This document shows, piece after piece, positions 1 through 64,000 of a stretch of DNA of 64,000 nucleotides. This DNA is from Gammaproteobacteria bacterium. Lineage in GTDB: Bacteria; Pseudomonadota; Gammaproteobacteria; Eutrophobiales; Eutrophobiaceae. Below the pieces are notes generated by a model, which made no database searches, was not told the DNA's origin, and saw only the letters and a list, made by a program, of their open reading frames with translations. How positions within the stretch are numbered: the first letter of the stretch is position 1; every line of letters starts with the position of its first letter. Where the stretch lies: positions 2,376,796 to 2,440,795 of the forward strand of contig OZ242192.1 in the NCBI GenBank assembly GCA_965205955.1, written 5' to 3'. Both the position numbers and the translations under genes were made by a program.

Positions 1-302
1 GATACCGTGCCAGCAAAGTATGACCGTTATAATGAAAATCACCTATGACAGGCACCTCGCATCCCTTTGCCGCCAGCCGCTCGCAAATAGGCGCAACCTG
101 TCTCGCCGCCTCATCGGTATTAACAGTGACGCGAACCAACTCCGAACCCGCCGCAGCAAGCTGCCGGATCTGCGTGACGGTTGAATTCAAATCAGCCGTA
201 TCGGTATTGGTCATTGACTGCACAACAACAGGATGACCGCCGCCCATGGCCACTGAGCCTACCTTGACAGAAACACTATCGCGTCTCTTTGACAGCGCAC
301 AC
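1..302 (-). CDS. ispG: 4-hydroxy-3-methylbut-2-enyl diphosphate synthase IspG, N-terminal part (gene continues beyond the window start)
   Basis: Minus-strand translation reads ...[94 protein letters not shown]. This is colinear with the E. coli IspG N-terminus ([29 protein letters not shown]...). The in-frame start is probably GTG at 302; an internal ATG lies at 247. Confidence 0.8.
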
Positions 303-594
303 ATTGAAGACATTGAGTAAGGAACCCGACTATTGAATATAGCCGGCAGTCTCAATGACCGCAGCCTGACTGTCAAGAAAACAGAGAAAAAACCAGGGAG
401 TGTAGTACGTAAACATATTCAGTAGTATAATCGGATCCCTGATAAACAAAAGATCTAAGGAGTCTCTCACATGCAAATACCAACGCACATTTGTTGCACC
501 GCTTGCGGCATCCTTGCTGCTGGCCGGATACCGATTTCCTGTTTATCCCTCCATCGGTCTGGCGATGGCGGGCAAAAATCGAGAGGAAACAGCG

Positions 595-1023
595 ATGGAA
601 ACAACCGTTCATAGCACGGCGATGAGCCGGAAACATTCCGCCCTCGTCGCCGTTGCAGGCGTAGCTCTCGCCCTTCTACTTGCCTTCATTCTGACACTTT
701 TACCGAAAGAGAAAGCCATTCTTGCGCTCGCGGTTTTTGTCGGTATGTTCAGCGGCGTTTATTTCGGCGTGGCGCTGTCGCCGACCGGCATCAAAAATAC
801 AGTGATGAACATCGCCATGGCGCTGATTTTTTTGGCGCTTGCATTTCTAGGGGCATGGCTTAGTCCGATGTTTTTCGCACTGGCGTGCTTTATGCATGCA
901 GCGTGGGATTTTGTCATCGGGCATCCCAAGGCACTCAACGAGCCGATTGCCCCGTGGTACATGCCGATATGCGTCGGCGCAGATATTGTCCTCGGCGTAT
1001 TCATCATCTTCTGGTTTTTCTGA
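595..1023 (+). CDS. small integral membrane protein of unknown function, about 4 TM helices
   Basis: ORF 514..1023 is strongly hydrophobic (LVAVAGVALALLLAFILTLLP, AMALIFLALAFLGAWL). The ATG at 595 is preceded by GAGAGGAAA, a Shine-Dalgarno-like sequence, at -7. Confidence 0.5.
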   Translation: METTVHSTAMSRKHSALVAVAGVALALLLAFILTLLPKEKAILALAVFVGMFSGVYFGVALSPTGIKNTVMNIAMALIFLALAFLGAWLSPMFFALACFMHAAWDFVIGHPKALNEPIAPWYMPICVGADIVLGVFIIFWFF

Positions 1024-1226
1024 ACGGCGCATCGCGGCGGCGATAGACAGCTTCATTCCAAATAACAATTTTTCCAGGATTGAGCCGTGACCCGGCGCAA
1101 GACACGGTCACATTACTCCGCAGACCGGAAACGATGAACCCCATTTCGACCGGGATACAGGAAAGGGATCCATTCCCGCCCAAAAAAAGCATATAAACAG
1201 TCCTGACCTTAAGTTTTAGGCAGAAT

Positions 1227-1284
1227 TGTGACTCCGATCACGCATAAAGGCATATGAATTATCCGATTTGTGAACCAAGTCACA
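1227..1284. promoter_or_regulatory. two tandem CRP/FNR-family-like palindromic operator sites
   Basis: Site 1 is 1227-1242, TGTGActccgaTCACg. Site 2 is 1269-1284, TGTGAaccaagTCACA, a perfect CRP half-site consensus. Their centres are 42 bp apart, about four helical turns. Site 2 is centred about 42 bp upstream of a predicted start site after a TAAAAT -10-like hexamer (1306-1311), which is class II geometry. Confidence 0.35.
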
Positions 1285-1635
1285 ACTTATTCTAAATATA
1301 TCGTCTAAAATTACTTACAGTATCCATATAAACATATATAGGTGCCTGCAAGATGTATTTTTGAGTATGAGTGCTTGGGATCGTATCTACCACTTCCCTC
1401 CTTCCTCCGGTAACAACGGTTTCAAGCACTTTTTTTTCAGCGGTTCAATACCCACCATTCAAAAAAGCTCCCGGATAATTAAAGAAAGAATCTGCACAGC
1501 CTGATCGAACCCTGCGCAGATCCGACAAGCCCCGAACAAACTCACTACCGAGTTTCCGGATCCTCTGCCATTTTGTCAATCCCGGCACGGTAAACGGAAT
1601 GGAAAGGGGGGGCACAGCACATTTTCTCGGACGCA

Positions 1636-1666
1636 AATAAAAAAGGGCGGCACCGCAGCACCGCCC
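1636..1666 (-). terminator. rho-independent terminator of the tracrRNA
   Basis: Minus strand GGGCGGUGC-UGCG-GUGCCGCCC forms a 9-bp stem (two G-U wobbles) followed by UUUUUUAUUU. On the plus strand the sequence is aaataaaaaagggcggcaccgcagcaccgccc. Confidence 0.6.
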
Positions 1667-1768
1667 TTGCACCTTTATTAAAGGGTTTGGCGCGAATCTC
1701 GAAGATTCCTTGTTAACGGACTAACGAGACCGCATTTCCTTGTGTGTGTTTGACATTCTATCAAGCAC
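1636..1768 (-). ncRNA. tracrRNA (trans-activating crRNA) of the adjacent type II CRISPR-Cas system
   Basis: The minus strand at 1749..1726 reads ACACACAAGGAAAUGCGGUCUC. This is perfectly complementary (22-23 nt) to nt 9-31 of the crRNA-sense CRISPR repeat GUUGCGGUGAGACCGCAUUUCCUUGUGUGUUACAAU. It is followed by GUUAGUCCGUUAAC, which resembles the S. pyogenes nexus UAGUCCGUUAUC. Two small hairpins follow (GAAUCUUCGAGAUUC and CCUUUAAUAAAGG). The last element is a GC-rich terminator hairpin with a U-tract. A TTGACG-N16-TATAAT promoter lies just upstream on the same strand. Confidence 0.6.
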
Positions 1769-1779
1769 AATCTTATTAT
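1750..1779 (+). promoter_or_regulatory. candidate cas9 promoter, arranged face-to-face with the tracrRNA promoter
   Basis: Plus-strand TTGACA (1750-1755), 18 nt, then TATTAT (1774-1779). This -10 occupies the same AT-rich hexamer region as the minus-strand TATAAT of the tracrRNA promoter. The cas9 ATG is at 1819. Confidence 0.3.
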
Positions 1780-1802
1780 ACGAATTCATTCTCTATCGTC
1801 AA
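1775..1802 (-). promoter_or_regulatory. sigma70-like promoter for the tracrRNA
   Basis: The minus strand has TTGACG (1802..1797), 16 nt, then TATAAT (1780..1775). The predicted start site is about 1768, roughly 18 nt upstream of the anti-repeat. Confidence 0.45.
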
Positions 1803-1818
1803 CTGTTATCTACAAAAG

Positions 1819-4800
1819 ATGGGAAAATTTACAACTCGGCTAGGTTTAGATCTCGGCACGGATTCCATCGGCTGGATGCTTTATCGGCTTGCCGATGGCG
1901 GCGAAATTGCGTCCGTCATCGGCGGCGGTGTGCGCGTTTTCTCGGAGGGACGCAACCATAAAAGTTTAGCTTCGCTAAACGCGGACCGTCGCAAAGCGCG
2001 GAGCATACGGCGCAATTTTTTCCGCAAATCGCAACGGCGCAACCGGTTGTTGCAATCGCTGGCAGAATTCGGATTGTTTCCCGCGAAAACAGAAAACGGC
2101 GAAATCATCCCCGATTACATCACTGGAAAAGCATTGGAAAAATTAGACCCGTGGCGATTGCGTGCGGAAGGAGCGGCAAGAGCATTGCCGCCGTATCATG
2201 TCGGTCGGGCGTTATTTCACTTGAATCAGCGGCGCGGTTTCAAAAGCAACGCCAAAACTGACGACGAGAGCGACAGCAAAGTCATCGGCAAAGCGCGCGA
2301 AAAATTGCGCGAGGCGCGAGGCGAATTGACGGTAGGTCAATATCTTCACTCGCGTCGCCAAAACACCGACAGCCCCAGTCATGAACGCACTGTCCGCGCT
2401 CGCCCCCTCAAAGTAACCGCAAAAGGAGTGGGAGAATATGAGCCGCTGTATCCATTTCGGGACGACATCGCAGAAGAGTTTGACAGAATCTGGGACACGC
2501 AAAAAACCGCGAATCCCGATTTTGGAAAAACCGCAAGCGGCGAATGCGGACGCGAAATAATCCGCGCGATTATCGTCGACCAGCGCGACTTAAAACCGCC
2601 GATTGTCGGCAAATGCCCCTTTTATCCCGACTTGAATCGAGCGCCGATGGCGTTGCCGTCATTTCAACGATTCCGAATTTTCAACGATTTGAATCATCTG
2701 GAATACAGCGATGAAAACGGACTCCATCAACTGATCATCGATGAGCGCGAGAAGATTCTTGATTGGCTTTTGAGCAAGAATCGGATGTCCTTTGACGACA
2801 TGCGCGAGAAAATCCTTAAAAACGAAGGGGCGAAATTCAATTACGAAAAAACCATCCGGCTGAAGCGCAATAAGAATAAACCCGAAATAAGAGAGGGAGA
2901 GGAGAAAGCGCGCCGCAAAAGCATCAACGGCGACATCACCGGCTATAAACTCCGCAACGCTCTCGGCAAGCATTGGGGCGCGCTAAAATGCGAAAGCGGA
3001 CTTTTAGCAAGTCAGGATAAATTCGTCCAGATTCTTCTGGACGAAAGTGAGGAAACTGCGCGTAAAATTCTCACCGACTGGGGATTAAGCGAGGACGAAA
3101 TTACTGCGGCATTCAAGGTGACTGCAGGATTGCCGAAAGGTCGTGCGCGTTTTTCCGGCAAAGCGATTCGGGCGTTTATTCCATATCTGGAAAAAGGAGA
3201 TTTGCTCGGCGATGCAATTGACAATGCGCAAGCCGACGGAAAAATCGGCAAACGGCACACAGACGACGGCGGCAAAATTTACGACAAACTGCCGCGCTAT
3301 CAAGAGGTCGGGCGATTGCGTCATCTTTGCCTGCCGCGAGTCCCCGAAGACGAAGACAAACCGGAAAATCAACGCATTCCCAATCCGACCGTGCATGTCG
3401 GATTAAATCAAGTGCGCGCGGTGGTGAACGACATCATTCGCATTTATGAAATTGACAACAAATCGCTGCAGATTGCGCTGGAAATTGGCCGCGATTTGCC
3501 TGTCGGCGCGAAAGGTCGCAAGGAGCGCGAAAGAGAAAACTCGGACAACCGCGACAATAGCGAGCGCATCGCTGCGCGGCTGAAAGAATTCTCAAAATTC
3601 CGCAACATGGAGACATCTGACATAATCAAGCGCCACATGCACTACATTAAGAAATGGAAACTATGGGAGGAATTATCTAAAAATTGCCTTGACCGCAAAT
3701 GCGTATTTTGCGGAAAAGTTCAAATAACCGCCAAAGATCTCGTGTCGGCGGACAGCGGAATCGAAATTGAGCACATTCTTCCGTTTAAGGAAACGCTTGA
3801 CAACGGTTACATGAATTTAACTCTGGCCTGTCAGGCATGCAATCAGGCAAAGAGAAAGAATGACCCCTATGCGGCGTTTGGCCACGATGAATCCCGCTGG
3901 CTTGGAATTCGCAAACGCGCGAGCAAATTGCCGCATGCCAAATTCGGGCGTTTTGACAAAGGCGCGTTGGAAAAGCGCAAATTTGACAAGGATTCTTTTT
4001 TGCCGCGTCAACTGCCAGAAACGCAGTATATCAGCCGTGCGGCATTGCATTATCTGCAGGCGATTTGTCCGGATGTTTATGTCATGCCGGGACGACTGAC
4101 TGGATTACTGCGAAGCAAATGGGGACTTAACAGCATCCTCGCGGATTTTCGGGGCGACGACAAAGATAAAAACATCAGCACTAAAAACCGCGAAGATCAT
4201 CGCCATCATGCGATTGACGCGGCGGTCGTCGGCGCAACGACGCGAAGCGTTTTGCAAAAAGTGGCGACGGCGGCAAATACCGGAATGGACAGTGAGCACT
4301 TGTTTTCCGATAAGGTGCCATGGCCTACCGCCGGAGAGGAAAATTTTCGGCGGATGGTGAAATCGGCAATTGGCAAAATTGTCATTTCGCACAAGCCGCG
4401 CCGTCACAAACAGGGCAAACTGCACGACGAAACGGCCTATCGCGTTGGTAAACAAGATGGCCCTTGGACTGTTGTATCCCATCACATCCCCATTTCCAAA
4501 TTGACCGCGCAAGCTCTCTACGAGGAAACGTCAGAAAACGAATTCGCGAACACATGGGGAAAAGCCGCAAAACTCCGAGACCACAAAAATTTGCGGCGGC
4601 GCCTGATTGATTGGAAAACAGAATTCGGCGGCGATTTCAAAAAAGCTCTTGAAAAAGCGCGCGAATGCGGAATCCGCCGAGTTGAGGTAATGGAGCGAAA
4701 ACGAGCAGATTCGCTAATCCCAATTCGCCATAAAGGAAAAGGCGGCGACGGCGGAGTCAAGCATTACTTACCCGGCAGCAATTGGGCGTACGAAATTCGC

Positions 4801-5199
4801 CTTTGCCACAACGGACTATGGGAAGGCAAAGCCATCACCACCTTTGAAGCAAACGCTCGCAAAGCAGCCGATGAGACATCAGAGCCGCTCCCGCTTGTCA
4901 TGCGTCTACACCGCGGTGACATGGTGATTTTGCAAAACCCTAATGACAATGACTTGAAGAAATTGAGCAAGAAACACGGCTCAATAATCGGATATGTCAC
5001 TCAAATCAGTGACGGTTATGTCGCAATTGCAGAACATACTGATGCGGTTCCGGATAGTCGGAGTCGAAAAAATGACAACAGCCAGAGCCGCTTCATCTTT
5101 CTCACTTCGGGAGATGTTTTTCGAACACGAAAAGTGCGGAAGATAGATGTCAGCCCGGCGGGATTAATTCGGAAAAACCCCATTCCCACAAACCAATGA
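1819..5199 (+). CDS. cas9: Cas9 endonuclease, about 1127 aa, RuvC and HNH motifs intact
   Basis: RuvC-I: MGKFTTRLGLDLGTDSIGWML. Arg-rich bridge helix: RRKARSIRRNFFRKSQRRNRLL. RuvC-II: LQIALEIGRDL. HNH: IEIEHILPFKETLDNGYMNLTLACQACNQAKRKND, with CVFCG and CQAC zinc-ribbon cysteines. RuvC-III: HRHHAIDAAVVGATT. The gene overlaps the cas1 start (ATGA). Confidence 0.92.
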   Translation: MGKFTTRLGLDLGTDSIGWMLYRLADGGEIASVIGGGVRVFSEGRNHKSLASLNADRRKARSIRRNFFRKSQRRNRLLQSLAEFGLFPAKTENGEIIPDYITGKALEKLDPWRLRAEGAARALPPYHVGRALFHLNQRRGFKSNAKTDDESDSKVIGKAREKLREARGELTVGQYLHSRRQNTDSPSHERTVRARPLKVTAKGVGEYEPLYPFRDDIAEEFDRIWDTQKTANPDFGKTASGECGREIIRAIIVDQRDLKPPIVGKCPFYPDLNRAPMALPSFQRFRIFNDLNHLEYSDENGLHQLIIDEREKILDWLLSKNRMSFDDMREKILKNEGAKFNYEKTIRLKRNKNKPEIREGEEKARRKSINGDITGYKLRNALGKHWGALKCESGLLASQDKFVQILLDESEETARKILTDWGLSEDEITAAFKVTAGLPKGRARFSGKAIRAFIPYLEKGDLLGDAIDNAQADGKIGKRHTDDGGKIYDKLPRYQEVGRLRHLCLPRVPEDEDKPENQRIPNPTVHVGLNQVRAVVNDIIRIYEIDNKSLQIALEIGRDLPVGAKGRKERERENSDNRDNSERIAARLKEFSKFRNMETSDIIKRHMHYIKKWKLWEELSKNCLDRKCVFCGKVQITAKDLVSADSGIEIEHILPFKETLDNGYMNLTLACQACNQAKRKNDPYAAFGHDESRWLGIRKRASKLPHAKFGRFDKGALEKRKFDKDSFLPRQLPETQYISRAALHYLQAICPDVYVMPGRLTGLLRSKWGLNSILADFRGDDKDKNISTKNREDHRHHAIDAAVVGATTRSVLQKVATAANTGMDSEHLFSDKVPWPTAGEENFRRMVKSAIGKIVISHKPRRHKQGKLHDETAYRVGKQDGPWTVVSHHIPISKLTAQALYEETSENEFANTWGKAAKLRDHKNLRRRLIDWKTEFGGDFKKALEKARECGIRRVEVMERKRADSLIPIRHKGKGGDGGVKHYLPGSNWAYEIRLCHNGLWEGKAITTFEANARKAADETSEPLPLVMRLHRGDMVILQNPNDNDLKKLSKKHGSIIGYVTQISDGYVAIAEHTDAVPDSRSRKNDNSQSRFIFLTSGDVFRTRKVRKIDVSPAGLIRKNPIPTNQ

Positions 5200-6119
5200 C
5201 CGGGCGCATTGTTGAAATTGCCGAGGGCGGACGGCATCTCTCGCTGCATCGCGGATTTATGGAAGTGCGCCACAACGATGAATTGCTCGCGCGAATTCCG
5301 CTTGATGATTTGCTTGCCGTTATCGTCAGCGGACACGGCTGCACGCATTCTTCCAATCTTATCGCCGCTTTCGCCGAGCGCGGAACGCCTTTTATTATCT
5401 GCGCCGCAAACTATCAGCCGATTGCATGGACGATTCCGCTGTTCGGCCATCATGCGCAAAGCGCGCGAATGCAGGCGCAGGCCAGAGCTAAACTTCCTCT
5501 CAAAAAACGGCTGTGGCAGCAAGTTGTCCGCACCAAAATCAGCAATCAGGCCGCAGTGTTGGAGGTATTCGGTAGTGGCGGCAACCGATTGAAAAGGCTT
5601 TCAACTAATGTGCGCTCCGGAGACCCGTCTAATGTGGAAGCGCAAGCTGCAAGATATTATTGGAGTGCACTGTTCCCTGACAGATTCTCGCGCAATAAAA
5701 ACGGCGGAGGCATTAATTCTCTCTTGAATTACGGCTACGCGATAATTCGCTCGTGCGTCGCAAGAGGCGTGACGGCGGCGGGATTACATCCGACGATTGG
5801 CATTCATCATCGTGGGCCGACCAATCCAATGTGTCTTGTGGACGATCTGATGGAACCGTTTCGTCCGCTTGCCGATTGCGTTGTTCGGAATCTCATCGAC
5901 AAAGGAATCCATGAAATCAGCCCCGATGTTAAAAGGATTCTCGCTTCGCTCGCCGTGATGGACATGCCCGGTCCGTCCGGCGTAACAACTTTGTTTACCG
6001 CCGCCGCACGGTTTGCCACTTCACTCGCGCAAATTCTAATGGGCGAAAATTCATCTTTGGAAACGCCGCAAATGCCGACACCGCTTACGCTGTTGTCAGT
6101 TGCCGACGGCAATGACTGA
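5196..6119 (+). CDS. cas1: Cas1 integrase
   Basis: 307 aa with typical Cas1 motifs: EAQAARYYW, SLLNYGYAIIRSCVARGV, HPTIGIHHRG and CLVDDLMEPFRP. The start ATG overlaps the cas9 stop. Confidence 0.9.
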   Translation: MTGRIVEIAEGGRHLSLHRGFMEVRHNDELLARIPLDDLLAVIVSGHGCTHSSNLIAAFAERGTPFIICAANYQPIAWTIPLFGHHAQSARMQAQARAKLPLKKRLWQQVVRTKISNQAAVLEVFGSGGNRLKRLSTNVRSGDPSNVEAQAARYYWSALFPDRFSRNKNGGGINSLLNYGYAIIRSCVARGVTAAGLHPTIGIHHRGPTNPMCLVDDLMEPFRPLADCVVRNLIDKGIHEISPDVKRILASLAVMDMPGPSGVTTLFTAAARFATSLAQILMGENSSLETPQMPTPLTLLSVADGND

Positions 6120-6228
6120 AGGCTAAGCAGCTATCGTATAATGCGGCATCGTTTGCGCCCCCCCGCATGATGACTGAAATATTGAGTAGCTATCGGATAA
6201 TGTGGATGTTTGTGATGTTTGAGACCTG
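6113..6228. repeat. diverged 58-bp tandem duplication of the cas1-stop/cas2-start junction
   Basis: Unit 1 (6113-6170) is atgactgaaggctaagcAGCTATCGtATAATGcgg.... Unit 2 (6171-6228) is atgactgaaatattgagtAGCTATCGgATAATGtgg.... Unit 1 retains only a 4-codon relic, ATGACTGAAGGCTAA, overlapping the cas1 stop. Unit 2 supplies the cas2 start, MMTEILSSYR. Confidence 0.6.
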
Positions 6229-6504
6229 CCGGTGGGAACGAAAAAAGAACGCACTCAGGCAACCAGTTTTCGCAATCATCTGCTCGGTCTTGGGTTTGAA
6301 ATGGTGCAGTTTTCTGTTTATTCGCGTTTCTGCTCAGGTAAGGAGCGCGTGGAAACCTTGGCGCAACAAGTCGCCGCGAATCTGCCGGTGGGCGGTAAAG
6401 TGGACATCCTTTCATTTACCGACAAGCAGTACGAAAACATTATCAGCTTTGAAGGGCGCACACCGCAAACGCGTGAAAAACCGCATCAACTCACGCTGCT
6501 ATGA
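6167..6504 (+). pseudogene. cas2: cas2 with a frameshift (net +2/-1 nt near 6221-6226), or a sequencing error in an otherwise intact cas2
   Basis: Frame A from ATG 6167/6170 gives MMTEILSSYRIMWMFVMFE.... Frame B from 6223 gives DLPVGTKKERTQATSFRNHLLGLGFEMVQFSVYSRFCSGKERVETL...GKVDILSFTDKQYENIISFEG. Together they are colinear with S. pyogenes Cas2 ([47 protein letters not shown]...[22 protein letters not shown]). Deleting GA from tttGAGAcctg restores ATG TTT GAC CTG CCG, which is M F D L P. In frame B a TGA at 6220-6222 sits just upstream of the first Cas2-like codon. Confidence 0.6.
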
Positions 6505-6577
6505 ATCGAATCGCCGCGTTTTTTGGAAGGGAATCGCCCTCGTTTTTCCCGCAAATTCAATGGGATAGACAAGGACG

Positions 6578-7802
6578 ATTGTAACACACAAGGAAATGCG
6601 GTCTCACCGCAACGGAATCCCGGAATTAGCAAAGCACTATTTTATTGTAACACACAAGGAAATGCGGTCTCACCGCAACTTTGCTCCAGATACCTGTATA
6701 TAACTGGTTAATTGTAACACACAAGGAAATGCGGTCTCACCGCAACTGACTCTCTTGAGGACCGCCGACGCGCCGAATTGTAACACACAAGGAAATGCGG
6801 TCTCACCGCAACGCTTTGGCGATACTGGCAAGAGCGTGATAGATTGTAACACACAAGGAAATGCGGTCTCACCGCAACCTAAAATGCAACTGATAGGGAT
6901 GCTGTGTCATTGTAACACACAAGGAAATGCGGTCTCACCGCAACTTGAAATGTCACAACCCCCGCAAGTATTATATTGTAACACACAAGGAAATGCGGTC
7001 TCACCGCAACGCCGGTGTTGCGTTCGAGCGCCTGCATTTGATTGTAACACACAAGGAAATGCGGTCTCACCGCAACGATATTTCGATGCTGAAGGTGCCT
7101 CGGCTGATTGTAACACACAAGGAAATGCGGTCTCACCGCAACTGATTTGCAAAATGAGGTAGATCGTTGTATATTGTAACACACAAGGAAATGCGGTCTC
7201 ACCGCAACACTCACTCTCTTCAATCTTGCTCTGTAGTCATTGTAACACACAAGGAAATGCGGTCTCACCGCAACAGCAACAATCGTGCCAGAAAACCTAA
7301 AAGTATTGTAACACACAAGGAAATGCGGTCTCACCGCAACGGCGCATTATTGAAAGCCCGCACGTGTAACATTGTAACACACAAGGAAATGCGGTCTCAC
7401 CGCAACTGAAGAAACCTACTACCAAAAAATACGTCAATTGTAACACACAAGGAAATGCGGTCTCACCGCAACGAAAAGAGATTTGCCCCAAAGCGGACTA
7501 TCATTGTAACACACAAGGAAATGCGGTCTCACCGCAACTAATAGGTGTTATGCGCCATGCCTGTGGGTATTGTAACACACAAGGAAATGCGGTCTCACCG
7601 CAACCACAAACAACGGCTTATGTCAAGTTTTGCTATTGTAACACACAAGGAAATGCGGTCTCACCGCAACAGTCATTGAGTCTCAGGCAGTAGCTATCCT
7701 ATTGTAACACACAAGGAAATGCGGTCTCACCGCAACAGTCATCAAGGCCGGGCTGGCCACCCTTTGATTATAACCCACAAGGAAATGCCACTTCACCGCA
7801 AC
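6578..7802 (-). CRISPR. CRISPR array of 19 repeats (36 bp) and 18 spacers (30-31 bp); the terminal repeat (7767-7802) is degenerate; transcribed on the minus strand from promoters embedded in each repeat
   Basis: The plus-strand repeat ATTGTAACACACAAGGAAATGCGGTCTCACCGCAAC starts at 6578, 6644, 6711, 6777, 6843, 6909, 6975, 7041, 7107, 7173, 7239, 7305, 7371, 7437, 7503, 7569, 7635 and 7701. A degenerate copy, attataacccacaaggaaatgccacttcaccgcaac, is at 7767. The reverse complement GTTGCGGTGAGACCGCATTTCCTTGTGTGTTACAAT ends in an extended -10 (TGnTACAAT). The N. meningitidis II-C repeat does the same (GTTGTAGCTCCCTTTCTCATTTCGCAGTGCTACAAT). Confidence 0.95.
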
Positions 7803-7896
7803 CGGTGCAATGTTAGCCCTTGAGTGATAATCAGCTTTGCACCGAACCCGACTGCGGCTATAATAGGCCGTTAATTCTCTGTGGCCTGGACCGATA

Positions 7897-9357
7897 ATGC
7901 GTATAACTGAAGAAGCATTGACCTTTGATGATGTATTGCTCGTACCGGATTATACCGAGATCCTGCCGCGTGATGTGTCTTTGCGGACTCGGCTGACGCG
8001 ACGGATAGAGTTGAATATCCCGCTGATCTCCGCGGCAATGGATACCGTTACCGAATCGGGAGTCGCGATAGCGCTGGCTCAGGAGGGAGGGATTGGGATC
8101 ATTCATAAGAATATGAGCCCGGAGATGCAGGCGGAAAATGTTCGGCGAGTCAAAAAATATGCAAGCAGTGTGATCAAGGATCCGCTCACGGTTGGGCCCT
8201 ATACCAGTATCCAGGAAGTTATCGATTTAACCCGGGAAAACAATATCTCCGGTGTGCCGGTTGTGGATGGCGAAGAGCTGGTTGGCATTGTTACCAGCCG
8301 TGATTTCAGGTTTGAAAAGAAGACAAGCGATCCGGTCAAAAATATTATGACGCACAAGAAAGACCTGGTGACAGTGCGGGAAAATGCCACCAAGGATAAA
8401 GTGCAGGATTTGCTGCACCGGCATCGGATTGAAAAAATACTTGTAGTCGATGACGAGTTTCGGCTGGCCGGGCTGATTACGGTCAAGGATATGCAAAAGG
8501 CGTCCCAATATCCAAATGCCTGTCTGGATGAAGCGAGGCGTCTCCGTGTCGGTGCGGCGGTGGGTGTAGGCAAGGCATCCATGGAGCGCGTCGAACAATT
8601 GGTTGACGCGGACGTTGATGTGATTGCGGTGGATACGGCACACGGGCACTCGAAGGGGGTGCTGGACATGGTCAAATGGATCAAGGCGCAATTTGAAGAT
8701 ATTCAGGTAATCGGCGGGAATATTGCCACCGGAGAGGCGGCGCTTGCATTGGCGGATGCGGGAGCGGATGCGGTCAAGGTGGGTATAGGTCCGGGGTCAA
8801 TTTGCACTACCCGTGCCATCAGCGGTGTCGGCATACCGCAAATATCCGCGATAGCGAATGTTGCCAAGGCCCTCAGGGAAAAGGCGATCCCGATAATTTC
8901 GGATGGAGGAATACGCTATTCCGGTGATATTGCCAAGGCCCAGGCTGCCGGCGCCTATAGTACGATGATCGGCGGTTTGTTTGCCGGATGCGAGGAGGCG
9001 CCGGGCGAGATCGAGCTTTATCAGGGCCGCTCCTACAAGTCTTACCGCGGCATGGGGTCTGTTGGGGCAATGTCACAGCAGCATAATTCATCGGATCGTT
9101 ATTTTCAGGAAAATGATGAGATTGAAAAACTGGTTCCGGAAGGGGTGGAAGGCCGGGTGCCTTATAAAGGGCCGCTGGCGGCAATAGTGCATCAATTGCT
9201 CGGCGGTGTCAGGGCGGCGATGGGCTATACGGGTTGTTTGACCCTGAAAGAGATGCGGGAAAAGGTGCGTTTCGTTCGTCTGACCGGGGCGGGCTTCAGA
9301 GAAAGCCATATCCATGACGTTACGGTTACCAAAGAACCACCGAATTACAGAATTTAA
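7897..9357 (+). CDS. guaB: IMP dehydrogenase
   Basis: 486 aa, colinear with E. coli GuaB: [23 protein letters not shown], two CBS domains and the C-terminal KEPPNYRI. Confidence 0.95.
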
Positions 9358-9441
9358 ATCGAGCATCCTCGTCCAACCGGCTGCGGCGCCAATACTATTG
9401 AGTAAGCTCGATCCCTCCCAATACGACAGTGTGAGGTATAA

Positions 9442-11016
9442 ATGATGGACAATATACATTCGGAACGTGTATTGATCCTCAATTTCGGGTCACAGTACAC
9501 GCAATTGATTGCACGACGGGTGAGAGAGGCTGGAATTTATAGTGAGATCCGTTCCTGTGACAGCGATGAACAGGCGATCAGGGATTTCAGGCCCAACGCC
9601 ATCATCCTTTCCGGGGGGCCGGAGTCGGCAACAAAGCCGAATGGCCGGCGGGCGCCTGATGCCGTCTTCGATATGGGCTTGCCGGTGCTGGGTATTTGCT
9701 ACGGCATGCAAATCATGGCGCAACAATTGGGGGGGAAAGTCAAATCCTCATTGCGTGAATTCGGTCATGCGCAAGTGCGGGCGCGTGGTCATTCAGAGTT
9801 GTTACAAGGCATTCAGGATGAAACCAATGCCGAGGGGCATGGCATATTGAATGTCTGGATGAGTCACGGCGACCGGGTAGAGGAATTGCCGCAGGGATTC
9901 AAGGTAATTGCTTCCACCACCAATGCGCCTATTGCCGGCATTGCCAATGAATCAAAGCGCCTGTACGGACTGCAATTTCATCCCGAGGTCACACACACCA
10001 GGCAGGGCGCGGCGATACTGCGGCGTTTTTTAGGTAAGATATCCGGCTGTCATGCGCTTTGGACAACGGAAAATATTATTGAGGACACGATAACAAGAGT
10101 AAAGCGGCAGGTGGGGAAGGAAAAGGTTCTGCTGGCCGTGTCGGGGGGCGTGGATTCTTCAATCGTGGCCGCCCTGCTGCACCAGGCCATTGGTGATCAG
10201 CTGGTGTGTGTATTTGTCGATAATGGACTGTTGCGTCTGAATGAAAGCGAGCAGGTACGGAACACCTTCGTTGAATGTATGGGTATAGACATCATCAGAA
10301 TCGATGCGCGGCAGCGTTTTCTCGAACAATTGCGGGGGGTGGAAGACCCGGAGCAAAAACGCAGGATTGTCGGAGGCGAGTTCATCAAGGTGTTTGAAGA
10401 GCATGCGAGGGATTTTGAAGGGATCAAGTGGCTGGCACAGGGCACTATCTATCCGGATGTTATCGAGTCCGGCAGTTCCGGCGCCGAGCCAGCGCATGTG
10501 ATTAAATCGCATCACAATGTCGGAGGACTGCCGGAAACTATGAGCATGAAACTGATTGAGCCCCTGCGCGAATTGTTCAAGGATGAGGTGAGAAAACTGG
10601 GTGTCCAACTCGGATTGCCTGAATCCTTGGTGTACAGGCATCCTTTCCCGGGGCCGGGTCTAAGCGTTCGCATTCTGGGCGAGATCAAGCAAGAATATAT
10701 CGACTTGTTGAGATCAGCGGATAACATTTTTATCGAGGAATTGAAAACAAACAATTTATACGATGAGGTGAGCCAGGCCTTTGCCGTTCTCCTGCCGGTG
10801 CGCTCGGTAGGCATCATGGGCGATCGCCGCAAATATGGCTACGTGGTTTCACTGCGCGCAGTGGTTACCGTTGATTTCATGACTGCGCACTGGGCACATT
10901 TACCCCATGATTTTCTGGAAAAGGTTTCCAACCGCATTATCAATGAAGTGGACGGCATCTCGCGGGTAACCTATGATATTTCCGGCAAGCCGCCGGCGAC
11001 CATTGAGTGGGAATAG
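9442..11016 (+). CDS. guaA: GMP synthase (glutamine-hydrolysing)
   Basis: 524 aa: [32 protein letters not shown], and the C-terminal PPATIEWE. Confidence 0.95.
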
Positions 11017-11143
11017 GGGTTATGATCCGGGCCGATTTATAAAATTTCCGTATACAGAAAAAATATACTGTTCAAATCATCCAAATAGTTCTAGAATAAG
11101 CAACTTTAAAATTGAAATTTAACCAACCAGGGGAATTTTAGAC

Positions 11144-11329
11144 ATGCCTACTCTAAAAGAATTGAAGAAGCAACAAGTAGAACTTGAAAAGAAAATTGCA
11201 ATAGCTCGTAAGGATGAACGAACCGAAGCGCTCAAAAAGGTTAAGGAGCTTTGCAAGGAATTTGGATTTACAGCCGGGATGCTCAAAGGGACACTGGCTG
11301 CTGGACGTAAATCCAAATATAAATCCTGA
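11144..11329 (+). CDS. small coiled-coil protein resembling the N-terminal dimerisation domain of H-NS/MvaT-family nucleoid proteins, with a Lys-rich tail and no canonical DNA-binding domain
   Basis: 61 aa: MPTLKELKKQQVELEKKIAIARKDERTEALKKVKELCKEFGFTAGMLKGTLAAGRKSKYKS. The heptad pattern resembles the MvaT/H-NS N-terminus. An AT-rich promoter region lies upstream. Confidence 0.3.
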   Translation: MPTLKELKKQQVELEKKIAIARKDERTEALKKVKELCKEFGFTAGMLKGTLAAGRKSKYKS

Positions 11330-11491
11330 TCCGCTCATCCGGAGCAAAGCGTCTATAGTTAAAACTGAGCTGCATTCAGTAGTATTTACGATCCTCTATA
11401 AAAAGGAAGCTGGATGCAGTACGCAGGAAAAAGTGCGGTTACTGCCCCGATAAATGGCAATGCTGTCAATGAATGTGCCACATTAAAAAGT

Positions 11492-11851
11492 ATGGATATT
11501 ATTTACCTGAAAGATCTGCGCATTGACACAATCATCGGCATCCATGATTGGGAGCGACGGGTACAGCAGACTGTTAGTATCGATCTGGAAATGGCGGCAG
11601 ATAACAGGAAAGCCGCAACCAATGACTGCATCGATGACACCTTGAATTATAAGGAAGTGGCAAAATGCCTTATTGCTTTTGTCGGGGCCAGTCAATTTCA
11701 ATTGGTTGAAACGCTGGCGGAGCGAATTGCGGAAATGCTGGTGAATGAATTTAATGTGCCCTGGCTCAGGCTGAGACTGAACAAACGCGGCGCACTCACA
11801 GGTGTGCGCGATGTCGGTGTAATTATAGAACGAGGCGCGGAAAACAGATGA
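11492..11851 (+). CDS. folB: dihydroneopterin aldolase
   Basis: MDIIYLKDLRIDTIIGIHDWERRVQQTVSIDLEMA... is the FolB fold signature. The gene overlaps the folK start. Confidence 0.8.
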   Translation: MDIIYLKDLRIDTIIGIHDWERRVQQTVSIDLEMAADNRKAATNDCIDDTLNYKEVAKCLIAFVGASQFQLVETLAERIAEMLVNEFNVPWLRLRLNKRGALTGVRDVGVIIERGAENR

Positions 11852-12336
11852 CCCAAGTGTATGTGGGCATTGGCAGTAATATCGATCGCATTAATAATGT
11901 CAAAGGCGGGATCCTTGCGCTGAAGCAGCAGTTTGGCAAGGTCATTGTTTCCCCGGTTTATGAATGCAGGCCTTTTGGTTTTGAGGGCGATAATTTCTAC
12001 AATCTCGTCGTCGGTTTTGAGACGAATTCCGATGTTGAAAAACTGCATTCCGAACTGCGTCGTATTGAGTTTCAATTCGGGAGGAAAAGGAATGAACCGC
12101 GATTTTCTTCCAGAACCCTGGATATCGATCTATTGCTTTATGGTGATCTGGTCAGTAAAAAGAGGGGCATCCCGCGTCATGATATTATCAAATACGATTT
12201 TGTGTTGAAGCCTCTGGCAGATATTGCTCCCCATTGGCGGCACCCTAAAACAGGCGCGGTAATCACATCCATGTGGGCTATATTCGACAAATCAAAGTCC
12301 GCATTGACAACTGTTACGCTGAATTTGAATGATTGA
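11848..12336 (+). CDS. folK: 2-amino-4-hydroxy-6-hydroxymethyldihydropteridine pyrophosphokinase (HPPK)
   Basis: MTQVYVGIGSNIDRINNVKGGILALKQ...VSPVYECRPFGFEGDNFYNLVVGFETN...RTLDIDLLLYGD is typical of HPPK. Confidence 0.85.
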   Translation: MTQVYVGIGSNIDRINNVKGGILALKQQFGKVIVSPVYECRPFGFEGDNFYNLVVGFETNSDVEKLHSELRRIEFQFGRKRNEPRFSSRTLDIDLLLYGDLVSKKRGIPRHDIIKYDFVLKPLADIAPHWRHPKTGAVITSMWAIFDKSKSALTTVTLNLND

Positions 12337-12342
12337 CCTTCC

Positions 12343-12753
12343 ATGAAACAACTACTCTTCGCAACACTTATTATCGCGCTTGCAGGATGCGGCGGATTCA
12401 AAAAAAAGCAGCCGGCGGAACATTTGAAAAAGGCAATGACGAATTACGAGGTGGCCTTGCGCTGGTCCCTCTACAAGAAGGCGGTTTTCTACCATAAAAG
12501 AAGGGAAAGCGGCAAGCCCGCCGCCGCCGTCAATATCGATGCAATAAAAGAGCTCCGTATCACCGGTGTTGACACCCCGGATATAGTCATAAATGACGAT
12601 CAGACCGAGGCCATAGTCACGGTTGAAATCAGTTATTACCAGCAAGATTACGGAATAATCAAAAACATGAGGTTCCAGCAAATCTGGTGGTATGATCCGG
12701 AATCGGAGCATTGGTTTACTGAAAGCGATTTCCCGAATCTTGAATCGCAATAG
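12343..12753 (+). CDS. lipoprotein of unknown function
   Basis: The signal peptide has a lipobox: MKQLLFATLIIALAGCGG. Confidence 0.5.
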   Translation: MKQLLFATLIIALAGCGGFKKKQPAEHLKKAMTNYEVALRWSLYKKAVFYHKRRESGKPAAAVNIDAIKELRITGVDTPDIVINDDQTEAIVTVEISYYQQDYGIIKNMRFQQIWWYDPESEHWFTESDFPNLESQ

Positions 12754-12817
12754 TCCGGATTCCGCCGGATCAATCGCACCGTATATTCCAACGCCCGGAC
12801 GGGATGCGGTGCGCATC

Positions 12818-13543
12818 TCAGGAATATAAGGTTCTTCCTCCATCAATGGTCAGCACTTGTCCGGTCATGTAATCGGCCCCTTCGATCAGGAATAGCGCCG
12901 CATTTGAAATATCTTTGTTTGTCCCGGCCCTTTTGAGGCTGATTCTGCTCAGGATCGCTTGCATCTCGTCCTCGGATGTATTGGACGGCCAACTGATTGC
13001 CCCCGGCGAAATTGCATTCACCCGTATATCGGGGGCCAACTCCCTGGCCAGTGATTTGGTCAGCATGATGATGCCAGCCTGGGAAATACTGTACATTGAA
13101 TATCCTCGCAGAGGACGCTCGGCATGAATATCGGCAATATTGATGATTGTCTCCAGCCCTGTTTGCGGTTTAGCCAGTAGCTGGGAAAGAAAAAAAGGCG
13201 CTTTTACATTCACATTCATTATATCTTCCCATACAGGGCTCGATGCAGTGTGTACAGGAGTGGGAAGAAAAACAGATGCATTATTTATCAACACATCAAT
13301 CCTGCCCTTGAATTTCAGAGCGGCGTCACAAAGAGAGTGTAGCGAGTCATTGTCCGCCAGGTTCGCATGCACTGAAATGGCGGACTCCGGTCGCGTATCA
13401 TTCAGCCTTTTCTCAAGTGTGCCGGATTCAACCCGGGACGAATTGTAATGAATAACGACATCCATACCGGCCTCATGCAGGCAGCCTGCCACATATGCGC
13501 CGATCCTTTTCGCCGCCCCGGTAATCAATACGGTTTTTTGCAT
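12818..13543 (-). CDS. short-chain dehydrogenase/reductase, pteridine-reductase-like (FolM/PTR1 family)
   Basis: The N-terminus TGAAKRIG carries the TGxxxRxG motif. YxxxK is present (YSISQAG). The gene sits next to folBK. Confidence 0.65.
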   Translation of the reverse strand: MQKTVLITGAAKRIGAYVAGCLHEAGMDVVIHYNSSRVESGTLEKRLNDTRPESAISVHANLADNDSLHSLCDAALKFKGRIDVLINNASVFLPTPVHTASSPVWEDIMNVNVKAPFFLSQLLAKPQTGLETIINIADIHAERPLRGYSMYSISQAGIIMLTKSLARELAPDIRVNAISPGAISWPSNTSEDEMQAILSRISLKRAGTNKDISNAALFLIEGADYMTGQVLTIDGGRTLYS

Positions 13544-13598
13544 ACTTCAGCACTTATTTCCTTGATAAGATATTTCCACGGCATACCATGCGCGTATT

Positions 13599-14801
13599 AT
13601 GTGGCAATCGACAGAATTGAAAACACTCCAATCACTTCCGCTTCCCGATAATCATGGATTGCGGCACAGCCAGGCCGTACATGATTCCCTGTGCGAATAT
13701 ATAAACACCCAAAACGGCGTGATTCGTTTCGATCAATATACTGCATTTGTCCTGTACAAACCAGGCCTGGGATATTACAGCAGCGGCAATCAAAAGTTCG
13801 GCGCGGCGGGTGATTTTACGACGGCGCCGGAAATTTCACCGCTGTTCTCCCGCTGCATGGCCAATCAATGCCGGTCAATTCTGGAGCGCATCGATAATGG
13901 CGCAATTCTGGAACTCGGCGCCGGCTCAGGCATCATGGCCTGCGATATTTTGCAGCATCTGGAGCAGATGGGGACGCTGCCTGCAGAATATCTGATACTT
14001 GAACTAAGCGCCGAATTGCGCGACCGGCAGCAGACCTTGATAAAACAGCAGGCGGCGCATTTATTCGACCGGGTAAAATGGCTGGATGCGTTGCCGGAAG
14101 ACGCCTCTTTTTCCGGCATTATTATTGGCAATGAAGTGCTGGATGCAATGCCCGTGAGGCGCTTCATCATCGATGAAGAGGAATACCGGCAGTTAGGCGT
14201 GTGCGTTGCCGATGATCAACTCGCATGGAAGATCATGGACATGGACGAGGCCTTAACAGAAGAAACGGAAAAAATCCCGCAATTCCTGAGCGGGAATTTT
14301 TGCAACGATTATATTTCTGAAATTAATTTACAATTGCAGCCCTGGCTGGCTGCGTTATCCGCATGTCTATATCGGGGCGCAGTTTTGTTGACAGACTACG
14401 GTTATCCGCTGGCGGAATACTTTCACCCGCAGCGCTCCGGCGGCACATTGCTTTGCCATTACCGCCATCGCGTCCATGACGATCCCTTCCTGTATCCGGG
14501 CTTGCAGGATATCACCGCATCGGTGAATTTTACCGCATTGGCGGAAAAGGCCGTGCAATGCGGATTCGAAGTAAGCGGTTATACCTCGCAGACCTATTTT
14601 CTGGCGGGAAACGGATTGGAAAATGAGATGCGGCGTTATGCTCAGCCTGATGCCAGAACCCGGGCGGAAATTTCACGGCAGGCGCGTATCCTGACTTTGC
14701 CTGGTGAAATGGGGGAGCGCTTCAAGGCGATAGTATTGACTAAAGAATTTGATACTATATTGCAGGGATTTTCGATACGGGATCAGCGCATACTGTTATA
14801 A
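13599..14801 (+). CDS. class I SAM-dependent methyltransferase, MidA/NDUFAF7 (DUF185) family
   Basis: Motifs TAPEISPLFSRCMANQ, ELGAGSGIMACDIL and PVRRFII. Confidence 0.65.
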   Translation: MWQSTELKTLQSLPLPDNHGLRHSQAVHDSLCEYINTQNGVIRFDQYTAFVLYKPGLGYYSSGNQKFGAAGDFTTAPEISPLFSRCMANQCRSILERIDNGAILELGAGSGIMACDILQHLEQMGTLPAEYLILELSAELRDRQQTLIKQQAAHLFDRVKWLDALPEDASFSGIIIGNEVLDAMPVRRFIIDEEEYRQLGVCVADDQLAWKIMDMDEALTEETEKIPQFLSGNFCNDYISEINLQLQPWLAALSACLYRGAVLLTDYGYPLAEYFHPQRSGGTLLCHYRHRVHDDPFLYPGLQDITASVNFTALAEKAVQCGFEVSGYTSQTYFLAGNGLENEMRRYAQPDARTRAEISRQARILTLPGEMGERFKAIVLTKEFDTILQGFSIRDQRILL

Positions 14802-14943
14802 ACTCATTTACTTGCCGGATTTTCCCAAAAACCAGCCGCGAATAATACGCTGCGCGATAGCGGTTCGGTAATAACAGCAAGCCGTCACAGGCAAGAATGG
14901 CCGCCGCTGTTTTTCTTTTTCACGCTCATATAACGATAAAAAA

Positions 14944-15744
14944 TTGGATCTGATACATATCATCGTACTCTCGATCATTCAGGGTCTGACCGAATTTTTG
15001 CCGGTATCGAGTTCCGCCCATTTGATCTTGCTGTCGTGGATTGCGGGTTGGCAGGATCAAGGGCTGGCGCTCGATGTTGCGGCGCACTTCGCCAGCGCAT
15101 GCGCGGCACTGATCTATTTCAGAAAAGATGTAGCCCGGATACTGAATGCGGGTTTTATTTCCGTAGCGCAGCGGGAATGCAATACAGTCGACGCAAAATT
15201 ATTCTGGCACATCGTGATTGCCAGCATTCCCGTTCTGCTCGCCGGATGGCTTGCACGAGAGATCATTACAGCGCATTTGCGCGACCCGTTGATTATTGCC
15301 TCCGCCTCCATCGGTTTCGGCCTGCTGCTCTGGTTTGCCGATATAAAAGGTAGCAGGAGCCGTTCGATAGCTACGATTACGATGCGGGATGCGATCATTA
15401 TCGGTCTCGCCCAGGCCGTGGCGCTACTACCCGGCACTTCCCGCTCAGGCTTTACCATAACGGTCGCATTGATGCTGGGGCTGGACAGAATTTCGGCGGC
15501 GCGCTTTTCCTTCCTATTGGCGATCCCTGTCATTCTCGTTGCGGCAACATATGAATTTTTCATACTGATTCAATCCGGGAACACCGTCGATATGATGGAT
15601 TTCCTTATCACAGCCGGGTTATCGTTCATCACTGCAATACTTACCATCCATTATTTTCTAAGGTTTATCGAACAGATAGGGATGCTGCCGTTTGTGATCT
15701 ATCGGGTGATCCTGGGTGGGGCGCTTTTCATAGTATTCCTATGA
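14944..15744 (+). CDS. uppP: undecaprenyl-diphosphate phosphatase (UppP/BacA); TTG start
   Basis: LTEFLPVSSSAHLIL, PGTSRSGFTIT, 266 aa polytopic membrane protein. Confidence 0.9.
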   Translation: MDLIHIIVLSIIQGLTEFLPVSSSAHLILLSWIAGWQDQGLALDVAAHFASACAALIYFRKDVARILNAGFISVAQRECNTVDAKLFWHIVIASIPVLLAGWLAREIITAHLRDPLIIASASIGFGLLLWFADIKGSRSRSIATITMRDAIIIGLAQAVALLPGTSRSGFTITVALMLGLDRISAARFSFLLAIPVILVAATYEFFILIQSGNTVDMMDFLITAGLSFITAILTIHYFLRFIEQIGMLPFVIYRVILGGALFIVFL

Positions 15745-15765
15745 AAAAATTGCCGACGAACAGGA

Positions 15766-16317
15766 TTAAAACGAGGAGTCCGTACCTTGCAGAAATTCGA
15801 TTTCCTCCCTGGTGGACATTCTGCCCAGTATTCCATTACGGTGCGGATAGCGGCTAAACTGTTCGATGATTGCCTTATGTTTCAATTCAAATTCCAGACT
15901 GGATCCCAAACCGGGCTCACGGTACAACTCAACGGCAATTTCGTGCATAGCCAATGATTCACTGTGCATGTACGGCATATATAAAAAGGTCTTCTGATTA
16001 TTATCCAGATTTTCCTGGGTCCTATTTGCCACCGCCTGCTGGGACAGGCACAGTGCGAGCGGATCATGGATAAAAGCATTTCTATGCCCCCGGTACAGAT
16101 TGCGTGAAAACTGATCGATAACGATAATTTCCGCAAGACACCCGCCCGGATCCTCCCGCCAGCGGTAAAGCTCGCAACGGATCGCCTGTTGATGAATCTC
16201 AAAAAAGCGCCGCCTAATCGCTTCGTCCAGCTCATCTGATTTTGTCCACCAACATTCCCGATCCAGTTCCGCAAACCAAAAATCCAGGATCTGCCGGTAA
16301 TTGGCAACCTCGGCCAT
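15766..16317 (-). CDS. DUF924 family protein
   Basis: 183 aa, beginning MAEVANYRQILDFWFAELDRECWWTKSDELDEAIRRRF. Confidence 0.6.
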   Translation of the reverse strand: MAEVANYRQILDFWFAELDRECWWTKSDELDEAIRRRFFEIHQQAIRCELYRWREDPGGCLAEIIVIDQFSRNLYRGHRNAFIHDPLALCLSQQAVANRTQENLDNNQKTFLYMPYMHSESLAMHEIAVELYREPGLGSSLEFELKHKAIIEQFSRYPHRNGILGRMSTREEIEFLQGTDSSF

Positions 16318-17525
16318 TATTGCGCTTCAGCCAGCAAATCCACCCGTCTTTTTCGCAGTTCACCAGCCAGGGCCATGCCGACAAATCCCTGATCGAGCAG
16401 CTCCTGCACATCGATCTTGCTGCACTCTGCAAGCGCACTGACAAAAAAATCAGACTGCGGATAATCCATATCTTCAAAGCCGGCACGTCCGCGTATATCC
16501 GCTTCGCATACCAGCAAAAACTGTCGAAATCTATCCGGCCTGCGAAACGCATCCAGCGCCTCGAGCTTTTTCAAAACAGTTCCCGGCCTCATCTCCATAA
16601 TGCGATGGCAATCTATATGGAAACGCGAAACCAGGACGGCAAGCTCCCGGTATTGGCGGGGTATTTTAAGGCGATCGCACATTTGCTCAATAATTACCAC
16701 CCCTCTTTCCGCATGCCCGTGATGTGACGGCCATTCCTCACGAGGAGTTTTCGCCTTGCCCAGATCATGGGTCAATGCCGCAAACCGAACCCGGAGATCA
16801 TCCGTCAATCGCGCCGCCTGCTCCAGCACCATCATAGTATGAATGCCGGTGTCAATTTCAGGATGATGCTGCGCAGGTTGCGGAACACCAAACAATGCTT
16901 CCACTTCCGGCAATAATACCTTCAGGGCATTGCAGGTGCGCAAAACGGAGAGGAACTGCTGCGGATATTTTGTAGCAAGGGCTTTCTCTATTTCCGCCCA
17001 GACGCGCTCGAGGGCCAGATAATTCAATTCCTTGCCGGCGGCAATCTGTTCCATTAACGCTATGGTTTCATCGGCAACCTGGAAATTAAACCGTGCGGCA
17101 AAACGGGCAACCCGCAGGACCCGCAACGGATCCTCGACAAAGCTGGGTGACACATGCCGCAGAATGCCCTGTTCGAGATCGGCCCTGCCATTGAAGGGAT
17201 CGATTAAATTGCCATCCCGATCTTCCGCAATGGCATTGATGGTTAAATCACGCCGCCTCAAATCATTTTCCAGGGTGACATCCTCCCCGGCATGAAAAAT
17301 GAATCCTCCATACCCCGGGGCAACTTTTCTCTCGGTGCGGGCCAGCGCATATTCCTCCTTGCTCTCCGGCTCCAGGAACACCGGAAAGTCTTTCCCCACC
17401 TGTTTAAAACCCTGTCGGATCATTTCATCAGGACTGCTGCCAACCACGACAAAATCACGATCCTTGATCTCCAGACCCAGCAGTTTATCGCGCACGGCTC
17501 CGCCTACAAGATAACTATTTAGCAT
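16317..17525 (-). CDS. cca: multifunctional CCA-adding tRNA nucleotidyltransferase / 2'-nucleotidase / phosphatase
   Basis: MLNSYLVGGAVRDKLLGLEIKDRDFVVVG is the polymerase-beta head. The C-terminal HD domain has HHPEIDTGIHTMMV...ALTHDLGK. Confidence 0.9.
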   Translation of the reverse strand: MLNSYLVGGAVRDKLLGLEIKDRDFVVVGSSPDEMIRQGFKQVGKDFPVFLEPESKEEYALARTERKVAPGYGGFIFHAGEDVTLENDLRRRDLTINAIAEDRDGNLIDPFNGRADLEQGILRHVSPSFVEDPLRVLRVARFAARFNFQVADETIALMEQIAAGKELNYLALERVWAEIEKALATKYPQQFLSVLRTCNALKVLLPEVEALFGVPQPAQHHPEIDTGIHTMMVLEQAARLTDDLRVRFAALTHDLGKAKTPREEWPSHHGHAERGVVIIEQMCDRLKIPRQYRELAVLVSRFHIDCHRIMEMRPGTVLKKLEALDAFRRPDRFRQFLLVCEADIRGRAGFEDMDYPQSDFFVSALAECSKIDVQELLDQGFVGMALAGELRKRRVDLLAEAQ

Positions 17526-17588
17526 AGTGCCGCAAGGTACCTGTAAATGAGTAATTCACCATTTCAGACCACAATAACTCCGATACAT

Positions 17589-18578
17589 TCAGGTCTTATT
17601 CGAAACATCGCGAGAATCATCGTGGCGTTCCCGCATAGTCTGCCGACCAAGATAGGTCGGCACTACCGCCTCGATACTGGTGGGAACAATCTGATAGGCC
17701 CGCAACGCATTCGTTTCACAGATGCTGTCTTTCCTGGTGGAATTATAATTATCCATCGAAAAGGGCTTCTCCATGCCGAAAAGACCGTATACAAATCCGA
17801 ACAAGTCAAAAATGCCGGCCTGCAGGCGGGATAAAATATCGGGCAATGGGATCAGGATGCGGTTGCGGCCGGTTTGCTTCATCGTGTAGCGCACCAGTTC
17901 TTCAAGCGTATAATCCGCCGGCCCGCACAAATCGAGGCGTTTTCCATAGCTGTCCCGATCATTGAGCAAACGGGCTATTACTTCCACAACATCGATAACA
18001 TATACCGGCGCAAATCGCGCACCGGGGCAAGCCAGTGGAAAAAATACCGGTGTGATTTTCAGCAGCCCGGCAAAGCGGTTAAAGAAACTGTCACGGTAGC
18101 CGAAAATAACCGAAGGTCTGAAGCTGGTGACTTTTATCCCATACTCGTTTTGATGCAGCAATTCCTCCGCCCGGCCCTTGCTGCGCAAATAATGACTCGC
18201 TCCATTTTCTGCATCCGCATTCAATCCGCTCATTTGCAGGAGCCTCTTTATATTATTCTGCCGGCAGGCCTCCAGCAGCTTCTCGGCCAATGCTACATGC
18301 GCATGATGAAAGCCGCGGCCCTTGCGGCCCCGTTCATTGAGTATTCCGACCAAATTTATCACCGCATCACAGCCTGCAAGCTGCCGCGTCAATTGCTGCG
18401 GATCATGAATATCCGCTTCGACTAAATCGAGATCAGGGATCAAGATGGTGTTGCTGCGATTATATTCCCGGTTGCGGGTCAGGACGCGCAATAGATAGCC
18501 CTCTTTTGCCAATCGATTGCAAAGACTGACACCTACGAAGCCGGTGCCACCGAGTATCCCGATGCGACGAATGATCAT
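17589..18578 (-). CDS. NAD(P)H-binding epimerase/dehydratase-fold protein, complex I NDUFA9-like
   Basis: IGILGGTGFVGVSLCNRL is a Rossmann fold; 329 aa. Confidence 0.65.
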   Translation of the reverse strand: MIIRRIGILGGTGFVGVSLCNRLAKEGYLLRVLTRNREYNRSNTILIPDLDLVEADIHDPQQLTRQLAGCDAVINLVGILNERGRKGRGFHHAHVALAEKLLEACRQNNIKRLLQMSGLNADAENGASHYLRSKGRAEELLHQNEYGIKVTSFRPSVIFGYRDSFFNRFAGLLKITPVFFPLACPGARFAPVYVIDVVEVIARLLNDRDSYGKRLDLCGPADYTLEELVRYTMKQTGRNRILIPLPDILSRLQAGIFDLFGFVYGLFGMEKPFSMDNYNSTRKDSICETNALRAYQIVPTSIEAVVPTYLGRQTMRERHDDSRDVSNKT

Positions 18579-18581
18579 CGT

Positions 18582-20567
18582 CTAATTCCGATAAGAAACC
18601 TGCCGGTCGAAACAACGCGATCCGGCATCCACGGATTTTTTGCCGTCTGTACCCGCAGACATTCGCTGCGAAATCGGCACGATAGCGCCGTCCATGCGCC
18701 AGTCATAAACACTCGCAAAATAAAACACACGGCGAACATATTTTCGCGTTTCCTTGTAGGGGATTTTTTCGACCCATACATCCGGCGCCTCGCAATCATT
18801 TCCCTGAGAAAGCCAGGTCTTTACCCGATGCGGCCCGGCATTATACGCCGCGGTAGCCAGTACCATATTGCCTTTGAATTTATCCAGCATCATCCGTAAA
18901 TAAGCGCTGCCTATCGGCACATTGGTTTCAGCCTGTCTCAATTTTCCGGTTTTGAAATTCTTCAAACCGATACGCTTCGCCACCATTTTACCCGTTGCCG
19001 GCATGACCTGCATTAAACCCAATGCGCCGGCAGGTGATTTTACATTTTCCATAAACGCACTTTCGGCGCGAACCAGACCAAACATCCAGTTTGAATCGAG
19101 CCCCCTTTTCCCCGCATATTTGCCCAGCAGATCCTCATACAGGATGGGAAAACGCAATACCAGATCATCATAGGCACGAGCCTTGCCCAAGGTCATGATA
19201 ACGCGATCATGCCAGCCCCATTTTGTCGCCAGCATCGCCGCGATCTGCATTTGACGGCTGGTCAATGTATCCAGGCAGTGGAGCCATTCGCGGCTGGCCG
19301 CATTGGGCATATCCAACCGGTAAAACTCATACGCGCGCTGCATTGCCGGAACAGCGGCAATGCGGTCCATTTCGCCGGGATTCAGCGACAATGAAAAATA
19401 ATTCATACTGTACTGCCGCTTGATGCGATCGGCCGCAATAAAGCCATAATAATCCCTTTCAGTCGCCAACTGTGCATAGATCCGCTTCGCCTTTTCAGTG
19501 GCGCCGGTTTCCTCCAATGCCCTGGCATGCCAGTACTTCCAGCGCAATTCGATCTTTTCCGTAGCAGGCTGATCTTCCGTCCAGCGCCTGAGCAAATACC
19601 AATCGGGCACATGCAATGCAGTGCGCAGACGCCAATGAAAAACCTCTTCATCGACCATGCCGTTATCAATGCGGTCCAGCAAAGCGACCGTCATCGGGTG
19701 CTGGTTTGCGGCTGCGCTGACGGCGAGCAACCTATCCAGGCCCGACCGCTCCGCCGGCATAAAGACATACTGTTTCTGCAACGCTTCCCAGCGATCGATT
19801 GCCCTGGAGAGATTTCGCTTGGCCAGCCGCCCAATGCCATGAACCAATATCTCCCGGTTGATGGGCGTATCGCCAAATTTCCCCCTATCCATCACCCTGG
19901 CAGGATCCTTATGTACCGCTATCCATTGTGCCGCCCACTTCCTGTGTTCGGCATCCAGGCGCCTGGCCAGATAATTCGCCAGACCCGGTTGATTATTGCC
20001 CATCGCCAGCCGAATGCGTTGCCAAATCAGTTCATCAGTCATCAAATCGCTTTTATAGAGAAGCTCGAAAGCCGGATCGCACTTAGGCGGCTGCGACTTG
20101 CCCACCAGCCAGAGCGTGCGAATATCTTCCAGCAAATGGTCCTCATCGCCCGTCTCCATTCTTGCCCGAAGCTGGTAGCATTGCAGCACCGCACTCTTCT
20201 GCGGTGTATAGCTGGTCAGAAAACTTTTCCAGCGGCCTCCCCGGGCAAGATGTTTAAGCCAGGTAATACGCAGGCTGTTGGCAACCGGCAAATCATCATG
20301 CCGCTCAAGAAAATTCACCACATCGATTTCCTTCACCTTCCAGAGTCTGGACTTGAGATAGTCATACCGCAAATAGGGATACAGCGGATAATCCTTCAAA
20401 CCGTCGGCCAGACGATTAAATTCTGTAATCTGATTTTTTGCCAATGCCCGTTTCGCCGCAAGGTAGTCCTGGCGCTGCAAAGTACGCGACTCGGCAAAAC
20501 CTGCAGATGGGCCGGCGATGATCGTTACAATGATTAGAAAAATACAGCCCCTTGCTACTCGTTTCAC
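18582..20567 (-). CDS. slt: soluble lytic murein transglycosylase (Slt70 family)
   Basis: Signal peptide, a superhelical N-domain, and the C-terminal catalytic motif GALGLMQVMPATGKMVAKRIG...AYNAGPHRV. Confidence 0.85.
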   Translation of the reverse strand: MKRVARGCIFLIIVTIIAGPSAGFAESRTLQRQDYLAAKRALAKNQITEFNRLADGLKDYPLYPYLRYDYLKSRLWKVKEIDVVNFLERHDDLPVANSLRITWLKHLARGGRWKSFLTSYTPQKSAVLQCYQLRARMETGDEDHLLEDIRTLWLVGKSQPPKCDPAFELLYKSDLMTDELIWQRIRLAMGNNQPGLANYLARRLDAEHRKWAAQWIAVHKDPARVMDRGKFGDTPINREILVHGIGRLAKRNLSRAIDRWEALQKQYVFMPAERSGLDRLLAVSAAANQHPMTVALLDRIDNGMVDEEVFHWRLRTALHVPDWYLLRRWTEDQPATEKIELRWKYWHARALEETGATEKAKRIYAQLATERDYYGFIAADRIKRQYSMNYFSLSLNPGEMDRIAAVPAMQRAYEFYRLDMPNAASREWLHCLDTLTSRQMQIAAMLATKWGWHDRVIMTLGKARAYDDLVLRFPILYEDLLGKYAGKRGLDSNWMFGLVRAESAFMENVKSPAGALGLMQVMPATGKMVAKRIGLKNFKTGKLRQAETNVPIGSAYLRMMLDKFKGNMVLATAAYNAGPHRVKTWLSQGNDCEAPDVWVEKIPYKETRKYVRRVFYFASVYDWRMDGAIVPISQRMSAGTDGKKSVDAGSRCFDRQVSYRN

Positions 20568-20660
20568 TAATTGCTCCCGGAAAATGTTTGAATCAACTAT
20601 TAATTTAATACTTTAATAATTTTTCTTATTTGTATCAAATTATTTAATTTTCTCCATTAA

Positions 20661-20843
20661 TATCACGGCATCTTATACTTGAAATCATCAAAAAATGAAG
20701 CCAAACAAGCCTTTTATAAAAAAGTGGTTGAAAATTTATCCAGAGATCCCGGGATCAAACCTGAAAATATCTTTATTCCCATCACAGAAAATCACGACGT
20801 TGACTTTTCCTTTAAGGACGGAATAGCTCAATTTGTGGTCTAA
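20661..20843 (+). pseudogene. orphan C-terminal fragment of a tautomerase-family protein, with no ATG start
   Basis: The frame reads ...EAKQAFYKKVVENLSRDPGIKPENIFIPITENHDVDFSFKDGIAQFVV*. Immediately upstream, an in-frame TAA lies at 20658-20660 and there is no Met. Confidence 0.3.
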
Positions 20844-20922
20844 AAAATCGAGATAACAATACGCGCCACCGCCCGCAGACAGGCGCATTATACCCCGACG
20901 CGATTGGCTTGACAAATCAAAA

Positions 20923-21013
20923 GGAGCACAGGCATTCCTGCCTGTGTTTTTTTTCGCGGGCAGGAATGCCCACGCTCCTGTGTTTTTTTCGCGGGCAGGA
21001 ATGCCCACGCTCC
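20923..21013 (+). terminator. long imperfect hairpin plus T-run, then a second direct copy of the 35-bp right arm
   Basis: GGAGCACAGGCATTCCTGCC (20923-20942) pairs with GGCAGGAATGCCCACGCTCC (20959-20978) and is followed by tgtgttttttt. The unit tgtgtttttttcgcgggcaggaatgcccacgctcc is present twice (20943-20978 and 20979-21013). Confidence 0.45.
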
Positions 21014-21035
21014 GGTTGCCGACGCGGATTGATCG

Positions 21036-21648
21036 CGGCATATAATGGGATATATATGGTTATATTGGCATATAAATTGTTATAAATTACTATAAACTTT
21101 GAGACAGACATCATGGAAAACCCGTCAAGGCGGTCAGCGCACGGCATATAATGGGCTATATATAGTTATATTGGCATATAAATTGTTATAAATTACTATA
21201 AACTTTGAGACAGACATCATGGAAAACCCGTCAAGGCAGTCAGCGCACGGCATATAATGGGCTATATATGGTTATATTGGCATATAAATTGTTATAAATT
21301 ACTATAAACTTTGAGACAGACGTCATGGAAAACCCGTCAAGGCGGTCAGTGCGCGGCATATAATGGGATATATATGGTTATATTGGCATATAAATTGTTA
21401 TAAATTACTATAAACCTTGAGACAGACATCATAGAAAACCCGTCAAGGCGGTCAGTACGCGGCATATAATGGGATATATATGGTTATATTGGCATATAAA
21501 TTGTTATAAATTACTATAAACTTTGAGACAGACATCATGGAAAACCCGTCAAGGCGGTCAGCGCACGGCATATAATGGGCTATATATGGTTATATTCATG
21601 TATAAATTACTATAAGTACACAAGATGGAAGTCATGGAAAACCCCTTT
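21036..21648. repeat. tandem repeat of five complete 106-bp units plus a partial sixth, carrying the promoter, RBS and first codons of the downstream ATPase gene
   Basis: Units start at 21036, 21142, 21248, 21354, 21460 and 21566. Each unit contains cggcaTATAATggg, TTGGCA-N17-TACTAT and gacatcATGGAAAACCCGtcaagg...taa. That last element is a 12-codon mini-ORF, MENPSRRSAHGI*. The sixth unit has a roughly 10-bp deletion and runs into the real gene start, atggaagtcATGGAAAACCCC. In the fifth unit the mini-ORF ATG is mutated to ATA. Confidence 0.9.
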
Positions 21649-22800
21649 TCTCCGGGGGCGGGAACGTCTCCTCCCGAACTTGTCGGGCGGGAGGAGGCTT
21701 TGGAGCAGGCTCGCATTCTGTTTGGCAGGGTCAAACTTGGGCGTTCTGGAAAGAGCATGCTGCTTACCGGCTTGCGCGGTGTCGGTAAAACCGTTCTGTT
21801 GAACCGGATGGAAAAAATGTCTCAGTCCGAAGGATATCGGTCCATTAATATCGAGGCGTCCGAAGACAAGCCGCTTGCTTCCCTGCTGGTTCCCTCTTTG
21901 CGGAAACTGCTTTTTGACTTGGACAGGATGGAGGGCGCGGGCAAAAAAGTCCGCCGCGCTCTGGCGGTTTTGCTGGGTTTTGTCGGCGCCGTCAAAGTGT
22001 CTGTAGGGGATTTGAGTATCGGTCTGGAGCTGGAACCGGAACGCGGAACGGCGGATAGTGGGGATATGGAGGTCGATTTGCCGGACTTGTTCACGGTTAT
22101 TGCCGAAGCCGCGCAGGAAAGAGGAACGGCAGTCGCCATTCTTATTGATGAAGTGCAATACTTGGAGAAATCCGAGTTTGGCGCTCTTATAATGGCGATG
22201 CACAAGATGCAGCAGCGTCAGTTGCCACTGGTTCTTATCGGCGCCGGTCTACCTGTTTTGCCGGGTCTTGCGGGCAATATAAGATCGTATGCGGAACGGC
22301 TATTCGATTTTCCGCAGGTGGGCGCTTTGTCCGAGGAAGACGCCGATATGGCTTTGCAGAAGCCGGTTCAGGAAAAAGGAGTCAGTTTTGAATCCGCCGC
22401 TTTAAGGGAGATTTTTAGATGGGCGCGCGGATACCCTTATTTCATTCAGGAGTGGGGCCATCAAGTGTGGAATCAGGCCGAGGTTTCGCCGATCACGCTG
22501 GCCGTCGTGCAGGCGGCCTCACAAACCGTAACCCTCCGTCTTGACAAGAATTTTTTCCGTGTCCGGTTTGACCGACTGACTCCAAGAGAAAAAGAGTTTC
22601 TGCGGGCGATGGCTGAGGTTGAGGGCGACAACAAGCGCACCAATGATGTTGCGTCTTTCCTGGGATTGCCGATTACAAGGGTGGGGCCCGCACGCGCAAA
22701 CCTGATTAACAAGGGCATGATATACAGCCCGTCACACGGGTATCTGGCTTTTACCGTGCCGTTGTTTGGCGAGTTTATGCGGCGGGCGATGCCGGATTGA
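21625..22800 (+). CDS. AAA+ ATPase of the archaeal-type ATPase family (PF01637-like) with a C-terminal winged-helix domain (DUF234-like)
   Basis: FSPGAGTSPPELVGREEALEQARILF; Walker A LTGLRGVGKT; Walker B AILIDEVQYLE; C-terminal RLTPREKEFLRAMAEVEG. An alternative start is at 21634. Confidence 0.7.
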   Translation: MEVMENPFSPGAGTSPPELVGREEALEQARILFGRVKLGRSGKSMLLTGLRGVGKTVLLNRMEKMSQSEGYRSINIEASEDKPLASLLVPSLRKLLFDLDRMEGAGKKVRRALAVLLGFVGAVKVSVGDLSIGLELEPERGTADSGDMEVDLPDLFTVIAEAAQERGTAVAILIDEVQYLEKSEFGALIMAMHKMQQRQLPLVLIGAGLPVLPGLAGNIRSYAERLFDFPQVGALSEEDADMALQKPVQEKGVSFESAALREIFRWARGYPYFIQEWGHQVWNQAEVSPITLAVVQAASQTVTLRLDKNFFRVRFDRLTPREKEFLRAMAEVEGDNKRTNDVASFLGLPITRVGPARANLINKGMIYSPSHGYLAFTVPLFGEFMRRAMPD

Positions 22801-22827
22801 ATGCCATAGGCCCGAACACACATTCCC

Positions 22828-25800
22828 TCACACCGCCGCCCACGCATCCGCCATCAATTCCGCCTGTTCCAGCACCCTGTCGGCTGCCAGTTTCTGCTCA
22901 TCGGGCGGATAGCCGTATTTTTTCAGCAGCCGTTTAACGACGGTTCTCAGCTTTGCCCGTGCGCTCTCTTTTATCGTCCAGTCAATTGAGGTGTTCTTTT
23001 TCACGCTCTCGGCAAGGGTTTGCGCAAGCGCCCGCAAAGTGTCATCGGTCATCACTTCTTTTGCGCTCGCATTCATCGCCAGCGCGTCATAAAACGCGAC
23101 TTCATCCTCGGACAGCCCCATATCAACCGCCCGTTCATCGGCCGTTCTGATCTCTTTGGCCATCAGGATCAACTCCTCGATCACCTGCGCCGCCGTCAGC
23201 AGATTGTTTTTGTATCTCCGGATCGCATCCTCGAGCATCTCGGAAAACCTTCTGCTTTGCGCGAGGTTCTTTCGCGTTCGGGTCTGTATCTCATCGGCGA
23301 GGATTTTTTTGAGCAGTTCCAGCGCGAGGTTTTTGCGCTGCATTCCGCGTATCTCCTCGAGGAAATCATCGGACAGGATCGATATGTCGGGCTTTTTGAT
23401 TCCGGCCGCGTCAAAAATATCAATCACGCCGTCCACCACCACCGCCCGGTCAACGATCTGCCGGATTGCGCTTTCCATCTCCGCCCCGCTTACGCCGCTG
23501 CCGTCCCGTTCAAATTTTGTCAGCCGCGCCTTTACCGCCTGAAAAAATCCGACCTCCGCCTTTATCCCCATCGCACGCGGATCGGGAACCGAAAGCGCAA
23601 ACGCCTTCGACAGCAGCACGACCTCACGGGTAAACCTTTCCTTACCGTCCTCAAGACCGAGAATATATTCCTCGGCCTCCAGAATCAGCCTCATCTTTTC
23701 TCCGGCTTTGGCATCGGCGCGGAAGTATTGCCTGTAATCAAACCTGCCAAACATGGCGGCGACCACATCGTATTTTTCCAGCATCTTCGTAACCGCTGTT
23801 TCCTGCTCAAACGCCGGCGTTCCGCCGCCACCGTTTTTCGTGTATGCGCCCAGCGCCCGCTTCAAATCCGAGGCGATGCCAATATAGTCAACCACCAGTC
23901 CGCCGGGCTTGTCCTTGTAAACCCGGTTCACGCGGGCGATTGCCTGCATCAGGTTGTGTCCGCTCATGATCTTGTCAACATAGATGGCGCCCAGACACGG
24001 CGCATCAAAACCCGTCAGCCACATATCGCGCACAATCACCAGTTGCAACGGATCGGTCGGATCCTTGAATCGTTCCCCGAGCGCTTTCCGCTCCGACTTC
24101 GTGGTCGCGTGTTTGTGCCACTCGGCGGGGTCGCTCGAGGATGAGGTCATCACCACCTTTATTGCGCCCTTGTCTTTATCGTCATCGTGCCATTGCGGAC
24201 GCAGGGCGGTTATCTCAGCATACATCTCCACCGCAATGCGGCGGCTCGTGGCGACTATCATCGCCTTGCCTTCAAAGGCTTCCCGCCTGGTTTCAACGTG
24301 GCGCACAATATCCGCCACAACGGTTTTGATGCGGTCCTTGTGCCCGATAATCGCTTCCTGTTTCGTCCATTTGGCCTTGGCTTTTTCGATTGCGGTCGCC
24401 TCCTCGCTTTCGGTTATCTGCTCGATCTCGGCGTCCAGTTCTTCCTTCTCTTCCTGTTTGAGATGCACTTCGACAAGACGCGACTCATAGTAGATGGCCA
24501 CGGTCGCCTTGTCTGTAACCGCCTGCTCGATGTCGTAGACATCTATGTAGTTGCCGAAAACCGCCGGCGTTGAGATGTCTTCTTTCTCAATAGGAGTTCC
24601 GGTAAATCCGATGAAAGAAGATTCGGGAAGGGCATCTCTCAGGTATTTGGCAAAACCGTATTTTGTCCTCACCCCGTCTTTGACAAAATGGGTTTTTGCC
24701 CCGAATCCGTACTGGCTGCGATGCGCTTCGTCGGCGATGACAACGATATTCTTTCTATCCGATAGCAGTTCAAAATTTTCATTTCCTTCTTCAGGTGAAA
24801 ACTTCTGAATGGTCGAAAACACGATGCCGCCGCCCGCCGTTTTCAAAAGCCGCTTCAAATGCTCGCGGCTTTCCGCCTGCTTCGGCTCCTGGCGCAGCAG
24901 ATTTCTGCCCGCCGCAAAGGCCCCGAACAGCTGATCATCGAGATCGTTGCGGTCGGTAATCACAACGATGGTAGGGTTTTCCATTTCCCGATTGACAACC
25001 AGCAGTCCGGCATAAAAAACCATCGCAAGCGATTTTCCGCTGCCCTGCGTGTGCCACACAACGCCCGCCTTGCGGTCTCCTTTCGGCTGATCTTTGACGC
25101 CGGGCAGTCCGTATTTTTGCGGATCTTCCTCTACGGGCAAGCTGACCCTCTTTCCCCCGTGGGATGCTCTTATTGTGGATTCAACCGCTTTTTTAACCGC
25201 ATGGTATTGATGATAGGCGGCGATTTTCTTGATAGTGATGACTTTCGTCATGCTACCACCCTCTCTTCCGTCTCTCCCAGAGGGAGAGAAACTTTTTTGA
25301 GGCAGGGTGTTTTCAATTTTTTGGAGGACTTCCTGTATATTGTTCAGCAGGTCTTTGTTTTTAAATCGCAGGACGGTATTTCCGAGACTTTTCAGAAATT
25401 TGTCTCTTTTTGCGTCTTCTTGTGTCTCCGTATTGTGGACTTCACCGTCAAGTTCAATGATCAGTTTTTCGGAGTGGCAATAAAAGTCGGCGATATAATG
25501 CCCTATTTGGTGCTGTCTCCTGAATTTCAATCCGTTAAACCTTTTATTTCTAAGCAACTCCCAAAAAATTTCTTCCGTTTCGGTCTGCTTTTCCCGTAAC
25601 TCCTTCACCCGCTCAATCATCCCCGCAAACCGCATCCCCGCCCGATAATGCCCCTCCTCACTCTCCCCACCATTCCCAATCCCCCTCCTCTCCCTCTGGG
25701 AGAGGCCGGGAGAGGGTATCAACGGAGTTGATTCAGCAGGAATCAACTCCGTTGATTTCTCAAACACGGTAAAGTGCCGGATCAAATCAATCAGCACATT

Positions 25801-26514
25801 CGGGCGCAGCATTCCCCTGATAACAGTTTCAAGCCAGGGCGTTGTCGCAGGGTCTTCCCTTTCACCGTCCACGGTTTTCCAGGCCATAAAGCGGTTCCAG
25901 CCCGCCGTCAGTGAACCGGCCCTGGCATCGAGTCCGTCCGAGGCCACGAGCACACCGTTATAGCAGAACAGACTCGGTATCGTTTCTTTGTAGTTTTGCA
26001 GTTGATCGAACGCCTTTTGAACGGTTGCCTGTTCATCGGTCGGGTTTTTCAATTCAATCACCGCCATCGGCAGGCCGTTTATGAACACGACAACATCGGG
26101 GCGCTTGGTGGTGTTGTTTTCGGTAACCGTGAACTGATTGCAGACTGCAAGGTTGTTGTTGTGCGGATTTTTAAAGTCAATCAGCCGGACTCTCGCGCCG
26201 ACCGTTTCGCCGTCCTTTTGGTACTCTTCGGCGACACCTTCGACCAGCATTCGATAGAACTCCTGATTGCTTGCAATCAGGTTGTGACCGGAAAGGGAAA
26301 GCACCTGCCGTATCGCCTGCTGCCGCACACCGTTTGGAACCTTCGGATTAAGATTGTCAATCGCGGTTTTGAGGCGGTTGCGCAAAACCACATCGGCAAC
26401 GCCGTCTCTTTCGGTTTCCTGTTGTTCGGGGGGAATGTAGGCGTAACCCTGCTTTTCAAGCAGTTCTACCGCAAACTTTTCCACGTCCGATTCGTAGAGA
26501 GCGGTCATGTGCAA
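22828..26514 (-). CDS. hsdR: type I restriction enzyme R subunit HsdR, with a roughly 165-aa in-frame DUF559 insertion
   Basis: 1228 aa. The N-terminal nuclease/HsdR-N region runs ...LIDLIRHFTVFE. The SF2 motor has the AAYHQYHAV, GSGKS and DEAH-like motifs, and a C-terminal helical domain follows. Between aa 255 and 422 lies FWELLRNKRFNGLKFRRQHQIGHYIADFYCHSEKLIIELDGEVHNTETQEDAKRDKFLKSLGNTVLRFKNKDLL, a complete DUF559 (Vsr-like endonuclease fold) module. Confidence 0.9.
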   Translation of the reverse strand: MHMTALYESDVEKFAVELLEKQGYAYIPPEQQETERDGVADVVLRNRLKTAIDNLNPKVPNGVRQQAIRQVLSLSGHNLIASNQEFYRMLVEGVAEEYQKDGETVGARVRLIDFKNPHNNNLAVCNQFTVTENNTTKRPDVVVFINGLPMAVIELKNPTDEQATVQKAFDQLQNYKETIPSLFCYNGVLVASDGLDARAGSLTAGWNRFMAWKTVDGEREDPATTPWLETVIRGMLRPNVLIDLIRHFTVFEKSTELIPAESTPLIPSPGLSQRERRGIGNGGESEEGHYRAGMRFAGMIERVKELREKQTETEEIFWELLRNKRFNGLKFRRQHQIGHYIADFYCHSEKLIIELDGEVHNTETQEDAKRDKFLKSLGNTVLRFKNKDLLNNIQEVLQKIENTLPQKSFSPSGRDGREGGSMTKVITIKKIAAYHQYHAVKKAVESTIRASHGGKRVSLPVEEDPQKYGLPGVKDQPKGDRKAGVVWHTQGSGKSLAMVFYAGLLVVNREMENPTIVVITDRNDLDDQLFGAFAAGRNLLRQEPKQAESREHLKRLLKTAGGGIVFSTIQKFSPEEGNENFELLSDRKNIVVIADEAHRSQYGFGAKTHFVKDGVRTKYGFAKYLRDALPESSFIGFTGTPIEKEDISTPAVFGNYIDVYDIEQAVTDKATVAIYYESRLVEVHLKQEEKEELDAEIEQITESEEATAIEKAKAKWTKQEAIIGHKDRIKTVVADIVRHVETRREAFEGKAMIVATSRRIAVEMYAEITALRPQWHDDDKDKGAIKVVMTSSSSDPAEWHKHATTKSERKALGERFKDPTDPLQLVIVRDMWLTGFDAPCLGAIYVDKIMSGHNLMQAIARVNRVYKDKPGGLVVDYIGIASDLKRALGAYTKNGGGGTPAFEQETAVTKMLEKYDVVAAMFGRFDYRQYFRADAKAGEKMRLILEAEEYILGLEDGKERFTREVVLLSKAFALSVPDPRAMGIKAEVGFFQAVKARLTKFERDGSGVSGAEMESAIRQIVDRAVVVDGVIDIFDAAGIKKPDISILSDDFLEEIRGMQRKNLALELLKKILADEIQTRTRKNLAQSRRFSEMLEDAIRRYKNNLLTAAQVIEELILMAKEIRTADERAVDMGLSEDEVAFYDALAMNASAKEVMTDDTLRALAQTLAESVKKNTSIDWTIKESARAKLRTVVKRLLKKYGYPPDEQKLAADRVLEQAELMADAWAAV
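25252..25756 (-). mobile_element. in-frame DUF559 endonuclease-like module inside hsdR, bounded by inverted 19-bp hairpin elements
   Basis: Hairpin A (25271-25289) is tctctccc-aga-gggagaga. Hairpin B (25687-25705) is cctctccc-tct-gggagagg, roughly the reverse complement of A. An adjacent 16-bp perfect hairpin, ATCAACGGAGTTGATT-cagcagg-AATCAACTCCGTTGAT, lies at 25718-25756. The DUF559 coding sequence lies between A and B. Confidence 0.45.
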
Positions 26515-27749
26515 TTTTCCCAGAGCGACTTCACCGGCAGCGCATACAGGTTTTCGCCGAAACTCAACACGCTGTCACCGCAATACAGCAACGCGCCGCC
26601 GGCAAAACGCGCGCCCGTCGCGTCTTTGAGTTTGCGCAGCCCTTTGAAGTCCGCGCTCGTTACCGTGCCGGACGCCTTTACTTCTACACACGCCAAAGCG
26701 GTTGCGCCCCGTTGTATGACAATATCGACTTCGCTTCCGGCCCGGTCTCTGAAATGATAAAACGTATGGCGTTGACTATGTGCGCTCGCCTGTCGCCGCA
26801 GTTCCTGCAAAACAAATGTTTCCAGAATATGGCCGAACAATGACCGGTTGCCCGACAGGGTGGCTCGATTCAGGTTGAGCAAGGCGCAGATTACTCCCGT
26901 ATCGCCGAGGTGTATCTTTGGCGTTTTGACCAGCCGTTTCATGTAATTGCCGTGCCATGCGGGCGTTCTCTCCAGCAGAAACATCTTCTCGAGCAAGATC
27001 AGGTAACTGCGAATTGTCAGCCGGCTCAGTTGGAATGAAGACGCCAGACGGTTCACATTCAGAAGCTGTGCGGTGTGCGCCGCCGCCAGTTCGAGCAATC
27101 GAGGCAGGGTTTCAAGAGAATGAATCTCCGCAATCATCGGCGCATCTCTTTCAACCAGGGTTTCAATGTAGGTCTGATACCAGTTTGCCCGCCGTGCTGC
27201 CGAGCGTTGCAGCGCCGCCGGATAACCGCCCGCCACAACCCGGTCGATAATCTGCTCACCGCCCGGCGCGTCCTGGCGAATAGTGAAATTCGGAGCAAAC
27301 ATCGAATCCAGCAAGGTCGGCGGGGTTTGTTCAAGCTCGCTCTGTGAAAAAGGATGCAGCCTTATGATATCCGTCCGACCGGCAAGCGATTCTTTTATCC
27401 GCACCATTTGCAGCAGGTTCACCGAACCGGTCAATATAAAACGCCCCGCTTCACGGTTGCGGTCAACCGACAGCTTGATTGCGGGAAACAGCCCGGGGGC
27501 CAACTGCGCCTCATCCAAAATGACCCGTTCCGGCAGGGTGTTGACAAACCCGGCCGGGTCTTCCACGGCGTAACTGCGCGTGCTTTCATCATCGAGGGTG
27601 AAGTATTCGTAGCCCGCCGGCTTGCCAATCATCCGGGCAAATGTGGTCTTGCCGCACTGACGCGGCCCCTGTATCAGCACAACGGGGGAATCCTGCAATG
27701 CTTCCTGCAAGCGTGGGGCGGCATGGCGGGGGTAGATGGTGTTGTCCAT
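26505..27749 (-). CDS. AAA ATPase with a C-terminal DUF4143 domain (ATP-binding protein common in defence islands)
   Basis: Walker A VLIQGPRQCGKTTFARMIG; Walker B RVILDEAQ; 414 aa. The gene overlaps the hsdR start, suggesting an operon. Confidence 0.75.
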   Translation of the reverse strand: MDNTIYPRHAAPRLQEALQDSPVVLIQGPRQCGKTTFARMIGKPAGYEYFTLDDESTRSYAVEDPAGFVNTLPERVILDEAQLAPGLFPAIKLSVDRNREAGRFILTGSVNLLQMVRIKESLAGRTDIIRLHPFSQSELEQTPPTLLDSMFAPNFTIRQDAPGGEQIIDRVVAGGYPAALQRSAARRANWYQTYIETLVERDAPMIAEIHSLETLPRLLELAAAHTAQLLNVNRLASSFQLSRLTIRSYLILLEKMFLLERTPAWHGNYMKRLVKTPKIHLGDTGVICALLNLNRATLSGNRSLFGHILETFVLQELRRQASAHSQRHTFYHFRDRAGSEVDIVIQRGATALACVEVKASGTVTSADFKGLRKLKDATGARFAGGALLYCGDSVLSFGENLYALPVKSLWENCT

Positions 27750-27754
27750 GGCGT

Positions 27755-27892
27755 GGCTGATTGTTAGTCAAGTATGCGGCTAATTGTTAGTTTAGGGTAT
27801 GGCTGATTGTTAGTGTGGAGTGCGGCTGATTGTTAGTCAAGTATACGGCCAATTGCAAGCTCAGGGGGTGGATGATTGCAAGATCAGGGGGG
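27755..27892. repeat. six tandem 23-bp repeats in the promoter/5' region of the DUF4143-ATPase and hsdR operon
   Basis: The units are GGCTGATTGTTAGTCAAGTATGC, GGCTAATTGTTAGTTTAGGGTAT, GGCTGATTGTTAGTGTGGAGTGC, GGCTGATTGTTAGTCAAGTATAC, GGCCAATTGCAAGCTCAGGGGGT and GGATGATTGCAAGATCAGGGGGG. They begin 6 bp upstream of the ATG at 27749. On the minus strand each unit carries a TTGACT (-35-like) element. Confidence 0.7.
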
Positions 27893-27951
27893 CTTTCTAT
27901 CTTTGGGTCGTTCTACTGCGAGTTCTTCAACATCGGATTCGTGGCGGGCAG

Positions 27952-28803
27952 TTATTTCGACTTGTCAGCCAGGGGACGCGGATTTTTCAAGCCTTTTTTC
28001 TCGTCGGATTTCAGTTTTCTCGCCACTTTCTTGACATCTTCTTCGGGAGGCAGTTTTTCCGGTTGAATGCCGCGCTCTATCAGGGTCTTCCTTACGCTTT
28101 CGTTACTGGTGATGTGCTCATCGGATATTTCCTTTTCGCTGTGCATACGGTTTTTATCGACGTTGAATATCGTAATCTCCGTGGCAAAGTCTTTCGCCTT
28201 GAGAATGATGGTCGGGGCAAAATCCGCCAAAGCCCGGTTTTTCGGAACCTGCCATTTGTCTTTCATCTGTTCGGTGGTGTAACCGAACAATGCCTTGTCG
28301 CCTTTGGAGCGGATAATGCCGAAGTTTCGGTCGCTTCTCGTTTGTTCATAGATGACACCGGACAGCTCTTTTTCGGTGTCCGCCAGTTTTCGGCGAGCGG
28401 ACACCCTTTCGGCTTCCAGCATTTTCTGTTGGATAATCTCGAACTTTCTGGTCTGAGTGGCAAAGTAGGTTTGGGCTAAGGCGATTTCTTCCTTGCGCGG
28501 GTCGCCGTTTTGGGCGATGAGGTAGCAGGCGTAGCGGGTGAGCATGATGTCGGCCACTTCCCGTTGGCTGCCGGAGCCCAGGGAGACCATTTTGCTGGCG
28601 TCAACGAAATGGTCGGAAATTGTATGATTTGAGACCTCACAGGCGATTTTGGCTTTGTTGGCAACCTGTAAGAAGTTTCGCCAGTCTGTATAGCCCAGCA
28701 GACGCTGAAGGTCGCGGGCGAGCCAGAATTCAACACCGTTTTCGGTTTGGTTGGCGTGGGATTCAAAGTCTTTGGTGAGGGATTGTATGATTTCGGTTTT
28801 CAT
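27952..28803 (-). CDS. dinD: DNA-damage-inducible protein D (DinD/KilAC-domain family)
   Basis: VEFWLARDLQRLLGYTDWRNFLQVANKAKIACEVSNHTISDHFVD...LGSGSQREV...LTRYACYLIAQNGDP matches the E. coli DinD pattern. Confidence 0.7.
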   Translation of the reverse strand: MKTEIIQSLTKDFESHANQTENGVEFWLARDLQRLLGYTDWRNFLQVANKAKIACEVSNHTISDHFVDASKMVSLGSGSQREVADIMLTRYACYLIAQNGDPRKEEIALAQTYFATQTRKFEIIQQKMLEAERVSARRKLADTEKELSGVIYEQTRSDRNFGIIRSKGDKALFGYTTEQMKDKWQVPKNRALADFAPTIILKAKDFATEITIFNVDKNRMHSEKEISDEHITSNESVRKTLIERGIQPEKLPPEEDVKKVARKLKSDEKKGLKNPRPLADKSK

Positions 28804-28966
28804 TTTGGGGTTCCGATGGTTAAATGAGAATTGTGTCCGTGAATGGTTGTTATTTTACATTATAGGGGGTGGGTTCCCAAAACTGCAGTTTCGAGGTGGT
28901 AGACTTCGCCCTTATCAGAGGGTTCGACAGGTATGGTATCTTTACAAGTGGTGAGCAATCAAGAAT

Positions 28967-30280
28967 ATGATGAATAGCAACAAGGGAGGAAAAATGCGTG
29001 CCTTGCAGGATACATTTGGTCTTTTGGCAGACAAATTACTTTTGATGGAAGGAAATCCTAGCGCTTCTTGGGAAAGAAGTGCGGCAGACCTGATTCCACA
29101 GTTAATTCATATTCTTATCCAAGAGAAGTTCCCAGAGAATAGGAAGACAAAGCCACCTTTGATTTTTTCCGCGATTTCGGAGGATGAGAAAATTTTCCAT
29201 CCTTTCCGAAAACTTAAATTTCAGCTCATTCATAGTGAGTCGTTCACTATTCGCTCAGATAAAAAATTACATGTGGACCAAAAACTCGCCATTTTCACTA
29301 TCCCTATGCTGTATTCAGTTCCTGAATTTTCCCATCAATTGTCACCACGCACCCAAAAAAATCTTTCAGATTCTCCAAATCAGGATCTTGAAACTTCTGA
29401 CCTGTTGCGTTTTGAACATCCTATTGATCCAAGTGAAGTAAAGGAGGTTGCCATTGAGTTTACGGTACAAGGACATCTGGGGGGTGGCTTTTGCACATTC
29501 ATTTATGAAAATCCTTTTGATGAAAATCCACACAAAAAACTTACTCTGAACGAATGGTTGGAACAACCCGTTCTATCGGTAAACGGGCATATGTTCACAA
29601 TAGAAGAAATTATCAAGGAAGTGAGAAACAAAATCGCAGTACATCGGTCTGCTCCAGAAAGCATTAACAAGAAATCATTTATTTACAATACGAGATACAT
29701 TAACGCTTGCGGGGCTTATTGGTCTTATTTTATTTTCTTCTGTGCGCTCCATATCATCACTATAATTCAACAAAAGATAAAAACTGAAATGCGACTCGAT
29801 ATTGATGATAATTTTGCAAAAATTGCTGAATCGAAAAGACCCGATCTAACCACTTTTGGATGGGAAACTAAAGATTGGGGGGGGATAGAATCTTATCTTG
29901 TTCTTTCTGATAATGTTGAATTTATCGCCAATGAGGATATGTCAAAAAACACAACCAAGATATCGTTTTTCTCTTTCAGATTAGAGAGTCAAATGGGACT
30001 ACAGGTTTACTCCATCCCTAGCGTGTTTTTTAGTTTGAAAGCGCAAAAAGAAAAGGAAAGCATAGATGAAGAGAATTGTTTATATTTTAATTTGAAGGAA
30101 AAGAAATGTGGTTTTGGTCTGCATTTCAGAACCACTGCCGATGCGTGGTGTGAATTCGTCAGGGATGAAAAGAATATATTTACGGCAAGGCTTGTCACGT
30201 TCACCGATTATCCCATAAAGGGGAGTATATTCTATAATGACGTTAAAAATACCATGCGCATATTATTTAGCTTTTTGTAA
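28967..30280 (+). CDS. hypothetical protein, 437 aa, AT-rich, with no recognisable motif; the only plus-strand gene in the R-M island
   Basis: Long intact ORF in a roughly 33% GC segment (28.8-31.7 kb), convergent with the DUF3644 gene. No Walker, nuclease or HTH motif was recognised by eye. Confidence 0.45.
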   Translation: MMNSNKGGKMRALQDTFGLLADKLLLMEGNPSASWERSAADLIPQLIHILIQEKFPENRKTKPPLIFSAISEDEKIFHPFRKLKFQLIHSESFTIRSDKKLHVDQKLAIFTIPMLYSVPEFSHQLSPRTQKNLSDSPNQDLETSDLLRFEHPIDPSEVKEVAIEFTVQGHLGGGFCTFIYENPFDENPHKKLTLNEWLEQPVLSVNGHMFTIEEIIKEVRNKIAVHRSAPESINKKSFIYNTRYINACGAYWSYFIFFCALHIITIIQQKIKTEMRLDIDDNFAKIAESKRPDLTTFGWETKDWGGIESYLVLSDNVEFIANEDMSKNTTKISFFSFRLESQMGLQVYSIPSVFFSLKAQKEKESIDEENCLYFNLKEKKCGFGLHFRTTADAWCEFVRDEKNIFTARLVTFTDYPIKGSIFYNDVKNTMRILFSFL

Positions 30281-30782
30281 AATCTAATCAAGGGAATGCT
30301 GCACGAGTTGTCATACCGCAATGAAAATGTCATATTGATAACGTATCATCTTCTGCCCTTCGTTGCTCCATTGAAGTTGTTGACGTGTCGCTATCCACTT
30401 CAACCCACCGCACCTCATGGCCACCATGAGAGATATGCAGATTGCTATCCAACCATTCACGTATTTCCTATCGTTATGGTATCCGGCACAGGGGTGAGAA
30501 ACAGTCGTTCAATTCGTCGCCGCTTCTGTGCCTTCATAGTCGCAAAAACTCCGCGTGGATGAGTCCTGATAGCAGCCTCCTTTATCGTCATGTTCTTCTC
30601 CATAACACATTCGCAGATTTCAACACGCTTCATTTCTGCTATACTTACATTCTGTCCTCTTGTGGTATTCCATGCTTCATATTGAAGCACAACTAAGGGG
30701 GCTTTTTCACGTTGTCTTAATACGACATTTTCATTGTGGTATGACAGTTAACTACATAATTCCCAAATATTTTGTCATGATG

Positions 30783-31754
30783 CTAAGTATATTCTGATCT
30801 ATTGTTTTCACAGTGATTTTTCACGAACGTTAACCATGAATGATACCAGTACCATGTTTTGGCAACTTTTGTTCCAAATCCTTTTGATGGATTTTTTGCA
30901 TTTTCTTTTTGCCATAATTTCGTATGTTGATGTATTTTGAATTTGTTAAATCCATTTCTTTGCATTTCTTTGCAAATTTCACCTGGCAAATATTTCATCT
31001 TTTCCTTCTCTATGACATATTCCTTTTTAAGCCCTTTTGCTATATCAGAATCTGGCGAAATGAACTCAATCACTCTATCCGCTTGTCCTTTTCGATTAGC
31101 CGTTCTTAAGACAAATAAAACTCTGTATGAAAACCTACTATCATTGAAATATCCCTCCGACAAACCTTGATCAAAATCTTGAATATAAGAAGAGATATTT
31201 TGGGGCAAATCTTTGTAATCACGTAAGTCAGCGACTTGACCTTCGCTCAGAGAAGAAAATTGTAGGCTAAAGGACAGGTGTTTTTCGATGCCATCTTTCT
31301 TTGGAAATAATTTTTTAAGATATGTATTGTAATTCAAACAACAGGATTGAAAACGAGCATTTAAAAAATCATCGATTCTTGTTGTCATTCTATGTTCTAT
31401 TTCGTGTCTTAGCCCAATTAAAAATTTTAAATTTAATGTCGTAATTTTGTCAATTGGAGATTTTTCACTATCCAAGCATTTCTCCAATTCCCAGTATTTA
31501 TAGGCATTTTTTTTTGTAGTGGAAAATTTTCTCCGCCTTCCATTTATTTTAAAATATTTGTATTCTATATTCTTGTCATGATAATAGGCATGTAGCAAAT
31601 AAGTCCAAGCAATAATTGAAAGAACGATGAATGACTCTGATTTAAATTGCATATTTGGGTTGTTGAATATTTGAACGGCCGCCAGCATGCCCTCTTTTGA
31701 CTTGCGAAGCTGTTCATTCTTTATAGAGCCAAATTTTCTCGTTCTGCTAGCCAT
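30783..31754 (-). CDS. DUF3644-like protein, commonly found next to hsdS
   Basis: The N-terminus MLAAVQIFNNPNMQFKSESFIVLSIIAWTYLLHAYY fits the DUF3644 N-terminal pattern. The gene overlaps the hsdS stop by 8 bp. Confidence 0.5.
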   Translation of the reverse strand: MASRTRKFGSIKNEQLRKSKEGMLAAVQIFNNPNMQFKSESFIVLSIIAWTYLLHAYYHDKNIEYKYFKINGRRRKFSTTKKNAYKYWELEKCLDSEKSPIDKITTLNLKFLIGLRHEIEHRMTTRIDDFLNARFQSCCLNYNTYLKKLFPKKDGIEKHLSFSLQFSSLSEGQVADLRDYKDLPQNISSYIQDFDQGLSEGYFNDSRFSYRVLFVLRTANRKGQADRVIEFISPDSDIAKGLKKEYVIEKEKMKYLPGEICKEMQRNGFNKFKIHQHTKLWQKENAKNPSKGFGTKVAKTWYWYHSWLTFVKNHCENNRSEYT

Positions 31755-32961
31755 GATATGAAAATGGACTTATTCTCGCTTTTCCACTCATCAACTTCGG
31801 CAACAAAATATCGCGCAGTTTTTTGAGCGTGCGGATTTGAGATTTATTCTTCCGATTTTTATCAAAAACCGATTCTACAGTATCTTGAAATTTATAAACT
31901 AATTCATGCGGATACTTGGGAAAATCAATCGATACTAAATTAGTCTGATTTATTTTCGGTTGTACTGCCCCAGTAATGTATCTCTCAATATTTAATTTCA
32001 AAAGAAAGTGCCAGATAAAAAAGTTATCGTAAGGTTTTTTTGCTTTAAGCACATGGGTATGATTATTCACCCAAAACTTTCCACTAGTATATTGTAAAAC
32101 AGGATACCCTTCACCTGCCTTAACCGTCCCATCTTCGGCCATTAGAATGTATTCGCCTTCGAAAATATAGTCGTTTATGTAATCCATAACTTGAGCAGCT
32201 CCGTAGTATGGATACAATGAATCTCCATCCTTCATTTTTTGCCTTTCTATTTTGGAAAGCGGGATTCTTTTGCTGTCAAAAATCTCTACCACATCCCCTA
32301 GCTTTCCAAACTCCCACCCTTCATTCGCATCTTCCACAAACCACTTGCGAAACAATGCCTGTGCCATATCTTCAAGTGTTTTGTTCTGGCGGTGGAGCAG
32401 CTCTATTTTGTCGTCCAGCGATGATAACACTTCGGCAATGGCTTTTTGTTCGGGAAGTGGGGGGAGAAAAAATTTGTAATCTTTAATTGTTTTTGGTGAT
32501 GTGTGCTTTATTGATGTTCCACTTGCTGCGCCAACTATAAACCAGTGATATTCACCAGTACGCATTAGCCAATAAATAAAATTTCTATCAACCTCTTTTG
32601 ATTCAAATTGTAATAACCCTATCCGCTGATTGTGTAAATACATTTCATCGTTTTTATTATTTTTGGGAACTTTTGCTGAAAAACCAAGAGTGTCTCCTTG
32701 TTTGCTCAAATCAGTCATTGTTACAATAACATCACCTTCTTTCAGAATATAATCTTGTGGAATTTCACCTCTAAAATATTTTAACTTTGATGATTTGAAT
32801 CCTCCACCTATATGAAAATTTCCAGGTGTAACCAAAATATTGTTGTTTGTTTCATCTGTAATATATTTCCCCTTGAAAGCATAGCCGTGTTTTATATCAA
32901 CTAAATCCCCCAACCTAACCTCGCGCCACCCGTGCCGTTCTTTTTGCTCCATCCCGCTCAT
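31747..32961 (-). CDS. hsdS: type I restriction-modification specificity subunit HsdS, with two target-recognition domains
   Basis: Conserved central and C-terminal coiled-coil LPPLPEQKAIAEVLSSLDDKIELLHRQNKTLEDMAQALFRKWF, with two TRD-like halves; 404 aa. Confidence 0.85.
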   Translation of the reverse strand: MSGMEQKERHGWREVRLGDLVDIKHGYAFKGKYITDETNNNILVTPGNFHIGGGFKSSKLKYFRGEIPQDYILKEGDVIVTMTDLSKQGDTLGFSAKVPKNNKNDEMYLHNQRIGLLQFESKEVDRNFIYWLMRTGEYHWFIVGAASGTSIKHTSPKTIKDYKFFLPPLPEQKAIAEVLSSLDDKIELLHRQNKTLEDMAQALFRKWFVEDANEGWEFGKLGDVVEIFDSKRIPLSKIERQKMKDGDSLYPYYGAAQVMDYINDYIFEGEYILMAEDGTVKAGEGYPVLQYTSGKFWVNNHTHVLKAKKPYDNFFIWHFLLKLNIERYITGAVQPKINQTNLVSIDFPKYPHELVYKFQDTVESVFDKNRKNKSQIRTLKKLRDILLPKLMSGKARISPFSYHG

Positions 32962-33284
32962 TGCTCCGAATATATCTGCTCTTTCGTCAACAGTGTTTTC
33001 GCTTTCTCTTCGATGTGCCGTCTCATCGGCGGGTAATCTACAAAGTTGAACACCTGCACATCCACCTTGTATGGCAACGAACTCTCATCAAACAAAGTCC
33101 ACAAACGGTCGGTGGTCGCTCCATCGATGTCGCCGTAAAGCACCAAGTCAATATCGGAATAACTTTTGTAGTTTCCCGTTGCCCTTGAGCCGAACAAGGA
33201 TGCTTTTTCAATGCCGGGGCAATGTTCGCGGAGAATTTTTGCGATACCGCCAATTTGCCGTGCGCTCAATCCATGCGTGGACAT
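32958..33284 (-). CDS. mntA: nucleotidyltransferase (MNT-domain antitoxin of a HEPN/MNT pair)
   Basis: GSRATGNYKSYSDIDLVLYGD carries the GS...D.D polymerase-beta NTase motif; 108 aa. Confidence 0.8.
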   Translation of the reverse strand: MSTHGLSARQIGGIAKILREHCPGIEKASLFGSRATGNYKSYSDIDLVLYGDIDGATTDRLWTLFDESSLPYKVDVQVFNFVDYPPMRRHIEEKAKTLLTKEQIYSEQ

Positions 33285-33288
33285 TGTC

Positions 33289-33702
33289 TCAGAACTGCTC
33301 TCCTAAAACTTCGTAAAGTTCTCCGAAACATGCAAGGTATCTTTTGCTGATCTGCTCTAACGCCTCCTCAAATTTTTTGAAGTCGTAGGTGTGGCTCATT
33401 TTATTACGCACATCCAACGCCGTCATCCAGCCCTCGCCGTCGTGTATGAGATTTGCGGCAATCGCCTCTTTGATAATGGCGCGGGGAGTAACCTGCCCAA
33501 ACACAACATTGTTGTATTCCAGATAGTCCTTTGCCGCCTTCCATGCAAGTTCCATACAGTATTCAAAGCGTTGGATCATGCCCTCTTTTTCCAACTGTGT
33601 CATAGACCCATCACTGTATTTTTCGTTGGCCTCTTGTAGAAGAGTGTATGCTCTACTGAAATTGTTAAAGCGATATTTCCAGCGCGGTTTTTCTTCGCTC
33701 AT
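33289..33702 (-). CDS. hepT: HEPN-domain nucleotidyltransferase substrate-binding protein (HepT-like toxin, HI0074 family)
   Basis: MSEEKPRWKYRFNNFSRAYTLLQEANEKY...RFEYCMELAWKAAKDYLEY...ALDVRNKMSHTYD is the HEPN Rx4-6H-like region. The gene lies 4 bp upstream of mntA. Confidence 0.75.
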   Translation of the reverse strand: MSEEKPRWKYRFNNFSRAYTLLQEANEKYSDGSMTQLEKEGMIQRFEYCMELAWKAAKDYLEYNNVVFGQVTPRAIIKEAIAANLIHDGEGWMTALDVRNKMSHTYDFKKFEEALEQISKRYLACFGELYEVLGEQF

Positions 33703-34231
33703 GTTCTGTTCTCCAGTCGTTAATGTCGGTAATCTGTAAATACATTCGCCGCTCACCGGCGCGAATAGAACGAACCCGTTCCAGAAGTTCCTTGAAATAA
33801 TCCCTACCAAAGACCCGCGTACCCTGCTTGAGCCGTTGGTCATTCATGGCAAAGCCTTCGATGATATATTCTTTCAAAACCTGAGTCGCCCAGATGCGAA
33901 ATTGTGTGGCACGCCTGGAGTTGACCCGATAGCCAACAGCAATGATGGCGTCGAGATTGTAGAACTTCGTTTTGTAACGCTTTCCATCTCCGGCAGTAAG
34001 TTCCAAAATGGAACTTACTGATTTTTCCGGCAATTCACCACTCTTAAAGATGTTTCCGAGATGCTTGGTTATGGCGGGCCTTTGAACCCCGAACAATCGC
34101 GCAATATTTTCCTGCGTCAGCCACAATGTCTCATCTTGTAGCGTAACCTCGAGCCGCACCTCACCGTGAGGCGTGGTGTAAAGGATAAAATCGGCATTGC
34201 CGGAGGACGGCGATTTATTTTTCATACTCAA
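33665..34231 (-). pseudogene. rhuM: virulence protein RhuM family (Fic/DOC-like), 3'-truncated at the hepT-mntA insertion
   Basis: LYTTPHGEVRLEVTLQDETLWLTQENIARLFGVQRPAITKHLGNIFKSGELPE...GYRVNSRRATQFRIWATQVLKEYIIEGFAMNDQRL...RRMYLQITDI matches the first roughly 180 aa of the roughly 330-aa RhuM proteins. It then diverges (NDWRTEHERRKTALEISL*) and overlaps the hepT start. Confidence 0.65.
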
Positions 34232-35891
34232 TTTTGCCCAGGTTCTCCAAGATCCGCTTGTTCAACTCCGCCTCTTCTTTTATCTGCCCTTCAAATTCCG
34301 CTTTGAGTGCGGTAAATCTCTCTTCAAAGTCAAAATCATCCTCGGTTTCCGCCAGCCCCACATAGCGCCCCGGACTCAGCACATAGTCCAACTCTGCGAC
34401 CTTTGCCGTCTTGACCGAGGCGCAAAAGCCGGGGATGTCTTGATATGGGATGCCCTCACCTTCTTTTCCTCTCTCAGAGGGAGAGGAAGGTTGGTGATCT
34501 TTTCCTTTCTCAGGGGAAGGTTGATGATCTTTTCCTCTCCCTTTGGGAGAGGCTAGGTGAGGGTCCCTCCTCCACTGGTGGTAGGTGTTGACAACCCTGG
34601 CTATATCTTCATCTGAAAACTCCCGGGTGCGGCGGTTGATCAAATGCCCCAACTCGCCCGCGTCTATGAACAGGATCTCATCCTGGCGTTTCCGGTCGCC
34701 GTTGTAGCCGTGCCGTTTGTTGGAGACAAACCACAGGCAGGCGGGGATTTGCGTGTTCAGGAACAGTTTTGCCGGCAGATTGACAACGCAGTCCACAATG
34801 CCGGCATCGATGATGTTTTTGCGGATGACGTCTTCGTTGGATGATTTGGAGGTGAGCGAGCCTTTTGACAGCACGAAACCGGCCACGCCTTTGGGCGAGA
34901 GGTGGTGTATGAAGTGCTGCACCCAGGCAAAGTTGGCGTTGCCGGTTGGCGGAATGCCGTATTTCCATCGGCTGTCGCCTTCTAATTGTTTGCCGCTCCA
35001 GTCGCTGTCGTTGAAGGGCGGGTTGGCGAGGATGAAATCGGCTTTCAAGTCGGGATGGGCGTTGTTCAGGAATGAGCCTTCGTTGTTCCATTTCACCTGC
35101 CCGCCGTCTATCTGGCGAATGGCCAGGTTCATCCGGCAGAGGCGGTAGGTGGTCTGGTTGCTCTCCTGTCCGTAGATGGAGATGTTGTCGATGTTGCCCT
35201 GGTGCTGTTTGACGAATTTCTCACTCATCACGAACATGCCGCCGCTGCCGCAGCAGGGGTCGAACACCCGGCCCTTGTACGGCTCTATCATTTCCACCAG
35301 CAGTTTTACAATCGAGCCCGGGGTGTAGAACTGGCCGCCTTTTTTGCCTTCGGTGAGGGCGAACTGGCCGAGAAAATATTCATAGACTTTGCCGAGCAGG
35401 TCTCTCGATTTCGCGGCTTCATCGCCGAGGGCGATGTTGCCGACCAGGTCGATCAACTCGCCAAGCGTTGCGGATGCGACGTTCGGCCTGGAGTATACTT
35501 TCGGCAGAATGCCTTTCAGGGTGTTGTTCTCTCTTTCTATGGCTTCCATGGATTCGTCTAAAATCTTGCCGATGGTTTCCTGTCTCGCTTGTGCTTTGAT
35601 GTGGCTCCATCTTGCGTTCGGCGGCACCCAGAAAACGTTTTCCGCTCTGTATTCGTCCGGGTCTTCGGCGTCGGCGTGTTGATATTCCCCTTCGCCGGCG
35701 GTGAGTCTGGCGTGCAGGGTTTCAAAGGAGTCGGAGATGTATTTGAGGAATACCAGGCCGAGCACAACGTGTTTGTATTCCGCTGCGTCTATGTTGTTGC
35801 GCAGCTTGTCCGCGGCTTTGAATAGCTGGTTTTCAAAATTGCCGGCTTTTTCGGCGTGGTTTTCGGTCGTGGTCTTGCTGTCGGTCAACAT
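34215..35891 (-). CDS. hsdM: type I restriction-modification DNA methyltransferase subunit HsdM (N6-adenine), with a low-complexity in-frame insertion
   Basis: HsdM N-domain AADKLRNNIDAAEYKHVVLGLVFLKYISD; SAM motif FDPCCGSGGMF; catalytic NPPFN; 558 aa. Inserted SPKGRGKDHQPSPEKGKDHQPSSPSERGKEGEG at 34458-34560. Confidence 0.9.
   Translation of the reverse strand: MLTDSKTTTENHAEKAGNFENQLFKAADKLRNNIDAAEYKHVVLGLVFLKYISDSFETLHARLTAGEGEYQHADAEDPDEYRAENVFWVPPNARWSHIKAQARQETIGKILDESMEAIERENNTLKGILPKVYSRPNVASATLGELIDLVGNIALGDEAAKSRDLLGKVYEYFLGQFALTEGKKGGQFYTPGSIVKLLVEMIEPYKGRVFDPCCGSGGMFVMSEKFVKQHQGNIDNISIYGQESNQTTYRLCRMNLAIRQIDGGQVKWNNEGSFLNNAHPDLKADFILANPPFNDSDWSGKQLEGDSRWKYGIPPTGNANFAWVQHFIHHLSPKGVAGFVLSKGSLTSKSSNEDVIRKNIIDAGIVDCVVNLPAKLFLNTQIPACLWFVSNKRHGYNGDRKRQDEILFIDAGELGHLINRRTREFSDEDIARVVNTYHQWRRDPHLASPKGRGKDHQPSPEKGKDHQPSSPSERGKEGEGIPYQDIPGFCASVKTAKVAELDYVLSPGRYVGLAETEDDFDFEERFTALKAEFEGQIKEEAELNKRILENLGKIEYEK
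34458..34560. repeat. three tandem roughly 36-bp in-frame repeats inside hsdM built from the CCTCTCCC-N3-GGGAGAGG hairpin element
   Basis: cctctctc-aga-gggagagg (34468-34486); cctttctc-agg-ggaagg, degenerate (34504-34520); cctctccc-ttt-gggagagg (34534-34552). The same hairpin family flanks the DUF559 insert in hsdR. Confidence 0.7.
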
Positions 35892-35899
35892 GGTTTCTC

Positions 35900-36175
35900 C
35901 AAAATGAGTGCCCTCAGGGGAAAGGCTTTATAGTAGCGTATTATGCTTGCCGGGTGGCAGGGTTAAAATTCACCGGGGCGCTTTTGAGAGGCTTTTTCTA
36001 TTTGTTTGCTGTGCAGCAATCAAACTTTTCCGGGTCGGATCCTATGCCGCACAAGGCCGGTCAATCATTTTGCCAGCCTGGCGGGGGGAGCAGCATTGTC
36101 GCCGTAGCGCACTATCTGTTTTTATTGCAGGACCTGCCGGCGTCAATATCAATGTATTGCCGGCATACTCTATCT
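35900..36175 (+). pseudogene. degenerate duplicate of the tauE promoter and 5' coding region, with an internal roughly 60-bp deletion
   Basis: 35911-36175 aligns with 42316-42640: ggggaaaggctttatagtagcgtattatg...gcaatcaaac..ttccggg..ggat..tatgc...ggcgggggg...cactatctgtttttattgcagg. ORF 35954..36211 reads QSNFSGSDPMPH...GGGSSIVAVAHYLFLLQDLP; TauE reads QSNTSGADFMLH...GGGIIIVPALHYLFLLQGFP. Confidence 0.6.
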
Positions 36176-36224
36176 ATGCGTACCTTCCCCGGTGTTTGTG
36201 ATTATCGGTGAGTGCCGGGTATGG

Positions 36225-38081
36225 TCAGGCGGCGCGGGCTTCCAATAGTTGGCGGCTGAATGAGTTGTTGTCGGAAGTGGTCATTACCAGATCCTCCTGT
36301 GCCCGCGTCATGCCTACGTAGAGTAAGCGGGCGTCTTCTTCCACCCTATCCTCCTTGTCTCCCATATAGCCGACGCCGACAATAATGACCCGTGAGAACT
36401 CCAGTCCCTTGCTGCTGTGCAGCGTTATCAGAGGTACCCGGTCTTCCGCCGGATTATACGCGCTTTTGCTTTTTTTGTCTTTGAGTTGCAAACAGGGAAT
36501 GCCGGCGTTTTCTACTGCACGATGCAATTTGTCGCCCTGATAGTGGCTCAAGTACAGTACCGCCATATCCGCCCAGGCGATCTTGTCTTCATGCCAGCGT
36601 TGTAAACAACTTACAGTGTAATCCAGTTCTTCCGTGAAATTGCCCACTCGCCGTATTTCCGGGTCGGGGCCGCGATTGCCCGCCGCTTCCGGCGCAATCA
36701 GCGGGATATGGTCATCATCCGCGTTTTGCGGTTTGAGATAGTGTGCCGCGAAACGGTAGGCAAAGCGCAATATCTCGCGCGTGTTGCGGTAATTCAGCCG
36801 TAATATGGTGGTGCGCCCCGTGGCTTTAATGCCTACGCTGGCCAGGCTGAAACCCAATCCGGTGCGGGGTTTGTAGATGGATTGCGCATCATCGTACAGC
36901 AGCAGCAATGAATCTGTTTCCGGGTCCACCATCTGCACCACCAGTTTAAGCCAACTCTCTTCAAAGTCGTGGCCTTCGTCAATCATCAGCGCGCCGTATT
37001 GCGCCCGCGGGATCTGGCCTTGATCGACGGCATGGATAACGGTTTCCACTAACTTTTCCACATAAGATTTACCGAATGCCGGCGGGGCCACATGATAGGC
37101 CCTTAACTGCTCTGCGCACCAGTCGTGAAAGTGATATACCTGCACCTGCTGGTCTATACCCTTGGCTTCGATGAACGTGCGCAGCTTTGCCGCCAGCGTG
37201 ATGTTAAAACACAGAACCAGTATGGGCTTTTGCATCAGGGCAGCGAGGTACTGACAGCGATAGCCGAGTATCAGGGTCTTGCCGGAGCCCGCCACTCCGT
37301 GAATGACGCGGTGGCCTTCGCCCAGACTGCGCGCCAGTTGCTCCTGCTGGATGTCCATGATTTTGATGATGTCCGGCAGGGCTTCTGTGATGTCGGTGTC
37401 GTCGTCGGTTGCGGCGAACAGGCTCTCTTGCCTGCCGGTCACGATGCGTATTTCCGGGAATAGATACCAGCGTATGCGGTCAATCTGCGGCAGGGTCAAT
37501 GTGCCGCCAAACCGGTAGGTGAACATGTTCCAGAGTTTTTCCTGGAAGGCTTCCGCATCCGCATCCTTGCCGATGTCGTCCTGGTACAGCATCAGGTGAT
37601 CCGGCAGCAGGATTTCTCTCTCCGCATCCGGTGCGGCTCTGTGCATGCGTTGACGGCTAATGTTGGTAAAGACCACGCCGCAACCCCAGGGCATAATCAG
37701 CTTGCCCCGGTGTGCGCCACCCGCCTGCTGCAACAGGGGGTCGCCGGACAGGGTATTGACTACACGGTATTGATACTGCCGTGCCTGCTCCAGTGGGTGG
37801 GCCTCGGTTACCAGCCCCTTTGCAGTCAGTATTTCTGCGGTTTTGGGTGTAAATTTTTTGATGGTTTCCATCTTCCAGTCCTTTACCTCCAGCAGCAACA
37901 GTCCCCGTGACGGGTGCAGGATAATAAAGTCGGGATAACGGCGCTTTTTGCCGACCGGGATGTCGTACCAGATCAGGTAATCATCTTCCAGAAACCGCTC
38001 CAAACGACGGGCCAGGCGTTTTTCGCCGGCCGTCATGCGCGCCAGGGTTTGGCGGTTCAGGGCAGGGATGATCTCGGCCAC
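36225..38081 (-). CDS. NERD-domain nuclease fused to an SF1 (UvrD-like) DNA helicase; Nhi-like candidate defence protein
   Basis: N-terminal NERD: YLIWYDIPVGKKRRYPDFIILHPSRGLLLLEVKDW. Helicase: VIHGVAGSGKTLILGYRCQYL (Walker A), LMIDEGHDF, and C-terminal motifs; 618 aa. Confidence 0.75.
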   Translation of the reverse strand: MAEIIPALNRQTLARMTAGEKRLARRLERFLEDDYLIWYDIPVGKKRRYPDFIILHPSRGLLLLEVKDWKMETIKKFTPKTAEILTAKGLVTEAHPLEQARQYQYRVVNTLSGDPLLQQAGGAHRGKLIMPWGCGVVFTNISRQRMHRAAPDAEREILLPDHLMLYQDDIGKDADAEAFQEKLWNMFTYRFGGTLTLPQIDRIRWYLFPEIRIVTGRQESLFAATDDDTDITEALPDIIKIMDIQQEQLARSLGEGHRVIHGVAGSGKTLILGYRCQYLAALMQKPILVLCFNITLAAKLRTFIEAKGIDQQVQVYHFHDWCAEQLRAYHVAPPAFGKSYVEKLVETVIHAVDQGQIPRAQYGALMIDEGHDFEESWLKLVVQMVDPETDSLLLLYDDAQSIYKPRTGLGFSLASVGIKATGRTTILRLNYRNTREILRFAYRFAAHYLKPQNADDDHIPLIAPEAAGNRGPDPEIRRVGNFTEELDYTVSCLQRWHEDKIAWADMAVLYLSHYQGDKLHRAVENAGIPCLQLKDKKSKSAYNPAEDRVPLITLHSSKGLEFSRVIIVGVGYMGDKEDRVEEDARLLYVGMTRAQEDLVMTTSDNNSFSRQLLEARAA

Positions 38082-38168
38082 AGGGATACCGCCCGGCTCA
38101 GGCGCAAGCGGCGGGCGGCGCCGCCGGAATGCGTGGTTGTTCGGGCAGGCGTTGAGGCATGTTTCGCA

Positions 38169-39389
38169 TCAGCGGGCGCTTTGGGGAAAGGGCACCGCAC
38201 TTACTTTACTGATAAACTTATCAAAGGTTTTGCCTTTTAATCCCGTGAGGTGGTATGCCTCCCGGTAAAAGAGCCTGCCTTCGCCGACGGCCCTTCCTAT
38301 GGCGGCGCCGAATGGGTGCCCAATACGCACATTTTGGGTGTTCCAGAAATTCCCCCCGGAGCTCCCTCTATTCTGCTCTGCAATCTCTTTTCGTTTCCAT
38401 CTGTTATAGAAAGTGAAGAAAGAGTCGAGATTAATCAGGCCAACATCAAGCATGCGGCGGGCTGCAACTATGGTGCTGACCTTAAAATGACCGGCAACCT
38501 TGCCGTATTGCTCCGTGAGATTGGATGCGTTACTCAGAAACTCTCGGAGATCTTCACTCGGTACCAGGAACTCTGCCGCCACCTGATCGCAGAATTTCTC
38601 GGTAGCATTTTCGGTTTGTCGAAGTCGCTTGAATTTCGAGATGCCGGCAGCGCCAACGAAAATGTGTGCCAGCTCGTGGCTTAGCGTGAACATCTGCGCC
38701 GCTCTGTAATCGGCCCCATTGACGAAGATCAGCGGGGCATAGTCATCAACAAGAGCAAAGCCCTGAAACTCTTCACGGTCCAGTTTTCTATGGGTGTTAT
38801 TCCCCACCACGCCGTTAAACATAACCAGGATGCCCGCATCCTCGACAATGTTTCTCAGACGACGAAGCGCATATTCCCAGGTCGGCTCTTGCGCCGCCCA
38901 GTTTTTTGCCAGACCGAGATGCTTTTTCATGGCCGTCGCAACTGCATCATGCTGCTGTTCAAGACTGGCAGAACCGACAAATGATATTGGCTCAACCCCG
39001 TCTTGCAGCAACTCTTCCCGCATCCATGCCTGTCTTCTTTGCATGGTATGCACCGTCTCCAACAGGTTGGGGCTGGGGCGCTGTCGCAAACGGCTGTCCC
39101 CGCTGCGAAAATCCGGAATGGGCAGCTGATCCAGGTCTTCCGGCGGCTCAGAGAGATACAAAAGTCCGAGGGGCGTGTAGGTTTTGTGGGCGAGTCTGTC
39201 AATCTGGGCGATACTGATTTTCCCGGTTTTCTCCCATTCCTCCACCCGCCCCGGCTCCACGCCGATCTTGCCGGCGAGTTCGGCGGCCTGGTAAGCAACA
39301 CGCTCCCTGGCCCAGCGCAGAACCTCCGGTTTTAGCATAATCTGTTGGCGTCTTCCGTTCATGGGGTACCTCCCGGAATCATTGTACAT
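38169..39389 (-). CDS. XRE-family HTH regulator fused to an ImmA/IrrE-family zinc metallopeptidase (DUF955)
   Basis: N-terminal HTH (LKPEVLRWARERVAYQAAELAGKIGV); HExxH FTLSHELAHIFVG; 406 aa. Confidence 0.7.
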   Translation of the reverse strand: MYNDSGRYPMNGRRQQIMLKPEVLRWARERVAYQAAELAGKIGVEPGRVEEWEKTGKISIAQIDRLAHKTYTPLGLLYLSEPPEDLDQLPIPDFRSGDSRLRQRPSPNLLETVHTMQRRQAWMREELLQDGVEPISFVGSASLEQQHDAVATAMKKHLGLAKNWAAQEPTWEYALRRLRNIVEDAGILVMFNGVVGNNTHRKLDREEFQGFALVDDYAPLIFVNGADYRAAQMFTLSHELAHIFVGAAGISKFKRLRQTENATEKFCDQVAAEFLVPSEDLREFLSNASNLTEQYGKVAGHFKVSTIVAARRMLDVGLINLDSFFTFYNRWKRKEIAEQNRGSSGGNFWNTQNVRIGHPFGAAIGRAVGEGRLFYREAYHLTGLKGKTFDKFISKVSAVPFPQSAR

Positions 39390-39429
39390 GTTCTTTAATT
39401 CGTTGTGTATGGGTCCATAATATATGGCG

Positions 39430-39640
39430 CTCGGGGTGGTTGACGAGCAGTGATGGTATAGGGGATATCAGGGCCAATGCGTGGTGTGGTCGTTGAATGT
39501 TGTAGATCACCAGCCGATCCGGCGAGTTTGCGGTTGAATAAGGTCGGTGATCATGACAGATCCTTGAACCACTGCTTGATCTTGAGTGCCATCAATCTGC
39601 GGCGTCCAGACAAGTAAGCAGGGTCTCAATAGAGTGTTGC
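39430..39640 (-). pseudogene. frameshifted C-terminal remnant of an IS481/IS3-type DDE (rve) transposase
   Basis: Minus-strand frames give ...TQDQAVVQGSVMITDLIQPQTRRIGW followed by LVIYNIQRPHHALALISPIPSLLVNHPE. The YN..RPH.AL...P motif is the conserved end of rve-domain transposases. No intact upstream catalytic region was seen. Confidence 0.4.
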
Positions 39641-40008
39641 GTGACGGAGTAGCGTTGCGTGGCCATCAGTGAAGCTCCTCTACGATCCGACCCAACCAGA
39701 CGTTAGGGACGTGAGGTAGTATTTCGTGTTTTGGAAGACGACGGAAGTGTCTTCCGTTTGGCTTCGCTCCTATTGCAGGACATCTCGACGCGCGGGGTCG
39801 CGCTGCTTTGAAAAGCGGCGTCTCCAGGGTTTCGGATTGGATGGATTTGTTTTTCGGCATGTCACGTTGTCTCCGGTATGGGGTCGTGGAATAAATCGAC
39901 ATAGCTTTGGGGCGATTTTAGTGCGGCGGAAAAATTTTGGCAAGGTGAAAAAATACGCCAAAATGCGCTATAATCAGAGATCGCTTTTTTTTAATGGAGG
40001 GAATTTCA

Positions 40009-40380
40009 ATGGGCGCTCATCAATCAGAGGACACCTGTTGTACGCTGGTGCCGTATTTCAGGATTCACGACGGTAAACTCGACGAGTTCAAATCGCTGTG
40101 CGCACGCTTTATCGAAAAAACGCGCAATGATGAAAAATGCCTGCACTATGCGTTCAGTTTCGACGGCAACGATGCGCATTGTCGCGAGGGCTATACGGAC
40201 GCTGACGCCATGCTGGCACATTTGGAAAGTGTCAGTGATCTGCTGGCGGAGGCCTTCAAAATCGCCAATGTCACGCGGGTGGAAATCCATGCTCCGCCGG
40301 CCGAAGTGGAAAAATTGCGCGAGCCGCTGGCCGATTTTCAGCCCCAATTTTATACGGTGGAATGCGGCTTCCGAGCCTGA
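40009..40380 (+). CDS. antibiotic-biosynthesis-monooxygenase (ABM/YgiN-like) domain protein
   Basis: GGAGGG Shine-Dalgarno at -8. The sequence CTLVPYFRIHDGKLDEFKSLCARFIEKTRNDEKCLHYAFSF...GYTDADAMLAHLESV has an ABM ferredoxin-like fold pattern. Confidence 0.55.
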   Translation: MGAHQSEDTCCTLVPYFRIHDGKLDEFKSLCARFIEKTRNDEKCLHYAFSFDGNDAHCREGYTDADAMLAHLESVSDLLAEAFKIANVTRVEIHAPPAEVEKLREPLADFQPQFYTVECGFRA

Positions 40381-40562
40381 TGCCGAAGGCGCGCACGAAA
40401 AGCGAAGGGTGGTTGCACCCGCTGTTTTTTTACCTTGCGTCAAAAAAACCGGAACATTGCGAGATGGTCTTGCCCCACGGGATGGCGCGATTCGTTAGAG
40501 GGCGGAATGTCGGGGCAAGTACATGGGTCTTGTTTACCCGCCCTCTGATCCCTCCAGGCGTT

Positions 40563-42023
40563 CTATTGGGCTGTTAGTATCACCTTGATGGAATTTATTA
40601 TTGCTTTGATGTAATCGCTGAATGCTTCCGCATGCTTTCCCCGGGCGAATTTTGCGCCTCCCCGTTTGGTGTATGCCTGGATATATTGCGGGTCGATTGC
40701 AATCGCCTTGCCGTAGTCTTCAATGGCTTCCGCATGCTTTTGCAAAGCGGATTTTGCAAGCCCGCGCTTGTTATATGCCCCCGCATCCCGGGGGTTGATT
40801 GCAATGGCCTTGCTGTAGTCTTCAATGGCTTCCTCATGCTTTTGCAAAAATGATTTTGCAAATCCACGGTTGTTGTATGCCCTCGCATCCTGGGGGGTGA
40901 TTTCCGTTGCTCTGGTGTAGTCCTCAATGGCTTCCGCATGCTTTTGCAAAGCGAATTTTGCAAGTCCACGGTTGTTGTATGAGTCTGCTTCCTGCGGATT
41001 GATTTCAATTGCCTTGTTGTAGTCTTCAATGGCTTCCGCATGCTTTTGCAAAAATGATTTTGTAAGTCCGCGAATGTGGTATGCCCGGGCATCCTGGGAG
41101 TTGATTTCAATTGCCTTGCTGTAGTCTTTAATGGCTTCCGCATGCTTTCCCAAAGTCGATTTTACAAGTCCGCTGATGTGGTATCCTGATTCATCCTCTG
41201 GATTGGTTTCACTTGCCTTGCCGTACCCTCTACGGACTTCCGCACGCTTTCCCGAAGCAGATTTTTCATTGCCCCGGTTGTGGTGTGCCTGGGTACCTTT
41301 CAGGGCGATTTCAATTGCTTTTTTGTAGTCTTCAATGGCTTCCTTAAAATTTTCCAAAGCAGATTTTGTGTCGGCCCGGCTGGTGTATGCCTGGATATAT
41401 TGCGGGTTGATTTCAATTGCCTTGCTGTAGTCTTCAATGGCTTCCGTATATTCTTCTAAAGAATATTTGGCATTGCCCCGGTCGTGGTATATCTGGGTAC
41501 CTTGCGGGTCTAATTCAATTGCCTTGTTATAGTCTTCAATGGCTTCCGCGTGATTTCCCAAATCAGATTTTGCATTGCCCCGGTTGTGGTATGACCGGGC
41601 ATCTTGCGGGTTTAATGCAATTGCCTGAGTATAGTCATCAATGGCTTCCGTATATCTTTCTAAATAATATCTGGCAACACCCCTGTACTTCAATTGCTTT
41701 ATTTTTATGATTCGCCTTGTTATTGCGCCAACTAAAAGGATGAGTATGATACAGCTCAATATTACCCGATTGGATTTTAAATACTGTATTATTGGTTGGA
41801 TGTAGCCCTTGCTTGCTTCCGGATGTTTTCCCAAATCAGATTTTGCATTGCCCTCATTATAGAGTACCCCGACATCTTGCCGGTTGTTTTCAGCCAGTGG
41901 CTGGACCGGTGAAATATTGAGTGCCGCTCCTCCCCCGAAAAACAGGATGATGACCAGGGCACATGGCAAACCTGACCGGGGGAAAACATACCTAATAGAA
42001 GAAAAAACCTCATTCATTCGCAT
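40563..42023 (-). CDS. tetratricopeptide-repeat protein with an N-terminal signal/TM segment; internal 102-bp DNA-level repeats
   Basis: More than 10 consecutive TPR units (...AYHIRGLTKSFLQKHAEAIEDYNKAIEINPQ...). The nucleotide repeats of gcttccgcatgcttttgcaaa... are nearly identical, which suggests recent intragenic expansion. Confidence 0.7.
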   Translation of the reverse strand: MRMNEVFSSIRYVFPRSGLPCALVIILFFGGGAALNISPVQPLAENNRQDVGVLYNEGNAKSDLGKHPEASKGYIQPIIQYLKSNRVILSCIILILLVGAITRRIIKIKQLKYRGVARYYLERYTEAIDDYTQAIALNPQDARSYHNRGNAKSDLGNHAEAIEDYNKAIELDPQGTQIYHDRGNAKYSLEEYTEAIEDYSKAIEINPQYIQAYTSRADTKSALENFKEAIEDYKKAIEIALKGTQAHHNRGNEKSASGKRAEVRRGYGKASETNPEDESGYHISGLVKSTLGKHAEAIKDYSKAIEINSQDARAYHIRGLTKSFLQKHAEAIEDYNKAIEINPQEADSYNNRGLAKFALQKHAEAIEDYTRATEITPQDARAYNNRGFAKSFLQKHEEAIEDYSKAIAINPRDAGAYNKRGLAKSALQKHAEAIEDYGKAIAIDPQYIQAYTKRGGAKFARGKHAEAFSDYIKAIINSIKVILTAQ

Positions 42024-42428
42024 ACCTGTAACTCTCCAAAGAAATAAATTGCCAAAAAAGACCGGGCGGTGCGGCGCGTTGTGATGGATGGCTACCAATG
42101 CCCAAGTATACAAGTTACCAAAAAATTCATAAATTGCAACAGTGAAGCAGGAATGTATTGCATTGGGAAGGAGAGGGATATCCGGCCGGGGACAACCTGT
42201 GTTCGACTGCGTCTATATTGCTGCAGAGCTTGTTTGCTATTTGCAACAACCGGTTTGCGCAATTGTCCGCTGTTGCGGAACGGCTTTTTCACGGGCTTGC
42301 TGTAGGTAAAAATGATTTCTCCCGGGGAAGGGCTTTATAGTAGCGTATTATGATTACAGGGTGGCAGCGTTGGAATTCCGGTCATTGTAACCCGCACTGC
42401 TTTTGGGGAGCCTTTTTTCTGTGACTTT

Positions 42429-43268
42429 GTGGTAAAGCAATCAAATACTTCCGGGGCGGATTTTATGCTGCATGAGGCTGACGCAATAATTTTACTGGCT
42501 TATCTTGTCACAGGGGCCTGTGCCGGAATGACGGGCGGGTTACTGGGGCTGGGCGGGGGGATCATCATTGTCCCTGCGCTGCATTATCTGTTTTTATTGC
42601 AGGGCTTTCCGCCGGCGATATTAATGCATATGGCGGTGACTACGTCGCTGTCTGCAATCGTGTTTACCGCGCTGGCATCGGCCTGGACGCATCACAGGAA
42701 AGGGGCGGTGCTGTGGCCTGTGGTGGCGGCGCTGACACCGGGTATAGTTGCCGGCGGCGTGATCGGCGCCTGGCTGGCCAATCACCTGTCCAGCGAGTAT
42801 TTGCGGATGGGTTTTGGTGTGTTTGCATTGTGTATTGCGCTGCAAACGGGGCTCGGCATCCATCCGGCGGCCACGATGTCATTGCCCCGGCGACCGGGTA
42901 TGATTGCGGCCGGCGGCGTAATCGGGACATGCTCCACTGTGCTGGGGATCGGCGGCGGAACGCTCACGATCCCGGCCCTGCTTTGGTGCAGTGTGGGGAT
43001 CAGAAATGCGATTGCGGTATCGGCGGCCTGCGGCATTCCCATTGCTATCGCCGGTTCGGTATCGATGATCGCCGCCGGACTGGATGAGACTGCATCACCG
43101 GAAAATACAATTGGTTATCTGTATTGGCCGGCTTCGGCTGTGATCATTATTGCGGCAATCATTTTTGCCCCGATGGGCGCGCGTTTGACGCATGTGCTGC
43201 CGATTTCTCTTGTCAGGAAGATTTTCGCAGTGGTATTGGCTATTGTCGGGATACGAATGCTGTTCTAA
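42429..43268 (+). CDS. sulfite exporter TauE/SafE (DUF81) family membrane protein
   Basis: Two internally repeated 4-TM halves with GGGIIIVPAL and GIGGGTLTIPALL motifs; 279 aa. Confidence 0.8.
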   Translation: MVKQSNTSGADFMLHEADAIILLAYLVTGACAGMTGGLLGLGGGIIIVPALHYLFLLQGFPPAILMHMAVTTSLSAIVFTALASAWTHHRKGAVLWPVVAALTPGIVAGGVIGAWLANHLSSEYLRMGFGVFALCIALQTGLGIHPAATMSLPRRPGMIAAGGVIGTCSTVLGIGGGTLTIPALLWCSVGIRNAIAVSAACGIPIAIAGSVSMIAAGLDETASPENTIGYLYWPASAVIIIAAIIFAPMGARLTHVLPISLVRKIFAVVLAIVGIRMLF

Positions 43269-43276
43269 TAGTCGGA

Positions 43277-43675
43277 ATGAATGGGTATTGGCCAATATAT
43301 TGCTTTGATATCGGCGACGCAGATTCTCATCAGCGGCAGCGGAAAACTCAAGGCAGATCGCTCGTCGATGAGCGCAAGTCTTTGTATTGCCACAACTGCA
43401 CGCAGTTAGTCTGCTTCAAGAATGAGGCGGCCGGTATCCACGGCCGGCACGAGCACGTGTGCACCAATCCGGCCGGGGTGGTGTATCGCATCGCATGCTA
43501 CAGCAATGCTCCCGGATGCAATGCAATTGGCGCCCCACAATCGGAATATACCTGGTTCACCGGGTATGAGTGGCAGATTGCGGTTTGTGTAGGGTGCGGC
43601 GAGCACCTGGGCTGGATGTTCGCCGGAGCAGATGTGTTTTTCGGACTGATCCGCGAGCGGCTGGTGGAGGATTAA
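43277..43675 (+). CDS. bacterial cereblon homologue (CULT domain, thalidomide-binding-domain-like)
   Basis: CHNC...HEHVCTNPAGVVYRIACYS...IGAPQSEYTWFTGYEWQIAVCVGCGEHLGWMF...FFGLIRERL is colinear with Magnetospirillum MsCI4 (CRQCG...HEHVVFNPAGMIFRVWCFS...WFKGYDWTIALCGQCGSHLGW...FFGLIKDRL). The CxxC...CxxC zinc site and the Trp cage are conserved. Confidence 0.7.
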   Translation: MNGYWPIYCFDIGDADSHQRQRKTQGRSLVDERKSLYCHNCTQLVCFKNEAAGIHGRHEHVCTNPAGVVYRIACYSNAPGCNAIGAPQSEYTWFTGYEWQIAVCVGCGEHLGWMFAGADVFFGLIRERLVED

Positions 43676-43769
43676 ATAGGCAGGGCATGGCGCGCAGACA
43701 ATGTTCGATGTTGAAGGCCGTTGGGGATATACTGCAACGGATACCTGTATTCGTTGAGAGGAAGGGGTA

Positions 43770-44189
43770 ATGGTATTTCAGGAAAAGATGGTGATCGGGA
43801 CAAGCGGGCGTGAAATAATAGAGATCACCCCGGAGGTGCAGCGGTTCGTTCTGCGTTCCAGGATTCAAACGGGTATTTGTCATGTGTTTATCATGCACAC
43901 CAGCGCGTCATTGATGCTGTGTGAAAATGCCGATCCCGATGTCCGGCGAGATATGGAAACCTTTATGTCGAGGCTTGTGCCGGACGGCGATTCGATGTTT
44001 GTGCATACTACCGAGGGGCCGGATGATATGCCGGCGCACGTGCGAACGGCGCTCACGGATTCGTCGATTACCTGTCCGATCAAGGATAATCGCTGTGCGC
44101 TGGGAACCTGGCAGGGGCTGTATCTGTGGGAGCACAGGACTGCATCGCATGATCGAAAATTGATAATCACTATATATGGAGAGCAATGA
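43770..44189 (+). CDS. yjbQ: YjbQ/UPF0047-family protein (secondary thiamine-phosphate synthase)
   Basis: EITPEVQRFVLRSRIQTGICHVFIMHTSASLMLCENADPDVRRDME...LGTWQGLYLWEHR is the YjbQ signature. Confidence 0.75.
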   Translation: MVFQEKMVIGTSGREIIEITPEVQRFVLRSRIQTGICHVFIMHTSASLMLCENADPDVRRDMETFMSRLVPDGDSMFVHTTEGPDDMPAHVRTALTDSSITCPIKDNRCALGTWQGLYLWEHRTASHDRKLIITIYGEQ

Positions 44190-44473
44190 TGGCAAAGGCA
44201 ATATGGAATGGTGTGGTACTGGCGGAAAGCGTTGATTTTCAAAAGGTGGAAGGGAATATTTATTTTCCGCCTGAATCCGTCAACCGGGAATATCTGAGGG
44301 ATACCGACACCCACTCAACCTGTATCTGGAAGGGGCAGGCAAGTTATTATGATGTGGAGGTCAATGGGAAAATCAACAAGGATGCGGCCTGGTATTATCC
44401 GCAACCAAAATCAAAGGCGGAAAATATCAAGGAGCATGTTGCGTTCTGGAAAAATGTCGAAGTAACGGAATAG
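44186..44473 (+). CDS. DUF427 domain protein
   Basis: AIWNGVVLAESVDFQKVEGNIYFPPESV...AAWYYPQPKSKAENIKEHVAFW fits the DUF427 pattern. Confidence 0.65.
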   Translation: MMAKAIWNGVVLAESVDFQKVEGNIYFPPESVNREYLRDTDTHSTCIWKGQASYYDVEVNGKINKDAAWYYPQPKSKAENIKEHVAFWKNVEVTE

Positions 44474-44476
44474 TAT

Positions 44477-45490
44477 ATGCCCCGGAAGAATATGCCAAAG
44501 GGCTGGCAGCCTCCGTATCCGTCCTGGTCGGCGGAATTTGCCCCCGAAGTGCGGGAAGTAATCATCGGCTATTTTGCCGTGCAATCCAAAGACCGGATTG
44601 TCGGTGATTTCGAGGAATGGATGCAGTTGGCGCTGTCGGTCGACAATGCGCCGATGCACTGTGAACGGGCGGTCTATGTGGACGGGCAAGGATATGCGAA
44701 TCAGGTGTGTATCTGCTATTGGACCGACCGGTCTGGCTATGATGCCTGGATAGCATCGGCCGATGCGGAGGGCTGGTGGAATGATGCGAAACGCCTGAGC
44801 GGAGACGCGGGCTACTGGCGCGAGGTTATTTTCGCGCCCAGGTCCCGGCTGGAAACGCTGTTCTCATCGGAGGATGGTGCGGGAATGGCGGCGCTGACGG
44901 ACAGGTTCAGTGAGCCGGTATGTGAACATGCCTACTGGGGAAGTATGCGCGACCGTGTGCCGGATTCGGGGAACAATGACTTCCAAAGCGAAGCGGGGGA
45001 GCGGCTGGCCTGTCGGCCGGCGGTGGACAGCAGGAAAAGGCATGTGCGCATCGTTCCGCCTGAAAATATGTGCCTGATTCGATCGGCGCAGAATTGGACG
45101 GAATGCAAGGACCGGGAGCTGAGTATATATCAAAACAGCGTACATCCGGCATTGATAGAGGGTATGCAGTATATCCGGGATAATCCCATCGACAGCGGCT
45201 GCATCTGTTGCCGCTTTATGGACGAGCTGGGTCAAAATGGGGAGCGGCAGTCAAAGACTTTCGGCATGGCATATTTTCTCACGATGGGGCATCTGGAGGC
45301 CTGGGCCAAGTCACATCCCTCGCATCTGGCGATTTTCGGTAACTTTCAAAAGATGGCGCAAAGTCTGGAGTTCCGGCTGGATCTGAAGCTCTGGCATGAG
45401 GTGATCGTTTTGCCTGCGGGGGAGCATGTTTTCGAATACTTCAACTGCCATGAAAAAACCGGATTGTTGCCGTATTTTTCGCCTGCTTGA
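44477..45490 (+). CDS. oxd: aldoxime dehydratase (Oxd, heme enzyme)
   Basis: Colinear with Bacillus OxdB: WSAEFAPEV...QSKD, HAYWGSMRDRVPDS, NMCLIRSAQNWTEC, YFLTMGHLEAWAKSHPSHLAIFGNFQKM, LKLWHEVIVL. Confidence 0.75.
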   Translation: MPRKNMPKGWQPPYPSWSAEFAPEVREVIIGYFAVQSKDRIVGDFEEWMQLALSVDNAPMHCERAVYVDGQGYANQVCICYWTDRSGYDAWIASADAEGWWNDAKRLSGDAGYWREVIFAPRSRLETLFSSEDGAGMAALTDRFSEPVCEHAYWGSMRDRVPDSGNNDFQSEAGERLACRPAVDSRKRHVRIVPPENMCLIRSAQNWTECKDRELSIYQNSVHPALIEGMQYIRDNPIDSGCICCRFMDELGQNGERQSKTFGMAYFLTMGHLEAWAKSHPSHLAIFGNFQKMAQSLEFRLDLKLWHEVIVLPAGEHVFEYFNCHEKTGLLPYFSPA

Positions 45491-45557
45491 TTGGAACGAC
45501 CACCGTACCCGGAATCGTTTGGGTGTATCGCCGCGGCAATCCTTGTCCGGCCGGTTT

Positions 45558-46643
45558 TCATTGTTTGGCGCCGAGTTGCAGCGCGCGCTGTTTGCATTTT
45601 TCCGGCTCGGGCTGAGTGCCGCCCCAATCCCGGCAATGGCGGATAATTATATTGCATAGCGCCTGCACGTGCTCGTCATCATCATTCAGCGCCGGTATGT
45701 AGGAAAACTCCTCGCCGCCCGCTTCCGTGAAAAAGGCGCGATTCTGCATGTCGATTTCCTCCAGTGTTTCCAGACAATCAACGGAAAATCCCGGACACAC
45801 CACCTGCACATGTTTTACGCCGTCGGCGGCAAGCCCTTTCAGGGTGGCATCGGTATAGGGCTGTAGCCACTCACGCGGACCGAAGCGCGACTGGAATGTT
45901 AGCTGCCAGAGTTCTTCATCCAATTCCAGTTTTTCGGCAACAAGCCTGGCGGTTTTGTGGCATTCGCAATGATACGGGTCGCCGGCGAGGAAATAATGCC
46001 GGGGCAGGCCATGAAAGGAGAATAATAGTTTTTCCGGCCTTGTATGCTGCTGCCAGTGTTTTGCGATGCTGTTTGCCAGTGCGCTAATGTAATCGGGATG
46101 ATCGTGATAGTGGTTGATTATTCTTAGCTCCGGCAGATGCCGCCAGGTCTTCAGGACATCGGCCACAGCGTCAAAGGTGGAAGCGGTGGTTGCCGCGGAG
46201 TATTGCGGGTAAAGAGGGAAGATCAACAGGCGATCGACATTCCTCTGCCGCAGTTTTTCCAAACCGGCTTGAATGGAGGGCTCACCGTAACGCATCGCCA
46301 GTTCGACTTTTATCGAGCCGTCGAATTTTTTTGCAAGCAATGCGGTTATTTTTTCGGCTTTCTTTTTTGAAAAAGCCAGCAGCGGCGAGCCTTCATCGGT
46401 CCAGATCTTTGCATAGGCTTCCGCCGAGCGGCGCGGACGAATGCGCAGAATTATCCCGTGCAGCACAAACCACCATAGAAGTTTGGGTAATTCTATGATG
46501 CGAGGGTCCGACAGAAATTCGGCAAGGTATTTTCTGACTGCGGCCGGTTCGGGCGCAACGGGCGTCCCCAGGTTGGCGAGCAATACGCCGACGCACAGGG
46601 GAGTGTCATGCTTATAGTCCGGATTGCCTTTGTATTTTGGCAT
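45558..46643 (-). CDS. hemH: ferrochelatase
   Basis: LLANLGTPVAPEPAAVRKYLAEFLSDPRIIE...; 361 aa. Confidence 0.9.
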   Translation of the reverse strand: MPKYKGNPDYKHDTPLCVGVLLANLGTPVAPEPAAVRKYLAEFLSDPRIIELPKLLWWFVLHGIILRIRPRRSAEAYAKIWTDEGSPLLAFSKKKAEKITALLAKKFDGSIKVELAMRYGEPSIQAGLEKLRQRNVDRLLIFPLYPQYSAATTASTFDAVADVLKTWRHLPELRIINHYHDHPDYISALANSIAKHWQQHTRPEKLLFSFHGLPRHYFLAGDPYHCECHKTARLVAEKLELDEELWQLTFQSRFGPREWLQPYTDATLKGLAADGVKHVQVVCPGFSVDCLETLEEIDMQNRAFFTEAGGEEFSYIPALNDDDEHVQALCNIIIRHCRDWGGTQPEPEKCKQRALQLGAKQ

Positions 46644-46742
46644 ACAGGGATCTTATATAGGAGCGGAAAGCGTTTGTAAAAATATCCTTTCTCCGCCGGC
46701 TTGAGCGCGTCTGTTTTCAAGAAGCTGACAGAGAGGTATATA

Positions 46743-47849
46743 ATGCTTGGGAACTTATGGATAATTTTATACACAATGCCCGAATACCAGCAATTACTGA
46801 CCCGGCTCGATGATATAAGCTATCAAACGTCGATTCTGAAGGATGTATCGCGCACCTTTGCGCTGACTATCCCGCAGTTGCCTGAATCGCTGTCTGTTAT
46901 TGTGAGCAATGCGTATCTGTTGTGCCGTATTGCAGATACTATCGAAGATGATAAATCCATGCCGGCGGACGGGAAACAGAATTTTACCACAATGTTTATC
47001 CGGGTTGTGGCGGGACAGCAGGGCGCAGAGGAATTTTCCAGGCAGTTGTTCCCTCTGTTATCTGCGGAGACGCCCGGGATGGAGCATGATTTAATCGTCA
47101 ATACGGCCGCTATTGTGCGGATCACCCACGGCTTCAATCGGCGCCAGCGCGCCGCATTGGAACGCTGCGTCACCATCATGGCACAAGGCATGGCGCGCTA
47201 CCAGAACGGCAAAACCCTGGAGGGTGTGAGCAATATCGAGGATATGAATCAGTATTGCTACTATGTGGCCGGGGTTGTCGGCGAGATGCTGACTGAGTTA
47301 TTTTGCGACTATTCGGATGAAATCGGTCGAAATCAACAGAAATTGATGCCGCTTGCGGTGTCGTTCGGGCAGGCTTTGCAAATGACCAATATCCTCAAGG
47401 ATATCTGGGAGGATCATCACAGGGGGGCCTGCTGGTTGCCGCGTGATCTTTTCAGCAAATACGGGGTGGATATCAGCAGAAAACAGCCCGGTGAACGGAA
47501 TGAGGGGTTCAGACAGGCATTGTCGGAACTGATCGGCATAGCACATGCTCACAGCGAGAATGCGCTGCACTATATCCTGATGTTGCCCCCCGGCGAGAGG
47601 GGACTGCGGCGCTTTTGTCTCTGGGCACTGGGTATGGCGGTGTTGACTCTGGATAATATCCATGAAAATCCATGGTTTACCACAGGAAATCAGGTGAAAA
47701 TCAGCCGCCATAGCGTCAAGGCAACCATGCTTTTCACCAATGCGCTGATCAACCATGATAGTGCGCTCCGGTCTCTGTTTGATTTTGCCAGAAGAAATTT
47801 ACCGGTATCGGTTATTCGTCCAAAACTAATCCTCAATCCGGGCGCCTGA
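46743..47849 (+). CDS. squalene/phytoene synthase family protein (HpnC/HpnD or CrtB-like)
   Basis: VSRTFALTIPQLPE...AYLLCRIADTIEDD (first Asp-rich motif) and YCYYVAGVVGEML...DIWEDHHRG (second motif region). Confidence 0.65.
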   Translation: MLGNLWIILYTMPEYQQLLTRLDDISYQTSILKDVSRTFALTIPQLPESLSVIVSNAYLLCRIADTIEDDKSMPADGKQNFTTMFIRVVAGQQGAEEFSRQLFPLLSAETPGMEHDLIVNTAAIVRITHGFNRRQRAALERCVTIMAQGMARYQNGKTLEGVSNIEDMNQYCYYVAGVVGEMLTELFCDYSDEIGRNQQKLMPLAVSFGQALQMTNILKDIWEDHHRGACWLPRDLFSKYGVDISRKQPGERNEGFRQALSELIGIAHAHSENALHYILMLPPGERGLRRFCLWALGMAVLTLDNIHENPWFTTGNQVKISRHSVKATMLFTNALINHDSALRSLFDFARRNLPVSVIRPKLILNPGA

Positions 47850-47955
47850 GACCGCCGCTCAGTAAGATAATCGCTCAGTCGCGTAACGTACCGGTTGATA
47901 TTTCAGGAGGGATGTTGGATACTATGCAATTCCCCCTGTTATTCGGAGATATATT

Positions 47956-49227
47956 TTGACAAACAAAGCGCCCACTGATGGTGAAAAAATCACGATTGAT
48001 GGGGGAGTGCTCAAGGTACCGAATAACCCTGTTATCCCCTATATTGAAGGCGACGGAATCGGCCCGGATGTGTGGCGCGCCACTGAAAAGGTGCTGAGCG
48101 CAGCGGTAGAAAAGGCGTATTCCGGCGACAGAACTATCAAGTGGATGGAGGTGTATGCTGGAGAAAAGGCAAACCGGCTCGCCGGAAACTGGCTGCCGGA
48201 TGAAACGCTGGATGCATGCCGCAAGTATCTGGTTGCAATCAAGGGGCCTCTTACTACTCCGATAGGCGGCGGTTTCCGATCGCTGAATGTGGCACTCAGA
48301 CAGATCCTGGATCTGTATGTTTGCCTTCGACCCATCAGATGGTTTAAGGGGGTGCCCTCGCCTGTCAAGGAACCGCAATTGATCGATATGGTGATATTCC
48401 GGGAAAATACGGAAGATATCTATGCCGGGATCGAATTTAAAAGCGGAACCGAAGAAAACTACCGCCTGATTGAATTCCTCAAAAAGACATTCCCCGACAT
48501 GTACCAGAAGATCCGCTTCCCGGAATCATCGGGCATAGGCATCAAACCGGTTTCCCAGGAGGGAACGTCAAGACTGGTCAGGGCTGCAATTCGTTATGCT
48601 ATCGATAACGGGCGCCGTAGCGTCACATTGGTGCATAAGGGCAATATTATGAAATTCACCGAAGGCGCATTCCGCAATTGGGGCTATGAGACCGCCGAAT
48701 CCGAGTTCCCGGAGCAAACCTATACCTGGGAGCAACAGCAGCGTGAAATGGCGGAGGGCGGCAAGCAGGATCGGGCGGCGACGGATGGAAAAGTATTGAT
48801 TAAAGATGCTATTGCCGACATCACGCTGCAACAGGTGCTTACCCGCCCCTCTGAATTCGATGTCATTGCCACCCTGAATCTGAACGGCGATTATCTTTCG
48901 GATGCGCTGGCAGCACAGGTCGGCGGTATCGGCATTGCTCCGGGCGCGAATATCAATTATGAAACCGGCCATGCGATTTTTGAGGCTACCCACGGCACCG
49001 CCCCGAAATATGCCAATCTGGATAAGGTCAATCCCGGTTCATTATTGCTTTCCGGAGAAATGATGCTGCGCTATCTTGGCTGGAACGAGGCGGCCGACCG
49101 AGTCATCAGCGCCATGGATAAAACTATCATAAGCAAGATAGTCACTTATGACTTTGCCCGCCTGATGGAGGATGGCAAGGAAGTAAAATGCAGTGAATTT
49201 GCGGATGCTCTGATAAGTAATCTATAG
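47956..49227 (+). CDS. icd: NADP-dependent isocitrate dehydrogenase
   Basis: Colinear with E. coli Icd: [62 protein letters not shown]. Confidence 0.92.
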
Positions 49228-49236
49228 GGGCGTATC

Positions 49237-51000
49237 GTGCCGTCAAAACCGTTTGATGATTTGATAGCGGAGTGTTCCCAGATTATCTATGACGGCTTCA
49301 TTCAGTATGATAATCAATTTCACCGCATCACCCGCCGCGCCAGAATCCGGTTTGAAAAGCGCGACTGGAAGGGGCATCAGCAGGATATAGTCGATCGGGT
49401 CGATCTGTATGAGCAATCAGTACGCCGCATAGTAATTCAACTGCGCCGCACCATGGGCGGACGCATCAATGATTATGATCTCTGGAATGAGATAAACACC
49501 TACTTTGGTGAACGGCTGATTGAAGTGCCGGATGCAAATTTTATCAAGACATTCTTTAATTCCACCACCCGCCGCATTTTCGGAACAGTGGGCATCGATC
49601 CGAAACTCGAGTTCATCGCCACCGATTCAATCGATGATCAGGAAATGGCCGCCTCATTAAATATCAGACGCTATCCCTACTGGGATTCGGTACAGCGCAT
49701 TTTTGAAACCATACTTGCGGATTTTTCATTTCGCAACGTTCCCTATAATGATCTGGGAAAGAATGCGGAGCACATTGCCGGGAAAATAAAATCTCATTTC
49801 AATACAGAACGGTCTTCGATAATCGGCATCCGCCGGTTTGAATTTGTTAATTCGTTCTTTTATCAGGCGGCGCGCGCCTATCTGGTCGGCAGAATTATGC
49901 TTTCCGATAACACTCTGCCGCTGGTTATCGCATTTAAAAATGAAGATGATGGAATTCATGTGGATGCCGTACTGCTGACCGAAAAGGAGGTGAGCATTGT
50001 ATTCGGCTACACGCGCTCTTATTATTTCGCCGATCCTACCTCGGTAATAGGCACGGTCTATTTCCTGCATTCGATATTGAAGGACAAGCCTGTCGATGAG
50101 CTCTATACCGTGCTGGGACGACTGCGTCAGGGCAAAACGGAACGGTATAGGATCTTTACCCGGCATATGCGTCAAAGCGATGAGCAGTTTGTGCATGCCG
50201 CGGGCGACAAAGGGCTGGTTATGATCGTATTTACATTTCCTTCCTACGATTTGGTATTCAAGGTCATACGCGATAAGTTTGGCCACCCGAAAAAGGTCTC
50301 ACGCAAAGAGGTAATCGAAAAATACAAATTGGTATCGCACCATGACCGCGCCGGGCGGTTGATAGATACCCAGGAATTTCGCAATCTTGAATATAAAATC
50401 GATCGCTTTTCGGATGAATTGCTGAATGAATTATTGTCCGAAGCCTCCAACACCGTTGAGATTGAAGGCAATAATCTGCTGCTGGGCCATGTTTATATAG
50501 AAAGACGGGTGCGCCCACTCAACCTTTATATCAATGAAATGAGCGATGACGATACCCAGCGGGCTATGATAGATTACGGGCAGACAATCAAGGACCTGGC
50601 TAAAACCAATATCTTCCCCGGCGATCTGCTGCTGAAAAATTTCGGCGTCACCAAGTATAACCGCGTTGTCTTCTACGACTATGATGAAGTTTCACTGGTC
50701 ACGGAATGCAATTTTCGCGATATTCCCGAGTCCGACAATATCGAGGATGAGATGCAGGAGGATTGCTGGTATTACGTCGGAGAAAACGATGTATTCCCGC
50801 AGGAGTTTATAAATTTTTTGGCGATGAACGATACACTGCAGGAGACTTTTATCAAATATCACAAAGATCTGCTCAGCACCCGGTACTGGCGCGATATAAA
50901 GGATAAACATTTAGCGGGAGAGGTATCGCCGGTCATCACGTATGCAAGTCCGGCGGCCTTGTTTCCGGCGCTGCCTGTAGAAAAAGATCAGTCCGATTAA
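49237..51000 (+). CDS. aceK: isocitrate dehydrogenase kinase/phosphatase
   Basis: 587 aa; N-terminal regulatory domain and C-terminal kinase domain typical of AceK. It lies immediately downstream of icd. Confidence 0.9.
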   Translation: MPSKPFDDLIAECSQIIYDGFIQYDNQFHRITRRARIRFEKRDWKGHQQDIVDRVDLYEQSVRRIVIQLRRTMGGRINDYDLWNEINTYFGERLIEVPDANFIKTFFNSTTRRIFGTVGIDPKLEFIATDSIDDQEMAASLNIRRYPYWDSVQRIFETILADFSFRNVPYNDLGKNAEHIAGKIKSHFNTERSSIIGIRRFEFVNSFFYQAARAYLVGRIMLSDNTLPLVIAFKNEDDGIHVDAVLLTEKEVSIVFGYTRSYYFADPTSVIGTVYFLHSILKDKPVDELYTVLGRLRQGKTERYRIFTRHMRQSDEQFVHAAGDKGLVMIVFTFPSYDLVFKVIRDKFGHPKKVSRKEVIEKYKLVSHHDRAGRLIDTQEFRNLEYKIDRFSDELLNELLSEASNTVEIEGNNLLLGHVYIERRVRPLNLYINEMSDDDTQRAMIDYGQTIKDLAKTNIFPGDLLLKNFGVTKYNRVVFYDYDEVSLVTECNFRDIPESDNIEDEMQEDCWYYVGENDVFPQEFINFLAMNDTLQETFIKYHKDLLSTRYWRDIKDKHLAGEVSPVITYASPAALFPALPVEKDQSD

Positions 51001-52376
51001 TCCCCGGCCGGATTATACCAGGCCAATTTTTCATGCAACCGAACCACCTCCCCGACAATAATCATGCTTGGCGGCTTTATTTGCCTGTTTCGCACCGTAT
51101 CCGGCAGCGTTTGCAGACTGCCTATATACACTTTTTGATTTAACATGGTTCCCTGCTCAATGATTGCGGCGGGCAGATCGGGAGACAGACCGCGGCGAAT
51201 CAATTCATAACTCAACTTTTCAATTCCATGCACACCCATGTAAATGGCAATAGTTTGCTGCGGCTGTACCATTGCATCCCAATTCAGGGATAAATTCTCA
51301 TCCTTCAGATGCCCGGTAACAAACAGGCATGACTGGGCAAAATCCCGGTGCGTCAACGGGATCCCCGCATAGCTTGCACAGCCGCTGGCCGCAGTAATTC
51401 CCGGCACTACCTGGAAGGATACGCCGGCCTCGGACAATAACGAGATTTCTTCGCCGCCACGCCCGAAAATAAACGGATCGCCGCCTTTCAGGCGCAACAC
51501 CCGCTTGCCCTGTTTGGCCAGATCCACCAATAATTGATTGATTTCATCCTGTGAAATGGTGTGCTGATCGTTCTTTTTTCCGACATATACACGCTCCGCA
51601 TCCTTGCGCACCAGATCAAGCACCCTTTTCGCCACCAGGCGATCATACAGGACAACATCGGCCTGCTGCATCAGGCGCAAGGCCCTGAAGGTCAGCAAAT
51701 CGGGATCGCCCGGCCCTCCTCCGACCAGATAGACCTCGCCGTGCCTTGCTATGGCATGATTATCATGCTCAAGATATTGTTCGAGCGTTCTAAGCGCCGC
51801 TTCACCCTGTCCGGCATACAGCATCTCTTCGATCGGCCCCTGTAATACTTCTTCCCAAAAGCGCCGCCGCTGCCGCATATCGGGAAAACGCTCGCGCACC
51901 GGTGTGCGAAACCGGGCAATCACCTTTGCCAATTCACCATACGAGGCGGGAATATAGGTTTCGAGACGCGCACGCAACAGGCGTGCGAGTATCGGTGATA
52001 CCCCGCCTGAAGACACCGCAATAAAGACCGGATCGCGATTGACGATGGAAGGCATGATAAAGGTGCAAAGTTCAGGGTTGTCCACCACGTTGACCGGTAT
52101 ATTTTCCGCCTGCGCCAGTTCGGAAACGCGACGATTAACCTGCTCATCATCGCTTGCCGCGATCACCATACAGTTACCGGCTATTAATTCCTCTGCGAAA
52201 TTAGATACTATGGTCTTGATCTGCTGCTGTTCGGAGAGTTGCCGGACGGCTTCATTGAAATCCGGCGACACCACAGTGACCTCCGCTCCAAATTCGAGCA
52301 ACTGCGTTATTTTGCGCAACGCGACCTCTCCGCCGCCGACTACCAGGCAGGGACGATGGGTAATATCGATGGATAT
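50997..52376 (-). CDS. cysG: siroheme synthase CysG; the start codon is uncertain and probably non-ATG
   Basis: C-terminal SUMT domain VVLYDRLV...[13 protein letters not shown]. The N-terminal Rossmann motif [27 protein letters not shown] lies upstream of the TTG at 52319. The frame is open back to a TGA at about 52392 with no ATG. The sequence ...[22 protein letters not shown] aligns to E. coli [21 protein letters not shown]. Confidence 0.85.
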
Positions 52377-52461
52377 AGGTAAATAAGCCAGTTTATTTAT
52401 TCAAAGCTGTATGAAATCGACTCAGACCGGTGCCGGATGATGATAGCCAGCTATATAGTTT

Positions 52462-53433
52462 TTATTCATTAATTTTTTCAAGTTTTTTCTTTTTAATAAA
52501 GAATGTATTAAATCCATATTTATTTATCCTGATCCGTAATGCTTTAAGGATGAAATTTACTGGAATTAAATCTCCAATATAATACCAATAAAACTTGTGC
52601 CCATATATTTTTTTACAAAAATCTATATAAAGTCTTTTATATTTTATTTGCCTTTTTCGATACTCTTTTATTCCAACACAACCTGGAGTATTAACTACTT
52701 CTTTTCTCCATAAAAATCTGTAAAGCCAGGGTTTATTCCTAACAAAATGTAAAAAAATAATTTTATTTTCAGGAAGATTACCTTTAAAAAAGTTATTCCA
52801 TTCTACTCCAAGACGATAAAAACTAAAAAGTCCTTTTATTCTTAAAAAGAAAAAAACTATTTCATCTGTTTCAAAATAAGCAACGTTCAACAAGTCTTTG
52901 TACAGGTTTATAAATTTTTCCTTAAACTTTTTCTTTGCCAAATTTTTATTGTTGTACACTACAACCCCTGAATTCATCCAGAATTCTTCCAAATCTTCTT
53001 CTTTCATACCCAATGTCTTCAGGAATTTTGTATATTCTGCTCTATGTACTTTCCTCAAAGCAAGCTCTTCTACTTCTTCTATTACATTCATAGGTACTTT
53101 ACCTATGCAAAAAATATCTCCATCAAGAACAATTGAATAGGAAAAGCCTTTTTTATAGAAGGCTTCCGGAATGGCACAACTCCAAAAACATTCATTTGGC
53201 CAGAGAAACTTTCTGGTATCCCCAAAAATATTTTCCAGATCAATTTTCAAAACTCCTAAATTGTATTCTTCAATAACTCTTTTGTATTTGTCACTGATAT
53301 TTCCGCAGACAAAATACTCAAAGTTTTTATTTTCCTCGTTCTTCTCCCTTACAGATAAAAGTGTAATTATTGCCTTATAGATATACCTGTCATTCGTTGA
53401 AATTACACAAACAGCAACTTTGTCTCTTGACAT
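52462..53433 (-). CDS. GT-A fold glycosyltransferase, family 8-like; paralogue 1 of 4
   Basis: MSRDKVAVCVISTNDRYIYKAIITLLSV...SIVLDGDIFC (DxD)...NSGVVVYNNKNL; about 28% GC. Confidence 0.55.
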   Translation of the reverse strand: MSRDKVAVCVISTNDRYIYKAIITLLSVREKNEENKNFEYFVCGNISDKYKRVIEEYNLGVLKIDLENIFGDTRKFLWPNECFWSCAIPEAFYKKGFSYSIVLDGDIFCIGKVPMNVIEEVEELALRKVHRAEYTKFLKTLGMKEEDLEEFWMNSGVVVYNNKNLAKKKFKEKFINLYKDLLNVAYFETDEIVFFFLRIKGLFSFYRLGVEWNNFFKGNLPENKIIFLHFVRNKPWLYRFLWRKEVVNTPGCVGIKEYRKRQIKYKRLYIDFCKKIYGHKFYWYYIGDLIPVNFILKALRIRINKYGFNTFFIKKKKLEKINE

Positions 53434-53624
53434 CGCACACTCCTTATTTTCAATGTTATTATCTGCCTCATTAACAAAAACTCCATTCACGCCAGCCCCG
53501 CAGCCATAGAAAAGGACGATTGGCCATATCTATGGATATAGATAAATAAGCCAGTTTATTTATTCGACGCTATAGTAAATCAACTCAGACCGGCGCCGGA
53601 TGATGATAGCCAGCTATATAGTTT

Positions 53625-54602
53625 TTATTCATTAATTTTTTCAAGTTTTTTCTTTTTAATAAAGAATGTATTAAATCCATATTTATTTATCCTGATCCGT
53701 AATGCTTTAAGGATGAAATTTACTGGAGTTAAATCTCCAATATAATACCAATAAAACTTGTGCTCGTATGTTTTTTTACAAAAATCTATATAAAGTATTT
53801 TATATTTGATTCTTCTTTTTTGATACTCCTGTATTCCAACACAACCTGGAGTATTAATTTCTTCTTTTCTCCATAAAAATCTGTAGAGCCAGGGTTTATA
53901 ATGTAAATGTAAAAAAATAATCTTATTTTCAGGAAGATGACCTTTAAAAAAGTTATTCCATTCTACTCCAAGACGATAAAAACTAAAAAGTCCTTTTATT
54001 CTTAAAAAGAAAAAAACTATTTCATCTTCTTCAAAATAGGAAATTTTCGATAAATCCCTGTACAGGTTTATAAATTTTTCCTTAAACTTTTTCTTTGCCA
54101 AATTTTTATTGTTGTACACTACAACTCCTGAATTCATCCAGAATTCTTCCAAATCTTCTTCTTTCATACCCAATGTCTTCAAGAGTTTTGTATATCCTGT
54201 ATTTTTTGCTCTACGTGCTTTCTGCAAAGCAAGCTCTTCTACTTCTTCTATTACATTCATAGGTACTTTACCTATGCAAAAAATATCTCCATCAAGAACA
54301 ATTGAATAGGCAAAACCTTTTTTATAGAAGGCTTCCGGAATGGCACAACTCCAAAAACATTCATTTGGCAATATAAATTCTTTGGAATCCCCAAAAATAT
54401 TTTTCAGATCAATTTTCAAAACTCCTAAATTGTATTCTTCAATAACTCTTTTGTATTTGTCACTGATATTTCCGCAGACAAAATACTCAAAGTTTTTATT
54501 TTCCTCGTTCTTCTCTCTTACAGACAGCAGCGTAATAATTGCCTTATAGACATAACTGTCATTCGTTGAAATTACACAAACAGCAACTTTATCTTTTGAC
54601 AT
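53625..54602 (-). CDS. GT8-like glycosyltransferase, paralogue 2 of 4
   Basis: Nearly identical to paralogue 1 over the first roughly 200 aa and in C-terminal type. Confidence 0.55.
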   Translation of the reverse strand: MSKDKVAVCVISTNDSYVYKAIITLLSVREKNEENKNFEYFVCGNISDKYKRVIEEYNLGVLKIDLKNIFGDSKEFILPNECFWSCAIPEAFYKKGFAYSIVLDGDIFCIGKVPMNVIEEVEELALQKARRAKNTGYTKLLKTLGMKEEDLEEFWMNSGVVVYNNKNLAKKKFKEKFINLYRDLSKISYFEEDEIVFFFLRIKGLFSFYRLGVEWNNFFKGHLPENKIIFLHLHYKPWLYRFLWRKEEINTPGCVGIQEYQKRRIKYKILYIDFCKKTYEHKFYWYYIGDLTPVNFILKALRIRINKYGFNTFFIKKKKLEKINE

Positions 54603-54756
54603 CTTACATTTCTCCTTTTCAATTTTGTTATCTGCTTCATTAAAAAAACTCCATTCGCGCCAACCCCGTAGCCACAGGACGATTGGCAATATCTTAGTCC
54701 GGTTTATTTATGCGACGCTATAGTAGTAACCTGAGCTGTCGCCGATTATGCCCACC

Positions 54757-55707
54757 TTACGATAAAAAATCTCTCACTATTTTTTTTAGCGAGAAAAAGT
54801 CAAGTAATCTTACCAAAGATTGTCTTATGATTTTCTTTATTGGTATTACATCTCCGATGTAATACCAATAAAACTTATGCCCATATATTTTTTTGCAAAA
54901 ATTAATATAAAATTCTCTATATTTTATCCTTCTTTTTTTATTTATCTCCACCCCAATATCATTTGAATCAGGCAGTTTCCCCCATAAAAATCTGTAACGC
55001 CAAGGCTTATAATGTAAATGTAGAAAAATAAGCTCACTGTCAGGAAGGATGGTGTCCAATGCACTGTTCCATTTTAGTCTAAGATCATAAAAATTAAAAA
55101 GTCCTTTCATTCTTAAAAAGAAAAAAACCGTTTCATCTACTTCAAAATAGGAAATTTTCGATAAATCCCTGTACAGGTTTATAAATTCTTCCTTAAATTT
55201 TTTCCTTGTTAAATTTTTATTATTAAAAATTATAGTTCCTGAACACATCCAACATTCTTCAATATCTTTTTGTCTAGAATTAAATTTCTTTATAATTTTT
55301 CGCAATGTAAGCTCGTTTGTTCTTTTCGCCAAAGCAAGCTCTTCTACTTCTTCTATTACATTCATAGGCACTTTACCTATGCAAAAAATATCTCCATCAA
55401 GAACAATTGAATAGGGAAAACCTTTTTTATAGAAGGCTTCCGGAATGGCACAACTCCAAAAACATTCATTTGGCAATATAAATCCTTTGGAACTTCCAAA
55501 AATATTTTTCAGATCAATTTTCAAAACTCCTAAATTGTATTCTTCAATAACTCTTTTGTATTTGTCACTGATATTTCCACAAACAAAATACTCAAAGTTT
55601 TTATTTTCCTCGTTCTTCTCCCTTACAGACAGAAGTGCAATAATTGCCTTATAAACATAACTGTCATTCGTTGAAATTACACAAACAGCAACTTTATCTG
55701 TTGACAT
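54757..55707 (-). CDS. GT8-like glycosyltransferase, paralogue 3 of 4, with an alternative C-terminal module
   Basis: The N-terminal roughly 150 aa match paralogues 1 and 2; the C-terminal half is of a second type (…CWMCSGTIIFNNKNLTRKKF…IPIKKIIRQSLVRLLDFFSLKKIVRDFLS). An A8 tract lies near the 3' end. Confidence 0.55.
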   Translation of the reverse strand: MSTDKVAVCVISTNDSYVYKAIIALLSVREKNEENKNFEYFVCGNISDKYKRVIEEYNLGVLKIDLKNIFGSSKGFILPNECFWSCAIPEAFYKKGFPYSIVLDGDIFCIGKVPMNVIEEVEELALAKRTNELTLRKIIKKFNSRQKDIEECWMCSGTIIFNNKNLTRKKFKEEFINLYRDLSKISYFEVDETVFFFLRMKGLFNFYDLRLKWNSALDTILPDSELIFLHLHYKPWRYRFLWGKLPDSNDIGVEINKKRRIKYREFYINFCKKIYGHKFYWYYIGDVIPIKKIIRQSLVRLLDFFSLKKIVRDFLS

Positions 55708-55862
55708 CTTACATCTCTCCTTTTCAATTTTGTTATCTGCTTCATTAAAAAAACTCCATTCGCGCCAACCCCGTAGCCACAGGACGATTGGCAATATCTT
55801 AGTCCGGTTTATTTATGCGACGCTATAGTAGTAACCTGAGCTGTCGCCGATTATGTCCCACC

Positions 55863-56816
55863 TTACGATAAAAAATCTCTCACTATTTTTTTTAGCGAGA
55901 AAAAGTCAAGTAATCTTACCAAAGATTTTTTTATGATTTTCTTTATTGGTATTACATCGGAGATGTAATACCAATAAAACTTATGCCCATATATTTTTTT
56001 GCAAAAATTAATATAAAATTCTCTATATTTTATTCTTCTTTTTTTATGTATCTCCACCCCAATATCATTTGAATCAGGCAATTTCTCCCATAAAAATCTG
56101 TAATGCCAAGGCTTAGAAGTGATATGCAAAAAAATAAGATCACTGTCAGGAAGGATGGTGTTCAATGGACCGTTCCATTTTACTCTAAGATCATAAAAAT
56201 TAAAAAGTCCTTTTATTCTTAAAAAGAAAAAAACCGTTTCATCTGCTTCAAAATAGGAAATTTTCGATAAATCCCTGTACAGGTTTATAAATTCTTCCTT
56301 AAATTTTTTCCTTGTTAAATTTTTATTATTAAAAATTATAGTTCCTGAACTCATCCAGCATTCTTCAATATCTTTTTGTCTAAAATTAAATTTCTTCATA
56401 ATTTTTCGCAGAAATGCCTGCCCTTTTGTTCCTATCCTCAAAGCAAGCTCTTCTACTTCTTCTATTACATTCATAGGCACTTTACCTATGCAAAAAATAT
56501 CTCCATCAAGAACAATTGAATAGGAAAAACCTTTTTTATAGAAGGCTTCCGGAATGGCACAACTCCAAAAACATTCATTTGGCCATATAAATCCTTTGGA
56601 ACCTCCAAAAATATTTTTCAGATCAATTTTCAAAACTCCTAAATTGTATTCTTCAATAACTCTTTTATATTTGTCACTGATATTTCCGCAGACAAAATAT
56701 TCAAAGTTTTTATTTTCCTCGTTCTTCTCTCTTACGGACAGAAGTGTAATGATTGCCTTATAAACATAACTGTCATTCGTTGAAATTACACAAACAGCAA
56801 CTTTATCTTTTGACAT
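55863..56816 (-). CDS. GT8-like glycosyltransferase, paralogue 4 of 4, same C-terminal type as paralogue 3
   Basis: Same type as paralogue 3. Its start region abuts the addA stop. Confidence 0.55.
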   Translation of the reverse strand: MSKDKVAVCVISTNDSYVYKAIITLLSVREKNEENKNFEYFVCGNISDKYKRVIEEYNLGVLKIDLKNIFGGSKGFIWPNECFWSCAIPEAFYKKGFSYSIVLDGDIFCIGKVPMNVIEEVEELALRIGTKGQAFLRKIMKKFNFRQKDIEECWMSSGTIIFNNKNLTRKKFKEEFINLYRDLSKISYFEADETVFFFLRIKGLFNFYDLRVKWNGPLNTILPDSDLIFLHITSKPWHYRFLWEKLPDSNDIGVEIHKKRRIKYREFYINFCKKIYGHKFYWYYISDVIPIKKIIKKSLVRLLDFFSLKKIVRDFLS

Positions 56817-56853
56817 CTTACATTTCTTCTTTTCAATTTTGTTATCTTCCTTA

Positions 56854-59800
56854 TTAACCAAAACTCCATTCGCGCCAGCCTTGCAACAAAGGGAAGTATA
56901 ACCCAAGCCTGATTTGCCTGCTATCCATTGCCTGTATCAGGCCGGCATACTTTTCCAGTTGGCCCCGGTAGCGTTCCTGTTCACGATTAAGAAAAGTCTC
57001 CACATCCGCTCCTTCGTGCCGGCTGGTTTTATAGTCAATGATCCAGCGTACGCCGTCTTCATCGACAAAAGTGCGATCGATGATTATATTAATCAGCTTG
57101 CCTTCATATAATCCGCTCAACGGATATTCATTATTTTGCTGTTCATGGTCACTGAGTATCCACCGGCCACGCTCATCCTGTACTATTTTATTCAGGGCTT
57201 CGGCAATCTGGACGTCGGCCCAGGCTATTTCATTCTCCCGAATGCCCTGCTGTTTCAGCATTGCCACAAAACGTTCTTTGTTTTGCCCAATTCTTGCCTC
57301 GTTCCACGTATCCACTCCCTCTTCCGCAATCTGCCTGAGGCACTGATGCACTACTAAGCCAACATGCTTTATTGTCTCGCCCGCCCATTGGTATTCAACC
57401 AAGTCATACTCTTGTTCGCTATCCCCCATCTGCTGTTTATTCGCCCACTCTAAGGGTTTATCAGGCAATGGGCTCCGCCAGTCCGGATGAATACGATACA
57501 GTGCATTGTTTTTCATCGGGATGCCCGTCGCCATACCGGCTTCGATTTGCTCCGGGAGCTCCACTTGATAGTGTTGCCGCAATACCGGCCAGAGGTGGCT
57601 CAAGAGCGAGTGCGCTGCCGCTGCGCAAACCATGCCGCCCTCGTTACCCTGTTTACATTCGGCATGACCAATCAAGTGCAGGGATTTTGCGGCACGGGTA
57701 CCGGCAACATAAAGCAGCCGCGTTTCTTCATGATGCTTTTTTCGTTTTTCTATGCTGTCAATGTAGTTGTAGATAGGCGCGGTTTCTTCTCCGGATTCCT
57801 TTATCGGCGCCAATAGCAGATCGTTTCCCTGTTGTTGCCCATTCGACCTCAGCATCCACGCCAATAATTCAGCTTGTCCGCGTTTTTGGCCGCGACCCAG
57901 TCCCGGGACGATGACATGATCGAATTCCAGCCCCTTGGCCTTATGAATGGTCATGATCTGCAAGGCATCGCCGGCCTGTTTGTCGGGGGCGGCATATAAT
58001 TTCTGTACTTCGTCCATAAACCGCTGCGGGTTGTTCAGTTCGCCTCCACGGTCAAACTGTTCCAGCAATTCAAGATAGGTGTTGATGTTCTCCAGGTCGT
58101 GTTCCGCCGCCAGCGTAGCCGGCCCTCCGAGCCGCATCCATAATGTTTCGATGATTTTCCTCAGTGGTTGCCGCTGCTGATTGTCGAAGGCTTCCCGGAA
58201 ACATTCGATCAATTTTTGCAATCTGAGGGCAGCCTGCTTGTCCAGTTGTTGTTTCGGGGCATTTATAGCCTGCCATACCGTGCGCCTGTTCTCACGATTC
58301 ACCAGAGTGTGCATATCCTGCAGCGACAGACCGCACCAGGGCGCCCGCAATACTGCCAGCCAGGCGGTGCGATCGGCCAAATGTATATACGCACGGGTCA
58401 GGGCCAATATATCCTGTATCGCCGGGCGTTGGCCAAGCGCCTCGATCTCTATCGCCCGAAACGGCAGGTCTTGCCTCCTCAATAACGGAACCAGTTCATT
58501 TAAATGCGAACGACTGCGCACCAGTATTGCAATGCTGGCATCAGGGTCTTGCTGTCTGATAGTTTCCAGGATATTCCGCACCTGCTCGGCTTCTTCTGCA
58601 CCGTCGCCGGTAAACAGCGGATAACAGTTGACCGCCCCGCCATCCGGATTATCCTGCGCCATGGACGGCATATAGCGGACCGCCCCGGTGAGGGCATCAT
58701 CCTGATCGGGCAGTATTTCAGCAAAGCTCGTATTGACCCAATCAACCACACCCGGCAAAGAGCGGAAATTGACCGATAGCTGCAACGGCGCTAGTTCTAT
58801 CTGCCCCAGATGCTGCTGGTGGTATGTATTGATAAACAGCCCTACCTCGGCCTGGCGAAAGCGATAGATGGACTGCATAGGATCTCCCACCAGGAATAAA
58901 CTGCGGCCCTCGTCCTGCGTCCAACCTTCTGTCAACTGGCGAATCAATCGATATTGATTAATGGAAATATCCTGAAACTCATCTACCAGTATATGTTTGA
59001 TTTGATAGTCCAGATGCAGCGCCAGATCGGTCGGGGCATCCTCTTTACCCAGCGCGCAAATCGCCGCCTGGGCCATGCCGATGTAATCAATCTGGCTGTG
59101 TTCTGCGAAACACAGGCGCAACTGCGCTTCGGCAACTACCAGGCCTATGCACAGGGCGTTCACCGTTTTCCATTCCTCATCATCATAGGATGCGGCCGGC
59201 AGTATCTTTATTTCGGCAAGCTGGGAGCGCAATTCGTCGTTTGGCTTTAACTGGTTTATCAGGTCTGCAATGCGTTCTTTCATATCAGCGCGTTCCCGAC
59301 TCTCCGGCGTCTTGCCTTTCGGAGCAGGAAATCCATTGCGCTTGTCAAACGACTTTCTCCAGTCATCTTTATCGGTCAATAATAATTTGACAATGCCGGC
59401 CCATTGCTCCAGGTCTTCGATGCGGTCTCCCGGAATAGTTTCAATGGAGGCACAATTTACAATGCTGTGCGTTCCATTTTCCCGCTGCAGATTACCGGCG
59501 GCGAAACGCAGGATACCGCAAAGTTCGGCTTCGACTTCGCGCGGGAAAAGCCTTGCAAGCGCGGCAAGCTGCTCTTCGATGATATTTTGCAATGACTGCT
59601 CCAGAGCGGAACGATCCGGAACCTGCGCCACATGAGGCAGCCACTGATCGCGTTTCTTCAACATATCCACGATCAATCTTTTAATGCGGGGCAGATCGTT
59701 ATCGAGATGCAGCAGCAGGCAGGCGATCGCGTCTGCATAAGACCCCCCATTTTCAAGCTCCGCCAATGTATTGATCGCCGCCTGTTCGTATAAGGGTTCG

Positions 59801-60255
59801 GCGTCATCGACAATCTCCGGTTGCGCACCGAGAGATGACGGCACCGGCATTTGCCCGGATAACCAGGCGCAGAGTGCGTCTATGGTTTGTATGCGTAAAC
59901 GAGCGGGGTTGGCGCGTATATCCCAGTCGTGTTTTGCATCGTGTTTCAATACGGCCTCAGCCAGTTCCCAGGTTTGCCGCCGATGTTCATCCTGCGGCCG
60001 CTGCCCGGTTCTGACAGCCTCAATTGCCGCCAGAATACGGCCTTGCATTTCGGCGGCGGCCTTGCGGGTAAAGGTTACTGCGATAATCTCTTCCGGCGAA
60101 TCGACCAGAGTCAGTAGCCGCAGGTAACGCTGGGTCAACAATTCGGTTTTGCCCGAGCCCGCCGGCGCCTGAATGATGAATGACTGTCCGGGATCAATCG
60201 CCTGCAGGCGCTGTTTGTAATCGATAGGCTGCATTTTTGCTTGCTGAAACTTCAA
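56854..60255 (-). CDS. addA: ATP-dependent helicase/nuclease subunit A (AddA/RexA-like: UvrD-type SF1 helicase plus a C-terminal RecB-family nuclease)
   Basis: N-terminal FIIQAPAGSGKTELLTQRYL (Walker A), helicase motifs, and C-terminal nuclease IIDRTFVDEDGVRWIIDYKTS; 1133 aa. Confidence 0.8.
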   Translation of the reverse strand: MKFQQAKMQPIDYKQRLQAIDPGQSFIIQAPAGSGKTELLTQRYLRLLTLVDSPEEIIAVTFTRKAAAEMQGRILAAIEAVRTGQRPQDEHRRQTWELAEAVLKHDAKHDWDIRANPARLRIQTIDALCAWLSGQMPVPSSLGAQPEIVDDAEPLYEQAAINTLAELENGGSYADAIACLLLHLDNDLPRIKRLIVDMLKKRDQWLPHVAQVPDRSALEQSLQNIIEEQLAALARLFPREVEAELCGILRFAAGNLQRENGTHSIVNCASIETIPGDRIEDLEQWAGIVKLLLTDKDDWRKSFDKRNGFPAPKGKTPESRERADMKERIADLINQLKPNDELRSQLAEIKILPAASYDDEEWKTVNALCIGLVVAEAQLRLCFAEHSQIDYIGMAQAAICALGKEDAPTDLALHLDYQIKHILVDEFQDISINQYRLIRQLTEGWTQDEGRSLFLVGDPMQSIYRFRQAEVGLFINTYHQQHLGQIELAPLQLSVNFRSLPGVVDWVNTSFAEILPDQDDALTGAVRYMPSMAQDNPDGGAVNCYPLFTGDGAEEAEQVRNILETIRQQDPDASIAILVRSRSHLNELVPLLRRQDLPFRAIEIEALGQRPAIQDILALTRAYIHLADRTAWLAVLRAPWCGLSLQDMHTLVNRENRRTVWQAINAPKQQLDKQAALRLQKLIECFREAFDNQQRQPLRKIIETLWMRLGGPATLAAEHDLENINTYLELLEQFDRGGELNNPQRFMDEVQKLYAAPDKQAGDALQIMTIHKAKGLEFDHVIVPGLGRGQKRGQAELLAWMLRSNGQQQGNDLLLAPIKESGEETAPIYNYIDSIEKRKKHHEETRLLYVAGTRAAKSLHLIGHAECKQGNEGGMVCAAAAHSLLSHLWPVLRQHYQVELPEQIEAGMATGIPMKNNALYRIHPDWRSPLPDKPLEWANKQQMGDSEQEYDLVEYQWAGETIKHVGLVVHQCLRQIAEEGVDTWNEARIGQNKERFVAMLKQQGIRENEIAWADVQIAEALNKIVQDERGRWILSDHEQQNNEYPLSGLYEGKLINIIIDRTFVDEDGVRWIIDYKTSRHEGADVETFLNREQERYRGQLEKYAGLIQAMDSRQIRLGLYFPLLQGWREWSFG

Positions 60256-60342
60256 GGTTCAAGACTACTTCGCGGCATTCACCAGGTTTTCTGTGCTTGC
60301 AAGGGTGCGAGTTTCGCTTCAATATGTGCCATGAAGATACGT

Positions 60343-61179
60343 TCACTTGCTGCAATCTATCCGCAATCGGCTTCTTAGGTCATCTTGAGCCTTGAAAATT
60401 TTTGATATTAGATAAGAGGAAAAATAATCAAAATAATTTTTATAATTTAAATTCTCTCTTTTATATAGATTTTTCATAAATCTGTGAGCCTCTAATCTTG
60501 TGATCCACCATAGTCCGCCGGTTTTTTTTAACTTTGACGATATGCTATCTTCAGCATGACAATGGTAATTATAACTTTCTTCGAGAATCAAAAAATTTTC
60601 TTTCCGAAAAATTCGGGAATAAACATTAATTCTGAAATCTATTGCTAATAAGCTGTAATGTAAAGAAAAAATATTTTCATATAAACATTTGGAAAAAAAT
60701 TCCCTTTTCATGCTGATAGAGCTGGTAGGAATAATAGTAGGCCATATATTTTTTTGATACTTTCGTTTTAATTTAAACAATTTTTTTTCATCTTTTTGCA
60801 AAATTAAAACCGGTAAATCAAAAATTACTTCTTTATCATATTGTGCATATTTTTCTTTTAAGCATTGAAGTTTATTGTCTGAAAAAAAATCATCTCCGTC
60901 CAACAAACAAATCACTTCTCCTTTTGATATGTTAAAAGCCTCTATTGTTAAATCTATTTGATTTATAATCGGATAATTACTTATTCTTTCTTTTTTTATA
61001 ATTTTTAAAAAATTTGAATACCTGCTTAAAATATCTTCCGTATTGTCTGTTGACATATTATCCGCAAGAATAATTTCAAAATCTCTCTCCTTTTGACTCA
61101 AACAAGATTTAATACAACGCTCTATGTATTTCCCTTTATTAAAACTGGTAATAATTATGGAAAAATATATTTTATTCAT
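60343..61179 (-). CDS. family 2 glycosyltransferase (GT2), AT-rich, inserted between addB and addA
   Basis: FSIIITSFNKGKYIERCIKSCLSQKERDFEIILADNMSTDNTEDIL and the DxD motif LLDGDDFF; about 27% GC against about 52% flanks. Confidence 0.8.
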   Translation of the reverse strand: MNKIYFSIIITSFNKGKYIERCIKSCLSQKERDFEIILADNMSTDNTEDILSRYSNFLKIIKKERISNYPIINQIDLTIEAFNISKGEVICLLDGDDFFSDNKLQCLKEKYAQYDKEVIFDLPVLILQKDEKKLFKLKRKYQKNIWPTIIPTSSISMKREFFSKCLYENIFSLHYSLLAIDFRINVYSRIFRKENFLILEESYNYHCHAEDSISSKLKKTGGLWWITRLEAHRFMKNLYKRENLNYKNYFDYFSSYLISKIFKAQDDLRSRLRIDCSK

Positions 61180-61290
61180 TTGATGCAGATGATACAGTTT
61201 GCAGAATATTTTTTATAACACTTTATTAACCAATGAACATTGCGCTAGTCTGAAGCCGGGGACATTGGTCATAACCCGGCATATCAAAAT

Positions 61291-63924
61291 TTATGCCCGG
61301 ATGTCGGCCTTTTCATAGATCCGGCATAAGGCATGCAGGTCGCAATATCGGCAGGCCTGTTGATCTCTGGGCGCGACCGTCGCATCACCCTCGCGAAAGG
61401 CCCGGGCAAGGCCGGTCAATTTTTCCCGCCATTCTTCAAGCTGCTCCTGCCAGGAACGATCCTTGGGCCTGTTTACATTGGGGAGCAATTCCCCGTGCTC
61501 GGCAATGCCAATAAAGCGCATTGCTCCGCGCTTGATCCGGGCAAACACCACTCCGGCAATATGTCCCTCTGCGGTAATGGCATACAGAGGCAGTTGCGGT
61601 TCGCTGGGTCTTTCAGTTTGCCAGTATTGAAGGGTTGCGTTGCCGGTCTTGTAATCGATAATCACCCGTTCACCACCGGCCAACTCATCAATGCGATCAA
61701 TTCGCATAGTAATGTTTATATCGTTAAAAGCCAGTCTGTGCCATTGCTCCACCGATATGACTTTGAACGCCGTGCGTTCGCGCTCCAACATCAGCCACTC
61801 CTTCAATAAGGCGACCAGACGCTGCTGTTCCAGCTCGGCAAAGCGTCTGGTGAATGTTTCAGGCCGTATTGCCGCCTGCCGCTTCAAGGTTTTGGCAACA
61901 ACGGAATGGATTACTGTATTCATTTCATTCCCGGATTTTTGCCGGAGATTGTCCGATGTTTTCAATCTCTGCCAAAGATGCTGCAATACCTCATGCACCA
62001 GCGAGCCGCGCTCCGCTGGAGTAGGGCCGATATCCTGCAGCGACAGGCTATCCGCATGCAGTCTGTGTTTGGCAAAGGCCCTGAACGGACAGGCGGCCTG
62101 ATTCTTGAGTATAGCCGTGCCGCCACGAACAAGGCCGCTATCGGTTATTTTTGGGGCAATGTCATCGACAAAGGTCTCGAAGCGTCCGGATCTGAAGACG
62201 ACCGCCCTGAAATCGTCCGCGTCCGAATCGTGCGGTACGGTGCGCTCCTGTAGGAAATCGGCTATCAGAGGACTGGGGCGCAAATCCTGATCCTGATCCT
62301 TCCCGGCGTAACTAAAAACAATTTCTCCGGCTGAATTGGTTAATTCTTCGGTGATTTGCCTTGCCTGCTGATACTGCCGTTTGGCAGTGGCCTCCGGCAC
62401 GTCCGCTGCGGTTTGCAGCGCCAAGGGAATAAACGGGGCGGGTTTCGCCGCAGGCGGCCATTGCTGATCGTGTGCCCCCAGCACCCACAGGAAATCGAAC
62501 TGCATGCCCGCGGCACCGGGTATGCCCAGGATCTGGATCGGTGTTTCGACGGTTTCCGGCTGGAAACTGCTATCCGAAACAATTTGTGACAACCGCGACA
62601 ATGCCTGATTATAGGTGGCATTTTCACTAATCCGATCTAGACTGGAAAGCTGCTGCAGAACATCCTGCCAGGCGGTACTGATTTGGTATTCCTCACTATT
62701 TAAAGGCCGCTCCCCCGGCCAGCCTAACTGCGCCAGCCATTCGGAAAATGTCTTTGCCCAGTCATGTAGCGATTGTTTTTCCGGGGTACTCAAGAAATGC
62801 GTATGGAATTTCTTGAGACTCCGAATGAATATGGGGCATTGTTTGTGCGATCCGGCTTGTTTCTCCGCGAATTGAAACAAGGTCTTTACAGTCAGGGATT
62901 TTTCTCCGTATTCACGCAGGCAGGCATCGAATGACGCGCGCTTGAACCGCTCTGCATCTCTTCCCGATAAATAAGGGGAAAGCAATACTGTGCTGAGCTG
63001 ACTCAATGGAATTTTTCTTCTACCCAATGCCAACAGTGTCATGGCAACATGGACCATTCCATAGCTTGATAAGGGCCTGCCCAATGAAATGGTATAGGGC
63101 TTGACTTCGGTATCTTCAAATTGAATCAATGATTCCGGTGCCAGTACGCCGGAAAATTCACTTTCGATAAGCGCTCGCTGGGATTTTAAATTGAGCGCGA
63201 TAATGCCTATTCTTGCTTCAGGGCCGTCTATCAATTTTTGTTTTGCCCATTGTGCCGCCCGCCTGATCTCGTCGCGGCTATCGGATGCGGCAAATGCCTC
63301 AGCCGATCGATTCTTTTGGCAAATAGCGGCTTTGCTGACACGGCAGCCTGCAGCCATTAATGCCTGAATCAAGGTTTGTTGCTGTGCGGTGTGGCGATCA
63401 AAACCGTACAATACTATATGTCGATCGGTCTGCCGGCTTAGGTTATCGGCAATGTGATCGGGCAGGCTGAAACTGTCCACCCAGTTATTGTCAGCCAGTG
63501 TGCGTTCATAGTCTTGTACCCACATACGGAAGTTATATGCATCATCATTCAAATATATATCTTCGGGAAATACCGGGATCCCCGCGCTTTTGCAGGTTTG
63601 ATAACTGTGTATCGCAAGCCTTGCCGTCGCAATTGGATACAGGCACTGAGCGACAAAATTCGACCGCTGCACCACGTTTTGCCATAATGCCTGTTGCTGA
63701 CAGTTGTTCAATAAAATCGGCTGCCGCTCCATGGTGAATGACATCGCCTGCCATTCGCGCCTGCACCAGCCGGTCCAGGATATAACATCCGGCGTTTTCC
63801 ATGCTGTTTCGGACGTTTGCAGTCGCAACATGGCATAACCATAGCGCAGATGGCGGCTTAAACGTTGCGTTGGTGTGATGATCTCGGCGGCATCCGATAT
63901 ATGCCGGATAATATCCTCATTCAT
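61291..63924 (-). CDS. addB: helicase/nuclease subunit B (AddB-like) with a RecB-family nuclease and an Fe-S cluster cysteine motif
   Basis: The C-terminus has ...ACPFRAF...IDRIDELAGGERVIIDYKTG...CRYCDLHALC; 877 aa. Confidence 0.75.
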   Translation of the reverse strand: MNEDIIRHISDAAEIITPTQRLSRHLRYGYAMLRLQTSETAWKTPDVISWTGWCRREWQAMSFTMERQPILLNNCQQQALWQNVVQRSNFVAQCLYPIATARLAIHSYQTCKSAGIPVFPEDIYLNDDAYNFRMWVQDYERTLADNNWVDSFSLPDHIADNLSRQTDRHIVLYGFDRHTAQQQTLIQALMAAGCRVSKAAICQKNRSAEAFAASDSRDEIRRAAQWAKQKLIDGPEARIGIIALNLKSQRALIESEFSGVLAPESLIQFEDTEVKPYTISLGRPLSSYGMVHVAMTLLALGRRKIPLSQLSTVLLSPYLSGRDAERFKRASFDACLREYGEKSLTVKTLFQFAEKQAGSHKQCPIFIRSLKKFHTHFLSTPEKQSLHDWAKTFSEWLAQLGWPGERPLNSEEYQISTAWQDVLQQLSSLDRISENATYNQALSRLSQIVSDSSFQPETVETPIQILGIPGAAGMQFDFLWVLGAHDQQWPPAAKPAPFIPLALQTAADVPEATAKRQYQQARQITEELTNSAGEIVFSYAGKDQDQDLRPSPLIADFLQERTVPHDSDADDFRAVVFRSGRFETFVDDIAPKITDSGLVRGGTAILKNQAACPFRAFAKHRLHADSLSLQDIGPTPAERGSLVHEVLQHLWQRLKTSDNLRQKSGNEMNTVIHSVVAKTLKRQAAIRPETFTRRFAELEQQRLVALLKEWLMLERERTAFKVISVEQWHRLAFNDINITMRIDRIDELAGGERVIIDYKTGNATLQYWQTERPSEPQLPLYAITAEGHIAGVVFARIKRGAMRFIGIAEHGELLPNVNRPKDRSWQEQLEEWREKLTGLARAFREGDATVAPRDQQACRYCDLHALCRIYEKADIRA

Positions 63925-64000
63925 CGGTGCAGTACCGGGAATTGCTATTTGACGATATTGATTTCGTCTGACCTGAGCGTCTCCGTATATGTATCATGCA

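Follow-up and report, generated by a model that had tools for sequence, protein, structure and literature searches.

Genes and array of the CRISPR-Cas locus

The window, which here means the whole 64-kb stretch of DNA that was analysed, carries on its plus strand a cas9 gene encoding a protein of 1126 aa (1819..5199; TIGR01865, E = 7.6e-152). It is followed on the same strand by a cas1 gene of the NMENI (type II) subtype (5196..6119; TIGR03639, E = 3.9e-68) and by cas2 (6200..6504), whose reading frame is broken near 6221-6224 by 2 bp that the sister locus L020 lacks, so that adaptation may be defective in this genome. A CRISPR array on the minus strand (6578..7803) comprises 19 repeats, 18 of them identical and 36 nt long and the cas-distal one degenerate, and the repeat reads GUUGCGGUGAGACCGCAUUUCCUUGUGUGUUACAAU in the crRNA sense. 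The RuvC-I, HNH and RuvC-III motifs of the Cas9 are intact, and the solved structures closest to it by sequence are those of type II-C Cas9s. Neither csn2 nor cas4 was found at the locus in the ORF list, in family scans or in the gene calls of the syntenic L020. As csn2 and cas4 are absent and only cas9, cas1 and cas2 are found, the system is a type II-C CRISPR-Cas by gene content.

All 18 intact repeats carry TGnTACAAT, an extended -10 box, at their 3' end, and each repeat was scored as a promoter on the minus strand. Relatives differ in the central bases of the hexamer (TACAAT, TAGAAT, TAAAAT, TAAATT, TATAAT) but retain the TG, the TA and the last T (TGnTAnnnT). The minus strand of the array probably gives rise to the crRNAs, which would start from the extended -10 promoter within the 3' end of every repeat. 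The type II-C crRNAs of Neisseria meningitidis (Nme) start from promoters within the repeats, at a point a few nucleotides into each spacer (PMC12477760).

The array was also searched for targets, as a check on the orientation of the crRNAs and the side of the PAM. No protospacer was matched among 50,697 phage records by blastn, nor were three 22-nt spacer seeds matched in IMG/VR, and the comparison of all spacers of 10 arrays with all fetched loci returned only chance matches of 16-17 nt. Separately, a palindrome within the repeat (nt 3-8 with nt 12-17) was considered as a conserved crRNA hairpin or terminator and discarded, as it was 81.7% paired and was equalled by 237/500 shuffles.

A very probable tracrRNA gene divergent from cas9

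Upstream of cas9, the minus strand between 1637 and 1768 very probably holds a tracrRNA gene with the canonical type II-C architecture. A promoter of the form TTGACG (1802-1797), N16, TATAAT (1780-1775) is present at 1775..1802 with 11/12 matches, its -35 box lying 17 nt upstream of the cas9 ATG. The primary transcript predicted by the promoter and terminator scans, and by the homologous gene of 12 further loci, would be of ~130 nt (1637..1768), with a start near 1768, ~7 nt past the -10 box, and an end in a U-tract. An upstream position divergent from cas9 is among the tracrRNA arrangements listed in PMC6546382.

From its 5' end, the predicted transcript begins with a leader hairpin (1746..1768), identified by cofolding and by comparison of the upstream regions. 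This hairpin lies within an insertion of ~25 nt that is found only in the window and in L020; elsewhere among the relatives, the predicted start is very close to the anti-repeat. The leader was also considered in connection with a self-targeting long-form tracrRNA of the S. pyogenes tracr-L type, an idea that was dropped as the leader contains no repeat-like segment able to pair with the anti-repeat.

The anti-repeat (1726..1747), which is the upper-stem strand ACACACAAGGAAAUGCGGUCUC, is a perfect complement of repeat nt 9-30 over 22 nt. A U8:G wobble extends the duplex to 23 contiguous pairs, whereas nt 31 is a U-C mismatch; the length of 22-23 nt given in the earlier note was thus reproduced, but not the extension of the perfect match to nt 31. 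The anti-repeat contains, at 1726-1744, the sole off-array copy of the repeat core in the 64-kb window, for which shuffles expect 0.00 copies. A better anti-repeat elsewhere had been named as an objection to the tracrRNA, and no other off-array copy of the repeat core exists within these 64 kb.

Next to the anti-repeat comes the segment GUUAGU (1720..1725), of which G1725 can wobble with U8 of the repeat and UUAGU is unpaired in the cofold. It is followed by CCGUUAAC (1712..1719), which pairs with repeat nt 1-7 (GUUGCGG) leaving one bulged U (1716). An AAG junction (1711-1709) leads to the hairpin GAAUCU-UCG-AGAUUC (1708-1694), both together covering 1694..1711 and supported by the cofold and by a fold test, and then to a second hairpin, GCGCC...GGUGC (1669..1693), supported by the cofold and by alignments A1 and A3. 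The gene ends with an intrinsic terminator (1635..1668) made up of a stem (1668-1643) of 11 pairs including the flanking A-U, of which 7 are G-C, and a subsequent U-tract. The 3' part of the tracrRNA folds better than 200/200 shuffles (z = -3.97).

Much of the description in the earlier note was therefore borne out. A minus-strand tracrRNA divergent from cas9, with its own promoter and terminator and a length of ~130 nt, had been proposed, and the promoter, the two short hairpins (1708..1694 and 1693..1669) and the GC-rich terminator hairpin with its U-tract were all found in place, the gene having homologues in 12 loci.

With the nexus hairpin and the terminator on the minus strand and nothing comparable on the plus strand, transcription of both the tracrRNA and the crRNAs from the minus strand is the only consistent reading. 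A functional plus strand, in which the segment would belong to the 5' UTR of cas9 or encode a tracrRNA that pairs with plus-strand crRNAs, is extremely unlikely. A promoter-like site at 1750-1779 does fit this alternative in that it would start transcription ~30 nt upstream of cas9, but such a start lies downstream of the anti-repeat and would leave the segment outside the mRNA. Moreover, the interval from 1747 to cas9 has no plus-strand terminator or conserved structure; it is the minus strand that carries the conserved nexus and terminator, and the extended -10 box that every repeat has on that strand is preserved in relatives.

When the window was scanned with Rfam, no tracrRNA family was detected at E <= 10 in 1-9000 and no family reached its gathering score in the whole window. 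A literature search found no paper on the guide RNA of this Cas9 clade.

Pairing between the repeat and the tracrRNA

The cofold of repeat and anti-repeat that had been put forward in the earlier note as a check was run with RNAcofold, and its outcome went against the scheme proposed there. Repeat nt 1-7 paired with CCG(U)UAAC of the tracrRNA: G1-U2-U3-G4 with UAAC, and C5-G6-G7 with CCG, one U being bulged. A 5-nt bulge, UUAGU, followed on the tracr side, U8 wobbled with G1725, and repeat nt 9-28 ran on into a perfect duplex. This lower stem was present in the minimum-energy dimer of 7/7 loci folded, and holding repeat nt 1-8 unpaired cost 3.8-6.2 kcal/mol in each of the six loci tested. The same relationship can be read in the DNA, where the complement of the repeat, ...GGTCTC-A-CCG-CAAC, is to be compared with ...GGTCTC-GTTAGT-CCGTTAAC in the tracr gene.

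From this pairing it follows that GUUAGUCCGUUAAC (1725..1712) is the bulge plus the lower-stem strand, that is, a continuation of the reverse complement of the repeat. The earlier note had located this string correctly and had called it a nexus like that of S. pyogenes; the string is there, but the real nexus is the next hairpin. Two further claims did not survive, namely that GUUGCGGU is left unpaired beside the spacer and that the duplex has no bulge: repeat nt 1-7 form a covarying lower stem with CCG(U)UAAC, and the 5-nt bulge on the tracr side has counterparts of 4-7 nt, or a small internal loop, in relatives. The unusual look of the RNA, with an unpaired 5' end of the repeat, no bulge and a foreign nexus, arose because the reading stopped at the end of the perfect match.

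Conservation of the duplex in homologous loci

Homologous loci were collected through the Cas9 protein, and all of the comparison loci were metagenome assemblies. They comprised L001, a Nitrospirales metagenome-assembled genome with a Cas9 76% identical to that of the window, L020-L026 (87% to 41% identical), L027 and L028 (38% and 34%), and L029 (Ferrovibrio) and L030 (a betaproteobacterium), both with ~35% identity. Loci L002-L019, mostly Bacteroidota Cas9 loci of 26-29% identity obtained from Cas9 peptide-pattern scans, were not useful for the comparison of tracrRNAs. A tracr homologue was found on the minus strand directly upstream of cas9 in 12/12 of the further loci (L001 and L020-L030, with Cas9 34-87% identical), and the tracr genes of the window and L020 were 100% identical.

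For the counting of base pairs, the repeat of each locus was fused to the tracr of the same locus. Over the whole duplex in 8 loci, 96.6% of the cells were paired, compared with 33-45% in slid controls, and compensatory changes were found at 21/29 pairs. The 22 pairs of the upper stem were paired in 95.5% of the cells in 8 loci, with changes on both sides at 18 pairs. In the lower stem, counted in 10 loci, 70/70 cells were paired (slid controls, 10-70%), and only 1/500 shuffles was as good. Both sides had changed at 3/7 of its pairs, each time in a single locus: C5:G to U:A in L027, and G6:C to U:G and G7:C to A:U in L028. One-sided changes were observed in L026 (G7:C to G:U) and in L030 (G4:U to A:U). 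The other 4/7 pairs showed no compensatory change, three of them being invariant and one having the one-sided change of L030.

The segment between the two stems varied among loci (GUUAGU, UAGU, GUUGU, GUUAAGU, ACUUG, a 2x2 internal loop, or none), while its flanks were constant. A length that varies freely between fixed flanks is the behaviour expected of a bulge. Among relatives, the lower stem and the nexus were the best-conserved parts of the tracrRNA, the same two that are best conserved in tracrRNAs according to PMC6546382. The cofolding and the covariation in 10 loci show that the tracrRNA pairs with the repeat in the canonical layout of lower stem, bulge, upper stem and nexus.

These data also bear on the idea that the segment resembling the repeat has no function, being either an orphan repeat in decay or left over from an array rearrangement, and that promoter and terminator match by chance. 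Anti-repeats originate from repeats, and an orphan copy in inverted orientation would have a similar appearance. Nevertheless, the whole unit of promoter position, anti-repeat, lower stem, AAG junction, nexus hairpin and terminator is conserved upstream of cas9 in the 12 further loci, which come from metagenome-assembled genomes of Nitrospirales and of alpha- and betaproteobacteria, the anti-repeat tracks the repeat of its own locus, as the compensatory pairs reveal, the terminator covaries, and between the window and L020 the gene has not diverged at all. A functionless remnant is in consequence scarcely credible.

A further alternative is the architecture of the earlier note, in which only repeat nt 9-31 would pair, nt 1-8 would be single-stranded and GUUAGUCCGUUAAC would be a nexus of the S. 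pyogenes type. Its 10-mer UAGUCCGUUA does occur unchanged in the S. pyogenes scaffold, and a 2-bp mini-hairpin (C1726:G1717 and G1725:C1718) could form and is 92% paired where present. However, this mini-hairpin shows no covariation and its column is missing in 3/8 loci. The lower stem is paired in every cell counted, has the three compensatory changes and appears in every minimum-energy dimer. One of the two stem pairs would be a C-C in the S. pyogenes register. L023 and L025-L030 have lost the 10-mer but keep G(N)UAAC-AAG, and a shared stretch of 10 nt or longer with the S. pyogenes scaffold turned up in 54/5000 shuffles of the tracrRNA (~1%). Furthermore, the element lies within the hybrid, not 1-3 nt past it as described for nexuses (PMC6546382). 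Taken together, this architecture is very improbable, and the resemblance of the 10-mer is treated as a coincidence.

Nexus, second hairpin and terminator

The hairpin that follows the AAG junction, which takes the place of the nexus in the canonical layout, showed a compensatory change from A:U to G:C in L001 and L023 in the pair counts on alignment A1. A hairpin directly after AAG was present in the dimer of every relative folded (L001, L021, L023, L025, L026 and L027), although these hairpins differed in sequence, as exemplified by CGAAAAUUCG and CGAUGAUUCG. RNAalifold on a 9-sequence alignment did not recover the nexus because of indels within the hairpin, and the nexus is assigned from the dimer cofolds and the A1 pair counts.

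The second hairpin (1693-1669) was not conserved in relatives, and its loop contains an insertion that the window shares with L020 alone. The terminator, in turn, had compensatory changes at 7/10 pairs in the RNAalifold consensus of 9 loci.

Comparison with known guide RNAs

In a survey of dual guides, the spacer-adjacent nucleotide of the repeat was paired in 96% of cases (Faure et al. 2018, PMC6546382). [quoted passage not shown] Compared with the generic type II tracrRNA of PMC6546382, all modules are in the canonical order, and the one minority trait is that the lower stem starts with G:C, where G:U is usual.

Among the known systems closest to that of the window is that of N. meningitidis; the two share the gene content cas9-cas1-cas2-array, the NMENI-type Cas1, and a 36-nt repeat with GUUG at its start and an extended -10 box at its end, TGTTACAAT in the window and TGCTACAAT in Nme, where the box is the repeat-embedded crRNA promoter (PMC12477760). 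As a positive control, the published Nme sgRNA (PMC9674691) was folded, as two halves, by the same method, giving a lower stem from repeat nt 1, an internal loop, an upper stem, an AA junction and a nexus, which is the known architecture. The earlier note had set the pairing in the window against that of N. meningitidis; this contrast disappeared, as the cofold of the Nme sgRNA gives the same layout from repeat nt 1.

The likeness extends to the 3' part, in which AAGG-CCGUCU-GAAA-AGAUG-UGCCGCAA of Nme resembles AAGG-AAUCU-UCG-AGAUU-CGCGCCAA of the window, both with the form AAGG, a hairpin (xxUCU...AGAxx) and then a GC-rich ...CAA. In contrast, the Cas9 of the window is only distantly related to that of N. 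meningitidis (E ~1e-39 to Nme structures). The lower stem of the window has 7 bp, begins with G:C and has one bulged nucleotide that is conserved, whereas that of Nme has 8 bp and a G:U first pair. In the window the bulge is one-sided, with 5 nt on the tracr strand, the perfect upper stem is unusually long (22-23 bp), the terminator region differs, and there is a 5' leader of ~20 nt.

With the S. pyogenes tracrRNA, whose nexus is GGCUAGUCCGUUAUCA, the likeness consists of the common 10-mer UAGUCCGUUA. The string of the window lies inside the repeat:anti-repeat hybrid and the S. pyogenes nexus lies past it, the stem register of the latter cannot form in the window, and only the closest relatives retain the motif.

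The motif G(N)UAAC-AAG is common to Cas9 loci of metagenome-assembled genomes of Nitrospirales and of alpha- and betaproteobacteria. Together with the G:C first pair and the single bulged nucleotide, it may define a guide-RNA family of its own.

Overlapping candidate promoters of the tracrRNA and cas9

A candidate promoter for cas9, TTGACA-N18-TATTAT, was found on the plus strand at 1750..1779 with 11/12 matches. Its -10 hexamer (1774-1779) overlaps that of the tracrRNA promoter (1775-1780) by 5/6 positions; the overlap pointed out in the earlier note is thus real, and it is partly conserved. The -35 box of the tracrRNA promoter, TTGAC(A/G), was located 17-19 nt from the cas9 ATG in the window and in L001, L020, L021, L022, L024 and L025, a spacing that holds for the close relatives in which the scan found the promoter.

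On the plus strand, a full -35/-10 promoter was detected only in the window and in L020, because its -35 sits in the insertion of ~25 nt that separates the tracr -10 from the anti-repeat. A plus-strand hexamer resembling a -10 box was found at -45..-48 from the cas9 ATG in 5/7 close lineages (window/L020, L021/L022, L024, L025 and L026), its sequence being TGTTATTAT in L021/L022, TGCTATCAT in L024, TGCTATAAT in L025 and TGATATTAT in L026. In the four lineages other than window/L020 it was mostly of the extended TGn type. When the same position was compared, no such hexamer was present in L001, L023, L027 and L028. The plus-strand promoter has apparently been rebuilt in this genome, by loss of the extended TG and gain of a new -35 through the 25-nt insertion.

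Back-to-back -10 boxes that overlap to this extent could make transcription of the tracrRNA and cas9 mutually exclusive, providing a switch or a dosage control in addition to the tracrRNA gene itself. The recurrence of the plus-strand -10 at -45..-48 in the five lineages agrees with this proposal, as does the fact that those relatives mostly have an extended TGn -10 while the window, without the TG, has a perfect -35 at 18 nt. Against it, the plus-strand -10 is missing in four loci (L001, L023, L027 and L028), and an A/T-rich -10 box often resembles a -10 on the other strand, so the overlap may be a by-product. Mutually exclusive transcription is consequently an unlikely, if conceivable, addition to the tracrRNA gene. 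A combined proposal, in which polymerase would occupy one promoter at a time and so toggle or couple the synthesis of tracrRNA and cas9, with G(N)UAAC-AAG as the mark of a separate guide-RNA family, is somewhat more doubtful still.

Proposed function of the RNA

For the tracrRNA gene itself, the proposed sequence of events is the following. A sigma-70-type promoter (1802-1775) would drive an RNA of ~130 nt ending at the intrinsic terminator (1668-1635), and this tracrRNA would pair with each repeat from the spacer-adjacent nucleotide on. Repeat nt 1-7 (GUUGCGG) and CCG(U)UAAC would form the lower stem, next to which UUAGU would bulge on the tracr side, and repeat nt 8-30 would form the upper stem with the 22-nt perfect anti-repeat. 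Past the AAG junction, the nexus hairpin, a lineage-specific second hairpin and the terminator hairpin would follow. [quoted passage not shown]

Biologically, the RNA of the window is an ordinary tracrRNA that no curated Rfam model covers. The practical value of the analysis is a corrected design of the guide RNA for an uncharacterised type II-C Cas9 of 1126 aa. Cas9 proteins bury the lower stem and depend on it. This stem would probably be lost if GUUGCGGU were trimmed or CCGUUAAC taken for a nexus. The earlier note had described the locus as giving a directly usable sgRNA scaffold; all of the needed parts are present, but judging from the sequence the scaffold would be usable only if repeat nt 1-7, the UUAGU bulge and CCGUUAAC are kept. 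The sgRNA proposed under the lower-stem model is N22-24 followed by GUUGCGGUGAGACCGCAUUUCC-GAAA-GGAAAUGCGGUCUCGUUAGUCCGUUAACAAGGAAUCUUCGAGAUUCGCGCCAAACCCUUUAAUAAAGGUGCAAGGGCGGUGCUGCGGUGCCGCCC-UUUU. As the tracrRNA and repeat of L020, a nearly identical sister locus, match those of the window while the C-terminal domain of its Cas9 has strongly diverged, one scaffold may serve two enzymes with different PAMs.

Divergence of Cas9 between closely related loci

Comparison of the window with its nearest relative locus, L020, in bins of 200 nt revealed 94.5-100% identity over most of the locus, with a single exception in bin 2601-2800 (85%), and complete identity (100%) of the predicted tracrRNA gene (1637-1768, minus strand). 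Over the final ~800 nt of cas9 (4401-5199), identity to L020 was just 60-76%, and the corresponding Cas9 residues 801-1126 were 80, 60, 52 and 77% identical in successive bins. Judged from these alignments, the two systems diverge in the C-terminal domain of Cas9, presumably the PAM-interacting one, and are otherwise identical in both Cas9 and guide, an arrangement that resembles the domain swaps between the N. meningitidis Cas9s Nme1 and Nme2.

The window and L020 were also the only loci with an insertion of ~25 nt between the -10 box of the tracrRNA gene and the anti-repeat (1746-1774, minus strand). This insertion supplies a hairpin in the 5' leader of the tracrRNA, and the plus-strand TTGACA of the candidate cas9 promoter also comes from it, completing that promoter.

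CRISPR repeats and array

In the crRNA sense, nt 3-17 of every repeat of the array (6578-7803) form a palindrome, UGCGGU-GAG-ACCGCA, and UUUCCUU comes next; a terminator scan flagged this element as terminator-like, and it shares the repeat with an extended -10 box. In free pre-crRNA, this palindrome would compete with tracrRNA pairing. As its conservation across 10 loci was no better than chance, the palindrome is probably incidental.

The cas-distal terminal repeat (7768-7803) is degenerate, with 7 mismatches, but the TATAAT at its 3' end (crRNA sense) is still perfect. The decay of this repeat suggests that new spacers enter the array at the cas2-proximal end.

Two unrelated tandem-repeat regions were also detected in the window, one at 21036-21596 (106-bp unit, 5.3 copies, 95% identity), in which 20-bp AT-rich sub-repeats are embedded in the unit, and another at 40690-41650 (102-bp unit, 9.4 copies, 75% identity).

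Adaptation genes

In cas2 (6200-6504), a 2-bp insertion at ~6221-6224 was identified by comparison with L020, the window reading TTTGAGACC where L020 has TTTGACC in otherwise near-identical loci. The insertion splits the ORF, leaving the N-terminus in one frame and the remainder (6232-6504) in another; either the assembly is wrong at this point or the frameshift is real, in which case adaptation would be defective.

One sample yielded three related loci (L021, L022 and L026), flanked by an frr/tRNA region and a radical-SAM gene, in which cas9 is accompanied by a tracrRNA and an array of 9-13 repeats, with neither cas1 nor cas2. They are interference-only type II-C loci.

Distribution of the tracrRNA motif

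The lower-stem/junction motif of the window tracrRNA recurs upstream of cas9 in two Proteobacteria whose Cas9s are only ~35% identical, a Ferrovibrio metagenome-assembled genome (L029) and a betaproteobacterial one (L030), as CCGUUAAC-AAG and CCGCUAAC-AAG, respectively, with one bulged nucleotide each. The use of tracrRNAs with this motif by such distant Cas9s suggests that the guide RNAs form a family extending across phyla.

Follow-up and report, generated by a model that had tools for sequence, protein, structure and literature searches.

The 64-kb stretch of gammaproteobacterial DNA analysed here, referred to as the window, carries a CRISPR-Cas9 locus whose genes and RNA elements identify it as a standard type II-C system (Table 1). 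A tracrRNA candidate and a DUF6010 gene lie upstream of the locus, and an IMPDH gene lies downstream. The cas9, cas1 and cas2 genes are contiguous, with cas2 occupying positions 6170-6504, and the array starts at 6578, which leaves no space for a fourth gene. The gene set is thus restricted to cas9-cas1-cas2, as in type II-C loci, and includes neither csn2, found in type II-A, nor cas4, found in type II-B. The Cas9 effector features both RuvC and HNH domains, and an anti-repeat tracrRNA is represented by the candidate described below.

Table 1. Coordinates of the features identified at the CRISPR-Cas locus of the window.
Feature	Position	Strand	Description
tracrRNA candidate	1636..1802	-	divergent from cas9; predicted ends
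cas9	1819..5199	+	1126 aa from ATG 1819; ORF open from 1744; intact
cas1	5196..6119	+	307 aa, intact; start overlaps cas9 stop
Decayed duplicate of cas2 5' end	6112..6169	+	ATGACTGAAG-GCTAAGCAGCTATCGTATAATGCGG; overlaps cas1 stop
cas2 codons 1-17 (MTEILSSYRIMWMFVMF)	6170..6220	+	frame A; N-terminus and beta-strand 1; from translation
Extra GA (GA to GAGA tandem duplication)	6221..6222	+	+2 frame shift; equivalent placement 6223-6224
cas2 codons 18-110 (DLPVGTKKER...HQLTLL*)	6223..6504	+	frame B; from translation and profile matches
CRISPR array	6578..7802	-	18 identical 36-nt repeats, 18 spacers of 30-31 nt
Alleles at the insertion site			without extra GA, TTTGACCTG; GAGA allele, TTTGAGACCTG

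The cas9 product matches the Cas9 profile TIGR01865 over its full length (E 8e-152, 507.8 bits), and the Pfam domains RuvC_III, HNH_4 and Cas9_a are all recognized. Translation likely starts at ATG 1819, as the 1151-aa ORF that opens at GTG 1744 is too long, its 5' extension being overlapped by the anti-repeat of the tracrRNA candidate. The cas1 product matches TIGR03639, the type II Cas1 profile (E 4e-68), as well as PF01867. Neither gene contains indels relative to L001, a genome of the same species. Codon differences between the two genomes are 44 synonymous and 32 non-synonymous in cas9, and 12 synonymous and 4 non-synonymous in cas1.

The 3' part of cas9 varies within the species. The window and L001 are colinear in this region. 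In contrast, window positions 4447-5120 and positions 4260-4990 of L085, another strain of the species, are separated by many indels, and identity is ~84% or lower, as against 97% over the first 4.2 kb. The L085 cas9 product is called as one 1120-aa protein. The divergent segment presumably corresponds to the PAM-interacting region, and the pattern suggests that the C-terminus of Cas9 was replaced by recombination within one species.

The tracrRNA candidate includes a promoter consisting of TTGACG at 1802, a 16-nt spacer and TATAAT ending at 1775 (11 of 12 positions match). Its anti-repeat, at 1747-1726 on the minus strand, matches the repeat at 22 of 22 nucleotides, and the terminator is a hairpin at 1668-1643, the stem of which measures 11 bp and leads into a T-run. 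A search of the window against Rfam at gathering thresholds yielded no matches.

In crRNA sense, which corresponds to the minus strand, the CRISPR repeat reads GTTGCGGTGAGACCGCATTTCCTTGTGTGTTACAAT and ends 3' in TGTTACAAT. On the same strand, every repeat contains an extended -10-like box of the form TG-n-TACAAT, and transcription of crRNAs from promoters within the repeats is a feature that we predict for this array. A degenerate terminal repeat with 6 mismatches marks the end of the array distant from cas2 (7767-7802). The arrays of the window, L001 and L085 contain 18, at least 6, and 23 spacers, respectively, and these arrays share no spacer; none of those in the window recurs in L001 or L085. 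Since the flanks of these arrays are 97-99% identical, the absence of shared spacers points to fast and recent spacer turnover in the species. Together with the 18 perfect repeats, it also shows that adaptation was active until very recently, in agreement with the original prediction, which had described the array as looking maintained. No spacer matches a sequence elsewhere in the window, as might have been expected if self-targeting had caused damage to cas2.

Outside the locus, the window is densely coding and features long ORFs. A search for further frameshifts, which would hint at a poor assembly, found none across its 64 kb; the only damaged gene found is a truncated member of the RhuM family, which is altered by a rearrangement and not by an indel. 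This gene (33665-34231, minus strand) adjoins a type I restriction-modification methylase and matches only positions 5-108 of the 252 of its profile. The place of its 3' part is taken by two ORFs, 33289-33843 and 32958-33284, the translations of which resemble, by eye, a HEPN-type/nucleotidyltransferase pair. It looks as if the RhuM gene was truncated by a rearrangement next to an inserted nucleotidyltransferase/HEPN-like pair. The surrounding region is a defence island that includes hsdR with a DUF559 insert, hsdM, hsdS and a DUF4143 ATPase gene. Two sets of repeats lie close to each other. An AT-rich 106-nt unit is tandemly reiterated in intergenic DNA at 21036-21596 (5.3 copies, 95% identity), upstream of the ORF 21616-22800, and a 35-nt repeat is present in 2 copies at 20941-21013; iterons or a regulatory array are both possibilities. 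A coding tandem repeat is found at 40624-41650, within the minus-strand ORF 40563-42212, in which a 102-nt unit (34 aa) occurs ~9 times; units of this size are suggestive of a TPR-like repeat protein.

The interrupted reading frame of cas2

The first 17 codons of cas2 (MTEILSSYRIMWMFVMF) are read in frame A from ATG 6170, and the other 93 codons lie in the frame two bases ahead (frame B). When translated from ATG 6167/6170, frame A gives MMTEILSSYRIMWMFVMFE and continues into out-of-frame residues up to a stop at 6568. Frame B reads ...V*DLPVGTKKERTQATSFRNHLL...HQLTLL*, with a TGA at 6220-6222 and its own stop at 6502-6504. The two frames are separated by an extra GA, and global alignments to L001 and L085 fit an insertion at 6221-6222 and one at 6223-6224 equally well (ATGTTT[GA]GACCTG). 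A tblastn search with the repaired Cas2 sequence likewise returned a window match that divides into two frames at residue 18. The insertion creates the sequence TGAGACC, which has 7 nt in common with the core of the CRISPR repeat; we treat this likeness as due to chance.

The consequences for the protein are evident from comparisons with the curated Cas2 families, the cut-offs of which are 23.8 bits for PF09827 and 24.5 bits for TIGR01573. The frame-B body alone exceeds both thresholds but aligns only to positions 10-73 of PF09827 (E 3e-10, 40.5 bits) and 11-90 of TIGR01573 (50.5 bits). Upon deletion of GA, the resulting 110-aa protein covers both profiles in full (PF09827, positions 1-73, E 1e-14, 54.7 bits; TIGR01573, positions 1-90, E 6e-17, 61.7 bits). 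Its alignment with the solved chains 6qxf_K and 5xvn_E of type II-A Cas2, starting at their residue 2, is likewise free of gaps. We take profile positions 1-10, missing from a 90-aa product started at GTG 6232, to correspond to the first beta-strand of the ferredoxin fold together with the conserved Asp. These results bear out the original prediction, according to which cas2 is frameshifted within 6167-6504, the frame-B body has lost the first beta-strand, and removal of GA restores a protein colinear with Cas2. In a working member of the family, one uninterrupted ORF encodes the complete ferredoxin-like domain, with beta-strand 1 and its conserved Asp. The window gene does not, and is, to judge from its frames, a disrupted family member and not a working one.

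The original prediction had left the start codon at either ATG 6167 or ATG 6170. As L001 has ACG at the position of the first ATG, ATG 6170 is most likely the cas2 start. Frame B offers GTG 6232 as its earliest possible start, and translation from there would produce 90 aa. No second cas2 gene that might complement the lesion in trans was found within the 64-kb window.

The sequence LSSYRIM can be read twice in this region because the 5' end of cas2 is duplicated. The first ~36 bases of the gene, along with the overlap with the cas1 stop, occur in two copies ~58 nt apart. The upstream copy aligns both to the downstream copy and to the cas1-stop/cas2-start junction of two more distant orthologous loci, L002 and L004, and occupies the position at which cas2 starts in these loci. 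It is decayed, the loss of one base leading to a stop after 4 codons, and the downstream copy provides the working cas2 start. L002 and L003 have an intact cas2 ORF, the ATG of which is fused with the end of cas1 in an overlap with its stop (ATGGCTGA). The duplicate is present in all three strains carrying cas genes, i.e., the window, L001 (5898-5955) and L085 (same region), and is absent from L002 and L004. The duplication is consequently older than the GA insertion.

cas2 in conspecific strains and related loci

About 800 relatives were retrieved by a protein search with the repaired Cas2, and the nearest include full-length proteins of 110-112 aa. The same-species genomes compared are contigs of 2.63 Mb (L001), 1.72 Mb (L085) and 479 kb (L084), and the deposit containing the window is a contig of 2,565,083 bp. 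Within the species, L001 and L085 read ATGTTTGACCTG without the extra GA, and both have an intact 110-aa ORF; the L001 DNA, for instance, is ...ATGACTGAAATATTGAGTAGCTATCGGATAATGTGGATGTTTGTGATGTTTGACCTGCCG... and forms an unbroken 110-codon ORF. The protein encoded by codons 1-17 is identical in the window, L001 and L085. The more distant orthologues L002, L003 and L004 are also read in a single frame through the site and lack the two additional bases. When L002 and L004 are used as outgroups to polarise changes, the window cas2 shows neither a unique derived amino-acid change nor a second lesion. This fits either a consensus error or a mutation a few generations old.

At a broader scale, tblastn with the repaired protein revealed a one-frame Cas2 including the first beta-strand, (Y/F)RxMW...FDLP, at 80 of 82 related loci. 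The two broken genes are that of the window, at residue 18, and that of L047. In the latter (7170, contig_38002 of an uncultured alphaproteobacterium MAG), the frame changes at residue 80; the locus is unrelated and the site differs from that in the window. The 80 loci derive from a Cas1 scan of GTDB species representatives, in which no genome of the same species was found. The best Cas1 matches among these representatives are 81% (a Ca. Oxydemutatoraceae MAG) and 78% (a Nitrospirales MAG) identical, and the nearest Cas1 relatives reside on MAGs labelled Ca. Oxydemutatoraceae, Nitrospirales, Ca. Porifericomitaceae, Bdellovibrionales and Dehalococcoidia, a mix of lineages that we take to be typical of marine sponge microbiomes. 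Searches of JGI metagenome contigs, either with a pattern of the cas2 site accepting GA or GAGA or with a 23-nt sequence ending in the TTTGA of the site, gave no match. The comparison with orthologous loci that had been proposed as a check thus favours the frameshift, as L001 and L085 both read tttgacctg and nearly all related loci are in one frame.

Several database entries are annotated as short Cas2 proteins of 95-101 aa (P0003, P0004, P0007, P0247, P0022 and P0024), all of which start at or before MFDLPV; the 98-101-aa calls retain most of strand 1. Three 95-aa proteins, encoded on contigs of 2.56-2.63 Mb, raised the possibility of a conserved short form, or of a conserved frameshift, which was rejected when the DNA revealed intact ORFs. 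In the 4 short calls checked at the DNA level, the missing N-terminus is present in frame upstream, and these calls are, by their DNA, the outcome of the gene caller's choice of start codon, which in the three 95-aa proteins was the ATG of MFDLPV. The frameshift reading therefore survives the case named as its refutation, as no conserved short Cas2 with its own start was found. The 90-aa call P0246, which starts at GTG 6232, belongs to the window's own deposit; it comes from the same assembly and is not independent.

Indels between the same-species sequences are few. A global alignment of window 216-6577 to L001 (~6.36 kb, upstream of the array) gave 98.2% identity and two indels, namely a one-base difference in non-genic sequence near 1173 and the GA at 6221-6222. 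Downstream, window 7803-13233 is 99.2% identical to L001 over ~5.4 kb, and window 7766-17357 is 99.25% identical to L084, a further strain of the species, over ~9.6 kb, with zero indels in both alignments. Two single-base indels, neither in predicted genes, separate window 1-1605 from L084. Aside from GA, the indels relative to L001 and L084 hence number three, all single-base and all outside predicted genes, which indicates that the assemblies are clean for indels. The alignment to L085 adds three short indels located 5' of cas9 and the cluster in the divergent 3' part of this gene. Excepting the latter region, GA is the sole indel within the genes shared by the same-species sequences over the ~21 kb compared. 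The IMPDH protein of the window is identical to that of L084 and 100% (rounded) identical to that of L001; the next-best matches, labelled Proteobacteria or Gammaproteobacteria bacterium, are only 80-83% identical.

L084 lacks the locus. The segment corresponding to window 1606-7765, which comprises the tracrRNA candidate, cas9, cas1, cas2 and the 18 repeat-spacer units, is missing, a clean deletion of ~6.2 kb. Between the DUF6010 gene and the IMPDH gene, L084 (7848-7906) retains the degenerate terminal repeat and ~22 nt matching neither flank, which are plausibly a spacer remnant. Judging from these sequences, defence loci are in flux in the species.

Probable origin and predicted consequences of the GA insertion

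As sequenced, cas2 is a null allele generated by a strain-specific GA to GAGA tandem duplication after codon 17. No new mechanism is involved, the cause being either a commonplace 2-bp insertion that disables the gene or an error in the consensus. The two possibilities correspond to those of the original prediction, a cas2 pseudogene or an assembly indel, and this pairing is supported by the absence of GA from L001 and L085 and of a slippage site.

We consider it probable that the GA insertion is a real, very recent mutation that has led to the loss of cas2. From the data above, we infer that the insertion is present in the cells, and not just in the consensus, and that adaptation has been lost. 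In favour of a real mutation are the near-absence of indels from genes in these assemblies, the non-homopolymer context, the dense coding and long ORFs in the rest of the window, the flux of defence loci in the species and the strain-level decay of type II-C systems described in a symbiont (PMC5174739). Ribosomes initiating at ATG 6170 would synthesize the first beta-strand followed by 114 out-of-frame residues. The remaining 93 codons would have no start except GTG 6232, the product of which would be devoid of beta-strand 1 and of the conserved Asp at its end. The insertion would consequently abolish spacer integration by Cas1-Cas2, and no new spacers would be acquired. Interference by Cas9, guided by the tracrRNA and the crRNAs of the 18 spacers already present, would continue.

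That the organism has an intact 110-aa cas2, the GA having been introduced by consensus calling, by polishing or by the collapse of co-existing strains, is an explanation that we regard as possible, though well short of probable. Save for GA, cas2 is pristine, as comparison with L001, L085 and the outgroups reveals no non-synonymous change of its own, and the array looks freshly maintained and carries evidence of recent adaptation. The 90-aa annotation P0246 stems from the window's own deposit. Consecutive ENA analyses supplied the closest relatives, which are long contigs assembled from metagenomes, and the window probably has the same kind of origin; several strains of the species are represented in those analyses, making a mixed-strain consensus conceivable. 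However, GA is the sole indel within shared genes over ~21 kb, which implies a very low rate of indel errors in the assembly. Errors in long-read consensus sequences concentrate at homopolymers, and the GA to GAGA context is neither a homopolymer nor a long microsatellite. Defence genes, in addition, commonly suffer genuine frameshifts, and the sister strain L084 is without the whole locus.

Two further readings assume that cas2 is functional despite the split. An N-terminally truncated Cas2 of 90 aa, translated from GTG 6232, is very improbable. Gene callers annotated P0246 at this place and proteins of 95-101 aa in relatives, and the body alone scores above the Cas2 family thresholds. However, the short calls of relatives start at or before MFDLPV, thereby keeping the conserved Asp, and no relative has a short form without MFDLPV, on which ground the reading was rejected; (Y/F)RxMW...FDLP is in frame at 80/80 unbroken loci. 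The 90-aa form would also miss profile positions 1-10, no Shine-Dalgarno-like sequence lies upstream of 6232, and translational coupling is not available because ribosomes in frame A stop only at 6568.

Programmed recoding, in which ribosomes shifting by -1/+2 at TTTGAGAC, or slippage during transcription of this sequence, would yield low levels of full-length Cas2 and thereby tune adaptation, is extremely improbable and was rejected: beyond the two-frame arrangement in an otherwise functional-looking locus nothing speaks for it, the split occurs at the site in 0/2 conspecific strains and 0/80 other related loci, ATG TTT GAG ACC contains no X XXY YYZ heptamer (the original prediction had also noted that a canonical slippery heptamer is lacking), homopolymer or long A/T run, the shift would be limited to a single codon by the target-frame TGA at 6220-6222, and tRNA-Phe or tRNA-Glu would need to re-pair on non-cognate triplets. 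Genes known to undergo programmed ribosomal frameshifting, such as prfB, dnaX and those of IS3 transposases, feature a conserved site and a slippery sequence, neither of which is found in the window cas2.

Returning to a real mutation, we lean, with some reserve, towards the view that the GAGA allele would be the first step of CRISPR-Cas loss in an uncultivated, probably symbiotic gammaproteobacterium, adaptation being lost and interference persisting, with the intact loci of L001 and L085 and the deletion in L084 representing other stages. A toggling between GA and GAGA in the population, acting as an on/off switch for adaptation, is much less likely. If the lesion is real, the strain would still be able to use its 18 spacers but not to acquire new ones, and the window, the two intact strains and the deleted one form a small natural series of type II-C loss. 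For annotation purposes, the 90-aa "Cas2" of the window genome needs to be marked as the product of a frameshifted gene, and the checked 95-98-aa Cas2 calls in relatives reflect wrongly placed starts of a 110-aa protein. The findings have no bearing on open mechanistic questions about CRISPR adaptation.

Comparison with known Cas2 proteins and type II-C systems

As in other members of the Cas2 family, the window gene directly follows a type II cas1 gene and precedes the array, and its repaired product is colinear with the solved chains and is covered by both Cas2 profiles from position 1. It differs from them in being divided between two frames after codon 17 and in the presence of a decayed copy of its own 5' end.

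The locus resembles the type II-C system of Neisseria meningitidis in several respects. The order cas9, cas1, cas2, array is the same, and neither a csn2 nor a cas4 ORF intervenes before the array. The repeats are 36 nt long, start with GTTG, end with TGTTACAAT in crRNA sense and contain the extended -10-like box, and the tracrRNA candidate carries a 22-nt perfect anti-repeat. Neisseria type II-C crRNAs are reportedly transcribed from promoters inside the repeats, a finding attributed to Zhang et al. in 2013. In contrast to the Neisseria system, the tracrRNA candidate of the window precedes cas9 in divergent orientation, and cas2 is frameshifted.

Decay of type II-C systems at the strain level has been described in genomovars of the termite-gut symbiont 'Ca. 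Endomicrobium trichonymphae' (PMC5174739). In that case, one locus is intact, pseudogenised or missing among close genomes, and the species analysed here provides a parallel, as the locus is intact in L001 and L085, carries a frameshifted cas2 in the window and is deleted in L084. The type of damage differs. In 'Ca. Endomicrobium trichonymphae', cas9 is split and the array has been lost (PMC5174739), whereas in the window the damage is confined to cas2 and has spared the array. The window locus would thus, provided that the lesion is real, represent an earlier stage of decay than the 'Ca. Endomicrobium trichonymphae' case.

What the first reader, a model, noticed from the sequence alone, without database searches (positions are those of the whole stretch)
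6578..7802. Each CRISPR repeat carries its own extended -10 promoter; the array is transcribed antisense to the cas operon
The reverse complement of the repeat ends in TGTGTTACAAT, which is TGn plus TACAAT. This is the arrangement shown for N. meningitidis type II-C, where crRNAs start inside the spacers and RNase III processing is dispensable. The tracrRNA polarity and terminator independently require minus-strand crRNAs. The degenerate terminal repeat (7767-7802) has lost tracrRNA complementarity but improved its -10 to TATAAT, consistent with a promoter-only role for the outermost spacer. Every repeat-borne promoter fires toward cas2 and cas1, and the cas2-proximal one reads into them, so antisense transcription of the adaptation genes is expected. 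Gene content is II-C (no csn2 or cas4), yet cas2 and the tracrRNA nexus look II-A/S. pyogenes-like.
Basis: partly seen in the sequence, partly recalled or inferred. Interest (0 to 1): 0.5.

Follow-up and report, generated by a model that had tools for sequence, protein, structure and literature searches.

The report
Type II-C CRISPR array with repeat-borne promoters
This is a Cas9 (type II-C) CRISPR locus in a Nitrospirales-like bacterium whose repeats each end in a promoter-like sequence pointing back at the cas genes; the same layout is already documented in Neisseria and Campylobacter, so it is a sound but ordinary finding.

Summary
Window 6578-7802 contains 19 repeats of 36 nt (18 identical, one degenerate) and 18 spacers of 30-31 nt. 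On the minus strand every intact repeat ends in TGT-TACAAT. A conserved tracrRNA gene upstream of cas9, also on the minus strand, has its own promoter and terminator and fixes the crRNA strand as minus, antisense to cas9-cas1-cas2.

Among 47 distinct repeats from related II-C loci, 43 end in TAnnnT and 17 in TGnTAnnnT. T31, A32 and T36 are nearly invariant while position 33 is free, which matches a sigma-70 -10 profile. This hexamer lies outside the crRNA:tracrRNA duplex.

Repeat-embedded promoters are already shown experimentally for N. meningitidis and C. jejuni type II-C systems, so this is a new member of a known kind. Promoter activity here is inferred, not shown.

- The terminal repeat improved its hexamer to TATAAT but lost the TG.
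- Terminal-repeat decay across relatives is a gradient from the outer end and is not promoter-specific.
- The "S. pyogenes-like nexus" is actually the lower stem and bulge of the anti-repeat.
- cas2 carries a 2-nt frameshift.
- Antisense transcription into cas2 is plausible but untested.

The parts
1639..1772 (-). tracrRNA gene. The upper-stem anti-repeat is at 1747-1726 (ACACACAAGGAAATGCGGTCTC), the bulge GTTAGT at 1725-1720, and the lower-stem anti-repeat CCGTTAAC at 1719-1712. These are followed by the hairpin GAATCT-TCG-AGATTC and an intrinsic terminator at 1668-1643 plus a T-run. The 5' end is either about 1772 (from the TTGACG/TATAAT promoter) or about 1750 (from TGATAGAAT).
   Evidence: The gene is conserved with its promoter and terminator upstream of cas9 in 8 relatives. 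The terminator stem covaries.
1755..1802 (-). tracrRNA promoter region. It contains -35 TTGACG (1802-1797), -10 TATAAT (1780-1775), and a second possible extended -10, TGATAGAAT (1763-1755). On the + strand it overlaps a cas9 promoter candidate, TTGACA-18-TATTAT (1750-1779).
   Evidence: 11 of 12 matches on each strand.
1819..5199 (+). cas9, 1126 aa, type II-C.
   Evidence: TIGR01865, E 7.6e-152. (an identical protein is in the public database). (the best solved relatives are compact Cas9 entries, which I recognise from memory as NmeCas9/GeoCas9-type II-C enzymes).
5196..6119 (+). cas1, 307 aa, type II (NMENI) subtype.
   Evidence: TIGR03639, E 3.9e-68.
6167..6504 (+). cas2, interrupted by a 2-nt GA insertion at 6221-6224 (tttGAGAcc). 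The N-terminal 18 codons are in one frame. The rest (6232-6504) is in another frame, behind a TGA stop.
   Evidence: L013, L015 and L017 lack the GA. (the repaired protein matches PF09827).
6505..6577 (.). Leader-like segment between the cas2 stop and the first repeat. The 45 nt next to the repeat (about 6533-6577, GTTTTTCCCGCAAATTCAATGGGATAGACAAGGACG) are conserved in all close relatives.
   Evidence: The segment is conserved even in L014, L016 and L018, which have lost cas1-cas2.
6578..7802 (-). CRISPR array: 19 repeats of 36 nt and 18 spacers of 30-31 nt. The crRNA sense is the minus strand. The first 9 nt of each + strand repeat (for example 6578-6586) are the extended -10, TGTTACAAT, on the minus strand.
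7767..7802 (-). Degenerate terminal repeat at the cas-distal, oldest end, which is the upstream end for transcription. It has 6 mismatches: crRNA-sense positions 11-14 (tracr-pairing region), 28 (TG to GG) and 33 (TACAAT to TATAAT). It cannot form part of any crRNA. Its only possible role is as promoter for spacer 18 (7737-7766).

Best explanation
This is a type II-C CRISPR-Cas9 locus in the order tracrRNA(-), cas9, cas1, cas2, leader, array.

crRNAs are made from the minus strand, convergent with the cas operon. Each 36-nt repeat ends, in crRNA sense, with an extended -10 element (TGT TACAAT). RNA polymerase with sigma-70 would use it without a -35 box and start about 5-8 nt into the adjacent spacer. 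Each unit would then give a primary transcript made of about 23-25 nt of spacer followed by the next repeat.

That repeat pairs with the tracrRNA anti-repeat: nt 1-7 with CCGUUAAC, then a bulge, then nt 9-30 with ACACACAAGGAAAUGCGGUCUC. The duplex is loaded into Cas9. RNase III may trim the 3' end but would not be needed to create the 5' end.

New spacers enter at the cas2-proximal, leader end, which is the downstream end for transcription. Per-repeat promoters therefore keep every spacer expressed regardless of its position.

Shown here: the array, the motif, the strand, the tracrRNA and its pairing, and clade-wide conservation of the -10 pattern. Inferred: promoter activity, start sites and RNase III independence, all by analogy with N. 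meningitidis and C. jejuni.
For: - All 18 intact repeats carry TGnTACAAT at the 3' end in crRNA sense.
- The strand is fixed by a tracrRNA gene with its own promoter and terminator, conserved in 8 relatives.
- Cofolding gives the same two-stem duplex in 7 lineages. There are compensatory changes: repeat position 25 G to A with tracr C to U in L015/L017, and GUUGUGGC with GCCAUUAAC in L019. The -10 hexamer stays unpaired in the closest lineages (window, L001, L014, L015, L017); L018 and L019 show a few pairs reaching into its first bases.
- Close relatives differ at hexamer positions 3-5 (TACAAT, TAGAAT, TAAAAT, TAAATT, TATAAT) but keep T1, A2, T6 and TG.
- Among 47 distinct II-C repeats, TAnnnT sits at the last 6 nt in 43, and in 0 on the other strand. 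Information content is 1.85, 2.0 and 1.66 bits at T31, A32 and T36, against 0.05 bits at position 33.
- The cas-distal flank differs between relatives (guaB, hemN, others), so there is no conserved external promoter. None is found on the minus strand beyond 7802.
- The leader is conserved at the cas2 side and degenerate repeats sit at the distal side.
- Literature: repeat-embedded promoters and start sites inside spacers are shown for C. jejuni (PMC3656092: repeat ends GGTAAAAT, start at spacer position 5) and N. meningitidis (PMC12477760: start at the 6th nt; PMC5965381). Acquisition at the 3' end of II-C arrays is reported in PMC12638026.
Against: - No transcript data exist for this organism, so promoter use, start sites and strength are not shown.
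- Conservation of the repeat's last bases could partly reflect Cas1-Cas2 integrase recognition of the leader-repeat junction rather than transcription.
- Only 17 of 47 related repeats have the TG. Many relatives would therefore need a plain -10 with no recognisable -35, which is a weak promoter by E. coli rules.
- The terminal repeat, whose only possible role is as a promoter, has lost its TG here and in L013. Two inner degenerate repeats of L001 have broken hexamers.
Confidence: 0.8

Rival explanations
1. The array is transcribed on the minus strand as one long precursor, either from an external promoter or by read-through from beyond the cas-distal end, and is cut only by RNase III with tracrRNA. 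On this view the TAnnnT ending is conserved for another reason, such as recognition of the leader-proximal repeat end by the Cas1-Cas2 integrase.
For: - The conserved motif abuts the leader-repeat junction where integration occurs.
- Terminal-repeat decay is a simple gradient from the outer end, not specific to the promoter segment.
- In L014, L016 and L018 a hemN gene on the crRNA strand ends at or in the last repeat, so read-through is conceivable there.
Against: - No minus-strand promoter is found beyond 7802.
- The distal flank is unrelated among relatives while the motif is kept.
- The conserved positions are exactly T1, A2 and T6 of a -10 hexamer, with position 3 free.
- The motif is kept in L014, L016 and L018, which have no cas1-cas2.
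- The same motif at the same place is a proven promoter in two II-C species (PMC3656092, PMC12477760).
Confidence: 0.12
2. The TGnTACAAT ending is a chance feature of this repeat and has no function.
For: A single 36-nt sequence copied 18 times counts as only one observation.
Against: - The chance at a fixed position is about 0.001.
- The pattern is kept through sequence change in relatives: 43 of 47 distinct repeats on this strand, 0 of 47 on the other.
Confidence: 0.02
3. crRNAs come from the plus strand, co-directional with the cas genes as in type II-A, and the minus-strand motif is irrelevant.
For: The cas operon reads toward the array, and no strong terminator follows cas2.
Against: - The tracrRNA anti-repeat has the same sense as the + strand repeat, so it can pair only with minus-strand transcripts.
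- In minus sense the repeat starts GUUGC, as other Cas9 repeats do.
- The literature states that II-C arrays are oriented opposite to cas2 (PMC7665894).
Confidence: 0.02

Closest known systems
Neisseria meningitidis type II-C CRISPR-Cas9 (Zhang et al. 2013, as described in PMC5965381, PMC7665894 and PMC12477760)
   Same: - Gene set of cas9-cas1-cas2 only.
- 36-nt repeats and 30-nt spacers.
- Array transcribed opposite to the cas operon.
- Each repeat ends in TGnTACAAT. The relative L014 has exactly TGCTACAAT, which from my own memory is also the Nme repeat ending.
- The leader, and therefore acquisition, is at the transcription-downstream end.
- The best solved Cas9 relatives are entries I recognise from memory as NmeCas9-type.
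   Different: - Cas9 is distant: the match to those entries is E about 1e-39 to 1e-41, and no solved close relative exists.
- The host is Nitrospirales-like.
- The repeat body differs.
- The tracrRNA lies upstream of cas9 and is divergently transcribed.
- cas2 is frameshifted.
- No experimental data exist.
Campylobacter jejuni minimal type II-C system (Dugar et al. 2013, PMC3656092)
   Same: A -10 box sits in the 3' part of each repeat, and transcription starts inside each spacer. Only cas9, cas1 and cas2 are present, with a tracrRNA.
   Different: The Cje repeat ends GGTAAAAT, with no TG, whereas here a full TGn is present. Cje Cas9 is much smaller, and crRNA 3' maturation there depends on RNase III.
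Type II-A systems (S. pyogenes, S. thermophilus)
   Same: Related Cas1 and Cas2, dual-RNA Cas9, and a repeat:anti-repeat duplex with a bulge.
   Different: II-A has csn2, a leader promoter that drives one pre-crRNA co-directional with the cas genes, and no -10 in the repeat. The 10-nt identity of the tracrRNA here to the S. pyogenes nexus (UAGUCCGUUA, from my own memory of the sgRNA scaffold) falls in a different structural element.

Membership tests
Type II-C CRISPR-Cas | Cas9 effector of the II-C lineage | tested here: met
   (TIGR01865, 507.8 bits). In one search the best PDB matches are compact Cas9 entries (9ar4, 6jdq, 8ja0, 8uza) ahead of St1Cas9 (6rj9). Assigning the top entries to NmeCas9/GeoCas9-type II-C enzymes rests on my own memory, since the output labels them only 'Cas9'.
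Type II-C CRISPR-Cas | Adaptation module of cas1 and cas2 only, with no csn2 (II-A) or cas4 (II-B) | tested here: met
   The gene order is DUF6010, tracrRNA, cas9, cas1, cas2, array, guaB, guaA. cas2 carries a frameshift.
Type II-C CRISPR-Cas | tracrRNA with an anti-repeat complementary to the repeat | tested here: met
   About 29 base pairs in two stems, conserved and covarying in 7 lineages. No Rfam family matched.
Repeat-embedded crRNA promoters (Nme/Cje type) | -10 element (TAnnnT, often TGn-extended) at the 3' end of the repeat in crRNA sense, adjacent to the spacer it drives | tested here: met
Repeat-embedded crRNA promoters (Nme/Cje type) | Array oriented opposite to cas9-cas1-cas2 | tested here: met
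   (tracrRNA polarity). In one search the 58 surveyed II-C arrays recovered with a repeat of 33-37 nt, plus L019 (35 nt), all read GTT...AAC-type in crRNA sense on the strand opposite cas9; the other 10 recovered repeat fragments were too short to judge.
Repeat-embedded crRNA promoters (Nme/Cje type) | Primary (5'-triphosphate) transcription starts inside each spacer | not testable with these tools
   Needs dRNA-seq or 5' RACE from this organism.
Repeat-embedded crRNA promoters (Nme/Cje type) | crRNA 5' ends and interference independent of RNase III | not testable with these tools
   Needs genetics or an in vitro assay.
Repeat-embedded crRNA promoters (Nme/Cje type) | Spacer acquisition at the transcription-downstream (cas2-proximal) end | tested here: inconclusive
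   This is indirect. The leader is conserved at the cas2 side and degenerate repeats occur only at the distal side. However, the relatives share no spacers, so polarity could not be read from spacer turnover.

The most novel reading that the evidence does not exclude
The promoter in the leader-adjacent repeat (6578-6613) has no spacer to express and no terminator ahead of it. It would therefore produce a constitutive RNA that runs through the conserved leader and antisense into cas2 and cas1. This RNA, rather than being a by-product, could throttle the adaptation genes or mark the leader. That would add a transcriptional layer to the recently described control of II-C spacer acquisition by crRNA abundance.
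Probability: 0.12. Interest if true: 0.45.

Novelty: new member of a known kind. Interest (0 to 1): 0.2.

Why it matters
The finding extends a textbook peculiarity of type II-C systems to a Nitrospirales-like lineage: one promoter per repeat, an array antisense to the cas genes, and acquisition at the transcription-downstream end. The survey of 47 distinct repeats shows that the -10 signature is the rule across a broad clade of 36-nt-repeat II-C systems, not an oddity of two pathogens.

In practice it gives the correct strand, the tracrRNA and the likely guide length (about 23-25 nt) for anyone annotating or engineering this Cas9. It does not change what is known about the mechanism.

Tried and rejected
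- **Protospacer search, to obtain a PAM and an independent strand call.** The whole array was searched against phages and plasmids with blastn. The 24-nt 3' parts of four spacers were searched against IMG/VR. All 152 spacers of the window and its relatives were compared with the window and all loci. Nothing usable came back: the only two hits were 16-17 nt matches of relatives' spacers (L014_sp3 in the window, L019_sp2 in L017), too short to count as protospacers.
- **Rfam search of 1-9000.** No tracrRNA or other family was found. The three weak hits inside cas9 are chance.
- **Terminator between the first repeat and cas2 on the minus strand.** None was found. The fold of 6572-6440 is no better than shuffled sequence (z 0.45).
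- **The repeat hairpin GCGGU-GAG-ACCGC plus AUUUCCUU, flagged as terminator-like.** I considered it as a unit-length terminator and rejected it. The stem is short and the U-tract poor, the tail is not U-rich in L019, and the region is the tracr-pairing segment.
- **Terminal-repeat decay as evidence for selection on the promoter.** Rejected as specific evidence. Mismatches fall off from the outer end (72, 33, 9 and 7 per 9-nt block), and the promoter block does not differ from its neighbour (p 0.8).
- **A II-A-like nexus.** Rejected.
- **Zhang et al. 2013 and Mir et al. 2018.** Neither could be opened. Their content is cited only through papers that describe it.

Full report
**What is there**

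Window 6578-7802 is a CRISPR array of 19 direct repeats of 36 nt. Eighteen are identical. The last one (7767-7802) differs at 6 positions. They are separated by 18 spacers of 30 nt, one of them 31 nt.

Upstream on the + strand lie three cas genes:
- cas9 at 1819-5199 (TIGR01865, E 7.6e-152);
- cas1 of the type II subtype at 5196-6119 (TIGR03639);
- cas2 at 6167-6504.

The flanking genes are a DUF6010 gene on one side and guaB/guaA on the other. There is no csn2 or cas4. The best solved relatives of the Cas9 are compact Cas9 entries that I recognise from memory as NmeCas9/GeoCas9-type II-C enzymes. The closest named genome is a Nitrospirales MAG with 76% Cas9 identity. The gene content is type II-C.

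**The motif**

The reverse complement of the repeat is GTTGCGGTGAGACCGCATTTCCTTGTGTGTTACAAT. The consensus scan flags all 18 intact repeats on the minus strand with a TG before the hexamer. Because the 18 copies are one sequence, the fair chance estimate is for a single site, about 0.001.

**Which strand makes crRNA**

A tracrRNA gene lies just upstream of cas9 on the minus strand. It has these parts:
- a promoter, TTGACG-16-TATAAT, at 1802-1775;
- a second possible extended -10, TGATAGAAT, at 1763-1755;
- an anti-repeat at 1747-1712;
- a small hairpin;
- a strong intrinsic terminator at 1668-1643.

The same gene, with promoter and terminator, sits upstream of cas9 in eight relatives whose Cas9 is 38-87% identical. 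The terminator stem covaries.

The anti-repeat has the same sense as the + strand of the repeats, so it can pair only with minus-strand transcripts. Cofolding in seven lineages gives one architecture:
- repeat nt 1-7 (GUUGCGG) pair with tracr CCGUUAAC;
- the tracr has a bulge (GUUAGU);
- repeat nt 9 to about 30 pair with ACACACAAGGAAAUGCGGUCUC.

Compensatory changes support this. Repeat position 25 G to A goes with tracr C to U in L015 and L017. GUUGUGGC goes with GCCAUUAAC in L019.

The array is therefore read antisense to the cas operon. The literature describes the same orientation for II-C arrays (PMC7665894).

**Is the motif under selection?**

In the close relatives the last six bases of the repeat are TACAAT, TAGAAT, TAAAAT, TAAATT or TATAAT, always preceded by TGn. 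The variable positions are hexamer positions 3-5. T1, A2, T6 and the TG do not change.

I then collected 80 further II-C loci from metagenomes and extracted their arrays. Among 47 distinct 36-nt repeats, all on the strand opposite cas9:
- 43 end in TAnnnT and 17 in TGnTAnnnT;
- none does so on the other strand;
- information content is 1.85, 2.0 and 1.66 bits at positions 31, 32 and 36, against 0.05 bits at position 33.

This is the profile of a sigma-70 -10 element. In the closest lineages the hexamer lies outside the crRNA:tracrRNA duplex, so pairing does not explain it.

The cas-distal flank of the array is unrelated among relatives (guaB here and in L013, hemN in L014, L016 and L018, other genes elsewhere). 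No minus-strand promoter is detected beyond 7802. There is therefore no conserved external promoter.

**Comparison with what is known**

[quoted passage not shown] They also showed that primary transcripts start at position five of each spacer (PMC3656092).

Reviews state that many II-C repeats contain promoters (PMC7665894). [quoted passage not shown]

The window fits every sequence-level feature of this known arrangement. Promoter activity, start sites and RNase III independence are inferred by analogy, not shown.

**Polarity of the array**

The 45 nt next to the cas2-proximal repeat are conserved in all close relatives. This holds even in L014, L016 and L018, which have deleted cas1 and most of cas2. 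Degenerate repeats occur only at the cas-distal end. This points to a leader at the cas2 side, with the oldest spacers at the transcription-upstream end, as in Neisseria. The relatives share no spacers, so polarity could not be read directly.

**The terminal repeat**

The repeat at 7767-7802 cannot be part of any crRNA, and its tracr-pairing segment is damaged (positions 11-14).

It overlooked that position 28 changed TG to GG, so the element is now GGT-TATAAT. The TG loss is shared with L013, which keeps TACAAT. The C to T change that makes TATAAT is specific to the window. This is compatible with compensation, but it is a single case.

Across 20 independent degenerate terminal repeats, the 121 mismatches fall 72, 33, 9 and 7 in successive 9-nt blocks counted from the outer end. 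The promoter block is strongly depleted relative to a uniform spread. It does not differ from the neighbouring non-promoter block (p 0.8). The pattern is a decay gradient and gives no specific evidence for a promoter-only role.

**Antisense transcription of cas2/cas1**

The leader-adjacent repeat carries the same promoter and faces cas2. No terminator is found on the minus strand of the leader, and its fold is no better than shuffled sequence. Read-through is therefore plausible but untested. The same geometry exists in Neisseria, so this is not a peculiarity of this locus.

**The II-A resemblance**

The tracrRNA segment UAGUCCGUUAAC does share ten bases with the S. pyogenes nexus (from my own memory of the sgRNA scaffold). 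Here, however, it precedes the AAGG that follows the anti-repeat. Its CCGUUAAC pairs with the crRNA 5' end and covaries. It is the bulge plus lower stem, not a nexus.

All five PDB matches to Cas2 are labelled only 'Cas2'. From my own knowledge they are type II-A proteins, and they were the only solved relatives found. This says nothing about subtype.

**Side observation**

cas2 is split between two frames by a GA insertion at 6221-6224. The insertion is absent from L013, L015 and L017. It falls just before the conserved DLPV motif. It is either a real inactivation of adaptation or an assembly error.

**Verdict**

It is, however, a known property of type II-C systems seen in a new lineage. Interest is low (0.2). 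Novelty: a new member of a known kind.

Noticed in passing
window 6167-6504 (insertion at 6221-6224): cas2 is frameshifted by a 2-nt GA insertion (tttGAGAcc) just before the conserved DLPV motif. The relatives L013, L015 and L017 have the intact reading frame. This is either a real loss of adaptation or an assembly error.
   Followed up: yes
L014 11351-11519; L016 7589-7756; L018 11204-11268: Three relatives from one sample have deleted cas1 and nearly all of cas2. They keep the last codons of cas2 (L014 and L016), the conserved leader, and arrays of 9-13 repeats with unrelated spacers. This raises the question of how those arrays are maintained or renewed.
   Followed up: partly
window 1750-1802: The tracrRNA promoter (minus strand, TTGACG-16-TATAAT) and a cas9 promoter candidate (plus strand, TTGACA-18-TATTAT, 1750-1779) overlap back-to-back. 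The cas9 -35 box lies inside the 5' part of the long tracrRNA form.
   Followed up: no
window 6533-6577 and the equivalent positions in L001 and L013-L018: A 45-nt leader core (GTTTTTCCCGCAAATTCAryrGGATAGACAAGGrCG) is conserved much better than the neighbouring non-coding sequence. It is probably the integration signal. It would also be the first part of any transcript started from the leader-adjacent repeat.
   Followed up: partly
window repeats, for example 7734-7720 (minus strand): In crRNA sense each repeat contains a small hairpin, GCGGU-GAG-ACCGC, followed by AUUUCCUU, which the scan flags as terminator-like. A related GCGG...CCGC hairpin recurs in many GTTGCGG-class II-C repeats of the survey. 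Its significance is unknown.
   Followed up: partly
window 7671-7700 and 7737-7766: The two oldest spacers (17 and 18) both end in ATGACT in crRNA sense, so on the + strand both begin AGTCAT. This could be chance, at about 4% for any pair among 18 spacers.
   Followed up: no
L001 11783-11884: In the Nitrospirales MAG relative, two inner degenerate repeats near the old end have broken -10 hexamers (TGGAAT, CAGAAT), while the outermost repeat reads TGC-TATAAT. Promoter quality therefore varies among the old units.
   Followed up: partly
L002, L006, L007, L009, L012: Bacteroidota Cas9 loci picked up by the genome scan have 47-nt repeats, 38 nt in L006. These repeats are also on the strand opposite cas9, and their crRNA sense starts GTTGTGA. 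I did not examine them for Bacteroidota-type promoter motifs.
   Followed up: no

Follow-up and report, generated by a model that had tools for sequence, protein, structure and literature searches.

Upstream of dop, lpdA and cysG in Mycobacterium tuberculosis are promoter tandem repeats with units of 54–58 bp, which adjoin leaderless promoters; their copy number varies both between and within strains, and expression has been proposed to scale with it (Modlin et al. 2025, PMC12817950). The array described here lies in the window, by which we mean the whole 64,000-nt stretch of gammaproteobacterial DNA that was analysed. It resembles the M. tuberculosis repeats in that promoter-bearing units are arranged head-to-tail upstream of a gene and differ in copy number by lineage, and in that both sit beside promoters with little or no leader, which in the window is judged from the sequence. 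It differs from them in that its unit is about twice as long (106 bp versus 54–58 bp), contains four codons of the gene and hence a mini-ORF, and is composed of 10-bp sub-repeats, and in that the gene-proximal copy is, by consensus, the defective one.

Also built of tandem intergenic units are the mycobacterial MIRU minisatellites, whose 40–100-bp units contain small ORFs oriented as the flanking gene and are dispersed over many loci. The window array shares with them the tandem intergenic arrangement and the small ORFs in flanking-gene orientation, but occupies one locus only. This holds within the window, searched with the core and junction motifs of the unit, and in a public genome collection scanned with the junction CATRGAAAACCCGTCAAGGC, where the one true locus is that of L006, a Ca. 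Poriferihabitaceae MAG of the Gammaproteobacteria; a dispersed repeat of the MIRU, REP or MITE kind was rejected on these grounds. Four metagenome matches to the same junction sit in unrelated sequence and were set aside as chance, and a viral collection scanned with it gave none.

A further comparison is with iteron-type operators, such as the parC iterons of plasmid R1, which are bound by ParR, and the Rep iterons of plasmids. In common with these, the window has short direct repeats, spaced roughly one helical turn apart, that overlap a promoter beside the gene for a predicted DNA-binding protein. The protein encoded in the window is, however, a predicted AAA+/winged-helix ATPase and not a ribbon-helix-helix or Rep protein; its locus is without partition or replication genes, and nothing in the plasmid systems corresponds to the 106-bp higher-order repeat.

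Occupying positions 21036–21596 of the window is a tandem repeat with a period of 106 (Tandem Repeats Finder (TRF); 5.3 copies, 95% matches, no indels, score of 1031). Cut in register, it yields five full 106-bp units on the + strand (21036–21141, 21142–21247, 21248–21353, 21354–21459 and 21460–21565), followed on the same strand by a gene-proximal divergent copy (21566–21644). This sixth copy keeps the consensus for 31 bp and then diverges, with one 10-bp sub-repeat missing, before rejoining it at TCATGGAAAACCC (21632–21644). Together with the motif counts, these results bear out the description of the locus in the first-pass annotation as six tandem copies of a 106-bp unit. A 33-nt core of the unit is found five times in the window and a 44-nt junction four times, and the dinucleotide-preserving shuffles used to set the chance level give an expectation of zero for both. 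The array is AT-rich, with a G+C content of 35% (48.6% for the window), and its full units differ among themselves at 0–8 of 106 positions, units 1 and 5 being identical. The 18-bp junction GTCAAGGCGGTCAGCGCA has 9 of 18 positions in common with the left flank, GCCGACGCGGATTGATCG, and about 7 of 18 with codons 8–13 of the ATPase, both as counted by eye. An ORF of 39 aa that recurs on the minus strand of each unit was given no weight, since repetition of the unit accounts for its recurrence.

Assemblers are known to make errors in tandem repeats, and the first-pass annotation had itself named a collapsed or expanded repeat as a danger to its reading, although nothing specific to this array points that way. 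A separate ENA assembly, L001 (1.72-Mb contig), is identical to the window over 17625–22336, with the whole array and its 5.3 copies included; from 22337, a position within the ATPase gene, the two diverge by 1–2%, and this continues through hsdR. This divergence identifies L001 as an independent assembly of a distinct strain, carrying a recombinant restriction–modification (R-M) allele. The units are, moreover, told apart by SNPs, and homologous 2+1 arrays are present in two further assemblies (L003 and L006). A spuriously expanded repeat is, on this evidence, scarcely credible.

The genes on the left side of the array are, in order, those for a CCA-adding enzyme, an epimerase and a soluble lytic transglycosylase, followed by a truncated tautomerase fragment (20679–20843). 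At 20893–20922 (+ strand) is the left end of a module common to L003 and L006 (CCCCGAYGCGATTGGCTTGACAAATCAAA...), located by comparing window positions 20880–21045 with positions 1200–1300 of L003; to the left of this module lies the tautomerase fragment in the window, as against a luciferase-like gene in L003. Between the module end and the array is a long GC-rich hairpin followed by T-runs (20923–21013, + strand; RNA fold of −60.1 kcal/mol, z = −6.4), in the region of which a 35-bp sequence is duplicated (2.1 copies, 20941–21013, TRF). The homologous hairpin of L003 was scored as a + strand terminator. Terminator-like or REP-like in character, the window hairpin probably insulates the array from upstream transcription.

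Beyond the ATPase gene, and convergent with it, is hsdR (22828–26514, − strand; Pfam HSDR_N, SWI2_SNF2 and T1RH-like_C), the first gene of a type I R-M island in which the embedded genes are the usual ones; the array had been correctly placed at the edge of a defence island adjoining this gene. Elsewhere in the window, an unrelated AAA_14/DUF4143 ATPase has repeats of its own (23 bp, four copies), ending 5 nt before its ATG.

Each of the five full units contains one TTGGCA-N17-TACTAT pair, detected by a consensus scan at 9 of 12 positions (21065–21093, 21171–21199, 21277–21305, 21383–21411 and 21489–21517 in units 1–5). In the gene-proximal sixth copy the same scan scored no −35/−10 pair, because one 10-bp sub-repeat is missing there; promoter elements had been assigned to every unit, and the assignment holds for the full units only. 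Among the relatives, the scan found TTGACA-17-TACTAT in unit 2 of L003 and TTGACT-17-TACTAT in L005. Alignment shows the full units to be colinear with the single-copy regions upstream of the orthologues in L002, L004 and L005, where the promoters (TTGACT/TTGCCT-N17-TACTAT/TATCAT) end 10 nt before the ATG. This colinearity supports the view that the full units are genuine copies of the promoter of the ATPase gene, and we infer promoter activity for them. The upstream copies thus keep the ancestral promoter geometry without the true start codon, and the gene-proximal copy has kept the start codon with its promoter altered.

Owing to the 10-nt distance between the −10 element and the ATG in the orthologues, and with no Shine–Dalgarno sequence in between, transcription from such a promoter would give an mRNA with almost no leader, which suggests that the orthologue transcripts are near-leaderless. 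A ribosome-binding site had been noted within the window unit; inspection by eye reveals no canonical Shine–Dalgarno sequence before either the mini-ORF ATG or that of the gene.

New in the present analysis is that the promoter consists of 10-bp phased TATA-type direct repeats, each promoter being built of five or six of them. In nine of nine independent single-copy loci taken from other assemblies (L002, L004, L005, L011, L012, L014, L017, L019 and L020), a 10-bp periodic block of the same kind immediately precedes the start codon, for example as four copies of AGATATAAAT in L011 and as GTATAAATTnCTATAAAT in L012 and L014. Mean self-match over the nine loci is 0.53 at lag 10 and 0.46 at lag 20, as against about 0.25–0.35 at other lags, and the observed lag-10 value was reached in none of 2,000 shuffles. 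Thus, a 10-bp cis block accompanies the ATPase gene in each locus examined, and, as with iterons, short phased direct repeats are conserved beside the gene across homologues. Within the arrays, the block TATAAATTACTATAAAC, with the −10 element included, is invariant across all nine full units of the window, L003 and L006.

Downstream of the promoter elements, units 1, 2, 3 and 5 contain mini-ORFs of 12 codons and a stop (21113–21151, 21219–21257, 21325–21363 and 21537–21575). The presence of a mini-ORF in four of the five full units agrees with the first-pass annotation, which had, however, given all of them the same peptide: MENPSRRSAHGI is that of unit 1, and hence of the identical unit 5, whereas unit 2 encodes MENPSRQSAHGI (ending in SRQSAHGI) and unit 3 encodes MENPSRRSVRGI (ending in SRRSVRGI). 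The full unit in which the mini-ORF ATG is replaced by ATA does exist, but is the fourth (at 21431) and not the fifth. The shared stretch ATGGAAAACCC, taken at first for the opening four codons of the gene, corresponds to its codons 4–7, so that the mini-ORFs begin at gene codon 4 and not at codon 1. The start conserved in the family is the ATG at 21625, located within the gene-proximal copy, and M1, N6, P7 and F8 counted from it are invariant in an N-terminal alignment of 41 homologues; at the position corresponding to this ATG the full units have ACA.

Four in-frame ATG...TAA mini-ORFs in a putative leader could be read as stacked uORFs, with translation of the 12-codon peptides regulating expression of the ATPase downstream. 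Over units and lineages, the peptide ends change non-synonymously (RRSAHGI, RQSAHGI, RRSVRGI, RRPVLDI and RRPVPDI), and in unit 4 the start codon is lost. The mini-ORFs are without a Shine–Dalgarno sequence by eye, the last stop lies 50 nt before the gene ATG, too far for coupling, and uORFs are absent altogether from the single-copy orthologues. A site scan found no + strand terminator-like site in 21036–21760, the predicted fold of the leader RNA (z = −2.45) has its strongest stem inside the coding region, and Rfam gave no match at gathering score in the array, the only matches being sub-threshold hairpins at 20914–20986. Neither a conserved uORF nor a terminator/antiterminator in the leader, the features of a leader-peptide attenuator, was found. 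We therefore regard uORF control as very improbable; the mini-ORFs would instead be by-products of where the duplication breakpoints fell.

The number of full units is five in the window and in L001, and two in L003 and in L006, whose ATPases are about 89% identical to that of the window; the more distant orthologues of L002, L004 and L005 (77–86% identical) have a single upstream region. The comparison of copy number across strains that the first-pass annotation had called for thus shows variation between lineages, 5 versus 2, and the idea of a copy-number-variable promoter array stands to that extent; within the strain background of the window, for which L001 is the sole second assembly, the count is the same 5.3 copies. 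L003 and L006 share with the window the 106-bp unit, the 18-bp junction and the divergent proximal copy, which makes the duplication old and common to these lineages. Window units differ from unit 2 of L003 and L006 at 8–12 of 106 positions and from their unit 1 at 10–16, and the two units of L003 differ from each other at 14. With 0–8 differences among the window units and 8–16 between them and those of the relatives, an expansion or homogenisation of the array in the window lineage is indicated.

Preceding the array in L003 and L006 is a paralogous ATPase gene, ATPase-A, which has a different upstream repeat, ACTAAAT. In these two assemblies the hairpin and its flank (GGTTGCCGACnnGGATTGAnCGCGGCRTATAATG) stand before both ATPase-A and the array, and recombination between the two hairpin/flank copies, with loss of ATPase-A, explains the arrangement in the window.

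The repeats are thus head-to-tail beyond chance, their unit contains a putative promoter and their copy number differs between related genomes. We consider it somewhat probable that the array is a promoter tandem repeat, that is, a minisatellite-type VNTR formed from the duplicated promoter/operator of the ATPase gene. The ancestral state would have been a compact promoter/operator of five or six phased 10-bp sub-repeats, with a σ70-like TTGAC[A/T]-N17-TACTAT embedded in them. From this state, the promoter region, codons 4–7 and the 18-bp junction would have been duplicated head-to-tail, and we infer that unequal recombination or replication slippage in the internally repetitive promoter was the cause. 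Two extra co-directional copies would have arisen first, increasing to five in the window lineage, so that the ATPase gene would now be preceded by a terminator-like hairpin and then by as many as six promoter/operator copies in its own direction. Gain or loss of units would change the dosage of promoter and operator, and probably alters ATPase expression. The direction of such an effect need not be upwards: if the gene is near-leaderless, transcripts with long leaders that start in upstream units might be translated poorly, so that extra copies need not mean more protein, and tandem promoters can also be subject to mutual interference.

Of real weight, though unlikely in our estimate, is a neutral origin, in which the repetitive promoter is prone to recombination and was amplified without function, the proximal copy alone driving the gene. 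Across the window, L003 and L006, the proximal copy shows no change in its 59 non-coding bp, as against 8–16 differences per 106 positions in the upstream units, which hints that the proximal copy may be the constrained, working promoter. Expressed as divergence, the contrast is between 0 of 59 bp and 5–11%, and is not significant because background divergence is itself no more than about 4% once a hot spot in the gene is set aside. Also compatible with neutrality are the degraded −35 element in unit 1 of L003 and L006 (TTTGCG and TTTGCA), the unconserved mini-ORFs, one of which has lost its ATG, and the frameshift in the ATPase allele of L001. Pointing the other way are the −35/−10 pairs that can be scored in the five full units of the window and in unit 2 of L003 and L006, unlike in the proximal copy, and the persistence of TATAAATTACTATAAAC with its −10 element unchanged in nine full units.

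At the end of the array is the gene itself, which encodes an AAA_16 ATPase of 391 aa (21625–22800, + strand). It passes the Pfam threshold for AAA_16 (PF13191; 56.8 bits versus 32.6), and remains under that for PF01637 (ATPase_2; 24.7 bits, gathering threshold 33.2). Its earlier label as a PF01637/DUF234-like protein is therefore not upheld in sequence; the likeness to archaeal-type PF01637 ATPases is one of predicted structure. Scores against NCBIfam models are all far under their cut-offs (for TIGR02928, 26 bits against 181), no PDB chain was found by sequence at E < 0.1, and PADLOC made no defence-model assignment, reporting nothing beyond a weak, partial match to mad8 (24.9 bits). A literature search on PF01637/DUF234 returned unrelated papers on DUF2345 in type VI secretion.

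The AlphaFold2 model of the ATPase (pLDDT of 78.7, pTM of 0.73) matches RuvB, Orc1/Cdc6 and the archaeal ATPases 2qen and 2fna in Foldseek, all of which we take to be AAA+ proteins with a C-terminal winged helix. The best TM-scores, normalised by query and target, are 0.54/0.59 for 2qen and 0.49/0.54 for 2fna, and the matches to Orc1/Cdc6 have E-values of about 1e-7 to 1e-6. In common with 2qen, 2fna and Orc1/Cdc6, the protein is predicted to have an overall AAA+ fold and a C-terminal helical domain, which we read as a winged helix. The gene is under purifying selection, as its dN/dS of 0.24–0.35 indicates, and the frameshift near the C-terminus of the L001 allele means that selection on the locus is not absolute. 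The family to which it belongs comprises 949 clusters at 50% identity (E < 1e-30), with an identity of about 67% among the matches, whose few source names span several phyla; it is large, uncharacterised and unusually conserved. A protein-based scan of viral contigs yielded one truncated distant relative only.

These properties bear on a different account, in which what was amplified is an operator: the 10-bp repeats would bind a protein, most plausibly the adjacent AAA+/winged-helix ATPase in autoregulation, and the array would take the site count from about 5 to roughly 30, shifting the autoregulatory set-point or enlarging a nucleoprotein platform. Consistent with this are the periodic block adjoining the start codon in all nine loci, at a strength unmatched in 2,000 shuffles, and a predicted fold resembling those of Orc1/Cdc6, RuvB and 2qen/2fna. 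Repeats of other sequence are also found before other ATPase genes, namely ACTAAAT before ATPase-A and the 23-bp repeats before the ATG of the AAA_14/DUF4143 ATPase. Against it, phased AT-rich repeats might just as well serve as UP-like elements, as curved promoter DNA or as binding sites of a host nucleoid protein, and the repeats overlap the −10-like hexamers, so that promoter function alone may conserve them. As an explanation of the array, operator amplification is in our view distinctly unlikely, and we retain the promoter VNTR as the preferred reading.

As a promoter VNTR, the array is a fairly ordinary bacterial element of an already described type, carried by an uncultured organism. 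It provides a natural allelic series, with 3 versus 6 promoter copies, in which the effect of promoter dosage can be tested on a possibly near-leaderless gene. The more useful lead is the 10-bp block beside an uncharacterised ATPase family, which gives a testable hypothesis on the binding target of the protein. In its fullest form, which is speculative and rather unlikely to be correct, the ATPase would bind the 10-bp iterons cooperatively in the manner of ORC or DnaA, the gene and its repeats would constitute an autoregulated module that moves between genomes, and the array would be an amplified platform. If this were true, the 106-bp array would have arisen by natural amplification of some 5 candidate sites to some 30, with a changed set-point.

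Immediately to the left of the island boundary (around position 20893) lies a 54-aa open reading frame (20679–20843) matching Tautomerase_2, which covers only positions 41–81 of the 82 in that profile and is a truncated gene remnant. Next to it is a GC-rich hairpin element, GGAGCACRGGCATTCCTGCC...GGCAGGAATGCCCACGCTCC (20923–21013), which is REP-like or terminator-like and is partially duplicated in the window (35 bp × 2.1). The same element occurs twice (1240–1290 and 2575–2650) in L003, a related locus that has ATPase-A, the paralogue upstream of the promoter array, and it is probably the substrate for the proposed deletion of ATPase-A from the window.

Direct repeats also precede other ATPase genes. 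Four 23-bp copies with the core ACTAACAATCAGCC (27755–27849) stop 5 nt before the start codon (ATG 27749, minus strand) of an AAA_14/DUF4143 ATPase, assigned to PDC-S01 by PADLOC; this is the island's second ATPase gene possessing its own upstream direct-repeat array. ATPase-A carries a promoter-proximal direct repeat (ACTAAAT..., period of about 18 bp) in L003 (1300–1382) and in a second relative, L006 (4413–4454), unlike the repeat of the array gene. Elsewhere in the window, tandem repeats of 102 bp and 306 bp (40624–41650) are coding and correspond to 34-aa TPR repeats of a 516-aa protein (40563–42113, minus strand). At 1744–7803 is a type II-C-like CRISPR-Cas locus, comprising Cas9 (1151 aa, with RuvC_III, HNH and Cas9_a domains), and Cas1, followed by an array in which the 36-bp repeat ATTGTAACACACAAGGAAATGCGGTCTCACCGCAAC recurs about 18 times with a 66-bp period.

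Within the array's own ATPase gene, comparison with L001, an independent assembly from a distinct strain, shows no differences across 17625–22336 and 1–2% divergence from 22337 onwards, a transition marking a recombination breakpoint within the gene. In L001, one extra base pair inserted after 22682 leaves the encoded protein with a truncated C-terminal domain. Measured against the genes of L003 and L006, codons ~58–118 (window ~21796–21976) are a divergence hot spot, with about 24% nucleotide differences across 180 bp versus about 4% elsewhere, suggesting a mosaic or fast-evolving segment.

The convergent hsdR (22828–26514, minus strand) encodes a DUF559 (Vsr-like endonuclease) domain at residues 302–404, an insertion that separates the HSDR_N nuclease domain from the SWI2/SNF2 motor. 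The domain is likewise found in the HsdR of L001, and DUF559 had no match in the L003 hsdR.

In homologous loci from other assemblies, the ATPase gene is often solitary among housekeeping genes (L017, L019 and L020); at others it adjoins mobile or defence-type genes, as in L011, where a UvrD helicase gene overlaps the ATPase stop codon. Identity among the matched homologues is about 67%, and the few source names given include several phyla; this identity and spread suggest that the ATPase gene is a single-gene module subject to frequent horizontal transfer.
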